Source: an uncultured bacterium
Lineage (GTDB): Bacteria > Verrucomicrobiota > Verrucomicrobiia > Verrucomicrobiales > DEV007
Direction of reading: 5' to 3'
Length of the DNA stretch: 30,515 nucleotides
NCBI GenBank assembly: GCA_963977015.1
Contig: CAXBMO010000041.1
Coordinates: 1-30,515, forward strand
Positions 1 through 30,515 of the stretch are shown one piece after another. Under the pieces are notes generated by a model. The model was not told the origin of the DNA and did not search any database. It was given only the letters and a program-made list of their open reading frames with translations. Made by a program: the position numbers and the translations under genes. Within the stretch, counting starts at the first letter, position 1. Every line of letters begins with the position of its first letter.

Positions 1-171
1 CTGAACACAAAGAGACCAAGCTTTTCGTGTCCACTTTTTCGGGGGAGTTCCATTCAAAAGGCGCAATTGGGTGATGGGCATATCGCCTTCAGGATCCCAG
101 CGGTTGTCCCCCCAGTCGACAGAGTCGGGAACCTCCCAACTTGTTCCGCATTGCCCACAGTGATCCGTCAT
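1..171 (-). CDS. Partial cassette-borne hypothetical protein (MTDHCGQCGTSW...; runs off the left edge)
   Basis: Manual translation: ATG at 171-169 with an open frame to position 1 and an N-terminal CxxC. Preceded by the core site GTTCGGC (187-181) and an A-rich leader like the other cassettes. Confidence 0.6.
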   Translation of the reverse strand, partial: MTDHCGQCGTSWEVPDSVDWGDNRWDPEGDMPITQLRLLNGTPPKKWTRKAWSLCVQ

Positions 172-187
172 CTTTTTTGAGCCGAAC

Positions 188-418
188 AGTATATTATTTC
201 ACTTGAAGGGCTGATATCCAAATCACGCAATTGGACCCTAACTTCTTAAGAAATGTTGATTGTTTGGTTCGAGTATTCATGATTATTCTAAATGAGTATG
301 AAAATTGTCGATTCACGGGCTACTGCCCTTGGCTGCCATATGGACTATCACTACCGGCTTGGCCGGTTTTTTGCAATGCGATTTTGCCCGAAAAGGATGG
401 GGTGATAGGGAATGTGGG
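188..418 (-). repeat. Conserved non-coding repeat 'B', copy 1 (attI-like cassette head)
   Basis: Aligns by eye with 1068-1257 and 14624-14851 (shared blocks GATATCCAA, ATTCATGAT, ATGGACTA). Abuts the GTT core of the downstream cassette. Confidence 0.85.
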
Positions 419-478
419 ACCCGGAAACTGGCGCGCGGGCGATTGAGTTCAGGGAGCGTTTCTACGGGTTAACGGGCG

Positions 479-608
479 CGCAAGGATCGCCCTTCTATTG
501 AAGCCGGCGAAGCCGGAACAATGTACTAATTCAAGATTACGAAGAAAATCACTGGTAAGTGTACCAAACAGCAAAAAAACTATCGACAGACCACCTCAGA
601 TGTTCGAT
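479..608. repeat. Conserved non-coding repeat 'A', copy 1 (cassette tail)
   Basis: Aligns with 13426-13554. 35 bp are identical (577-611 = 13523-13557), and the blocks CGCAAGGATCGCCCTTCT and GAAGCCGGCG are shared. Confidence 0.9.
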
Positions 609-649
609 TATGCCCGTTTTGGCTTACCGCGTTGAATTCAGGGCGACCT

Positions 650-1054
650 TCAGAGCCGAATGACAGAATCCTCTTTGAGTTTGTTGAGAATTTCGGGCGC
701 TTGTGAAATATCGTCGTGAAATACAAGACCAGAAAATGTGCCGGTCACTTTGGCGTAGCGCTTTTCCAAGGCTTCACCGTTACGAGCAAAAATCGGACCT
801 GTTGTGTCAGCAAGCGCCTCTTCAATCAGCGCAATTGCCTCGCCATCCGTTAGGTCTTCCCAATCTTCAAGGGCGGGCATCGCGAGTTCTGCGGCAAAAT
901 CGTCCAAGGAAGTGGACCGCCAATAGTTTTCTATTTCATATTCTGTGACCGAGTGCCCTGCAATCGCTTCTATTTCATTCGCAACAGTAGTGAAGTTGAT
1001 CTCCTTCTCTTCATACCTTCGTATCAACTCGACGATCTTTGCTTTCGCTACCAT
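650..1054 (-). CDS. Cassette-borne hypothetical protein, possibly a bacteriocin/colicin-E-type immunity protein
   Basis: 134-aa acidic helical ORF whose C-terminus (SGLVFH...PEIL...IRL) resembles nuclease-colicin immunity proteins. Bounded by GTTATGCC (1067-1060) and the complementary GGCATAA (614-608). Confidence 0.7.
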   Translation of the reverse strand: MVAKAKIVELIRRYEEKEINFTTVANEIEAIAGHSVTEYEIENYWRSTSLDDFAAELAMPALEDWEDLTDGEAIALIEEALADTTGPIFARNGEALEKRYAKVTGTFSGLVFHDDISQAPEILNKLKEDSVIRL

Positions 1055-1067
1055 CTCTTGGCATAAC

Positions 1068-1257
1068 AGTATGTTATTCCACTTGAAAGACTGATATCCA
1101 ATTCATGAAATTGGACCCAACTTCTTAAGGGATGTTGATCGTTTGATTTCGGAATTCATGATTTTTCTGGAGGAGTGTGAAAATTGTCCAGTATCGAGCT
1201 GCCGCCAAGGGATTGCAGATGGACTAGCAATACGGGGTTTCGTCGTTTTCTTCAAGG
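1068..1257 (-). repeat. Repeat 'B', copy 2
   Basis: High similarity to 188-376 (AACAGTATxTTATTxCACTTGAA..CTGATATCCAA..AATTGGACCC..AACTTCTTAAG..ATGTTGAT). Confidence 0.85.
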
Positions 1258-1396
1258 AAGTTCCGACGAGGTGGGGAGTTTACTTGGAGGGGAGACTGCT
1301 GGGTGGTGACTCTTCTGATTTCGGACCCTAACAACATCGTGTCGGAAGCCACTGGGCGCTTCGTGGGAGCCCCGTCAAATCATCGCAGTTGAGGCG

Positions 1397-2506
1397 TCAG
1401 GATGGTGTGGCGGTGGCGTCTGGCTTGAACCAATTGCGGGTGCGTTGACAGGTGCGGACGAGGAAGAGCATGAGGGGCACCTCGATGAGGACGCCGACGA
1501 CGGTGGCGAGGGCCGCCCCGGACGAGAGGCCGAAGAGCATGACGGCGGTGGCGATGGCGACTTCGAAGTTGTTCGACGCGCCGATCATGGCGGCGGGGGC
1601 GGCGTCTTCGTAGCGGAATTTCAAAAGCTTCGCCGCGAGGTAGGTGAGGCCGAAGATCAGGAGCGTTTGAAGCGCGAGCGGGATGGCGATCCAGAGAATA
1701 GTGAGCGGGTTGGCCAGGATGGTATCGCCTTTGAAACTGAAGAGCAGAACCAGGGTCACAAGCAGGGCGCCGATCGAGACCGGGGTGAGGTAGCGGAGAA
1801 ATTTGTCCGCGAACCACTCGGGCCCCTTCGCGTTCATGATCCACTTGCGGGAGAAGTAACCGGCCACGAGCGGCAGGGCGACGTAGATGCCAACGGAGAG
1901 GAGGAGCGCCTCCCACGGAACCGGCATTTGGTTGACCCCGAGCAGCCATCCGCCGAGGACGCCGTAGAGTACGAGCATGGTGAGGGAGTTGATCGCGACC
2001 ATGACGAGGGTGAGCCCCTGGTTGCCGCGGGCGAGGTAGCCCCACACCAGCACCATGGCGGTGCACGGGGCGATGCCGAGCAGGATGGCGCCGGAGATGT
2101 AGGACCGATAGAGTTCGACCTCGGTGCCGTCCTTGACCATCTCGGTGCCGGGAAGGAGATCCTTGAAAAAGACGCCAAGAAAGAGCGTCGCGATGGCGAG
2201 CATGGTGAACGGTTTGATGGCCCAGTTCACGAAGAGAGTCAGAAATACGGGGCGCGGGCTTCGGCTGGCCTGGACGACCTCGCCAAAGTCGATTTTGACC
2301 ATGATGGGATACATCATGAAGAAGAGGCAGATGGCGATGGGGATGGAGACAACCGGGGCGTCGTTCACGTAGATCGCCATGCCGTCGAGGGTTTCGGCAA
2401 GGCCCGGGGCGAGTTTGCCGAGGGCGATGCCGACGACGATGCAGGACGTCACCCAAAGGGAGAGGTGACGCTCAAAGAAGCTCATGGAAGATTTGTCGAG
2501 ACTCAT
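1397..2506 (-). CDS. acr3: Acr3-family arsenite efflux transporter
   Basis: Motifs [48 protein letters not shown] and VVGVLIEVP; multiple TM helices. Confidence 0.95.
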
Positions 2507-2611
2507 GGGAAATGGGGATGTGTCAGTTTGGTGGCGCGGTGATGCCGTGGACGACGTTTCGAAGGCGTGGTGGGCGCGGGCTAGACAGGGGAGGTGTGTG
2601 GCTTTGTTGAC

Positions 2612-2944
2612 TCAATCGTCCGCGGCTTCGTGAAAGTCATTGAGGCAGCAGAAAAGGTTCAGCAGGCAGGGCTTGCGAAGCGAGTAGAAGATCTGGGTGC
2701 CGCGACGTTCCTGCTTCAGAATGCCGACATTTCGCAAGACGGTGAGATGAGTCGAGACCGTGGACATGTCGAGATCGAGCAATGCGGTTAGGTCGGCGAC
2801 ACAGCGTTCGCCCTCGGCAACGGCGTTGATGATGACGAGCCGGTTGGGATTGCTGAGCGCCTTGAAAACGGCCGCAGCTTTCTCGAAGTCCTGGGCATCA
2901 AGATTGGAGGCACCGGCAGGCGAGGCGTCGCAGGATTCGGGCAT
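2612..2944 (-). CDS. arsR: ArsR/SmtB-family repressor
   Basis: FKALSNPNRL...ERCVADL...STVSTHL...RGTQIFYSL winged-helix pattern, directly upstream of acr3. Confidence 0.92.
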   Translation of the reverse strand: MPESCDASPAGASNLDAQDFEKAAAVFKALSNPNRLVIINAVAEGERCVADLTALLDLDMSTVSTHLTVLRNVGILKQERRGTQIFYSLRKPCLLNLFCCLNDFHEAADD

Positions 2945-2951
2945 ACATTGA

Positions 2952-2973
2952 TATTTGGCAAAGTATCCAAATA
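2952..2973. promoter_or_regulatory. Putative ArsR operator
   Basis: Inverted repeat TATTTGG-N8-CCAAATA immediately upstream of the arsR ATG. Confidence 0.6.
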
Positions 2974-3032
2974 ATGCAAGTGCGAAGGTCCGGAAACTGC
3001 GTTGCTACGGAACCTCGGGACCCGTGCTGCCC

Positions 3033-4478
3033 TCAGAATCCAAGCCACTTCTTGATCCGCTCCCAAAGAGGGGTGGTGTTGACGATCTTGTGCTGCTGTT
3101 GGTCAACCTTGACGCGCCCCATCCCGACGCCCGCGACGTAGTAGTCCAGCAGTTCTGCGATGGTTGCGTCTTCAAAGACTTCGGGATCGCCGGTGCCGGA
3201 GGAGTAGCTGGTCCAGCCGGAAAGGTTGGCGGTGAGGTCGGTTGATTTGCGGATGAGTTCCAGAAGCTGGTAGTTCGGTTCCGCTTCGAGGTAGGGGATG
3301 CGAAGGTCGAAGAGGTTGTCCACGGGAGCACCGTTGTTCGGCCCGCCGGGAAGCGGCGGCAGGTGAAAGAGGATCCTCCCGCGATTGGGGAGAAAGAGGA
3401 ATTCGATCTCCTCGTTCGGGAGCGGATTTCGCGACGTCCAGTAGGCGAATCCCTGGTAGGCATGGACGAAGGGGCTCGAGCCGTCGGGCAAGCGAACTTG
3501 AAGTTGGGTGCCGAATTCCTTGGGCGCATAGTTGAGCAAGCCGAGGTGGCCTTCGGACTCCGGGTCTCTCCGCGTCAAGGTTTGCGTCACGGAGTCATTG
3601 TCGCCGCTTCTGCTGGACTGGGACCACTTGCCGGTGTGGAGTTCGTGCAATCGGATTTCGGCCTGACTGAACGACGCCGTTGCGCCGGGTTCCAGCTTCA
3701 GCATCCGGCGTTCGGCCGGGCCATAGGCAAAGTCGATCGCGAGAACGAAAGGGGGATTGTGCCAGGCTTCAAACCGGGTCGACATCTGGGAGAGCTTGGC
3801 GTGGTGATAACTCGAACCGCTGGAAAGCGAGGTCTGGTTTTCCGCGTTGAGGATGCGAAAGCCCATCCAGCGAAAGGCGTCATCGTTGGAGGTCTCCACC
3901 AGGAACATGACTTCGGGCCAGTGCGTGCGAGAGCTGAGGTAGAAGCTGGGCGTTCCGTAGGATTTTTGGTCATCCCAATTTTCCACCGGATCATGGGTGT
4001 GGGGATCAATGAACTTGGCTGGGAAACGCTTGTCGTCTCCGGTAAGGGATTCCTTGTCGGGCCAGAAGACGGACAGGGCCTTCAGGCGAATTGTCAAATC
4101 CGGGCCAAAACTGCCTTCTTTGCCGAGCCCTGCGTCAATGACCCGGATGTGAGGGACCGCGCCGCCAGTCGCGTTTTGGATTTGGGATTCGATGCGAATC
4201 TCGGTTTCGGTGAGCGAAGACGTTGAGGTGCCGAACCGATAGGGTTTGGCCGGAATCGAACCCGAGGGTGGAGCAAAGGTGGGATCCCAGTTGCGGCGAG
4301 ACTCCGTCAGGCGGATTTCGTGGGGCGAGCTGAAGTGACGGGTGCTGGGGCGCTGCGAGACACCGAAAATGGCGGAGCCCAAAAACAGCAGGAGGATGCC
4401 CAGCGTAATCCAGGCTTTGGGGGTGAGGCGCTTCACAAAATGTGCTCCCACTCTGGCTGGAGTGGGTTGGGAATCCAA
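3033..4478 (-). CDS. Hypothetical membrane-anchored/exported protein
   Basis: 481-aa ORF with one N-terminal hydrophobic helix, 14 bp downstream of the PPC gene. The TTG start is uncertain. Confidence 0.7.
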   Translation of the reverse strand: MDSQPTPARVGAHFVKRLTPKAWITLGILLLFLGSAIFGVSQRPSTRHFSSPHEIRLTESRRNWDPTFAPPSGSIPAKPYRFGTSTSSLTETEIRIESQIQNATGGAVPHIRVIDAGLGKEGSFGPDLTIRLKALSVFWPDKESLTGDDKRFPAKFIDPHTHDPVENWDDQKSYGTPSFYLSSRTHWPEVMFLVETSNDDAFRWMGFRILNAENQTSLSSGSSYHHAKLSQMSTRFEAWHNPPFVLAIDFAYGPAERRMLKLEPGATASFSQAEIRLHELHTGKWSQSSRSGDNDSVTQTLTRRDPESEGHLGLLNYAPKEFGTQLQVRLPDGSSPFVHAYQGFAYWTSRNPLPNEEIEFLFLPNRGRILFHLPPLPGGPNNGAPVDNLFDLRIPYLEAEPNYQLLELIRKSTDLTANLSGWTSYSSGTGDPEVFEDATIAELLDYYVAGVGMGRVKVDQQQHKIVNTTPLWERIKKWLGF

Positions 4479-4492
4479 GCCAATTCTTGGCG

Positions 4493-6814
4493 CTACTTCT
4501 TCGGCGCTGGCGCGGTCACTTCCACGGTGATGGGGACCGAGTAGGTCGCGAATTGCTGGGTTTTCTCCTTGGCGGTATCGGCGCTCTGCTTGGCGGCTTT
4601 TTCGGCGGCAGTTTTGAGCGTGGCGACGGTCTTGGCCTTGGCTTCGTCGCCGGCGACGGTTTTGGCGAGATCCGTCAGGCGGGCGACTTCGGCTTCGGCG
4701 CGTTCGGCAGCTGCGGGATTGTGCCGGTAAAGCGCGTTGCCCACGCCCTGAAGCACGAATTGATACCTGCCGGGCTCGATTTTGAAGTTGCCGCTCGGCC
4801 GAAAGTTGATCGTTACCTTCCCCTCGGTCGCGCCCTCGGCAATGGAGGTTTTCGGCGGGCTTCTCAGCATTCCGGGAAACCCGAAGACTTCGACCTGGAG
4901 GCTGCCCTTGCGCGGACCGGCGTCGTGGACGGTGAAGGGGATGTCCAGCGTCTGGTTGAGTTCGGCGGTCCAGACCTTGTCTTCGGCGGGGGCGAGGATC
5001 GTGGGTTCGGCTTCCGTATCCATGACCGAAAGGACGATCTCCTCGTCGATCCGCGACCGCACCTGGCGCTGGTTTCCAAAGACGCGGATTCCCCAGATGA
5101 TGGAGCCGTTTCGTGCTTCCCGCGTCACGGCGTTCTCGTTGATGTCGGCGGTTCCCGTGATGCGAATGGGGCCGGTCCAGCGCGGTGCGTCGGCCCGGGC
5201 CTGGAGCATCAGGTAGCCTTCCGTCGTCTTGCCGCTCATCACCAACGGTGGCGCGATGACGCCTTCCGGCAGGTCGTGTGCCTCCACTGTGATGTCGCCT
5301 TCGAATCCGTCCTGGCGCAGGGCGAGGATCCGAAACACCATCGCTCCGCCGCGTCGCAACAGCGGTGCGGCCGGGTAGGCGTCGTTGTTGATCGTTTTGG
5401 TGCGTTCCGTTCCGGCGATGAGTTGAAAGTCCGGTTGGGGATCGCGGATCGCGAGCCGGTAGAGATGGGCGAGACTTCCGCCGCCGCTTTGGTTGAGCAG
5501 GGTGATGAGATAGTCGCCCGCTTCCGGGGCGGTGAATTGAAGGGCGGGATCGAGCGTGTTCGCGTTCAGGTCGTCGAGCGAGTCGGGGCCGTAGAAGCTG
5601 GCCGGGTCATCGGCTTCGGCCAACAGCTTACCATCATCGCCAACCTTGCGAACGGAGATGACCGGATCGCTGAGCACGCCGAGGCGGTCGGAATAGACCT
5701 CCAACGCATAGGTGCGATCCTTCTCCGCGGTGAACCGGAAGCTGTCGATGTCGCCGGGTTCGTCAAACCGGCCGGCGATCTCGCAGGGAACCGTCACCAA
5801 TTGATCGATCGCGTCCGCATCTTCCAGAACGACGGGCGCGGTTGCGAACCCGACCTTGGTCGATCCGGCGATGAATCCCGGGAACGCGGCGACGCGCGGC
5901 TTGGCGGTCTGGATTCCGGCAGGGGAGGCGACCTCCGCCGGGGCGCTGACTTTGATCGTTGCGGTTTCGATCGGCTTGCCATCGAGGAGATTCCCGGTGT
6001 CGATCTTTCCATCCGGCAAATGGCGTCCGAACTGGGTAAGCTTCGCCGTTTTCCCGGGTTCAACCGCAGGAGGGAAGGCGAAGTCGACCCTGGGCTGCCG
6101 GGAAATCTGGAGTCGGTAGAAATACTCGCTGTTGCCACGATACAAGGTCTCCGAAAGCGCCACAAAGTATTCGCCATCAGTCGGCGGCGTGAAGTCGACC
6201 AGAGGATCGGCCCCGATCGAACGGCGATTGCTGTCCAACTCGCGTCCCGCTTCATCAAAAACGGCCAACTGGCAGTCCGCCCGCGAATCGAGTCGCTCCG
6301 CCCAAGCCTGGATGATGAGTCGCTCGCCGCCCTTGCCCGTGAAGCGATACCAATCGATTTTGCGATTGTCAGTCGTTCCGAGCACGCCGGTCTCGAGTTC
6401 CAGCGGCATCGCTGTTTCCCGGGTCGAGTGATTGCCCTCCTCCCGAGTTTCCACCGCATTTTGGTCAACGACCATGAAGGGACGCGCCGTGGAAAGGCCA
6501 AAGTAACCGAGCGAGCGAACCTCGTAGAGCCCGGGCTCGGCATCGGCGGGAATCGTGATCTTGAACCGGTTCGCGACCGGGCGTGGCTCGGGATGAAACT
6601 CGTCGGCCGACTGGGTGATCGTCTCAACCTGAAAACGCGGATCGGCAAAGCGCAGCGTCGTCGCCTCGTCGAGGTTGGAGCCCTTGATGGTGACCTCAAC
6701 CGTGGCGCCCGCTTTCCCGACCGCCGGAGCGATCATCAACAGATCGGGGTTCGGCATGAAAGCGTGAGCCAGGGTGAGGCCCGCGAGATAGGAAAGGGTA
6801 AGGAAGAACCGCAT
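4493..6814 (-). CDS. Secreted PPC (pre-peptidase C-terminal) repeat protein, PVC type
   Basis: Signal peptide MRFFLTL...AHA, PAVGKAGATVEVTIKG, DWYRF and DIDSFRF repeats. Start placed at ATG 6814. Confidence 0.85.
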   Translation of the reverse strand: MRFFLTLSYLAGLTLAHAFMPNPDLLMIAPAVGKAGATVEVTIKGSNLDEATTLRFADPRFQVETITQSADEFHPEPRPVANRFKITIPADAEPGLYEVRSLGYFGLSTARPFMVVDQNAVETREEGNHSTRETAMPLELETGVLGTTDNRKIDWYRFTGKGGERLIIQAWAERLDSRADCQLAVFDEAGRELDSNRRSIGADPLVDFTPPTDGEYFVALSETLYRGNSEYFYRLQISRQPRVDFAFPPAVEPGKTAKLTQFGRHLPDGKIDTGNLLDGKPIETATIKVSAPAEVASPAGIQTAKPRVAAFPGFIAGSTKVGFATAPVVLEDADAIDQLVTVPCEIAGRFDEPGDIDSFRFTAEKDRTYALEVYSDRLGVLSDPVISVRKVGDDGKLLAEADDPASFYGPDSLDDLNANTLDPALQFTAPEAGDYLITLLNQSGGGSLAHLYRLAIRDPQPDFQLIAGTERTKTINNDAYPAAPLLRRGGAMVFRILALRQDGFEGDITVEAHDLPEGVIAPPLVMSGKTTEGYLMLQARADAPRWTGPIRITGTADINENAVTREARNGSIIWGIRVFGNQRQVRSRIDEEIVLSVMDTEAEPTILAPAEDKVWTAELNQTLDIPFTVHDAGPRKGSLQVEVFGFPGMLRSPPKTSIAEGATEGKVTINFRPSGNFKIEPGRYQFVLQGVGNALYRHNPAAAERAEAEVARLTDLAKTVAGDEAKAKTVATLKTAAEKAAKQSADTAKEKTQQFATYSVPITVEVTAPAPKK

Positions 6815-6916
6815 ATCCCCAATACACGGTGGAATTGGGGAGAGCCTTGCGGGCAAATCGCAGTGGAATCAGCGGTTTGGAGGGCTATTTCTACCACCCT
6901 TTGTAAACTTCCATGC

Positions 6917-7333
6917 CTATTCTTCCCACGGATTGATCAGGTCAACGCCGGTATCGGCAAAATCAACCAGGTTCCTCGTCACCAACGTGAGTTCATGAAC
7001 CAAGGCCGTTGCGGCGATGATGCAATCTGCCGTGTTTCGGGTTCGAATTGCCAAGATTTTCCCCGCCTGTTCCGCGATGGCCGAATTCACGGGGAGAATG
7101 CGATCGGCGAAGTTCGGGATTACCTGGTTTTGATACCATGTTTCCAAAATCGCAGCGAATTCGGCGTCCTTGCGTTTGGTGGCCTCGATCCCGTTGGTGA
7201 TCTCCATCTGAGTAATCACGCTGATAAAACAGGAGACAGGCTTGATACCGGATTGCCACGCCGCAACGTTGGCATTGCACCGTTTTTTCCTGCGCAACTC
7301 CGAGATCACATTGGTGTCGAGCAGGAATGCCAT
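6917..7333 (-). CDS. vapC: PIN-domain toxin (VapC family)
   Basis: FLLDTNVISE, SVITQMEI, DCIIAATA and LVTRNLVDF motifs. Confidence 0.93.
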   Translation of the reverse strand: MAFLLDTNVISELRRKKRCNANVAAWQSGIKPVSCFISVITQMEITNGIEATKRKDAEFAAILETWYQNQVIPNFADRILPVNSAIAEQAGKILAIRTRNTADCIIAATALVHELTLVTRNLVDFADTGVDLINPWEE

Positions 7334-7341
7334 TGAGTGAG

Positions 7342-7575
7342 TTAGGATAGATCGATTTCCCGAGGTGAATCTGCGGCTCGTGCAAAATCCACGTTTCCCT
7401 CATCGTCGCTTCCCAACAATTCGAGAAGCGTTTCGCTCTTTGTTTGGGGACCGGGTTGGACCAACTCTCGCTTCAACAGATTCGTGATCCAAACTGACAA
7501 AGAAGTGCCCGCATCGTCCGCTCGATGCCGGGCGGCCTCACCCAGTTCTTCTTCCAGTTGCAGAGTGACGTTCAT
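7342..7575 (-). CDS. Putative antitoxin (VapB-like, ribbon-helix-helix)
   Basis: 77-aa ORF 8 bp upstream of vapC, with an RHH-like N-terminus (MNVTLQLEEEL...SLSVWI) and an acidic tail. Confidence 0.8.
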   Translation of the reverse strand: MNVTLQLEEELGEAARHRADDAGTSLSVWITNLLKRELVQPGPQTKSETLLELLGSDDEGNVDFARAADSPREIDLS

Positions 7576-7660
7576 GTCTGAGGAATCTTACCACTTGGCG
7601 GTTAAACATCAATCATGGCTTGCGGCTGCCTTTCCCGCGACCGGGCAAATCTCCGGGGAA

Positions 7661-9568
7661 TCACCGCATGGTCGGCTCGACCCGGAAGAGCTTGCTTCGG
7701 GCGCGGAAGGCGTGATCGAGCCTCATTCGTTTTACCTCGTGACCGAGGCCCCAGGTATCGGAGAAAATCACGTCGCCGGTCTCAAAGTTGTAGCCGATGA
7801 CGAGGCGCATGTGACCGCCGCCGGTTTGGGCGGTGAGGGGCGGGTTTTCCGGAAAGATGCCCACCTGGAGCGCCCAAAGCAGGGGGATTCCCTGGTCGAT
7901 GTTGGTTTTGATGACCTGTTGAAAGGCTCCGGGACTTTGCGTCTGCAAGGGGGTGAAGCGGATGTGGAACTTGTGGGAGATGCGCTCGAGTGAATCCTGC
8001 ATTTCATCGAGCCGCGTGCCGCGCTGGGCGGAGCTTTGGAAGAGCGGGGCGAGTTGGTGTTGGTCGATCGGAACGCGGTAGTACTCAAACAGGCGTTGGC
8101 AGGCCGCGACCACGCAGTAGCCCTTGGCGCCCTGGTCGACCATCGGGATTTCCGGGATCAGGACGTCGCCGGAAGGCTTTACGCGCTCGACGTTGGCGGG
8201 AAGCTGGATGAGCCGGACTCCCTGCCGCGCGATTTCCTTCGGGCTGAGGCGGAGCCGCAGATATTGAGGATCCGCGCCGCTTTCCGCCATCGCCTCGGGG
8301 TTGTATTCCAACACGGCGGTCCCGGTTTTGCCCTGCCAGCGATAGCCCTTGATGTCGATGCCCGTTTTGGTGTCGGGACGCCGTGGGGTTGCCCGAACCC
8401 CGAGCATTTCGCTGAGGGCGCGACCACATTTGACGAAGAGTTCCTTGAATTCGCCGGGATCGATTTTGCCGGAATCCCCGCGATTGTAGAGCGAGAACGT
8501 CATCTCTGAAATTCGCCCGTTTTTGAAGTCGATGATGGCTTCCTGCGCCTCAACGGCACCATTCCAGAGGCGAAGATCGACGTGTTGGTTCGAGAACGTC
8601 TTGCGGTAGAACAGGGCGCGGTTCTTGCTTTGGGTGAGCCACTTGAAGTAGGGATTTTCTCCGTCGGAAAGCTCGGCGAACGCGGGTGGCGGCGCGAACC
8701 GGGTGCTCATCTTCGCGGGGGTCATTTTCCAGACGGCGGGGAGGTTCAGCAGTGGGTCGAGCGGGCAGTTCAGGAGGCCCTGCCGGCTTTCGTGAACAAA
8801 TTCATCGAGGAGAAGGTTGCCCGCTTGGTCCGGTGGAACGAATCGCAGCCGGACGAGTGGCCGGTCCGGGAGCTCGCCTGGTGCGTCCGGATTCACGTTG
8901 TAATCCAGCAACGCGATGTAGTCCTTCGTCACCCACTTGTAGCCCTCGGCCTTGGTGACGACGGCGGGTTCCAAGGCCGTGCCGCGGGTGCGGCCAATGC
9001 CGGTGCTTAGCATTTCGGCCTGCGTCTTCCGGGGATCGTGCGCATAGTGATGCGGAGTGGGTTTGGTGCTGAAGAGGCCTTTGAGAGTTTCCGTGGCGGT
9101 CTCACGAAGCTTGGTGTAATCCGCGACGGAGAGAGGCGGGGCGTCTTCATCGTGAAACACGATCACGATTCGTTCCGCCTGGTCGCCGGCGAAATCCACC
9201 CTGGCTCGCTCGACCGGAAGGCGACCGCCGAAACTGGTCATGTTGCAGGTGACGTTGCCATAGAGCTTGCGCGCAAACATGGCCCGTTGATCGCTCGAAC
9301 CCTGCCGGGCGAGCAGTTGGAAGTAGGGATTCACGGAAAAATCTTCCGCATCGAACATGTTGCTCAGCTGGTCGGGCTTCACGCTCCAGAGTTCTCCCAA
9401 CTCAAGAAGCGGGTCGAGCTCGCAGCTGACCTCGAACTGGTTTTGATCCTGGGCCCGGGTTGAAGGAATCGCGAACCAGGCGAATCCGACAACGACAATC
9501 AGAAATGGATAATGATGCAACCTCACAACGTTGCCGAAGATGGCACCACGCCACGTCTCAAATGTCAA
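7661..9568 (-). CDS. Secreted protein with a C-terminal C39-like cysteine peptidase domain
   Basis: Signal-like N-terminus; QGAKGYCVVA (Q...C), GGHMRLVIGYN (H) and FSDTWG (D). Confidence 0.8.
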   Translation of the reverse strand: MTFETWRGAIFGNVVRLHHYPFLIVVVGFAWFAIPSTRAQDQNQFEVSCELDPLLELGELWSVKPDQLSNMFDAEDFSVNPYFQLLARQGSSDQRAMFARKLYGNVTCNMTSFGGRLPVERARVDFAGDQAERIVIVFHDEDAPPLSVADYTKLRETATETLKGLFSTKPTPHHYAHDPRKTQAEMLSTGIGRTRGTALEPAVVTKAEGYKWVTKDYIALLDYNVNPDAPGELPDRPLVRLRFVPPDQAGNLLLDEFVHESRQGLLNCPLDPLLNLPAVWKMTPAKMSTRFAPPPAFAELSDGENPYFKWLTQSKNRALFYRKTFSNQHVDLRLWNGAVEAQEAIIDFKNGRISEMTFSLYNRGDSGKIDPGEFKELFVKCGRALSEMLGVRATPRRPDTKTGIDIKGYRWQGKTGTAVLEYNPEAMAESGADPQYLRLRLSPKEIARQGVRLIQLPANVERVKPSGDVLIPEIPMVDQGAKGYCVVAACQRLFEYYRVPIDQHQLAPLFQSSAQRGTRLDEMQDSLERISHKFHIRFTPLQTQSPGAFQQVIKTNIDQGIPLLWALQVGIFPENPPLTAQTGGGHMRLVIGYNFETGDVIFSDTWGLGHEVKRMRLDHAFRARSKLFRVEPTMR

Positions 9569-9605
9569 TCCTTCGCGGAAAGGAAGTGCCTAATGACTCG
9601 CCAAT

Positions 9606-10244
9606 TCACGATTGGTAGTTGGACAGGTGTTTCTTCACCCGGAAGAAGGATTGCAGCGTGTTGATCGTCATCGTGATGGAAAAGACGATCATCAGCCATT
9701 TGAAAAGGTTGAGATCGAAGAACGCGTAGATGCCGACGGCCCCATAAAGCAGATATTTGCTTCGCAAAATGGTCTGCATCGGGATCTCGAGAAAATTCTG
9801 GAGGACCGACAGGGAAATCATCGTGACGTAGATCACGCAGTAGAAGCAGGCCAGCACGGGATCGACCAAGTGGTGGGCAATCACGAGCAGGCAGGTCACG
9901 ACCATGCCCATTTGATCCGCGAACACATCGGCGAGCGCGCCACCGCCGTTGGCGGTTTTGGAGACGCGGGCCACGATCCCGTCCAGGCCGTCAAAGAGGA
10001 CGTAGATCCAGACCACAAGGGCCGCAGCCTTGAGGTGGTCGCCAAAAAGCAGTGCATAGGGAATGAGGGTCAGGATTCCGGCCAGGGTGAGGTGATCCGC
10101 CTTGAGCCCACGTTGAACCAGCGGACGAATCACCGGGCCAAAGGTGTCCGTTCTCCAACTCGAAAACTTTTCCTGACCGCCCCGTTCCTTGTCGCTGAAA
10201 TAGCCAACTTCGACAGTCTTTGAACTCTCCTCTTCGTTATCCAT
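9606..10244 (-). CDS. CDP-alcohol phosphatidyltransferase family protein
   Basis: Signature DGLDGIVAR...GGALADVFAD; multiple TM segments. Confidence 0.9.
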   Translation of the reverse strand: MDNEEESSKTVEVGYFSDKERGGQEKFSSWRTDTFGPVIRPLVQRGLKADHLTLAGILTLIPYALLFGDHLKAAALVVWIYVLFDGLDGIVARVSKTANGGGALADVFADQMGMVVTCLLVIAHHLVDPVLACFYCVIYVTMISLSVLQNFLEIPMQTILRSKYLLYGAVGIYAFFDLNLFKWLMIVFSITMTINTLQSFFRVKKHLSNYQS

Positions 10245-10305
10245 GTTGGGTCAGGGGATTCTGCCGCGACCTTCCCAACACTCAAGTCCTAATTCGTCGC
10301 GCGTT

Positions 10306-12804
10306 TCAGTGGTTGAACATGAACTCCTTGGTGTTGATGAGCACCCAGAGGAGATCTTCGAAGGCCTGTCGTTCAGCGGCTTCCGGGGTCAGCTTCCCTT
10401 CGCTTTCAGCAGCGAGTTGCCGTTTTTTGGCGAGGTGGGATTGGGCCATGGCGAGTTCCTCGGCATCCGGTTCGCGGGAAACGGCGCGAAGGTAGAGTTC
10501 GGTGAGCCGGTCGGCATCGGGGCGCTCGCCCGCTTTGGACAGTTCGGCGGCGAGACCGGAGTTGGCGTTGAGTTTGGTCTGGATCAGGTTGGAATTGATG
10601 AGATGGAGGCTCTGGCCAAGATTGGCTTCGTCGGTGCGCTCGCACTCACAGGCGGCATCCATCGCGGGGCGACCGAACACGGTGAGAAACTCGGATTCAT
10701 TGTTCGCCTTCTCGTTGGGCAGCGCGATGGCGCGGACGCCGACGGGTTGCTGGTTGAACGAGTTCTGCGAACCGGTCACGTCGTTGATGGAATCGAGCAG
10801 GACTTCGGCCGGGAGGCGGCGGGGATAAAAGCGGGCGTAGTTCTGTTCGTCGGCCCCATTGTTTTCCTGGGGCAGGGAGCTGAGCTGGTAGGTTTGGCTG
10901 TTGCAGAGCGTCCGGATCAGCACTTTGAGGTCAAAACCGGACCCGGCAAAATTCCGGGCCAGTTCTTCGAGCAACTCGGGGTGCGTTGCCGGGTTGGTCG
11001 GGCGGATGTCGTCTTCCGGCTCGACGAGGCCGCGGCTGAAAAAATGCTTCCAGTAGCGATTGACGAGAACGCGGGCAAAATACGGATTCTCCTTGGCGCG
11101 AACCCAGGTGGCGAGTTCAAACCTGGGATCCCGATCCGCCGGAATCTCCAGCGCATCTCCTTCACCCAGCAATCTGGGCTTGAGCTGCTGACCCGAGATC
11201 GGGTTCTGCATCTGGGCGACCGTCCGGCTGTGGTAGACGAGATCTTCGGCCGGCAGCTTGGGCGTTTTCTTCCGCTTCAGGGTCGAGAAAAACGCGGCGA
11301 ACGAAAAGTAGTCGTCCTGGCTCCAGCGCTCATAGGGGTGATGGTGGCACTGGGCGCACTGCATCCGAATCCCGAGAAAAACCTGGGCAATGTCCTGCAT
11401 TTGCTCCTTCTGATCCTTGACGACCCGATACCAGCTCACGGCCGGGTTTTCGCGGGCATTTCCGCTCGCGAGAATGAGTTCGCTGGCAAACTGGTCGAAG
11501 GGCTTGTTGGTGAGCAGACTGCTGCGAATCCAGGAATGAAAGGCGTAGGATTCCTGGGCAACCCATTCCTGGCCGCGACCGACCTGGTTGCGCAACAAAC
11601 CGGCCCATTTTCCCGCGAAATAGTCGGCGTAATCGGTGGATTCGAGCAGCGCGTCGATCTTGGCCGAACGTTTGTCGGGAGCTTCCGAAGCGAGAAAGGT
11701 CCGGGTTTCCTCAAGGGTGGGCAGGCGACCGGCGATGTCGAGCGTGACGCGGCGGAGAAAGGTTTGGTCGTCACAAATTTTGGATGCCGGGAGGCCGAGA
11801 ACGCGGAGCTTGGCGAAGATGTGCTCGTCGACGAAGTTCGCCGGTTTGGGTAGCTCGGCAATCGTCCCGCCAACCGGAATCGTCGCCATGAACACGGTGA
11901 TGTGCTCCTGAAAGCGAACCATGACCGAGGTGCTGCCGGATCGGTTGGCAAAGCTGACGAGCCCGTGTTCATCCGCTTCGCTCATTTCCGGTTGATTGCC
12001 CTCGTATTGCACCGCGCGGGTGATGTCACGCGTCGTTCCATCGCTGAAGAATGCGGTCACCGCGAGTTGTTGCCGGGAACCCGGTTGCGCGACGACGTTG
12101 CGGGGAAAAATCGCGATCCGCTCGACGGTCGCTTCCGATTCGGGGTGATAGGGGAGGCCGGATTCGATCCAACGCCGAATCGTGCGGTAATCCTCGGAGT
12201 CGCGTTCGAGACGGGCGCCGCCTTCGTGGGGAATCTCGCCACTGGCTTTCAGCAAAATCAGGCTGTGATCCGGTGCGGCCGGGTTGGCCCGGCGTCCGCG
12301 CGACTGCCGCGCGATCATCTCAAAGTCGGATCCCGGATCGAACCCGAGGAGCGAAAGCTGAAACCCGTTCTGGCCGGTCGACTTGGCGTGGCAGGCCCCG
12401 GCGTTGCAATGGCTGCGGGTGAAAACGGGCACGACGTCGTTGGCGAAGCTGACCGCCTGGGGTTGGTCAAATTGTTCGACGCGAACCTGGATCGAGGCGG
12501 AGGGATGCCCGTCTGAATCGGCCGTGATCGTGGCTTCTCCGTTCGCGGTGGCCTTGACGAACCCCGTCGCACTGATTTCGACAATGCCCGCTGGATGGGT
12601 GGAGTAGCGGACCGAACGCGTCGCATCGCGTCCTTCCTGCATCACGACCAGTTGCTGGCGGGCGTCGGGACCGATCAAAACGATGGAATCCGCTTCGGCG
12701 CGACCGTGAATCGTCGGATTCGGCGGGTTGGCGGCATCCAATCCACCCGCGAGGAAGAGGGAAAACACGAGCGAACGTCGGAAAATGGAAGTGGCAACAG
12801 GCAT
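10306..12804 (-). CDS. DUF1549/DUF1553 protein with Ig-like (Big_2) domains
   Basis: CNAGACH, FLRRVTLDIAGRLP, CAQCHHHPYERW, NRYWKHFFSRGL, ACECER and NTKEFMFNH motifs. Start placed at ATG 12804. Confidence 0.93.
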   Translation of the reverse strand: MPVATSIFRRSLVFSLFLAGGLDAANPPNPTIHGRAEADSIVLIGPDARQQLVVMQEGRDATRSVRYSTHPAGIVEISATGFVKATANGEATITADSDGHPSASIQVRVEQFDQPQAVSFANDVVPVFTRSHCNAGACHAKSTGQNGFQLSLLGFDPGSDFEMIARQSRGRRANPAAPDHSLILLKASGEIPHEGGARLERDSEDYRTIRRWIESGLPYHPESEATVERIAIFPRNVVAQPGSRQQLAVTAFFSDGTTRDITRAVQYEGNQPEMSEADEHGLVSFANRSGSTSVMVRFQEHITVFMATIPVGGTIAELPKPANFVDEHIFAKLRVLGLPASKICDDQTFLRRVTLDIAGRLPTLEETRTFLASEAPDKRSAKIDALLESTDYADYFAGKWAGLLRNQVGRGQEWVAQESYAFHSWIRSSLLTNKPFDQFASELILASGNARENPAVSWYRVVKDQKEQMQDIAQVFLGIRMQCAQCHHHPYERWSQDDYFSFAAFFSTLKRKKTPKLPAEDLVYHSRTVAQMQNPISGQQLKPRLLGEGDALEIPADRDPRFELATWVRAKENPYFARVLVNRYWKHFFSRGLVEPEDDIRPTNPATHPELLEELARNFAGSGFDLKVLIRTLCNSQTYQLSSLPQENNGADEQNYARFYPRRLPAEVLLDSINDVTGSQNSFNQQPVGVRAIALPNEKANNESEFLTVFGRPAMDAACECERTDEANLGQSLHLINSNLIQTKLNANSGLAAELSKAGERPDADRLTELYLRAVSREPDAEELAMAQSHLAKKRQLAAESEGKLTPEAAERQAFEDLLWVLINTKEFMFNH

Positions 12805-12819
12805 GCTGTTCCCTATCAC

Positions 12820-12866
12820 GCGGGTTCCAGGGCAGAAGTTTCACCGTCTGATTTCCGCAAAACGAC
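12820..12866 (+). repeat. 47-bp direct repeat, left copy
   Basis: 41/47 identical to 14899-14945, with a 20-bp exact core GAAGTTTCACCGTCTGATTT. Confidence 0.9.
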
Positions 12867-12886
12867 GACTCGGCCGCCATCACGCC

Positions 12887-13126
12887 CTGCATCGCAAGCT
12901 GAAGCTGATCGTCAACGAAGCTAGAAGCCGAGTGGTCCCGCTTCGTGAAGCCGCGTTTCTCGGTTTCAATATAATGCAACGCCGAGTGCGCTGGAGTGAG
13001 AAATCGAAGAAGCGCTTTAAGGGGAATGCCCGGTATATTATCAGGAGCACGCATGGCGTATCTCCCTCCAAGCAGATTGCCGAACTGCAGTCTTATGTTC
13101 ACGGAGCCATCAACCACTCGATGCCT
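12887..13126 (+). pseudogene. Fragment of a group II intron RT/maturase (RT C-terminus and start of the X domain)
   Basis: RKLKLIVNEARSRVV...FLGF...RVRWSEKSKKRFK...GVS...IAELQSYVHGAINH matches the class C intron-encoded-protein pattern. No YADD and no start. Confidence 0.85.
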
Positions 13127-13136
13127 GTCCTGAACT

Positions 13137-13270
13137 GGAGGGCGATGCTCCGTCATCGCCGATTCTTGGGAATGCCTGGCGGGGGCGGAGGTAGATGGGC
13201 GGACCGCGCGCCTGTCATGCGCCCATCCGCCAAAAGCGAAGTCACGGCGACGACGGAGCGATCGCCCTCC
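13137..13270. repeat. REP/REPIN-like long inverted repeat
   Basis: GGAGGGCGATGCTCCGTCATCGCCG (13137-13161) pairs with 13245-13270 (1 mismatch, 1 indel). There is also an inner hairpin GATGGGCG...CGCCCATC. Confidence 0.75.
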
Positions 13271-13425
13271 CAAAACAATGGCAACGATTCATGTTCGCGT
13301 GTTGGCAACGCGGGGAACCGAAGACGATCTCAAATACGAAGCAAGCTTATCAAGGCGAGGCAGTCAATTCGCAGTTTCGCCGGGCCAAGAGGAATCGAAA
13401 AAGCGCTTCACGAACGAAAAATATC

Positions 13426-13554
13426 CGCAAGGATCGCCCTTCTGTCGAAGCCGGCGTAGCCTGAATATGGTATTCGATCAAGGGTAAGAAGAATTCAATG
13501 GCAACCTGTACTACAAAGCAACAAACTATCGACAGACCACCTCAGATGTTCGAT
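13426..13554. repeat. Repeat 'A', copy 2
   Basis: Aligns with 479-608; fused to the R'' remnant GAGATAA of the CbrC cassette. Confidence 0.9.
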
Positions 13555-13561
13555 TATCTCC

Positions 13562-14086
13562 TTACGTGTAGTCGGCGTAGTATAGCACCTTGGAGCATTT
13601 CCGGCATTTCCACTTGTAGATCGCAGGGTTGCCCCCGGGAGAATAGTTCTGCTTGAATTCTGTGAAGAATTCCTCTGTGAGCCGACTATCATCAAACGTC
13701 GATCGAAAGACCTCAAGGGTCATGGCCGAAACATCAGCTTTGGAGGCATCACCATGAAACTCGCAAGCATCACTACAGCATGAGAGCCAGACCTCCTGCT
13801 GCCAACTGCTGAATCCAGGAGTCCGCTTAGTGACTTCATCGATGATTTCAGGATCCAAACCGGCATCCACCAACGGATAGTCGTCGGAAAACATGCCATC
13901 AAATTTCTCCGCTGCACTGCCATCGGCGATACACCACGGGCAAACAGATTCGACCTCATCCGCGCAATAGAGGCTTGCCGTGTAAATGAATCCTCGAGCC
14001 TTCGAACAGCATTCGCACTTCGCGTCGCTCGCCTTGATGGCGCCGGTCTCAATCGGCTGAGGATGGTAGGTGAACGCTGGGAGCAT
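13562..14086 (-). CDS. CbrC/UPF0167 family protein (gene cassette)
   Basis: FTYHPQP, CECC, CPWCIADGSAAEKF, RTPGFSSWQQE.WLSCC and CRKC motifs. Confidence 0.9.
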   Translation of the reverse strand: MLPAFTYHPQPIETGAIKASDAKCECCSKARGFIYTASLYCADEVESVCPWCIADGSAAEKFDGMFSDDYPLVDAGLDPEIIDEVTKRTPGFSSWQQEVWLSCCSDACEFHGDASKADVSAMTLEVFRSTFDDSRLTEEFFTEFKQNYSPGGNPAIYKWKCRKCSKVLYYADYT

Positions 14087-14093
14087 TTTCTTG

Positions 14094-14152
14094 AGATAAC
14101 GTCGGGCATGTGCCGCGCCGATTAGGCGTCGGACACAATGCCATTGTTCGTC
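14094..14152 (-). mobile_element. Integron attC site (59-bp element)
   Basis: On the minus strand: R'' GACGAAC, arm GGCATtGTGtCCGaCGCC pairing with GGCGCGGCACATGCC (3 extrahelical bases), then R' GTTATCT. R'' AGACGAAC is complementary to this cassette's start GTTCGTCT (14623-14616). Confidence 0.88.
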
Positions 14153-14607
14153 TTCGTTTCGTCTTTTGCCTCTGCGGTCCCCTTCGACGCCATTGCCAGA
14201 TTGTAAGCTTTCATCCAGTTTTTGTTGGCCTCATCAATAGTGTATTCAAGGTATTCAGCGATCTCGTCAAATCGCTTGAATTTTGCAAATCCGACTGGGG
14301 AATAGCCCATTCGATTTTCAACCTCTTCCAACGGATACATCGAAAATGGCGACCTCGTCGGAGTCTTGGTCAGGTGTGCTTCTTCAATGTCTCGAAGCGC
14401 TTCGTCAGGAGAAAATTGGATTCCTTCATATCCCATATACTGAACGAATTGGCGTAGCTTTCGGAGGTTTCCAGATCCGATTCTCCGAAAGATTTCTTTT
14501 TCCCAATACCCCGAGTCATTCACCTCAGGTAGAAACTTGAGAGACGGAAATCGAAATACGAGGTCCTTCCGTATCCTCGAGTAGTCGTATCGAATTCGAT
14601 CAATCAT
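14122..14607 (-). CDS. Hypothetical protein (gene cassette)
   Basis: 161-aa AT-richer ORF between the GTTCGTC core and the attC; its stop lies inside the attC loop. Confidence 0.7.
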   Translation of the reverse strand: MIDRIRYDYSRIRKDLVFRFPSLKFLPEVNDSGYWEKEIFRRIGSGNLRKLRQFVQYMGYEGIQFSPDEALRDIEEAHLTKTPTRSPFSMYPLEEVENRMGYSPVGFAKFKRFDEIAEYLEYTIDEANKNWMKAYNLAMASKGTAEAKDETKTNNGIVSDA

Positions 14608-14623
14608 CTTTCTTCAGACGAAC

Positions 14624-14851
14624 AGATATTGTTCCGCTTCACGGGCGATATCCAATTCCCAAAAGTGAACCTGTTGAGGATCTTCCGTGGGGGCGAATGG
14701 GTTTGAGATTCATGATCCCTGCTTGCGTTTGTGGTATTGATTGAAATGGAGACTGCCTCCGTTGACTGCCACATGGACTATCACTACCAGTTTGCCCAAC
14801 TTGCTGCAATGGCATTTTACCCGAAAATGGAGGGGTGATGGGGAATGTGGG
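14624..14851 (-). repeat. Repeat 'B', copy 3
   Basis: Shares GATATCCAATTC, ATTCATGAT, CTGCCAxATGGACTATCACTACC, TGCAATG..ATTTT.CCCGAAAA and GGGGTGATxGGGAATGTGGG with the other copies. Confidence 0.8.
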
Positions 14852-14898
14852 CTGTCCCCACTACAAGGATCAGAATCTGTCCACGATCTCCAGAATTT

Positions 14899-14945
14899 GC
14901 GGGTTTTGGGGCGGAAGTTTCACCGTCTGATTTGCGCAAAAAGAC
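14899..14945 (+). repeat. 47-bp direct repeat, right copy
   Basis: 41/47 identical to 12820-12866. Confidence 0.9.
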
Positions 14946-14988
14946 TTGCTTACCTTGCTCTTACGGTGCCAAATCTGCCATTGCCAGG

Positions 14989-16383
14989 ATGATGAAGACT
15001 TTTTGGATCGCCATGTCAGTCTGCTGCGTCGCCGTTTTTGCAACGGCCGGCGAGGATCCCAGTCTCCCGCCTTACAAATGGCCGGACTACCCCAAATACA
15101 GCCTCAGGACCGAACATCAGCCGATCAAGGGCTGGAAAATTGAGACGTTGTACAAGGGGAGCCGTGAGGTTTTTCTGCGCGAAAGCGGCCGGGACCGCAA
15201 AGCCAACGGGGTCAAGAGCAAGGACAACCCGACTGCGAAAGGGCTGGATGAGCACCTTTACCTGCTTCACTTCGACTATGCGGACTATCGCAGGCAGGGA
15301 GGACCGCCGATTGCCGAGTTGGAGGTGGATCCGCAGCGGCCTGTGTTTCTCGGTTGGGATTTCAACGATTTCTCGACCCGTTTTCACCGCTGGACCGGCG
15401 AACGCGGCCTTTCGCGCAAGTACGTGAATCCCGCCGAGTTTTCCAGCGAGCGATCGGTGCCGCTGGATGTTCCGCATTTTCACGTGAACCCGAATTGTCG
15501 GCACGCCGATTGGCAGCGGTTCCTGCTTCCGGTGGTGACGGCGGAAGGCGGTGGCGATTTCATGATCGTCAATGCTTTTGATAAGGCCGGGATGACGGTG
15601 GGGTTCATCCAAATGGCGGCGCACACGCCCGACGACATGATTTCGCTGATGCGGCACCTGATTCAGGACGAGGAACTGAAGAAGGATCCGTATGCCAACC
15701 CGGAGCGCTGGTTTCCGGAGCTCGGGATCACGGAGGACGGCAAGCTCGGCTACAAGTTGAGTTCGGGAGAGATCGTTTCGCTTGAGGAATGCACCGAGCA
15801 TCGCAACTCCAACGAAGGGTTCAGGCGTTCTCCGAGCTGGGCTTATTTCCGGGAGGATTTTGTGCGGTTCTGCAATCCTTCTGTCACCGAAATGAACCAG
15901 GCCGAGCTTCACTTCGCGGCGCGATGGCTGATGTGGTCGATGTCTCCGGCGATGCGCGAGGCCCAGGTTCAGCCCTCCAAAGACAACGTGATCAAGAGTC
16001 TGATGAAGCTGGAAGGCGTTCCCCGGCGCGTTTCCGCAGCCGATGCGGCGATAGCTGCGGTGGTCCTGCATTGGAACGATGGCGCCGCCTACCGCAAACG
16101 GGTTGCGGGGATGCTGCGCCACAACACGCCCATCAAGAGCTTCTTCAGCCTGGAATCGCGCAAGGGCGATCCCAAAGCCGAGGCGGTTTACGGGAAGCTC
16201 CTCTGCAAGGAACCCGATTGGTGGCAGATCGGGAACCAAAGCGAGCGCCAGTTGATCAACCGCCGCATTGAAGCGGTTCGCCTGCTTTTTGAGCGCGATC
16301 CCGACCTGCTCAGTCGGCTCCGCGCAATGACGTTTGACTTCGAGACGGGCGAATTGAGCGGCAAACTCGCCTTTGCCGAGTAA
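14989..16383 (+). CDS. Secreted hypothetical protein, possible lysozyme-like hydrolase
   Basis: Signal peptide MMKTFWIAM...ATA and the motif EGGG..IVNAFD...TVGFIQ.AAHTP. Start placed at ATG 14989. Confidence 0.75.
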   Translation: MMKTFWIAMSVCCVAVFATAGEDPSLPPYKWPDYPKYSLRTEHQPIKGWKIETLYKGSREVFLRESGRDRKANGVKSKDNPTAKGLDEHLYLLHFDYADYRRQGGPPIAELEVDPQRPVFLGWDFNDFSTRFHRWTGERGLSRKYVNPAEFSSERSVPLDVPHFHVNPNCRHADWQRFLLPVVTAEGGGDFMIVNAFDKAGMTVGFIQMAAHTPDDMISLMRHLIQDEELKKDPYANPERWFPELGITEDGKLGYKLSSGEIVSLEECTEHRNSNEGFRRSPSWAYFREDFVRFCNPSVTEMNQAELHFAARWLMWSMSPAMREAQVQPSKDNVIKSLMKLEGVPRRVSAADAAIAAVVLHWNDGAAYRKRVAGMLRHNTPIKSFFSLESRKGDPKAEAVYGKLLCKEPDWWQIGNQSERQLINRRIEAVRLLFERDPDLLSRLRAMTFDFETGELSGKLAFAE

Positions 16384-16518
16384 ACAGGTCCGGAGAAATT
16401 CTCGGGAAAAAGTTGAGAGAAACGGCAGTCGGGGACACGTCTCAACGTTGCGTGGGGCGATCCGACCGTTGCAAGGCGGACGCTCCAGCCACGTTTCAAC
16501 CCAATCTTCTGCCACTCC

Positions 16519-17457
16519 ATGCAAAAAATCCGCGTTTCACTTGGTTCCGTCCTTCTCAGCTCTGTCATTCTGTTTCCCAGCAGTTCTCCGGTCTTCGGCG
16601 CGGAAGAACTCACGGAGGCGCAGCTGGAAAAGATTTTGGCGGAACTGACCTCGATCGAAGCGGTCGTTGAAGGCAAGCGGGTTTCGACGCGGGCGAGCGC
16701 CCTGGACATGTTTCGAAGCGCCTCCGGGAGCGACAAGGCGGCCTACGAGTTTTACATGACGTGTGTCAAGGAACTGCAGTTCGATCGCCGCGAAGCGCGG
16801 TTTTCGGAGTTCCGCGATTGGCGGGACAAGAACGAGGCGCGCCTCAAGGAGGATTCGATGGTTGCGGCGATGCGTCTCCAGCTGCAATACCTCGTTCTCA
16901 CCCTCCGCGCCGCGGAAGGCGTCGACCGTGAACTCATCGTTCCCGAGCTTGAGAAGTTCGTCGCGGGAATTGTCGCGAACGTCGAGGACCTGGAGGGAAA
17001 CGGGATGAAGGCGCTTCGGAGTGCCGTCAATCGGACGGTCTTTGCCGAGGCCTACGAGCTGAACCAGTCGCTTCAAGTCGAGGATTGGAGTTATTCGCCC
17101 GGCAACATCGGTTCCGTCTACGATCAGTCGGTCTTTCCCTTTTATCGCGAGCAGAATCCGGAAGGCCTTTCCGCCGCGTGGGATCGCCGCATCGGTTTGG
17201 AGAAGCGGATGCTCGAGCTCACCCAGGCGGACAACAAACTGGCGTTGGAGAATTTCCAGACCGAGCGCCTTCCACGCATGTATTGGGCAAAGGCGGTTGA
17301 TCTGTATCGCAGTGCCTCCCAGCAACAGGGCGCACTATCGATGATCCAGATCTTGCGGGCCAATCCTGATCATCCCGACGCAACGCGCTGGCTGGAGGCC
17401 TTCCGGAATCTCTTGAATGGAGACGGGGAGGCGGACGAAACGGCAGGCGATTCCTGA
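16519..17457 (+). CDS. Secreted helical hypothetical protein
   Basis: 312-aa ORF with a signal peptide and GC-rich, host-like codon use. Confidence 0.8.
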   Translation: MQKIRVSLGSVLLSSVILFPSSSPVFGAEELTEAQLEKILAELTSIEAVVEGKRVSTRASALDMFRSASGSDKAAYEFYMTCVKELQFDRREARFSEFRDWRDKNEARLKEDSMVAAMRLQLQYLVLTLRAAEGVDRELIVPELEKFVAGIVANVEDLEGNGMKALRSAVNRTVFAEAYELNQSLQVEDWSYSPGNIGSVYDQSVFPFYREQNPEGLSAAWDRRIGLEKRMLELTQADNKLALENFQTERLPRMYWAKAVDLYRSASQQQGALSMIQILRANPDHPDATRWLEAFRNLLNGDGEADETAGDS

Positions 17458-17497
17458 TCGGGCTTGAATCCCATTTTGAGATCCGTAGGATTTCAGG

Positions 17498-17680
17498 ATG
17501 TGGAAACCCCTGCGCCTCGCGAATCGAATCCGATTGGAGCTGAGTGTCGTCTTCGCCGCGCTCTGGCTGGCGGCCGGACTTTCGGCGGAACCGGATCGCC
17601 CCAACATCGTCTGGATCAATTGCGAAGACCTCGACGAAACGCTGGGGTGCTATGGCGATCCCTATGCCATTACCCCGAAC
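17498..17680 (+). pseudogene. Truncated sulfatase (N-terminus only)
   Basis: Signal peptide plus [12 protein letters not shown]...[13 protein letters not shown]. Similarity ends before the CxPxR motif, where AT-richer DNA begins. Confidence 0.8.
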
Positions 17681-17714
17681 CGTGTTAATGGTCTGCTGCC
17701 AACGCCAGATGACC

Positions 17715-18137
17715 CTATGAAAAGGATAGCCGCGAATTGATCTGTCCGATCTTTGATCTCTTATTCAATGCCCGAAGCGCATCTTTTGTGGATAGGCACC
17801 CCAATGCTCTGTGGAGGCTTCTTGTCTTGTCTTGTTCAAGCGCATTCATTCGTTCTTCCTTGGACAGTTCCAGAATCTCCTTCAGTTCGTTTTCGGAAGC
17901 CTTTGCGCCGTCAATTTCATTTTTCACAAATACGACAAAAGATCTAACTGGTTTTTCTTCATTCCAAACCTCCCACATTTCATTCAGGTATTCGATTGGA
18001 AGTCCAACCTCATTGGCAATATCAAGATTCTTCACTTCGTTTTCTAAGATTGATTTTCGATGCCGCAGAAATTTGGATAGTGGGTTGGGTTTCTGAGTCA
18101 TCGCTTTTTTAAATTTATCGTCAGCAGATGGGTTCAT
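17715..18137 (-). CDS. Hypothetical protein translationally coupled to the ParA-like ATPase
   Basis: 140-aa charged helical ORF with an ATGA overlap on the upstream stop (18134-18137). Confidence 0.7.
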
Positions 18138-19249
18138 AGTGGGAAAATTTGGTTTGCTGTATTTTCAAAGTATTTGAATTCTTCCAACTCGGCTAGTTCA
18201 CTGGGTTCTCCTTCCCTCAACGTGTCTGAAATATTGCGATTAAACGGGATTCCAGGAGTTACGAGATTGATATCACCAAGAATTTCACGCCAGATAGGAG
18301 ATCCCCTATAGGCTTCCCATTGACTCTTCAATTCTTGGAGATTCTCGACCCTGGAAGGGACTGCGTGAGTACATCGCGCTACTGCTTTTTGGAATTCTCT
18401 TTCCTTAACAATATTTCCACGGATTCGGCTGTTCTTGATGACGTTGTCGCGGAGACCATCGAACATCCACAACCCGTAGAGAGTGGATAAGTCATCATCA
18501 ATTGGGGCTATCACTTTATCAGCAACCAGAAGGATCGCGATCGATGAAAGGGTAAAAGACGGCGGCGCATCAAAGATGACGTAGTCAAAGTTTCTGGAGA
18601 CGGCGTAATCCGGAATTCCATAATACACTTGAATGGATTGTCGTTGGAATTCTTTGACCTTGTCTCCAAAAGCCACTGACGCCTCTAGCGTTGCTATACG
18701 TGGACTACCAACGAGTAGGGACATTTCTCCCCCATTGCTGAAAGGGGATTCCAGCTGTCTAACACCACTTGCCACCAAAGAGGGATCACCAATACGCTTA
18801 AAATCTTTCTTCTCCAATGGATCGAACGCGTTCCAAATCGATGCCGAGTTCTCACCTGCTTTGTGCCAAATTTCCCATCCCAAAAATTGAATAGACAAGG
18901 AACTCTGTGGATCTGCATCAACGAGGAGAACCTTTTTTCCTCGTTTTGACAGTGCTAATCCTAATCCGGCAGTGAGAGCTGTTTTTCCAATGCCTCCCTT
19001 GTAGTTGTAACAGCTGTAATACTTCGGTATCTTTGCATCGGGATTACTGGCATATTGTTTTGCGATAAGGTTCTTGACTACCTCCTCGGGAATGGAGGTG
19101 CCACGAAAGACGCAACCTTTCCCTGCGTTTTTAATCAATGCACGCAGACCTTCTTGATCCAGTTGATAGTCCTCAACCATGGCCCCATCGACGCGCTTTT
19201 CAATGACATGCCTCGGAGGAATATTTCGATAAAAGTAGTCAGTAGCCAT
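18134..19249 (-). CDS. ParA/Soj-family ATPase with an N-terminal extension
   Basis: Deviant Walker A NYKGGIGKT, A' VLLVDADPQ and B DYVIFDAPPS. Confidence 0.9.
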   Translation of the reverse strand: MATDYFYRNIPPRHVIEKRVDGAMVEDYQLDQEGLRALIKNAGKGCVFRGTSIPEEVVKNLIAKQYASNPDAKIPKYYSCYNYKGGIGKTALTAGLGLALSKRGKKVLLVDADPQSSLSIQFLGWEIWHKAGENSASIWNAFDPLEKKDFKRIGDPSLVASGVRQLESPFSNGGEMSLLVGSPRIATLEASVAFGDKVKEFQRQSIQVYYGIPDYAVSRNFDYVIFDAPPSFTLSSIAILLVADKVIAPIDDDLSTLYGLWMFDGLRDNVIKNSRIRGNIVKEREFQKAVARCTHAVPSRVENLQELKSQWEAYRGSPIWREILGDINLVTPGIPFNRNISDTLREGEPSELAELEEFKYFENTANQIFPL

Positions 19250-19387
19250 GGTTCTTTGATGGTAGAAACGCTAACATGTGTCCCAATTTGATCTACTGAA
19301 ATTTGGGAAAATGGAAAGTATAAAATGGGTCTCTCAATTTGAAGGTTTTCTCGGATTTGGAGTGGTTTCAATTCAGCTTCAAAAATG

Positions 19388-19478
19388 AGCCGGAGGCTCA
19401 ATCCGAACCTAGCCGGTGGTGGAGCGCAGCGAAACCACCGGATCGCAATCAAAGGTATGCTGCGCTCCGAAGGTGCGC
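19388..19478. repeat. Left composite REP-like palindrome flanking the Y1 transposase pseudogene
   Basis: AGCCGGAGGCTC...CCTAGCCGGTGGTGGAGC...AACCACCGG...TGCGCTCCGAAGGTGCGC; inverted relative to 19873-19963. Confidence 0.85.
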
Positions 19479-19519
19479 GCGAGGTCACCAGAGGTAGCAG
19501 CCGTCGTATTCTACCAATC

Positions 19520-19860
19520 CGCGCCGCCAGCATCTCCAGGTCCAGTGGCCTGACGGTGAATGCACCATGTCCTTCCTGCCGCGCGAACTTCGGCAGATCA
19601 AAGGTCTGTTTGATCCATCGGGAGGAATCTCCTTTGATCTCTCGCATCACGTTCCACAACTGGTGAGTCGCTTACAGGCTCACCAAAAGGTGAACGTGAT
19701 CGTTAATTCCTCCGGCCGCCAAGGCGAATCCGTTTTGGTTCCGAACGATGGCTCCCAGATAGGTGTGAATCCTTGAGCGAATTTCGCATCTGTTCCAATT
19801 TTCGAGATTCTTGGTGCTGAAGACCAGATGGAAATAGAGCGCGGTATGGGTCGAAGGCAT
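19520..19860 (-). pseudogene. IS200/RAYT-type Y1 (HUH) transposase pseudogene
   Basis: MPSTHTALYFHLVFSTK...DHVHLL, in-frame stop at 19672-19674, then REIKGDSSRWIK...FARQEGHGAFTV. The catalytic YI..Q segment is not recognisable. Confidence 0.85.
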
Positions 19861-19872
19861 GGGTGCATTCTA

Positions 19873-19963
19873 GCGCCGCCTTCGGGGCGCACTCAATTTC
19901 GAATTGAAACCGGTGGTTCCGCTATGCTCCACCACCGGCTAGGCTCTTTGGGAGCCTCCGGCT
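19873..19963. repeat. Right composite REP-like palindrome
   Basis: Reverse-complement counterpart of 19388-19478. Confidence 0.85.
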
Positions 19964-20227
19964 CGAACTGAAAACCACCACAAATCCGATTAAACCAGTT
20001 TGAATAGGCGATGTTCAACATCGGCGAAGTCGCCAAACCTTCGATCGCGTTAAGTTCTCAGTTCGTTGAAAACATGGCTGTGGGCCAAAGCGGTCATCCC
20101 AACCTCAGGTTCCAATCCGTCGATCAACAAGGATAGCAATAATTTCTGGAAATCCAGAAGCGCAGTCTCCCTGTCCCAAATTTTTCTGTCCACTTGAACC
20201 TTGATGTTGCACTGCTAGGGTCGTCGG

Positions 20228-22846
20228 ATGGCCAGCAAATCCGGCAAAATGACCCCGATGATGACGCAATACACCGCAATGCGGCGGAGTTTGCCCGATG
20301 ACGTGGTGTTGTTTTTTCGCCTGGGAGACTTCTACGAAATGTTTTTTGAGGACGCGCAACGCGCCGCGCCGATCATGAACGTGGCCCTGACGAAACGCGG
20401 GGGAACCCCGATGTGTGGGGTGCCGTTTCATGCTGCGGAGGGCTACATCGGGAAATTGGTCAAAGCCGGCGTTCGCGTCGCGATTGCCGAGCAAACCAGC
20501 GTTCCCCAGCCCGGAAAAATCGTCGAACGCGAAATTTCGCAGGTCATCAGCGCTGGAACCGTCAACGACATGAACCTGTTGGAAGACGATCGGCCGAATT
20601 ATCTTGCGGCGATCTTTCAACAAGGCCGCAAGTTCGGTCTCGCCTTTGTCGATCTCACGACCGGCGAATTCCGCGTCACCGAGTTCGGCGATCCCGAAGC
20701 GCTCGGCGACGAGTTGAGTCGGATCCGCCCGAGCGAGTTGCTGGTGAGTGAGGAACAGGAGGAGGATTTTGCCCTGGTCCCGAGCCGCCAGATCTACGAC
20801 GGCTACGCCTTTCTCCCGGATCAGGCGGAATACACTCTGCGCGACCATTTCAAGGTGCAGAGCCTCGACGGATTCGGCTGCACCGGGCTCACCGCCGCCA
20901 TTTCCGCCGCCGGCGCCGTTCTCCATTACCTCACCAACCAGATGCGGCGGGACATCGGACACATTCGTTGCCTTCAATCCTATTCCTGCAACGCCCATGT
21001 CCTCATCGACGCCGCCAGTCAGGCCAACCTCGAACTGACGATGTGCCGCGCCGGCGCCAAGCACACCCTGCTTCACGCCCTCGATCGCACCAAAACGCCG
21101 ATGGGTGCCCGCAAACTGCGCGACTGGGTGCTTCACCCGATCCGCGATTTGGAGACCCTGCAAGCTCGGCAAAATTTGATCGGCGGCTTCGTCAGAGAAC
21201 CCTTCGTCCTCAGCCAAACCCAGGATCTCCTCAAGAGCGTCCGCGACATCGAGCGCATCATGGGCCGGCTCAGCCAGGGATCCGGGAACCCGCGCGATAT
21301 GCAGTCGCTGGGCGTCAGTCTGCGGGAGATTCCTCAGCTGCGGGAATTTCTTGATGCGCTCGGCGCAGGGGAGGAGGAGAGAGGAGAGAGTGGAGGAGGA
21401 AAAAATGGGAATTCCAAAGCCAGCGCCTCCCCCCTCTCACCTCTCCCCTCTCTCCTTCCTGAATTGCTACCCCGCCTTCGCGATTTCACCGAACTTGCCG
21501 ACAACCTCGACGACGCGCTCGTCGAGGAACCTCCTGTTTCCGTCAAGGACGGCGGCATCTTCCGGGATGGCTTCAGTGCCGCACTTGATGAATTGCGCGC
21601 CGCCAGCACCGAAGGCAAAAAGTGGATCGCCGATCTCCAGGTTCGCGAGGGCGAACGCACCGGAATCAAGTCGCTCAAGGTCAAGTACAACGCCGTCTTC
21701 GGCTACTTCATCGAGATCACCAAATCGAATCTCGCCAACGTTCCCGACGACTACACCCGCAAGCAAACCACCGCGAATGCCGAGCGCTTCATCACGCCCG
21801 AACTCAAGGAGATGGAGGACAAAATCCTCGGGGCCGACGAGCGGATCAAGCAACTCGAACTCGAGAAATTCAGTGAGTTGCGCGAGATGATTCTCGGGTT
21901 CCTCGACGACATCCAGGACACTGCCGGCGCCCTTGCCGAGATCGATGTCATCGCCGGTCTCGCCGAAACCGCCCGCCTCTTCGCCTACACTCAGCCGCTG
22001 CTGAACCAATCGCGCAACCTCCACATCGAGGGCGGTCGCCACCCGGTGCTCGACCAGAATACCGTCGACGAAAAATTCGTCCCCAACGACACCGTTCTCG
22101 AACCCGATGCCAACCGGCTCCTTCTCATTACCGGTCCCAACATGGCGGGTAAATCGACCTACATCCGGCAGGTTGCCCTCATCACCCTCATGGCCCAAAT
22201 TGGTAGTTGGGTTCCCGCCGACAACGCCGAGATCGGCCTCGTCGACCGCATCTTCACCCGGGTCGGCGCGAATGACGACCTCGCGAGAGGCCAATCCACC
22301 TTCATGGTCGAGATGAACGAAACCGCGCTCATCGTGAACAACGCCACCGAGGATTCCCTCGTCATCCTCGACGAAATCGGTCGCGGCACCTCCACCTTCG
22401 ACGGCCTCAGCATCGCCTGGAGCGTCGCCGAATACCTCCACGACCAGATCGGCGCGAGGACCCTCTTTGCGACCCACTACCACGAACTCACCGCATTGGC
22501 CAACGACCGCCCCGGGGTCAAAAACTACAACGTTGCGGTGCGCGAATGGAATGACGAAATCATCTTCCTCCGCAAGATCATCGCGGGAACCGCCGACCGG
22601 AGTTACGGGATTCAGGTGGCCAGGTTAGCCGGATTGCCGGATGGGATCATCGGGCGGGCCAAGGAGATTCTCGCCGGATTGGAGAGTGGGACGATGCATG
22701 GGGAGCAATGCGCGGCGGAGGCACTGGAAGCGCTCGCCGCCCCGGATTCCAAGCCGAAAAAGCGAGCCAAGCGAAAACGCGCGGCGACGCCGAAGGTTCG
22801 TGAGGGAGAAGAGGACGAGTCGTCGCAGATGAGTTTGTTTGGGTAA
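20228..22846 (+). CDS. mutS: DNA mismatch repair protein MutS
   Basis: TPMMTQY, GDFYEMFFEDA, ITGPNMAGKSTY, STFMVEM, DEIGRGTST, SYGIQVA and a C-terminal clamp motif QMSLF. Confidence 0.98.
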   Translation: MASKSGKMTPMMTQYTAMRRSLPDDVVLFFRLGDFYEMFFEDAQRAAPIMNVALTKRGGTPMCGVPFHAAEGYIGKLVKAGVRVAIAEQTSVPQPGKIVEREISQVISAGTVNDMNLLEDDRPNYLAAIFQQGRKFGLAFVDLTTGEFRVTEFGDPEALGDELSRIRPSELLVSEEQEEDFALVPSRQIYDGYAFLPDQAEYTLRDHFKVQSLDGFGCTGLTAAISAAGAVLHYLTNQMRRDIGHIRCLQSYSCNAHVLIDAASQANLELTMCRAGAKHTLLHALDRTKTPMGARKLRDWVLHPIRDLETLQARQNLIGGFVREPFVLSQTQDLLKSVRDIERIMGRLSQGSGNPRDMQSLGVSLREIPQLREFLDALGAGEEERGESGGGKNGNSKASASPLSPLPSLLPELLPRLRDFTELADNLDDALVEEPPVSVKDGGIFRDGFSAALDELRAASTEGKKWIADLQVREGERTGIKSLKVKYNAVFGYFIEITKSNLANVPDDYTRKQTTANAERFITPELKEMEDKILGADERIKQLELEKFSELREMILGFLDDIQDTAGALAEIDVIAGLAETARLFAYTQPLLNQSRNLHIEGGRHPVLDQNTVDEKFVPNDTVLEPDANRLLLITGPNMAGKSTYIRQVALITLMAQIGSWVPADNAEIGLVDRIFTRVGANDDLARGQSTFMVEMNETALIVNNATEDSLVILDEIGRGTSTFDGLSIAWSVAEYLHDQIGARTLFATHYHELTALANDRPGVKNYNVAVREWNDEIIFLRKIIAGTADRSYGIQVARLAGLPDGIIGRAKEILAGLESGTMHGEQCAAEALEALAAPDSKPKKRAKRKRAATPKVREGEEDESSQMSLFG

Positions 22847-22881
22847 GAGATTTTCACCTCTTGTAGGATAAGGCAGGCGGC

Positions 22882-22970
22882 GTAAAACGGGACACCGGCC
22901 CGTTCCCGCGGACGACGCGCCCGATCGACCGGCGGGAGTCTCCGGGGAACGGGCCGGTGTCCCGTTTTAC
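22882..22970. repeat. REPIN (inverted REP doublet), copy 1
   Basis: 26-bp perfect inverted repeat GTAAAACGGGACACCGGCCCGTTCCC around a 37-bp spacer. Confidence 0.9.
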
Positions 22971-22972
22971 GG

Positions 22973-23062
22973 GAACGGACAACGCCGAAGGGCAGAACAC
23001 AGCGAAAACCTGGGCTACACGATGATCCCCGGCGCCATCCACCAGAAGCTGCCCTGCCGTAG
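22973..23062 (-). pseudogene. Duplicated 3' tail and downstream flank of the RAYT gene
   Basis: Near-identical to 24226-24315; includes the last ~15 codons of the RAYT and its stop. Confidence 0.85.
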
Positions 23063-23204
23063 GTCGAGATGAACGAAACCGCGTTCATCGCCAACAACGC
23101 CACCGAGAACAGCGAAACGCGCCAAGCGCAAACGCGAGGCTTCGCCGAAGGTCCGCGAGGGAGAAGAAGAGGAGGAATCGCCGCAGTTGAGTTTGTTCGG
23201 GTGA
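23062..23204 (+). pseudogene. Degenerate mutS 3' fragment, copy 2
   Basis: VEMNETAFIANNATENS matches mutS ~22306-22357 and is fused to a copy of the mutS terminal codons (...CAGTTGAGTTTGTTCGGGTGA). Confidence 0.85.
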
Positions 23205-23246
23205 ATCGCATTTGCTCGAATTGCGCCACGGTGTTAGTTTTGCCGT

Positions 23247-23459
23247 ATGACCGCACTCAAAAAAGAGGTTTTGGCCCTCCCTGAGCAGGAGAAGCAGGAA
23301 ATCTTCGACGCGTTGCGGCAGGATCTGGACAACGATCCTATTTCGGACCAGATCCTGCAGGTTTTGGAAGAGCGTAGTCGGCAATACAAATCGGGTGCAA
23401 TGGATGCTGCTCCGGCCGACGAAGTCTTTGACCGCTTGTTGAAAAAGTACCCAGGGTGA
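23247..23459 (+). CDS. Addiction-module antitoxin (TIGR02574-like)
   Basis: EVLALPEQEKQEI...LEERSRQYKSG...ADEVFDRL pattern; GTGA overlap with the toxin gene. Confidence 0.85.
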   Translation: MTALKKEVLALPEQEKQEIFDALRQDLDNDPISDQILQVLEERSRQYKSGAMDAAPADEVFDRLLKKYPG

Positions 23460-23761
23460 ATCTGAGGATCGTCAGGCGTGCGGAATGGGATATGGATCTC
23501 CGCGCCGAATTCTGGGAGAACCGGCAGGCGGGCTTGGGACGTGAATATTTGCTTCATTTGCGGGAAGAGTTTTCGCGGCTCCTGCAGTTGGTTGAATCCG
23601 GTCAGCACGCCCGACGCTATGGCGACTTTCACCGCTTTCTAACCAAGAAGTTTTCAGTTCAGGTCTTCTATGAAATGGTGGATGACGACGTCATTGTTGA
23701 AGGCGTCTTTGATTGTCGTGAAGATCCCAGTGTCATTGCTGCCGAACTGTCCAAGAGGTGA
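23456..23761 (+). CDS. RelE/ParE-family toxin
   Basis: RAEWDM...FWENRQAGLGREY...HRFLTKKFSVQVFY...VEGVFDCREDP. Confidence 0.85.
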   Translation: MNLRIVRRAEWDMDLRAEFWENRQAGLGREYLLHLREEFSRLLQLVESGQHARRYGDFHRFLTKKFSVQVFYEMVDDDVIVEGVFDCREDPSVIAAELSKR

Positions 23762-23789
23762 GATTTTCCGGCCCATCAGGAAGCCAATG

Positions 23790-24076
23790 GCATCTTCACC
23801 CGGGGCCGCGCGGCAACGACGAAATCATCTTCTTTCGCAAGATCATCGAGGGGATCGTGGCCCGGAGTTGCGGGCAAGCTTAGCCGGGGTGCCGGACGGG
23901 ATCATCGGGTGGGCCTGGAGAGCGGGACGATGCATGGGGAGCAATGTGCGGCGGATGCCATCGAAGCGCTCAACATGAAGAAGCCGAAACTCGCCAAGCG
24001 CAAATGCGAGGCCTCGCCGAAGGTCTGTGAGGGAGAAGAAGCGGAGGGATCGCCGCAGTTGAGTTTGTTCGGGTGA
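23790..24076 (+). pseudogene. Degenerate mutS 3' fragment, copy 3
   Basis: GCATCTTCACCCGGG, GAAATCATCTTC..CGCAAGATCATCG, GGGACGATGCATGGGGAGCAATG and the terminal GAGTTTGTTxGGGT all match mutS, with internal deletions. Confidence 0.88.
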
Positions 24077-24128
24077 GGAGCGAATTCTTCCAGCTAGCCC
24101 GCATGGTGCGCAGGTTAGACGGCTAAAC

Positions 24129-24217
24129 GTAAAACGGGACACCGGCCCGTTCCCCGGAGACTCCCGCCGGTCGATCGGGCGCGTCGTCCGCGGGAACGGG
24201 CCGGTGTCCCGTTTTAC
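24129..24217. repeat. REPIN, copy 2 (spacer inverted relative to copy 1)
   Basis: Exact reverse complement of 22882-22970. Confidence 0.9.
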
Positions 24218-24267
24218 ATCACAAAGAACGGACAACGCCGAACGGCAGAACACAGCGAAAACCTGGG

Positions 24268-25005
24268 CTACACGATGATCTCCGGCGCCATCCACCAGAA
24301 GTCGCCCTGCCGTAGTTTCGCTTTGGCAGGGTTGTCGAGGATGTATCGCACGACCTCGCCATAATGTTCTTCCCCGCGAACAATCCGGTCGAAGCTCTCT
24401 TCCATCCACAACTGTCCCTCCCGGCCGAGGCGCCGGTTGATCCGTTGCGCGGAAGCTGATTTCATCCCGCCCAACAACCGTTCCAGGACAAATCCCGGGG
24501 CCGGGCGAATTGCGAGGTGAACGTGGTTGGGCAGGATGGTGGCGGCGTCGATGCGGTAACGAAGGTCTCCGCGCTTTTGGGCGCCTTCATGGCGTTCGTC
24601 GAAGAACAACAGGGAACGGACGACGTCCGCCCGGTGCACGGGATCGCGCAGCAGGCACTCACCATGGCATTCATCGAGCATCTTCTCGACCCGGCCCTGG
24701 TAGCGCCGCTGGAAGATGGCGTATTCTTCCTGTTGGTGATCGCCGGGTTCGCCGTCGTCATTGTGCGACAATTCCCGTTTCCAAAGTTCGGCCATGGCCT
24801 GGAGGTGTTCCCACTGTTCCTTGGGAATGGAGTCGGCCAGCCGGAACGTCACGAAGTAGGTCGCGTCCGGCTGACGCCAATGCGGCAGGTTGCGGTGGTA
24901 GATGCAGGAAACTTGATGGGGATCAAACGGCTGAAAGTCTTCCGGCAGTGGGGTGTCGAGGTCGTCCACTTCGTCGGTGGAGAGGAGCCGCGGGCTTGGA
25001 TCCAT
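24268..25005 (-). CDS. REP-associated tyrosine transposase (RAYT, Y1 HUH)
   Basis: RNLPHW...YFVTFRLADS, ILPNHVH, LWMEESFDRIVR and RYILDNPAKA; flanked by GTAA-REPs. Confidence 0.92.
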   Translation of the reverse strand: MDPSPRLLSTDEVDDLDTPLPEDFQPFDPHQVSCIYHRNLPHWRQPDATYFVTFRLADSIPKEQWEHLQAMAELWKRELSHNDDGEPGDHQQEEYAIFQRRYQGRVEKMLDECHGECLLRDPVHRADVVRSLLFFDERHEGAQKRGDLRYRIDAATILPNHVHLAIRPAPGFVLERLLGGMKSASAQRINRRLGREGQLWMEESFDRIVRGEEHYGEVVRYILDNPAKAKLRQGDFWWMAPEIIV

Positions 25006-25053
25006 CTTCGTGATGGTGGCCTCGTTGAAGAGCCCATGATTGGCAAGTGGAAA

Positions 25054-25080
25054 GTAAGACGGGACGGAGCCCCGTTTTAC
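25054..25080. repeat. Single REP upstream of the RAYT
   Basis: Palindrome GTAAGACGGGACGGAGCCCCGTTTTAC, related to the REPIN arms; overlaps the tonB stop codon. Confidence 0.75.
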
Positions 25081-25880
25081 TGCAGCCGAAACGCGATCGG
25101 GATGCGGAGGCTGGCGGCGACGGCGACGCCGTTCTGGGTAGCGGGGGCGAAGCGCCAGCGGCGGACGGTGCGTTCGGCGGCCTGGTCGAGGGCGGCGTAG
25201 CCGGAGGATTTGGCGCGGCGGAGGGACTGGATCCTGCCGGTGGAGCTGATTGAGGCGGTGAAGATGATGGTGCCCTGCTGATTCTTGGCGCGAGCCGATT
25301 GGGGATAGACGGGGGCCGGTGTGCGCAGGGGGCGGGGAGCGGTGCTGGCGATGGCCGGTTTGCGGGGCGTGGGTTTGGTGGGCGTTCCGGTCCTGGCGGC
25401 GGTGGCGCGAGAGGCCGGGGCTGAGGACGCTGGTTGGGCGGGCGGCTCGGGCTTGACCGGAGGAGGTTTCGGGAGATCGAGGGCGGGTTCGTAGGAATGG
25501 GCTCCGGGATGGAAGCGGACTTCGAAGTGAGCCGGAAGATCGGCTTTGACGAGGAGGGCTTCGATCCGGGGCGTTTCGACAATCGTTTCAAGCGGTTGTT
25601 CGGTGGGACCGACCGGATGGATCTCAGGTTTTGGCGAGGGATTCGCGTTGGCCGGGTTTTGGGCGAGGGTTTCGGAGGCGGTGAAGGCGACCGAAAGCGG
25701 AGAGAGGTGATCAGCTCCGGCCGGAGGTGCGTTCCGGGATGGCGCGATCAACAACCCGGCGATGAGGGCGGCGTGGACGGCGAGAGCGCTTCCCAAAGCG
25801 ATCCCGAATCGGCGAGGTGAACTCTCGGTCGGGAGTGGCTCACTCGGTTTGGGCAGAAAACTGGTCCGCAGCTTTTTCAC
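25077..25880 (-). CDS. tonB: TonB family energy transducer
   Basis: N-terminal TM with S...H, a Pro-rich linker and a TonB_C domain (PVYPQSAR...SSGYAALDQAA...WRFAPA). Confidence 0.9.
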   Translation of the reverse strand: MKKLRTSFLPKPSEPLPTESSPRRFGIALGSALAVHAALIAGLLIAPSRNAPPAGADHLSPLSVAFTASETLAQNPANANPSPKPEIHPVGPTEQPLETIVETPRIEALLVKADLPAHFEVRFHPGAHSYEPALDLPKPPPVKPEPPAQPASSAPASRATAARTGTPTKPTPRKPAIASTAPRPLRTPAPVYPQSARAKNQQGTIIFTASISSTGRIQSLRRAKSSGYAALDQAAERTVRRWRFAPATQNGVAVAASLRIPIAFRLQ

Positions 25881-25883
25881 GAA

Positions 25884-26480
25884 TCAGGCGCGATGCGGCT
25901 CTGAAATCCAGGGGAGCACCGGGAGATGCTTGCGAGCCGATTCCCAGTTGAACGCGAGCAAGAGCACGACGCTGAAGAGTTGGTCGCTGACGATTGCGTT
26001 GCGGAGGAAAAGCCAGGATGGCGGGTAGCCGGGAACACCGATGGTGTTCGCCTGGAGCCAACCGGCAACCGATTTGGCATACGCGGGGGATCCCAACCAC
26101 GCTGCGGTGTTGGCAACGAGGTAGAAGACTATCGAACATCCCAGAACCCGGCCAAGGGTGCCGACGACACTGGTCTGCCGGTTGAGCGAGGCTCCCCAAA
26201 GGGCGGCTCCGGAGAACAGCCCATATTTGATCAAGGCAAATCCGTGCGTAAATGCCCCGGCTCCATAGAGCAAAAGATCGGTCAGCATGACGAGCGCGAG
26301 AGGCACGAGAATGCGCAGGCGTTTCGGCATGATGATGGCCCCGGTGAAGGCAAACGCCATCACCGGGGCAAAGTTCCCCATCGCGTCGACGTTCGATTTC
26401 ACCAACAGGAAAGCCGCTCCCAGAATGAGGAGGATGAAGGCTAACCAGTGTTGCTCGGAGGTCTCGCGCGATGGGTTCAT
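25884..26480 (-). CDS. DUF6580-like membrane protein, putative cobalamin transporter
   Basis: About 6 TM segments; NFAPVMA, SIVFYLVAN..AW and FLRNAIVSD; lies inside the btuB operon. Confidence 0.75.
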   Translation of the reverse strand: MNPSRETSEQHWLAFILLILGAAFLLVKSNVDAMGNFAPVMAFAFTGAIIMPKRLRILVPLALVMLTDLLLYGAGAFTHGFALIKYGLFSGAALWGASLNRQTSVVGTLGRVLGCSIVFYLVANTAAWLGSPAYAKSVAGWLQANTIGVPGYPPSWLFLRNAIVSDQLFSVVLLLAFNWESARKHLPVLPWISEPHRA

Positions 26481-26501
26481 GAATCTTAAAAGTGGTGTGG
26501 G

Positions 26502-28385
26502 TTAGAAGCGAAGTTTGGCACCGCCGAAGACGCCAAGGCCGCGGCCCGGGAATCCGGAGATTTCCTCATAGTCTTCGTCAAAGGCGTTTTCGACCCGGAA
26601 GAAGACGTCGAGATCTTCGTTCACGGCGAGGTTGGTGTAGAACCGCGCGATGAAGTAGTCGTCACCGGTGATGGTTTCGAAGGTTGTGGCGTCGATGTCG
26701 AGCCGGTCGTTGAGCCAGTACCCGCCCATGCCGACGGTGAAGCGATCACAAAGCTGCGTGTTCAGGTCGAACCCGAGCGTGTGGGTGGGGCGGCGGACGA
26801 GCCGGTCGCCGGAGGCGTCATTCGTCGCTTCGAGATAGGTGTAGGCGAGTTGGTAGTTGATCTGGTTCAGCAGGGATCCCGCCCAGGCAACCTCGAGACC
26901 GGAGGTGGAGGCTTCTTCCAAATTTTCGACGGAGGAAACCGGACCGGCAAAACTCGTTGAGATGAGGTCGTCGAGTTGGTTGTCGAACCACGTCACCGCG
27001 ATGGTGCCGAGTTCGGCGATTTGTTGTTCGACGCCGACATCCCAGCCGAGAGATTCCTCGGGATCCAGTTCGGGATTTCCGACGAAGAACGGGCTGGTGG
27101 CATAAAGTTCAAAGAAGGACGGGGCGCGGAAACCCGTGCCGACACTGGCGCGGAAGGTCGTGCCCGTTTCCTCGAGATGATAGGCGCCGGCACCGCGATA
27201 ATTCACGGTGTCGCCAAAGGAGTCGTAGTCCTCCCAACGCACGCCGCCGGTGACGGACAGCGCCTTGGTCAGTTGGAGCTGTTGCTGGAAGTAGAGCGAA
27301 AAGAGCTGCTCGGAATCGTCCACGCCGCCGAACCCGGTGTTGGAAACCGCGGTGTCCTCAAATCCCACGCCAAGCAGGGAGGTGTGGCCGCCGCCCCATT
27401 CCAGCGTGTTGCGCCAGTCGAGGATGATCTTCTCGTTGTCGATCGTGCTGCTGCCCGTCGGGGGGAATTCAAAGTCGACCTGTTGATCCAGAAAACCGGC
27501 GACGAGCCGGGTGCTCAGTTGGTCGTTGAACTGGTGATCGAGATAGGAGGTGAGCAGCAAAAAGCTGTCGCGATCCAGGTTGTCGGGATCCTGATCAAAG
27601 ACGCTGCCGGGAGAACCAAACTCGCGTTCCGCGCCGCGAAAGGTGAACCCAAAGGTGGTCGCCTCGCTCAGCGGTTGGTCGATCCGGCCCGCGTAATAGA
27701 AGTTCTCGAAGTCGTTGTTCGGGCGATCGTTCGCCGTTTCGTCGTAACCGAGCGAAAGCGAATAGGCGGTGGTTCCCAACTCGCCGCTGCTCGAAAACTG
27801 GGTGCCGAACGTGCCGAAGGAGCCGGTCATCGCCTCAATCTGGCTGACGGGCGTTCCGCTGCCGCGTTCGGTGCTCAGGCTGATCACGCCACCGATCGCT
27901 TCGCCACCGTAAAGGGCGCTTTGCGGTCCGCGCAGCACTTCGATCGAGCTGAGGCCGTGAGCCGCCGCGGCACCGGTAAACGGCTGCGACAGAATGTTGG
28001 AGTCGTTGATGCGAACGCCGTCGACCAGGAACTGGGTCTGGTTCGAATTGACGCCCCGCAGAAAGACCGAGGAGTTGGAGCCTTTCTGCCCACTGGTGGC
28101 GAAGGTCACGCCCGGCGCAAACTTGAGCGCGTCCTCAAAACTGCGGATCTGGCTCGCTTCCAATTTGCTGCCCGGGATGATGGTGATGGCACTGCCAACC
28201 TCGGTTTGCGGAAGCGGAAACTTCGTGGGAGTCACCACCATCGTTTCAAGCTCGAAACTCGCTTCGGGCGAGATCGCTTGATCGGCAGGGATGGACGTTT
28301 CTGGGCTCTGTGCGAGCGCGACAGTCGCCGTGGAGACGGCAAGAAGCGCTGCACCCGACGTTCGGATGAGTTTGGTGATGTTCAT
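26502..28385 (-). CDS. btuB: TonB-dependent receptor, BtuB-like
   Basis: TonB box ETMVVT, plug motif IEVLRGPQSALYG..AIGGVI, GFRAPS and a C-terminal F; downstream of a cobalamin riboswitch. Confidence 0.88.
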   Translation of the reverse strand: MNITKLIRTSGAALLAVSTATVALAQSPETSIPADQAISPEASFELETMVVTPTKFPLPQTEVGSAITIIPGSKLEASQIRSFEDALKFAPGVTFATSGQKGSNSSVFLRGVNSNQTQFLVDGVRINDSNILSQPFTGAAAAHGLSSIEVLRGPQSALYGGEAIGGVISLSTERGSGTPVSQIEAMTGSFGTFGTQFSSSGELGTTAYSLSLGYDETANDRPNNDFENFYYAGRIDQPLSEATTFGFTFRGAEREFGSPGSVFDQDPDNLDRDSFLLLTSYLDHQFNDQLSTRLVAGFLDQQVDFEFPPTGSSTIDNEKIILDWRNTLEWGGGHTSLLGVGFEDTAVSNTGFGGVDDSEQLFSLYFQQQLQLTKALSVTGGVRWEDYDSFGDTVNYRGAGAYHLEETGTTFRASVGTGFRAPSFFELYATSPFFVGNPELDPEESLGWDVGVEQQIAELGTIAVTWFDNQLDDLISTSFAGPVSSVENLEEASTSGLEVAWAGSLLNQINYQLAYTYLEATNDASGDRLVRRPTHTLGFDLNTQLCDRFTVGMGGYWLNDRLDIDATTFETITGDDYFIARFYTNLAVNEDLDVFFRVENAFDEDYEEISGFPGRGLGVFGGAKLRF

Positions 28386-28424
28386 AATGTCCTGGCCAGT
28401 GGACCGCTGGCTGGTTCAAAGTTT

Positions 28425-28530
28425 CCATCAGGCGGGCGATCCGGCTCAAAGAGACAAACTCTTCTCACGGTGGCGGCACCGCTCCAGAATTACACTGGAT
28501 TCTCCTCTTTGTTAACTGTCCACCAGATGG
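28425..28530 (-). ncRNA. Cobalamin riboswitch (short, class II-like)
   Basis: Minus strand AAGAGGAGAATCCAGTGTAATTCTGGAGCGGTGCCGCCACCGTGA...GAGCCGGATCGCCCGCC, closed by CCATC/GATGG, about 40 bp upstream of btuB. Confidence 0.85.
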
Positions 28531-28648
28531 CGAACTTCCCGATGGTGTATCCAGGCTTTTCCCGGAGACAGTGCGATGGTAGGGAGTCCGGGCGATTGGT
28601 CAACCCTAAGTTGACGGCAAGTGTGTCGCCGCGGGGGAGCTTCGCCCC

Positions 28649-28963
28649 TTAATCCAAGGGCTTTCCTTCGCTCTCCAGTTGCTCCATCACTTTCTGGAAT
28701 CCCTTCAACGCATCGGATTTGGCTCGCTCGAAATCGGCGAGGGCTTCGCGACCACTTTCCAGGGACGATCCACCTTGCGTGCGGAGAAACGAATCGATCC
28801 CCTTGCCATGATGGTAGTAGGCGCGGAGCCGGTATCGGGCGACGAGTTCGCCGCATTGGGCACAGCGCACATAAACCGTGTCCGGTTCGCCTTGCTCACG
28901 GGTGAGGAGGTTCTGAACCTCAAGCGAATCGCAGTTTTGGCAGCGTTGACGATGGATTTCCAT
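28649..28963 (-). CDS. Small zinc-ribbon protein
   Basis: MEIHRQRCQNC...RCAQC (two CxxC). ATG 28963 lies 19 bp after the DASS stop. Confidence 0.8.
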   Translation of the reverse strand: MEIHRQRCQNCDSLEVQNLLTREQGEPDTVYVRCAQCGELVARYRLRAYYHHGKGIDSFLRTQGGSSLESGREALADFERAKSDALKGFQKVMEQLESEGKPLD

Positions 28964-28982
28964 GATCGGTTGGGGGCTTTGG

Positions 28983-30389
28983 TTAGAAGATTCCGACAAC
29001 GTCCCACCATCTCCATCCGAGCGCAAACACGAGGAAGACGCCAAGGACGGTGAGCGCGAGGCCGGGCTTGATGAGGTCTGCAACGCGGAGTTCGCCCGAA
29101 CTGAAGGCGAGGGCGTTGGGGGGCGTGGAAATCGGCAGGGGCATGGCCAGCGAGCAACAGAAGGCGACCGCAATCATCACCGGAGCCGAATCCGCGATTC
29201 CCATGCCGACGACAATCGGGAGGAGCAGGTTGGCTGTCGCCGTGTTGCTCATGACCGACGACATGGAGACTGCGGCAATGCCGACAATGATCGCGAGGCT
29301 GTAGGTGCCCACTCCATCAATGGGGAGCTGCTGCACCACCCAATCTGCGAGGCCGCTTTGCGACATCGCCGCGCCGAGGCAGAGACCACCGCCCATCACA
29401 AAAAGCACATCCCACGAGAGCGAGCGAAAATCCCGCACGTTGAGAAGTCGCAGGCCGAAGAAGAGCAGCACCGGGATCAGGGCAATCGTCCCGGAGGAAA
29501 GTCCGTGCCACTCGGTCGTCATCCAGCCGATCACGGTGATGAGCGTGCCAATGATGACGACGGTGACGCCGGGTTTGGGCACAAACTTGCGGCTGGTAAG
29601 GTCTTTCGTTTCCAGATCGCCTTTGACCTGAAACAGCTTCCTCAAGAGAAACCAGGCGACGACGATGAGGACGAGCACCATGGGGACTCCGATCGTCATC
29701 CAACGGACAAAACTGGGGGCCTGGTCCACCCCGGCGAGATACTGCATCGCGATCGCGTTGGGGGGACTGCCGATGGGGGTGCCGAGGCCGCCGATGTTCG
29801 CGGCGAAGGGAATGCCGAGGACGAGGCCCTTGCGAGCCGGTTGCCCCTCCGGGATGCTGTTCGCCATCGGCAGAATGAGCGCGAGCATCATGGCCGAGGC
29901 CGCCGTGTTGCTCAGCCACATGGAAAGGAAGGCGGTGATGGCCATGACGGCGAGGAGCAGCCGGGGCAGCGAGGAACCGGTCCGTTGGAGAATGCGCCGC
30001 GCGAGCTGTTCGTCGAGCTGGAACTTGTTCAGCGCCGTCGAAATCACGAACCCGCCGAGAAAGAGCAGGATGACGTTCGAGAAAAACGGCGCGGTGAAGA
30101 CCGAACTCGAAACCGTCGTGCCCGCGCGCTCCAATCCCGGCTGAAGCCAGACGAGCGAGAGAAACAGGATCAACAGACTCGTGACAAAGAGCGGAATCGC
30201 CTCCGTGATCCAGAGAATGGCCGCCACGATCAGAATGGCGAAGGCGATTTGCGCGGGGCCGGTCATGCCAAAGGCCGAAAACGCGCCGGTCGCCGCGACC
30301 AGAATCACGATCGCGGCAACTCCGGCCCAGGTCACGTGGGAGCGATGGATCCGGAAGAAGTCGGCGAGGACGCGGTTGTCGTTTTCCAT
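28983..30389 (-). CDS. DASS/SLC13 sodium:anion symporter
   Basis: LWITEAIP, SMWLSNTA, ANIGGLGTPIGSPPN, MSNTATA and LPISTPPNA motifs. Confidence 0.93.
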   Translation of the reverse strand: MENDNRVLADFFRIHRSHVTWAGVAAIVILVAATGAFSAFGMTGPAQIAFAILIVAAILWITEAIPLFVTSLLILFLSLVWLQPGLERAGTTVSSSVFTAPFFSNVILLFLGGFVISTALNKFQLDEQLARRILQRTGSSLPRLLLAVMAITAFLSMWLSNTAASAMMLALILPMANSIPEGQPARKGLVLGIPFAANIGGLGTPIGSPPNAIAMQYLAGVDQAPSFVRWMTIGVPMVLVLIVVAWFLLRKLFQVKGDLETKDLTSRKFVPKPGVTVVIIGTLITVIGWMTTEWHGLSSGTIALIPVLLFFGLRLLNVRDFRSLSWDVLFVMGGGLCLGAAMSQSGLADWVVQQLPIDGVGTYSLAIIVGIAAVSMSSVMSNTATANLLLPIVVGMGIADSAPVMIAVAFCCSLAMPLPISTPPNALAFSSGELRVADLIKPGLALTVLGVFLVFALGWRWWDVVGIF

Positions 30390-30515
30390 GGGTGGCGAAA
30401 TGCCTAGCGTTTTCTGTGCCAAGTTCCAACCGGCAACGCGTCATAACTTCGCCGCGGGCTTCGCAACCCAGGGCGCGTTTGAAAATGAGGTCGAGACGCG
30501 CTGCGAGTGATTTTG

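Follow-up and report, generated by a model that had tools for sequence, protein, structure and literature searches.

Integron gene cassettes behind repeated attI-like heads at two integrase-less loci of an uncultured bacterium: candidate platforms for cassette capture and expression

The window, by which we mean the whole stretch of 30,515 nucleotides that was analysed (GCA_963977015.1, CAXBMO010000041.1:1-30515; contig C41 of an uncultured bacterium), carries two units of small minus-strand genes, both of which are low-GC islands (41-53% versus 57-66%). Direct reading of the minus strand placed the G of four GTT cores at positions 187, 1067, 14100 and 14623, with ORF starts at 171, 1054, 14086 and 14607, that is 16, 13, 14 and 16 nt downstream of the core G, just as an earlier reading made from the sequence alone had described (four small ORFs 13-16 nt past a GTT core). 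The same reading had claimed that the core complement returns at the end of the three complete cassettes, and it does so in all three (GGCATAA at 608-614, GAGATAA at 13554-13560 and AGACGAAC at 14147-14154). The features of the two units are as follows.

1..186, minus strand: first cassette in the left-most unit, truncated where the contig ends; the TT at 186-185 is the cassette start
187..445, minus strand: head B, copy 1, ending at the G of CTG|TT (187); nhmmer 229.7 bits
446..478, minus strand: unique spacer that separates tail A copy 1 from head B copy 1
479..607, minus strand: tail A, copy 1, a truncated form (about 130 nt) that follows the AA of the inverse core without a gap
608..1066, minus strand: cassette of the 134-aa ORF (650-1054), with core GTTATGCC and inverse core GGCATAA
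1067..1334, minus strand: head B, copy 2, with the G of the crossover at 1067; nhmmer 257.6 bits
12820..12866, plus strand: left one of two 47-nt direct repeats (87% identical) between which the inserted block lies
12867..13277, no strand assigned: segment X, 411 nt within the insertion, with stretches that match multi-copy sequences of two congeners
13278..13553, minus strand: tail A, copy 2, long form of about 276 nt (to about 280), which shares 94% identity with the C6 copy
13554..14099, minus strand: UPF0167/CbrC-family cassette with a 174-aa ORF (13562-14086), core GTTATCTC and inverse core GAGATAA
14094..14154, minus strand: canonical attC of the 161-aa cassette, with R'' AGACGAAC at 14147-14154 and R' GTTATCT at 14094-14100
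14101..14622, minus strand: cassette of the 161-aa ORF (14122-14607), behind head B copy 3
14623..14879, minus strand: head B, copy 3, which has diverged most, with the G of the crossover at 14623; nhmmer 167.3 bits
14899..14945, plus strand: right copy of the 47-nt direct repeat

The ORF of the left-most cassette, for which 187 nt are available, opens at 171 and can be followed for 57 amino acids before the window ends. The 174-aa ORF matched PF03691 with 203 bits, while the 134-aa ORF gave no Pfam or NCBIfam match and an Atlas lead towards colicin/pyocin-immunity-like clusters. Within the two units, only 14094-14154 folds as an attC, in agreement with the single normal attC junction announced from sequence: it forms a 61-nt hairpin with three extrahelical bases (z of -2.9 on one strand and -3.06 on the other) and has relatives on contigs C6 and C35. 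Such a fold is absent from the 134-aa and UPF0167 cassettes, in which a repeat that we call A takes the place of the attC hairpin after the inverse core (z -0.96 and +0.53). Complementarity of core and inverse core, together with the canonical attC hairpin, supports the earlier assignment to IntI-type cassettes and confirms that the window cassettes are real integron gene cassettes.

Head B, of about 240 nt, occurs in exactly seven copies in the genome, three of them in the window: an nhmmer search gave seven matches with E <= 1e-48, the next match having an E value of 0.67. Within the window, copy 1 shares 76% identity with copy 2 and 68% with copy 3. Every copy ends in CTG|TT with a cassette directly after, and in all pairings homology runs out at -230 to -255 at one end and precisely at GTT at the opposite end. 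Neither repeat A nor the 3' 115 nt of B folds better than shuffled sequences (z -1.28 to +1.24), which rules out A as an attC. Upstream of the crossover, promoter-like sites lie at homologous positions in two of the three window copies (311->282 in copy 1 and 1190->1161 in copy 2), no site being scored in copy 3; the scans returned four sites where 1.5 were expected, a weak excess. A short leader ORF follows, from 280 in copy 1 (28 codons owing to one extra base), at 1159-1103 in copy 2 (18 codons) and at 14713-14639 in copy 3 (24 codons). Thus, the view of B as a repeated, self-contained head behind which the first cassette of each unit stands was borne out, with three window copies, promoter-like and leader-ORF features and an end exactly at the crossover.

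A second head family, B2, which the sequence-only reading had missed, adds seven more copies, so that the genome holds at least 14 heads, each at a different chromosomal place and each with one to several cassettes. As at an attI site, the homology of the seven B and seven B2 copies stops at GTT and gives way to variable cassette sequence, and both families contain a GGATATC box. Leader ORFs are open in 15 of 18 head copies: they have 18 codons in seven of nine B copies and 22-24 codons, ending in ...L(Q/H)(E/K)C, with very diverged 5' codons, in eight of nine B2 copies. They end 34-40 nt short of the crossover, and their C-termini are conserved, as ...PIS/PLW in B and as ...SLQEC in B2. Instead of translation, a conserved DNA-binding sequence could underlie the conservation of the leader ORF. 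The complement of the 8-nt core was found at the end of the first ORF behind 11 of the 14 heads (nine exact, two at 7/8), the remaining ones being one head cut by a contig end and two without a core complement; the GTT-bounded ORFs and the complementarity that the sequence-only reading expected at other copies are therefore present at these 11. In a stricter pairing test, 10 of 13 own pairings scored against 1 of 154 mismatched control pairings, so that core/inverse-core complementarity exceeds chance genome-wide.

Many other cassette loci, likewise missed by the sequence-only reading, exist in the genome beyond the window, with further attCs on C36, C30, C18, C16, C6, C35 and other contigs. 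With no more than one canonical attC apiece, the two window loci are SALIN-like, whereas C36, with at least five, would qualify as a CALIN. Some head copies are 89-94% identical, which points to recent spread. Head 5' ends showed neither a consistent G|TT nor a target duplication. No empty head was found among the heads examined, so that integration at a head was not caught in the act, and contigs of four DNA runs (depth about 5) contained no cassette-skipping joints of the kind expected from excision.

Unit 2 of the window is an insertion: its flanking genes lie about 520 nt apart in the congener G002 (contig C26) and 2554 nt apart here. A relative of the 47-nt repeat occurs singly in the empty site of G002, and flanking repeats were found at none of four other loci.

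Repeat A behaves differently from the heads. Its five copies, two on C41, one each on C6 and C30 and a partial one at C16, are confined to this genome, none being found in relatives. The two window copies are 81% identical over 134 nt, and the 3' limit varies among copies (about 60, 130 or 280 nt); the reported repeat of about 130 bp ending the last cassette is thus real at both window sites, the second copy running on to about 280 nt. Where present, A replaces the attC of the last cassette, its junction after the AA of the inverse core being the position expected for top-strand attC cleavage; it contains no transposase and no intron domains (no Rfam match), and no attC remainder lies behind it. 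Most arrays end in ordinary attCs, and 10 or more heads have no A. The proposed general layout of head, cassettes and A tail did not hold, nor did A as a part of the platform: A is a separate, genome-specific tail.

As the sequence-only reading had stated, no integrase lies nearby. Only one gene in the genome scored above the TIGR02249 cut-off (265 bits), at C1:216131-217426 on another contig. With 290-291 bits and the IntI-specific WQWVFPS..RRHH stretch (the extra domain near patch III), it is predicted to encode an intact integron integrase (IntI), which carries an N-terminal extension of about 130 aa. In G002 and G001, the gene lies among the same flanks in the same order (78-89% identical, translated matches), so that an open-frame, syntenic integrase is kept in three species. 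No head, GGATATC box or attC-like repeat was found within the 20 kb read beside it, and the window and the other head loci gave no integrase match (none near any of the 14 heads); hence neither there nor at C1 does an intI lie within a few kb of an attC. An unassembled intI is possible, for the assembly, 95% complete, is split into 51 contigs, one contig stops 420 nt from the C36 head, and the left unit of C41 is cut.

The suggested check for an intI divergent from a B copy found one, but in G002 (contig C302) and broken by a MITE: there, B lies about 370 nt from the start of a divergent intI (286 bits, cut-off 265) that is now a split pseudogene, which places B in the attI position. This is one of nine B copies examined in two genomes; the encoded integrase is only 33% identical to the C1 enzyme, and this B is followed by the same 142-aa cassette as the B on C19 of the present genome. 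In G003 (contig C159), the attI beside an intact IntI has two direct repeats with GGATATC and a CTG|TT crossover. The 161-aa cassette, which follows B in the window, follows a B2-type head in G002 (contig C334; 89% nucleotide identity) with the same first bases and inverse core and a different attC, which indicates that cassettes move between heads.

Insertion sequences placed after the inverse core and group II introns are classical attC parasites. Here, an IS110-family element sits at a fixed distance just after the inverse core of four attC sites and a group II intron lies inside one array, and we take these passengers to correspond to IS1111-attC insertion sequences and group IIC-attC introns. 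Repeat A has their target region in common but differs in having no transposase, intron domains or attC remainder. Disruptions of attCs as a class are mentioned in a passage of PMC12901181.

We propose, with moderate confidence, that the window holds two loci of distributed, integrase-detached, attI-like platforms for capture and expression, as a variant of the integron/CALIN theme. B would serve as a module for docking and expression, of the attI type and about 240 nt long, in which a sigma-70-like promoter, a short leader ORF, a box containing GGATATC and the CTG|TT recombination point would succeed one another 5'->3' on the minus strand. An integron integrase would insert circular cassettes at the G|TT of the head, so that the captured gene would start 13-16 nt past the junction, and this gene may be transcribed from the head promoter, probably helped by ribosomes arriving from the leader ORF. 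We infer that the distant C1 integrase would act on heads in trans today and that the head promoter and leader ORF would be used; any account of how heads and A spread is likewise an inference. A bolder version, put forward tentatively as possible rather than probable, is a 'distributed integron', in which one conserved stand-alone integrase would serve many small platforms dispersed over the chromosome, each captured gene would obtain its own promoter rather than a place in a single array, platforms would multiply, the two families would share a cassette pool across species and A would mark cassettes captured or sealed via a top-strand (inverse-core) crossover.

The heads might instead be cargo. 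If B and B2 travelled in 'attI-type' cassettes (attI-ORF-attI, or circles of head, cassette and attC) into attG sites, their dispersal would be a by-product, and the left end of the window does show the order head-ORF-(A)-head, i.e. an attI-ORF-attI architecture. According to the part of PMC12901181 considered, arrangements of this type are documented in class 1 and 2 integrons, where they recombine efficiently, and so do cassettes in which up to 244 nt of attI stand in for the attC; some arrays here end in attC...GACG|AT, in accord with the consensus G|WT for genomic sites in the part considered of the preprint by Loot et al. (10.1101/2022.09.11.507474), and unit 2 occupies an intergenic site that is empty in G002. 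However, head 5' ends do not fall on a consistent G|TT and unit 2 is bracketed by the 47-nt duplication rather than by core sites, which makes this explanation somewhat unlikely; it would moreover account for dispersal while being compatible with heads as docking sites once placed. That same duplication, the tandem order B-cassette-A-spacer-B, which resembles tandem integration, and a B2 head on G001:C5 directly followed by a tyrosine recombinase gene could suggest that B...A is a small integrative element of a different recombinase, with an attachment site between A and B (compare 446-478) and merely incidental integron cores. We regard this as very improbable, considering that A stands at only five of many array ends and in no relative, that its 3' limit is inconstant, that so many heads lack it and that the four other loci have no flanking repeats.

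Everything could also be inert debris, an ordinary CALIN/SALIN made of fossils of several former integrons, or of one scattered by IS elements or MITEs, with integrases lost and no recombination today. The MITE-split state of the B-linked G002 integrase, the IS elements, intron and MITEs throughout the arrays, the C30 unit that ends in a deletion into an AcrB-like gene and the lack of excision joints in the four DNA runs are all in line with this, and integrase loss and rearrangement are given as origins of CALINs in the part considered of Cury et al. 2016 (PMC4889954). Yet fourteen heads that share their 5' and 3' limits but lie in unrelated flanks rule out an origin in fourteen independent integrase deletions, and the high identity of some copies, the occurrence of one cassette behind different head families in two species, the mostly open leader ORFs and the retention of a syntenic integrase frame in three species all speak against inertness, so that we consider debris unlikely. 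The reading of the heads as detached platforms thus remains the one that we favour.

These platforms resemble the intI-attI-Pc platform of chromosomal integrons in the G|TT crossover, in the first cassette directly after it, in the promoter-like site reading into the array and in being double-stranded sites without a hairpin, and in one congener B stands beside a divergent intI, while the attI of another contains a related box; they differ in being multi-copy (seven B and seven B2), detached from an integrase that is itself stand-alone and syntenic, and set in unrelated chromosomal contexts. CALINs and SALINs are attC clusters and single attC sites without an integron integrase, and the parts considered of PMC4889954 and 10.1101/2022.09.11.507474 describe CALINs as being without Pc and attI and of unknown expression. 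The present arrays share with them groups of 1-6 cassettes far from intI, a lone integrase in the genome and IS elements in or near arrays, but differ in that each has a conserved head, which shows features of a promoter, a leader ORF and a crossover; we found no description of conserved heads on integrase-less arrays in the portions of the CALIN literature examined. Unusual attI-type cassettes (attI-ORF-attI and attC-ORF-delta-attI; Partridge 2009, cited in Gonzales Machuca et al. 2026, PMC12901181, where a proposed crossover at R'' is also quoted in the part considered) likewise have an attI-like sequence for an attC with the inverse core alone kept, as at 479-1066 of the window; those of class 1 and 2 mobile integrons adjoin intI, whereas here they are chromosomal and dispersed, with an extra A between inverse core and next head. 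In class 1 integrons, the leader ORF of attI1 (ORF-11, ORF-17 and ORF-18) raises cassette translation by coupling, according to a passage of PMC8876359. The candidate leaders here are also short ORFs in the attI region upstream of the first cassette start; the class 1 ORFs span the crossover, whereas those here stop before it and are unrelated in sequence.

If the favoured reading is true, capture and expression sites would be uncoupled from the integrase and multiplied, so that many cassettes would stand in first position and be expressed. Integron theory supposes a single attI and a single Pc beside intI, and regards integrase-distant cassette clusters as silent reservoirs of uncertain expression. 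The heads would provide sequence-defined attI candidates for a little-studied lineage, would make cassette expression and exchange in CALINs and SALINs directly testable, and would bear on the proposal that attI sites evolved from genomic hot spots. The cargo of the window, with its CbrC-family protein and its colicin/pyocin-immunity-like lead, would fit cassettes as a store of defence and immunity genes.

The contig occupied by the window, C41, is a 30.5-kb piece taken in its entirety from a fragmented assembly (6.9 Mb in 51 contigs, ~60% GC), and a GC scan of the window placed cassette and repeat features in two low-GC islands (1-1350 and 13350-14900, 41-53% GC). Four small minus-strand ORFs begin 16, 13, 14 and 16 nt past the G of a GTT at 187, 1067, 14100 and 14623, respectively, and the terminal bases of all three complete units are the complement of the unit's own first bases, so that each core (the GTT-containing start of a cassette) is answered by an inverse core at the other end.

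Inverse cores of the complete window units
608-614, minus-strand unit: GGCATAA, complement of the unit's own core
13554-13560, minus-strand unit: GAGATAA, complement of the unit's own core
14147-14154, minus-strand unit: AGACGAAC, complement of the unit's own core

Three copies of the repeated head B (~240 nt, located 5' of a first cassette) and two of the tail repeat A (which follows an inverse core) were found in the window, together with a sole canonical attC (14094-14154), for which both strands give a hairpin with three bulged bases (z -2.9 and -3.06 versus shuffles). The sequence-only reading had described these cores, inverse cores, repeat numbers and the single canonical attC correctly, but not the length of the second A, which is ~276 nt. 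Rfam searches gave no match at the gathering score in the window, and none at E ≤ 1 for positions 1-1400. Concerning the cargo, the 174-aa ORF belongs to the UPF0167/CbrC family (PF03691, 203 bits), while the 134-aa ORF had no match in a family search and an Atlas lead to clusters with a colicin/pyocin immunity domain in 13-69% of their members. Family searches assigned neither the 161-aa ORF nor the partial 57-aa ORF; scattered ankyrin and DUF leads from the Atlas for the 161-aa protein, with low recognition, were set aside. Other features were also seen in the window.

Further features of the window
1397-2944, minus strand: SBF/ACR3-type transporter (1397-2506) and ArsR-family regulator (2612-2944), directly upstream of B copy 2 and co-oriented with it
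19387-19441 and 19910-19964: inverted repeats of 55 nt (84% complementary) around 468 nt; may be a small mobile element
22300-25100: duplicated segments ~1250 nt apart, in pieces 92-96% identical
22881-22971 and 24128-24217: identical 90-nt stretches with perfect 27-nt inverted repeats, 37 nt between them

Genome-wide, the units behind heads are integron cassettes. Considering B and a second head family, B2, together, 11 of 14 heads are followed by a first ORF that has the complement of the 8-nt core at its end (nine exact, two at 7/8); one of the remaining heads is cut by a contig end and two have no core complement. When cores were paired with their own loci, 10/13 matched, versus 1/154 when they were paired with other loci. 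All seven B copies share the same ...CTG|TT end, after which their sequences diverge and an ORF begins 13-16 nt on. A home-made attC finder combining regular expressions and folding returned 341 hits that were mostly spurious and were dropped, and attCs were searched instead by similarity to eight known ones. The arrays located 3' of B heads contain further attCs of two sequence families, and an array on contig C36 holds at least five cassettes in which every inverse core, as read from the sequence, is complementary to the preceding core.

Four attCs carry an IS110-family element at an identical position, directly past the inverse core, and the array on contig C18 contains a group II intron with a 472-aa reverse-transcriptase ORF, directly after an attC-like hairpin.

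Insertions in the cassette arrays
C18:~49130 (and C18:~43635), C36:~40448 and C19:~70873: IS110-family copies, full on C18 and truncated elsewhere, at equal distance past xxxxAACAAGA
L021 (a read stretch, G000:C18:44000-55999), local 114-2988, minus strand, same direction as the cassettes: group II intron (RF02001 141 bits, RF01998, RF00029)

Elements of both kinds are known as attC parasites, under the names IS1111-attC and group IIC-attC. Four other attCs (G000:C5:241638-241757, C11:159558-159686, C28:81802-81921 and C31:28652-28768) end in GACG followed by AT or GA rather than TT: at C11 and C28 the junction may be with a non-canonical genomic site, and the C31 end may be a one-base R' variant, because a second cassette seems to follow it. 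Insertions disrupting attCs are a class mentioned in section 3 of PMC12901181.

Head B is a discrete unit: whichever two copies are compared, homology begins 230-255 nt 5' of the crossover and ends at the GTT, with unrelated flanks. Its seven copies in the genome were all detected by nhmmer at E ≤ 1e-48, the next match having an E value of 0.67, and a DNA search over 61 genomes found it restricted to this genome and its congener G002. Scanned against metagenomes, a 20-nt motif of B hit eight loci, of which three are the genome's own, with identical scores, and five match the motif only, by chance. On contig C302 of G002, B and an integron integrase gene (TIGR02249 286 bits, cut-off 265) point away from each other, with B ~370 nt from the gene start, which is the classical attI position. 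A ~150-nt repeat, present in more than 25 copies in G000 (this genome), interrupts the integrase gene and makes it a pseudogene; G000 has no ortholog of this integrase. This MITE-like repeat is abundant across the genus (G002:C302:1546-1700; in G000, for example, C2:159424-159581). The cassette 3' of B at this locus is also the cassette 3' of B on G000:C19 (86% nucleotide identity).

The congener G003 has, on contig C159, an attI adjoining an intact integrase (390 bits), with two direct repeats carrying GGATATC and a CTG|TT crossover; B has a single GGATATC box, ~40 nt 5' of its crossover. Of the three window copies of B, two have sigma-70-like hexamers at homologous positions (311->282 and 1190->1161). 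A short leader ORF extends from 91-92 nt to 34-35 nt 5' of the crossover; although its codons differ greatly, it is 18 codons long in 7/9 copies from two species. A reading of B as a cassette that lacks an ORF but ends in an attC was ruled out: the 115 nt proximal to the crossover fold no better than shuffles, and the 5' ends of B have no consistent G|TT.

B2 was uncovered by following other attCs upstream. It is ~300 nt long, ends in CCCAG|TT and occurs in seven copies in G000, in at least five places in the congener G001 and once in G002. It carries a TTGACA-N17-TAGAAT site (read from the alignment), one or two GGATATC boxes and a leader ORF of 22-24 codons whose C-terminus reads ...L(Q/H)(E/K)C in 8/9 copies. 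Since the 161-aa cassette that follows B in the window sits behind a B2 head on G002:C334 (89% nucleotide identity), with identical first bases and inverse core and a different attC, cassettes move between the head families, as a docking-site role of the heads would predict. The B2 heads on G001:C5 and G000:C30 both lie just downstream of a DUF1501-like gene, and on G001:C5 (L086, ~1500-600, minus strand) a tyrosine recombinase gene (TIGR02249 N-terminal half, 90 bits) takes the place of the first cassette, ~120 nt past the crossover.

A single locus of G000, C1:216131-217426 (431 aa), scores above the integron-integrase cut-off, at 290-291 bits. Its product carries the IntI-specific WQWVFPS...RRHH stretch and is only 33-36% identical to the B-linked integrase of G002 and to the integrase of G003. 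The gene sits in the same order among its neighbours on G002:C119 and on G001:C27 (78-89% identity in translated matches) and has no head, attC-like repeat or GGATATC box beside it; it is therefore a conserved stand-alone gene.

The sequence-only reading had also made the A tail a general part of the platform, which no longer holds: A has five copies in a single genome (1 of 41 searched) and no hairpin.

Copies of repeat A
C41 13278-13553, and C6: long form, 94% alike
C41 479-607: ~130-nt form
C30: ~60-nt form
C16: 3' piece

All four copies that have a 5' end join directly past the AA of an inverse core, and the bases preceding them are the exact complement of the cassette's core in three of the four, the C6 copy matching at 5/7. 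A was ruled out as an attC in either orientation (no fold beyond shuffles), as an Rfam RNA (no Rfam match) and as a coding sequence (a 69-aa ORF at 13278-13487 had no Pfam match and its frame is read as broken in the C6 copy). No similarity to heads or intI flanks was found. The C30 copy was cut by a deletion reaching into an AcrB-like gene, which G002 has in intact form: the unit ends (L024 ~5340) with a shortened A fused to the interior of this gene, and ~3.7 kb of the congener (L083, G002:C93 ~5900) is replaced by the ~2-kb unit. The A junction coincides with the position where a top-strand-folded attC would be cleaved. For attI-type cassettes, R'' is one proposed crossover point (PMC12901181, section 3), and an origin of A from top-strand attC cleavage or R'' crossover is a lead.

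The two divergent genes on either side of unit 2 of the window are direct neighbours in G002:C26, where the matched ends are ~520 nt apart versus 2554 nt here. The inserted block (12867-14898) is flanked by a direct repeat, related sequence to which occurs once in G002.

Direct repeat bracketing the whole inserted block
12820-12866 and 14899-14945: 47 nt, 87% identical

Four other head loci were checked for flanking direct repeats and showed none, and comparison of the C28 and C31 loci with empty sites gave no usable synteny. Segment X of the block (12867-13277, 411 nt) had no Pfam match in the four frames tried and no other copy was found in G000; parts of it match multi-copy sequences of G001 and G002. 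Some array ends (attC...GACG|AT) are compatible with G|WT, the genomic-site consensus given in the preprint of Loot et al. (10.1101/2022.09.11.507474). The left end of the window reads head, ORF, A, head, sharing the attI-ORF-attI layout of class 1 integron cases described in PMC12901181, where this layout is reported to recombine very efficiently (Gonzales Machuca et al. 2026). Head-plus-cassette circles moved by an integrase would therefore be plausible. Contigs from four DNA runs (one study, depth ~5) showed the arrangement of the window and no joints, their loose ends being paralogous A copies.

The loci are SALIN- or CALIN-like in IntegronFinder terms. At the level of titles and abstract openings, the literature gave no description of multi-copy, integrase-detached attI-like heads, although fuller texts or supplements could hold one. 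B resembles, from its sequence, an attI with a Pc in both position and anatomy, but an attI adjoins intI whereas B in G000 has no adjoining intI, which places it outside attI by the defining feature. CALINs, according to PMC4889954, are cut off from Pc and their expression is unknown, while the arrays described here are headed by B or B2. Leader ORFs in attI1 are reported to raise cassette translation (PMC8876359). Judging from the sequences, we infer that the heads would be active and that the cassettes behind them would be transcribed and translated.

Follow-up and report, generated by a model that had tools for sequence, protein, structure and literature searches.

A repeat without intron domains caps integron cassettes at the attC bond used by class C introns in an uncultured verrucomicrobial genome

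Cassettes and repeats of the window

The window analysed here is a complete contig of 30,515 nt (30.5 kb; C41) from the 6.9-Mb, 51-contig genome of an uncultured member of the Verrucomicrobiota; the other contigs mentioned below (C1, C4, C6, C8, C11, C16, C17, C18, C19, C25, C28, C30, C35 and C36) belong to the same genome. Small minus-strand genes of integron-cassette type lie at 1-171, 650-1054, 13562-14086 and 14122-14607, and the features around them are as follows (a slash within a sequence marks a bond throughout).

185-420, plus strand: repeat B, copy 1; on the minus strand its ...ATACTG/TT connects to a further cassette with an ORF cut short by the contig edge at base 1
479-608, plus strand: repeat A, copy 1 (rightmost 130 nt of block X), ending ...CAGATGTTCGAT at 608 (found by BLAST and nhmmer)
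609-1067, minus strand: cassette 1, with an ORF at 650-1054 (134 aa, no Pfam family)
1065-1300, plus strand: repeat B, copy 2, putative leader of an array of one cassette, terminated by A copy 1
13277-13554, plus strand: full block X, 278 nt, with left end AATGGCAAC... and right end ...CAGATGTTCGAT; its last 130 nt are A copy 2
13555-14093, minus strand: cassette 2, with an ORF at 13562-14086 (174 aa, UPF0167, E 3.4e-60)
14094-14152, minus strand: intact attC of 59 nt between the ORFs of cassettes 2 and 3, the reference site
14122-14629, minus strand: cassette 3, with an ORF at 14122-14607 (161 aa, no Pfam family) whose 3' end enters the attC
14630-14852, plus strand: repeat B, copy 3, putative leader of an array of two cassettes, terminated by X at 13554
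C6:272634, C18:49716, C19:70438 (minus strand) and C36:45996: further copies of repeat B

The top (minus) strand of the intact attC reads GACGAAC AAT GGCAT ... ATGCC CGAC G/TTATCT, and its bottom (plus) strand folds into a hairpin. Relatives of this site lie on C6 (L007 7831-7889) and C35 (C35:30423), and sites built in the same manner are found on C6, C35, C30 and C18. The usual attC length in the genome is ~59 nt, and the real local sites reach -12 to -16 kcal/mol as DNA over 59-80 nt. Local cassettes begin, as cassettes should, with TT and 4-5 bases complementary to their own R'' core, an example being cassette 3, whose start TTCGTC is complementary to its core GACGAAC. On the minus strand, cassette 1 starts with TTATGCC (~1067) and ends in GGCATAA (615-609), where the R'' core is truncated and no attC body follows, while cassette 2 starts with TTATCTC and ends in GAGATAA, which directly abuts X 7 nt past the stop codon. 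An integron integrase is encoded on contig C1 (291 bits versus a cut-off of 265).

Repeat B is AT-rich, ~240 nt long and present in 7 copies, every one of which begins right after the RYYYAAC of a different cassette (7/7; top strand ...ATACTG/TT followed by the cassette). Judged by these joints, its behaviour is that of an attI-like array leader present in several copies; near the C1 integrase, the only integron integrase of the genome, BLAST detected nothing similar to it. Arrays with visible ends start with B and finish with A: B copy 3, two cassettes and X; B copy 2, one cassette and A copy 1; and, on C6, B, two cassettes and X.

Other repeats were observed in the window. A 135-nt hairpin with conserved 26-nt arms (GGAGGGCGATGCTCCGTCATCGCCG...) and a variable loop occurs at 13136-13271 and at C8:244585-244695 (-51 kcal/mol as DNA, flanks included); with AAC...AAC on its two sides, it is not an attC. 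A 47-nt direct repeat (87% identical; 12820-12866 and 14899-14945) lies just upstream of two divergent non-cassette genes, which flank the small array. Two 89-nt modules at 22882-22970 and 24129-24217 are mutual reverse complements and each is a near-perfect palindrome (GTAAAACGGGACACCGGCCCGTTCCC...); they are situated among duplicated gene segments (22.3-24.3 kb) and could represent an invertible or recombining segment.

Junctions between repeat A and R'' cores

Repeat A forms the fixed right (3') end of X, a discrete non-coding block of 278 nt. Whole-genome BLAST together with an nhmmer profile recovered four copies with the right end and one internal piece, of which those on other contigs are listed here.

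C6:270827-271104: full block X, 278 nt, 94% identical to 13277-13554 over 278 nt
C30:30341-30399: A copy, right 60 nt (94 nt by nhmmer), found by BLAST and nhmmer
C16:2062-2101: internal 41-nt piece of A only, without the right end, intergenic

The two full copies of X (window and C6) have unrelated flanks on both sides, and copy 1 is ~81% identical to copy 2 over 130 nt. All copies with the right end are 3'-anchored and vary in their 5' extent (278, 278, 130 and ~60-94 nt), the last 34 nt of A being identical in all four bar the final base in C6. The conservation of this tail, while the remainder of copy 1 has diverged by ~19%, suggests a recognised end, as in transposons. The 9-mer that starts X, AATGGCAAC, is also the sequence after R'' in three local attC sites, and it recurs 57 nt from the right end of X, exactly at the start of the C30 copy; the 7-mer ATGTTCG is found near both ends of X as a direct repeat.

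No relatives of X were found in 60 related genomes searched directly, and two exact X patterns gave 0 matches in a species-level genome collection; a plasmid collection likewise yielded no match to X. When the 638-nt C6 stretch that includes X was compared with 400 further genomes of the phylum, 8 matched, via an intron 5' part only (see below), and a metagenome scan returned 4 contigs with X, all of them this genome's own four loci. With four copies confined to one genome, X offers no comparative power.

Left of the 60-nt A copy on C30 lies an AcrB-family fragment (L008 5962-6349; Pfam E 2e-12, profile positions 680-809 of 1021), fused to A at a 7-nt overlap, CAATGGC; the gene appears to have been cut when the array end formed or was rearranged. 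A 29-nt stretch of the fragment resembles A at 23/29 positions, a score reached by at most 0.4% of shuffles. Derivation of A from an RND efflux gene seems less likely: three intact paralogues have no match to the tail and the C16 piece of A is intergenic, and the AcrB fragment is therefore provisionally treated as a flank at a microhomology joint. X as an inverted ORF-less cassette with its own attC was rejected, in that the R'' is only approximate (CACGAAC where CGCGAAC is needed) and no hairpin forms.

The plus-strand sequence is ...ACCTCAGATGTTCGAT/TATGCCCG at 608/609, where A is followed by TATGCC, and ...ACCTCAGATGTTCGAT/TATCTCCT at 13554/13555, where it is followed by TATCTC; the common end of A is ...CAGATGTTCGA(T). 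The earlier note had described A as fused at the same nucleotide within R'' of these two unrelated cassettes, and the description extends to the whole genome. A abuts the R'' core of a different cassette in 4/4 copies (608/609, 13554/13555, C6 and C30), the flanks after the conserved ...CAGATGTTCGA being TTATGCC, TTATCTC, ATCGCC and TTCGCC, so that the junction position is constant, C6 differing in one base. The two window cassettes are unrelated, one encoding the 134-aa ORF without a Pfam family and the other the UPF0167 ORF. Their tops start G/TTATGCC (~1067) and G/TTATCTC (~14093), and the complements of these starts, GGCATAA and GAGATAA, directly touch A; a cassette's own start is complementary to the post-junction bases in 3/4 copies (for the C30 cassette this start is TTCGCC). 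Because of this complementarity the break must lie inside R'', at or next to AA/C on the top strand, equivalent to G(T)/T on the bottom, and its position is GT/T on the attC bottom strand, antisense to the cassette genes. The T at the joint is assignable to either side, so that GT/T (intron-type) and G/TT (integrase-type) are inseparable by sequence. An intact site would run on as ATTGT before the T, as had been proposed and as is seen on the plus strand of the reference attC (...ATGCCATTGT/TCGTC), and by reading no L''/L'/R' remainder lies beyond A in copies 1, 2 and C30.

That the shared junction arose by chance, or by mis-joining at a repeat in a metagenome-assembled genome, is scarcely credible. 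The assembly has 51 contigs, repeats break contigs and the window itself starts inside a cassette, but the four junctions use the same bond in four different R'' cores, and those of C6, copy 2 and C30 (3/4) were recovered in independent read assemblies (runs X1-X4, one study), in which the C6 junction lies within a contig and those of copy 2 and C30 are seen at loose ends; this independent recovery makes an assembly artefact unlikely. The copies moreover differ by 5-19% and so are not collapsed reads of one locus. A further possibility, raised in the earlier note, is that A and distal sequence (e.g. repeat B in copy 1) together form a very long ordinary attC. In copy 1 the interval from R'' (615) to the next G/TT (183) is bounded by AAC...GTT-type boxes, but the 456-nt stretch (170-625) is not one hairpin (z -0.83, 17/100 shuffles folding at least as well), the sequences beside the two boxes are not complementary, and A and B lie apart in other copies (3 other A without B, 6 other B without A), while an ordinary local attC measures ~59 nt. 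We consider the long attC highly improbable, and both it and the artefact are close to excluded.

Class C introns at the same bond

Group IIC-attC introns insert in R'' at TTGT/T on the attC bottom strand, opposite to cassette transcription, according to PMC7923331, and most of them are located in the last cassette (PMC3001079; often, according to PMC7923331). The position and orientation of A match the homing site as described there, which upholds the earlier assignment of A to the TTGT/T bond: the 3' junction is present in 4/4 copies, and the matching 5' junction (ATTGT/GTGTG) only at C6, 638 nt upstream of A's end.

Such sites carry real class C introns and intron fragments in this genome. 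RF00029 has three matches (C17, C18 and C36), the intron maturase family GIIM (Pfam PF08388) has four, and there are many fragments besides. Across the genome and the phylum, class C introns have 5' junctions of the form ..TTGT/GTG.. and 3' ends ...CCCGAT/T. The C17 intron begins with GTGCGCC... and finishes with ...CTACCCGAT/T. On C6, a 3' fragment of C17 type has the end CCTACCCAAT/TCGCATAG, with a minus-strand ORF immediately following, and the 5' junctions on C6 and C16 are ATTGT/GTGTG and CTTGT/GTGTG. In other genomes of the phylum the exon ends in GT at 7/7 homologous 5' ends (TTGT in 5/7, TGGT in 2/7), with a hairpin discernible by eye just before the site in at least 3 of these exons, and an ORF-less relative (genome G146, locus L037) ends TTACCCGAT/T. 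A contig from run X1 reads ...CCCTACCCGAT/TATGCCCGTTGG, in which a real intron end stands on the same 10-nt core, TATGCCCGTT, that follows A at window position 609; this junction is absent from the present assembly. The 5'-varying, 3'-anchored pattern of A is also seen in real intron 3' fragments of the genome. As real introns hit the same bond in the same orientation, A occupies a bond used by bona fide introns of the community.

A 5'-truncated ORF-less derivative of ~700 nt at C4:396976-397680 (minus strand) keeps domains V and VI, and a C17-type 3' fragment (L007 5560-5815) has an insertion inside domain V. A second intron lineage (C18:44111-46831, minus strand) is in sense orientation directly before cassette starts (...CTACCTTGAT/AGCC...), with 3' fragments at C36:39666-39993, C28:63566-63884 and C11:158572-158868; the end of the C11 fragment is CCTACCTTG/TTCGGTGG, which resembles secondary-site use of the intron end by the integrase.

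The C6 locus holds, in the orientation of A and 638 nt upstream of its end, the 5'-terminal 211 nt of a class C intron. This 5' part has a GTGTG start, is 83% identical to the ORF-less C4 copy and aligns to positions 19-147 of the C17 intron, and its 5' exon is an intact attC half. When the exon halves are rejoined (...GCAACCG ATT GT/TCGCC), they form a single hairpin with paired AAC/GTT boxes, the fold having a z of only -1.26. The 5' junction is spanned by contigs in three runs and the 3' junction in one. The C6 stretch looks like a 638-nt insertion at one bond; given the 148 nt of unrelated sequence between the intron part and X, the single linking T and the z of -1.26, the locus is suggestive and no proof of a single element. 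Contigs of the 4 DNA runs contained no joints that skip the element, at a coverage too thin and fragmentary to inform either way.

By its own features A cannot be called an intron 3' end. RF00029, the domain V/VI model that recovers three real introns elsewhere in the genome, gave no match in the window at gathering score, and neither it nor models of D1-D4 gave any match around both window copies or across the C6 element at E up to 10, in line with the earlier remark that no canonical domain V was visible. Rfam as a whole gave no match to X at gathering score or at E up to 10, and X folds no better than shuffles (z -0.13 on the plus strand, +0.42 on the minus strand). In the covariation analysis 0/17 predicted pairs covaried among four copies, at very low power and with a consensus structure of -5 kcal/mol. 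X contains no ORF of a Pfam family, and no intron reverse transcriptase or maturase was found in it or beside it. Apart from the C6 5' fragment, BLAST detected no similarity to introns of this genome, and integron introns carried on plasmids likewise gave no match. The 5' GUGYG and domain I are absent from X itself, the domain-I fragment at C6 being upstream and separated by the 148 nt. ORF-less derivatives that keep domains V/VI exist (C4; genome G146, locus L037) and look different from X, and only the terminal CGAT of A matches the real introns here. The proposal that A is a derived intron-like 3' end therefore stands as to bond, orientation and CGAT, and is not supported as to domains V/VI, Rfam match, fold and covariation.

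Candidate origins of the cap and the fate of the last cassette

Among the systems closest to A are group IIC-attC introns (S.ma.I2 lineage) and their truncated relics in integron arrays and CALINs, which share the R'' TTGT/T bond and the antisense orientation. Like A they are often in the last cassette (PMC3001079 and PMC7923331), 5'-truncated copies are known (PMC7923331), and A shares CGAT followed by T with the class C introns of this genome. Unlike them, A lacks domains V/VI, domain I, a reverse-transcriptase ORF, an Rfam match and any intron similarity, forms part of a discrete 278-nt block that has a left end of its own, and is without the 5'-side attC half in 3/4 copies.

The earlier note had also suggested that A is an oppositely oriented recombination site. 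In such a case the integron integrase would have made the junction, the inverted R-box-like GTTCGA/TT of A recombining with an R'' core via the disfavoured top-strand fold or by inversion between inverted sites, with a joint at G/TT and loss of the attC body. The break can be placed at G/TT, with TTATGCC, TTATCTC and TTCGCC after ...GTTCGA in 3/4 copies, and is writable as ...A/TT plus cassette core, like integrase joints at attI or secondary sites (G/TT or G/WT). GTTCGAT fits the local R-box form GTTCGNN (R' of several cassettes), and in copy 2 CAAAAC together with the X start AATGGCAAC resembles, on the opposite strand, the RYYYAAC AAT GGCA of three local attC starts. An integrase above the family cut-off is available on C1, and repeat B, the attI-like partner in the same arrays, sets a precedent, with integrase-type G/TT joints to a conserved non-attC partner in 7/7 copies. 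The box, the attC-like start of X and the precedent of B speak for the suggestion, but X does not fold as an attC. The pre-crossover base is A rather than the canonical G, C6 has AT instead of TT, and the joint is in R'' and not in R'. Top-strand attC recombination is rare, and four independent top-strand events would be required, while the usual replicative route integrates an entire attC and has no means of removing an attC body; no integrase pathway is known to yield a product of the A type. We therefore give the integrase a low probability as the maker of the junction. X as an integrase-made inversion was rejected, since the pre-inversion site rebuilt from the flanks of copy 2 forms no attC.

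Insertion sequences offer a second attC-targeting system. A might be the non-coding right end of an extinct IS of IS1111-attC type, inserted near R'' antisense to the cassettes, from which IS-associated deletions removed the transposase and the distal DNA, the IS end being left as the array terminus. Tetu and Holmes reportedly noted in 2008 that Pseudomonas arrays often have a degenerate footprint of this kind of IS at their end. For the IS1111-attC group, PMC3001079 gives an insertion point close to the 5' end of attC sites and an orientation antisense to the array, and both the end and the orientation of these published insertions fit A, which at the R'' end of attC likewise sits at one attC end. 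Members of the group (ISPa21, ISPst6 and ISKpn4) are site-specific near the R'' end and antisense, as A is, and have a long non-coding right end to which A can be likened. The perfectly conserved 34-nt end, the ragged inner ends and the unrelated distal DNA also fit transposon ends with deletions.

An IS1111-type element resides within an attC on C18 (L009 4658-6119; C18:47657-49118), which makes a footprint of this kind a live rival that the earlier note had not considered. This resident encodes a 361-aa ORF with Transposase_20 (PF02371, 79.7 bits), followed by a 339-nt non-coding region, and has 10-nt subterminal inverted repeats (ATGAGAAGGC). It lies just after an R'' core GCAGAAC in the same direction as the cassettes, and its far flank is a truncated cassette. 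Its bond is 2-3 nt further into attC and its orientation sense, and by reading its ends have no similarity to A. In IS1111-attC elements the subterminal inverted repeats measure 11-13 bp and carry extensions of 7 bp and 3 bp (PMC11187229), but the end of A has no inverted partner anywhere in the genome, and the ATGTTCG at the ends of X is direct, not inverted; X as an IS1111 MITE was rejected for want of inverted ends. No transposase remnant lies beside the A copies, the DEDD transposase domains sought (PF01548/PF02371) being represented by PF02371 on C18 and C25 only, and two copies with the same left end of X are not expected from independent deletions. A short AACAATG match in copy 1 is uninformative for seekRNA pairing with both target strands. 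On balance we regard the IS footprint as unlikely.

The bond is the homing site of attC-targeting class C introns, and these are abundant and fragmentary in this genome; A is accordingly read as intron debris. We tentatively favour, at somewhat less than an even chance, the reading in which attC-homing intron activity left A behind as ribozyme-dead debris, which now caps arrays and locks their last cassette. X would have been joined at least four separate times to the R'' core of different cassettes, at GT/T on the attC bottom strand, with its strand antisense to the cassettes and A as its fixed right end. A would probably be a chimeric derivative without a working ribozyme that retains only the intron-type terminal ...CGAT, and it may have reached its sites through the retrohoming machinery of resident introns or by recombination among intron copies in different attC sites, the 5' side having been lost later by truncation or deletion. 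Reverse splicing is impossible for a ribozyme that lacks domain V, and four precise insertions would therefore have required trans-acting help or a different route. A discrete left end of X common to two copies with unrelated left flanks counts against intron debris, being unlike simple random 5' truncation, as do the lack of any ribozyme part in A and its sharply conserved tail, which resembles the ends of mobile elements.

A more specific variant, which we think distinctly improbable, makes X a non-autonomous retroelement with no ribozyme, hitch-hiking in SINE-like fashion on attC-homing class C introns; its 34-nt CGAT tail would be used by an intron reverse transcriptase or RNP to copy X into the homing bond.

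For the arrays, the consequence would be the same as the earlier note envisaged, namely removal of the attC hairpin and locking of the cassette, which is a reasonable expectation with no attC remainder in copies 1, 2 and C30. The cassette beside A keeps only RYYYAA of its attC and would, having no L''-L'-R' half, form no recombinogenic hairpin and undergo no excision. The integrase recombines the folded attC bottom strand (PMC7923331), and since it needs this fold we infer that a capped cassette should not be excisable. A may thus mark a frozen array end.

Integron arrays are thought to be fluid, every cassette having a foldable attC, and introns and intron relics in attC sites are already known. 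The array ends seen here, with attC cut at one precise bond and capped by one repeat, give a picture of array fixation and of the influence of attC-homing elements on array ends in a lineage that has received little study. If A is a relic only, this is one more intron-ridden, decaying array; what is unusual is a multi-copy cap without any intron parts at the intron's bond. If the cap moved without a ribozyme of its own, it would represent a new way for intron machinery, or for another attC-targeting system, to move foreign sequence, and if the hitch-hiker account were true, group II introns of bacteria would be capable of carrying unrelated RNAs to integron sites, freezing arrays as a result.

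Follow-up and report, generated by a model that had tools for sequence, protein, structure and literature searches.

The question raised by this locus is whether a short piece of intron-encoded protein, lying opposite to two small genes that resemble integron cassettes, is left over from an intron that targeted a cassette array. The question of integron biology at stake is how genes acquire attC sites. The window, meaning the whole stretch of 30,515 nt that was analysed, had been predicted to hold a plus-strand fragment of about 80 amino acids related to the introns that insert antisense into attC. This fragment is likely to be a decayed remnant of the IIC-attC lineage in a 2-kb mini-array of low G+C content, which may once have homed into the distal attC and been eroded later. 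According to excerpts of PMC7923331, IIC-attC introns have the consensus target TTGT/T in the R'' box of the attC bottom strand, lie in antisense orientation and also occur in attC clusters that have no integrase. The relevant part of PMC3001079 concurs on strand and orientation and gives antisense, distal to the last cassette, as the usual position. Since these introns reverse-splice into the attC bottom strand at TTGT/T, they come to lie antisense to the cassette genes.

The fragment proved real and slightly wider than proposed, with a stop-free plus-strand translation of 86 residues from 258 nt. In tblastn, the full-length intron protein on contig C17 of the same genome matches it with 45% identity over 86 aa (E 2.8e-20). 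The NCBIfam model TIGR04416 (group II RT/maturase) matches at E 1.6e-7 over profile positions 238-323 of 353, and the GsI-IIC RT (PDB 6ar1) at E 0.0011. Residues 289-372 of a 476-aa database protein, P0003, are 75% identical to the fragment; the RVT_1 and GIIM domains of P0003 occupy residues 107-317 and 330-404. In domain terms, the fragment takes in the last part of the RT domain and the N-terminal half of the maturase (X) domain. Because it spans the boundary between two domains, from the end of RVT_1 into GIIM, a Pfam search yields no family at E<=10 and is silent on it.

The remnant is purely internal, with about 258 of about 1,900 nt, or some one seventh of a group IIC intron. A tblastn search with two full-length intron proteins finds no further significant piece in the 30.5-kb window. 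Group II RNA domains of Rfam are absent from positions 11387-14617 at E<=0.1, and no Rfam group II family reaches its gathering score across the whole window. Identical Rfam searches recovered D1-D4 and D5/D6 in the intact C17 and C18 copies and in the broken C6 copy. The fragment carries neither the ribozyme (D1-D6) nor the 5' GUGYG and 3' AY ends of a complete element. Both intron ends are missing, so the insertion site of the fragment itself is unreadable. The decay is mild, since 86 codons remain without a stop or frameshift. At columns conserved in at least 90% of rows the fragment keeps 11/16 residues, with five of the 16 changed, while seven full-length kin keep 13-15/16. The outward promoters of such introns map to domains I-II in the portion of PMC3001079 that treats them; since these domains are absent, the fragment has no plausible present function and is a non-functional remnant.

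The fragment also lies inside a longer open frame (12728-13459), from which the gene caller predicted a 218-aa product, P0002, and which is free of stops for 243 codons. Such a frame might be a domesticated gene in which the maturase-like piece is put to use, yet this is extremely improbable. The P0002 frame has no RT active site and lacks half of the maturase domain, and the five conserved residues noted above are lost. Downstream, it runs through a palindromic repeat and, out of frame, through the tail of an IS110-family element. Many spurious frames are equally long in this G+C-rich window, and among longer proteins the only one with the P0002 architecture is P0002 itself.

The lineage of the fragment was assessed through its full-length kin. 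A full-length copy, which the original prediction had suggested looking for, was found in the intron on contig C17. The C17 protein is the closest such copy in the genome and scores 412.7 bits with the GsI-IIC RT, 362.5 with the E. rectale IIC RT, 166.7 with LtrA and 145.4 with the T. elongatus RT. It has only RVT_1 and GIIM domains, as does P0003, and the region of the endonuclease domain is absent from the fragment. The best plasmid matches of the C17 protein include introns of class 1 integrons, placed in antisense between qacEdelta1 and the final cassette. Three of these served as tree references, labelled IIC-attC by their integron context and not by name.

For the trees, 80 loci were taken from species-representative genomes, and 70 passed the filter (at least 380 aligned residues, no stop). 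The quick tree has 83 rows (the 70 loci minus 4 duplicates plus 17 other rows), and the 37 rows of the careful ML tree were picked from this set. In the 37-row tree the fragment is paired with P0003 (95/87); the pair falls in a set of five rows (100/99), itself part of a clade of 15 rows that is Verrucomicrobial for the most part (100/100). A 31-row node (100/100) joins this clade with the three integron-resident introns, which are gammaproteobacterial, and leaves six other IIC-like rows outside; a Desulfobacterota/Geobacter-type group and a Planctomycetota group are also members. The topology of the 83-row tree agrees with this, and in a 16-row careful tree the PVC clade is sister to the three integron references (99/99). 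Judged by these trees, the fragment belongs to the IIC-attC lineage, the references being defined by context, and it does not group with non-attC introns.

The fragment could instead derive from an ordinary class C (terminator-targeting) intron or from an intron of another class, with its nearness to the cassettes a coincidence. It has only 86 residues, which occupy 19-20% of the tree columns, and its identity with the class 1 integron references over the shared columns is 30-35%. The outgroup classes in these trees are unverified, and the named class-C references GsI-IIC, B.h.I1 and S.ma.I2 are not among the rows. This explanation is nevertheless very unlikely, given the nested support for the pair, the 5-row set and the Verrucomicrobial clade, the node that unites them with integron-resident introns to the exclusion of the six other IIC-like rows, and the use by kin introns of TTGT/T in TAAC...GTT hairpins. 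The RVRWS motif, from which the lineage had originally been guessed, fares less well than the lineage itself. The exact pentapeptide occurs in 4/83 rows, the fragment and its three nearest kin, so it was a lucky pointer and is not diagnostic of the lineage.

The targets of the kin introns were read from relatives, in which 21 D1-D4 matches were inspected and 18 5' junctions could be resolved. The junction ends in TTGT in 16/18 and in TGGT in the other two. Where several GTRYG starts were possible, the start 5 nt before the conserved CC-CAGCATGG was taken, a rule that favours TTGT; TTGT is also the ending of every junction whose GTACG start is unambiguous (9/9). The 3' exons begin with T in 10/11 cases. 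The nearest genomic kin of the fragment, at 76% DNA identity, are two tandem introns in the same-genus genome G001, which occupy TAAC...TTGT/TAGCC hairpins.

The G001 introns occupy two similar attC-like hairpins, one after the other at a distance of about 1.5 kb (L021, G001:C3:354000-363000, at ~1960-5500). The first has no ORF, with D1-D4 at 2071-2236 and D5/D6 ending at 2645 of that locus. The second has an intron protein gene, which is frameshifted.

Table 1. Features of the island and its borders, in window coordinates (slashes within motifs mark boundaries or insertion points; a dot in the strand column is as reported).
Feature	Position	Strand	Basis
PSD1/DUF1549 gene, start adjoins the left direct repeat	10306-12819	-	
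Left 47-nt direct repeat, native intergenic sequence	12820-12866	.	family D13, 87% identical to 14899-14945
Group II intron RT/maturase, internal fragment, 86 codons	12881-13138	+	tblastn, TIGR04416, trees
Palindromic dispersed repeat, 134 nt, near-perfect	13137-13270	.	-46.2 kcal/mol, z -5.5
IS110-family relic, last ~18 transposase codons and ~240-nt non-coding tail	13264-13557	+	matches of the C6 copy
Distal cassette ORF, UPF0167/CbrC family, 174 aa	13562-14086	-	PF03691 E 3.4e-60; NF040891 E 1.5e-39 (below cut-off)
attC-like site, 59 nt, between the two ORFs, overlaps the last codons of ORF161	14094-14152	-	hairpin and alignment
Proximal cassette ORF161, 161 aa, no family	14122-14607	-	ORF list, Pfam, NCBIfam
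TTGT/T, unoccupied intron target	14144-14148	+	sequence; consensus from excerpts of PMC7923331
5' boundary box of the proximal cassette, G/TTCGTC	14617-14623	-	sequence and end of homology with G002
'A' module, ~200-nt dispersed repeat upstream of each island's first ORF	14647-14851	.	repeat search
Right 47-nt direct repeat, closes the island	14899-14945	.	repeat search

The fragment lies in an island (12867-14898, 2,032 bp) with a G+C content of 0.46-0.57, against about 0.60 around it. The 47-nt repeat that frames the island has only two copies in its own genome by blastn. In the same-genus genome G002 the island is absent, the flanking genes are 520 nt apart and there is a single related copy of the repeat; the island is thus an insertion or deletion polymorphism. 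A 47-nt duplication is too long to fit transposition or integrase-mediated insertion.

Read along the minus strand, the island consists of the A module, ORF161, the attC-like site, the UPF0167/CbrC ORF, the IS110-family tail, the palindromic repeat and the intron fragment (Table 1). Both ORFs are on the minus strand and the fragment is on the plus strand, so it is antisense to the cassettes, as had been claimed. The ORF161 cassette as a unit spans ~14100-14622. The integron integrase of the genome is on contig C1 (291 bits, the only match above the TIGR02249 cut-off), and no integrase ORF was noted among the window ORFs scanned, a subset of all. The island has no intI and attI adjoining the array, as a complete integron would. 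A self-blast of 40 kb around the C1 integrase, made for a genome-specific attC consensus, gave 0 repeats.

The site between the two ORFs has, on its top (minus) strand, an R'' box GACGAAC, a bulged stem-loop and an R' box GTTATCT; the bottom strand is the plus strand. The boxes each fit RYYYAAC / GTTRRRY at 5/7 positions. The AAC...GTT hairpin has a folding energy between -14.3 and -15.7 kcal/mol (z from about -2.8 to -3.0) and three single-base bulges (T, A, A), all on one arm. It ranks as the third-best distinct one among 1512 AAC...GTT pairs in the window. When it is aligned with seven attC halves occupied by introns, 8/8 rows (14094-14152 included) have TAACG and TTGT without variation, and the site shares the GCCGCGCCG/GGCG[T]CGG arms with class 1 attC halves. 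The 5' end of the cassette, TTCGTC, is exactly complementary to its own R'' (GACGAAC). The site is therefore called attC-like, a designation that takes its basis from a modest hairpin (z ~-2.8) and the alignment and not from a curated attC model. The TTGTT that had been pointed out as an intron target is present and unoccupied, on the same strand as the intron fragment and 1 kb from it.

No second attC-like site was found in the island, including at the distal cassette. A possible R'' box AGATAAT (13553-13559) overlaps the IS110-family tail and is ambiguous. Searched against the genome, an nhmmer profile of the eight aligned sites gave nothing beyond the site itself at E<0.1 and one match at E 0.1; the profile is insensitive, since it missed the homologous site on C6. 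A loose regular expression for the attC 3' arm gave 143 matches in the genome, mostly random, and was discarded as uninformative.

Elsewhere in the window, a 52-nt AAC...GTT hairpin at 16444-16495 (-15.1 kcal/mol, z -1.96), just past the ORF at 14845-16383, outranks the attC-like site. It could be a terminator, or else a further attC-like site.

Exactly at the expected position of the distal attC lies a remnant of the IS110 family, antisense to the cassettes. Transposase codons at 13264-13317 are followed by a frameshift. Positions 13277-13560 are 94-96% identical to C6:270827-271104 of another contig of the genome. This fuller C6 copy matches NF033542 at E 0.0098, over profile positions 312-342 of 343. 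In tblastn against plasmids it matches the C-termini of IS110 transposases at E 2e-9 to 3e-5 among the 12 matches listed, 10 of which overlap annotated transposases (7 of these named IS110). A full IS110 transposase (DEDD/serine-type, ~340 aa) is not present at 13264-13557, which holds a C-terminal remnant only. In attC-targeting IS1111-type elements, the tail region encodes a guide RNA. IS110 tails of varying length are dispersed in the genome and also occur at 479-611, C6:270766-271131 and C30:30341-30400.

The tail of the IS110-family remnant includes the sequence that had been described as repeat A, some 300 nt downstream of the fragment. This repeat is real (13426-13557, matching 479-611), but the proposal to compare it with the 3' end of the full-length intron led to nothing shared, and it is the tail of an IS110-family element. 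A blastn comparison of the C17 intron with 12700-15000 gave three matches at chance level (E 0.05-0.19), none of them in the repeat. As an attC, repeat A is ruled out because it has no hairpin (z -0.37 and +1.5).

Between the IS110-family remnant and the intron fragment lies the palindromic repeat, which is dispersed in the genus: copies or arms are found on contigs C8 and C32 of the same genome and also in G002, G003, G009 and G015. It was rejected as an attC by eye, since both flanks are AAC on one strand and do not have the arrangement AAC...GTT. Further along the window, two 90-nt perfect palindromic elements (22882-22971 and 24128-24217) lie in inverted orientation and bracket a stretch of ~1.2 kb, which is duplicated nearby (families D1, D3, D7, D8, D12, D14).

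At the other end of the island, the A module has further copies at 213-418 and 1065-1255 and on the own contigs C6, C18, C19 and C36. Its gene-proximal end is a mini palindrome, xAAC-AGTAT-RTTAT, beside the start codon. The module could be a promoter or an attI-like platform.

A similar array of four ORFs is found on contig C6. It begins with an A module, a 255-aa ORF, an attC-like site with TTGT/TAGCC, a 176-aa ORF and an IS110 tail. Past the tail there are a 5' intron fragment, an acetyltransferase-like ORF and a 3' intron fragment. The 3' fragment is 93% identical to the C17 intron (L026 1557-1830, where L026 is C6:268000-275000), and the 5' fragment starts directly after ...ATTGT (L026, from ~2540). 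The presence of intron debris beside this IS110 tail is therefore a recurring layout. A small hairpin insert is repeated in both C6 intron fragments.

Two other places in the genome have related components. The contig begins inside a similar array (window 1-1260), with small minus-strand ORFs at 650-1054 and 1-171, an A module before each and a short IS110 tail between them; a hairpin scan of window 1-1260 found no attC-like site. On contig C18 (C18:43951-49965; L001, L027, L119) there is a full-length intron of a different lineage, whose protein was used as an outgroup. It adjoins an intact IS110-family transposase (48032-49027, 230 bits) and a copy of the A module (49727-49965).

These layouts suggest a history for the fragment. 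An intron of the IIC-attC lineage would have homed into the distal attC, antisense beyond the last cassette. Later insertions and deletions would then have removed the ribozyme domains, RT motifs 0-6 and the 3' end. Three layers of debris, namely the IS110-family tail, the intron piece and between them the palindromic repeat, now fill the expected position of the distal attC. At its 3' end the fragment breaks off just where the palindromic repeat starts, and the 5' break (12867-12881) is within ~15 nt of the island boundary repeat. Since the left break is so near this repeat, the piece may have arrived already broken.

In that case the fragment never homed locally, and a broken piece was brought in with the island by the recombination that made the 47-nt repeats. 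Its position by the cassettes would then tell nothing of local intron activity. Besides the break at the island boundary, the same-genus genome without the island speaks for such an arrival, as does the 94-96% identity of the IS110 tail with its C6 copy, which shows that these modules move or are copied as blocks. This account explains how the piece arrived, but not what it is. The antisense position distal to the last cassette is the typical placement of IIC-attC introns in the available part of PMC3001079, and C6 repeats the layout of an intron by an IS110 tail with other parts of the intron; the two observations fit decay inside cassette arrays. Arrival of a broken piece is rather unlikely, and local homing followed by erosion is the favoured, if tentative, reading. 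From its context, the locus may record an interplay of introns and cassettes, as the original prediction proposed.

The same island holds a second possible trace of intron activity. The same-genus genome G002 (L015, G002:C334) has a copy of the ORF161 cassette that is 89% identical, with homology from 14142 to 14621. Apart from the gene, the two cassettes share a canonical 5' boundary and an R'' box, and in G002 another cassette comes after ORF161. The attC bodies of the two alleles are unrelated, with 51 nt in the window and ~125 nt in G002. The homology end at 14621 is within 1 nt of the boundary G/TTCGTC. The other end (14142) is at most 6 nt from TTGT/T and is not at the integrase crossover G/TT. 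In the long site of G002 an AAC pairs with a GTT; the site is weak as an attC, since the fold is no better than those of shuffles (z -0.25).

In the model of Leon & Roy (2009), as the relevant section of PMC7923331 summarises it, cassettes form by intron-mediated recombination, and introns take part in the joining of genes to attC sites. The homology end at the intron target fits this model in a single case. The ATTGT shared by the two alleles may be merely a conserved R'' motif. That the ORF161 alleles are the scar of an attC joined or swapped by an intron in the manner of this model is doubtful and, on present evidence, quite improbable. If it were true, Verrucomicrobial mini-arrays with their many pieces of IIC-attC intron would lend themselves well to observing attC exchange. 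Since the genus has intact introns, vacant TTGT/T targets, debris and at least one cassette whose attC body varies, the model can be tested by comparative genomics, and its present support is this one case.

The array and its fragment can be compared with four known systems. As in CALIN and single-attC loci, the cassettes are small ORFs in one orientation, which look promoterless, and a bulged AAC...GTT hairpin lies at the 3' end of an ORF. As in integron cassettes, the 5' end TTCGTC complements its own R'', and the ORF161 cassette has a different neighbour in the sister genome. Unlike CALIN and single-attC loci, the array has one attC-like site only, with R boxes that fit at 5/7 positions, and it is framed by the A module and the IS110 tail.

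An IS1111-attC group of IS110-family elements is said to have been described by Tetu and Holmes in 2008. The IS110-family remnant resembles this group in being antisense to the cassettes at the expected distal attC, and consists here of the last codons and the tail only. With the intron fragment beside it, two kinds of putatively attC-targeting element, an intron and a member of the IS110 family, are seen to accumulate and decay distally in small arrays lacking an integrase.

The closest likeness of the fragment itself is to the IIC-attC introns (S.ma.I2, Sh.ba.I2 and G.s.I1 type; Leon & Roy; Quiroga et al.), with which it shares its protein lineage by the trees. As in these introns, its full-length kin have no endonuclease domain and insert after TTGT on the bottom strand of attC-like hairpins, with a 3' exon that begins with T. 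The fragment is likewise antisense and distal to the last cassette, the position given in the pertinent passages of PMC3001079, and the 5' end of the C17 intron contains GTACGCCCAGCATGGGC, as does the Sh.ba.I2 primer listed there. It differs from them in having 258 nt of ORF only, with no ribozyme, no ends and no adjacent integrase, and in its host lineage, which is Verrucomicrobial where theirs is proteobacterial. A precedent in PMC7923331, as far as its excerpts describe it, is UHB.F1, a 5'-truncated and decayed IIC-attC intron that lies antisense in a cassette array of uncertain integrase linkage from a soda-lake metagenome. Its best database match in those excerpts is a Verrucomicrobia RT with 80% identity. 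By the same description UHB.F1 retains its 3' part, whereas here an internal piece alone is left, between the island boundary on one side and a palindromic repeat on the other. The fragment is thus an ordinary example: IIC-attC introns are already known to associate with integron cassettes, and the locus adds a decayed Verrucomicrobial case.
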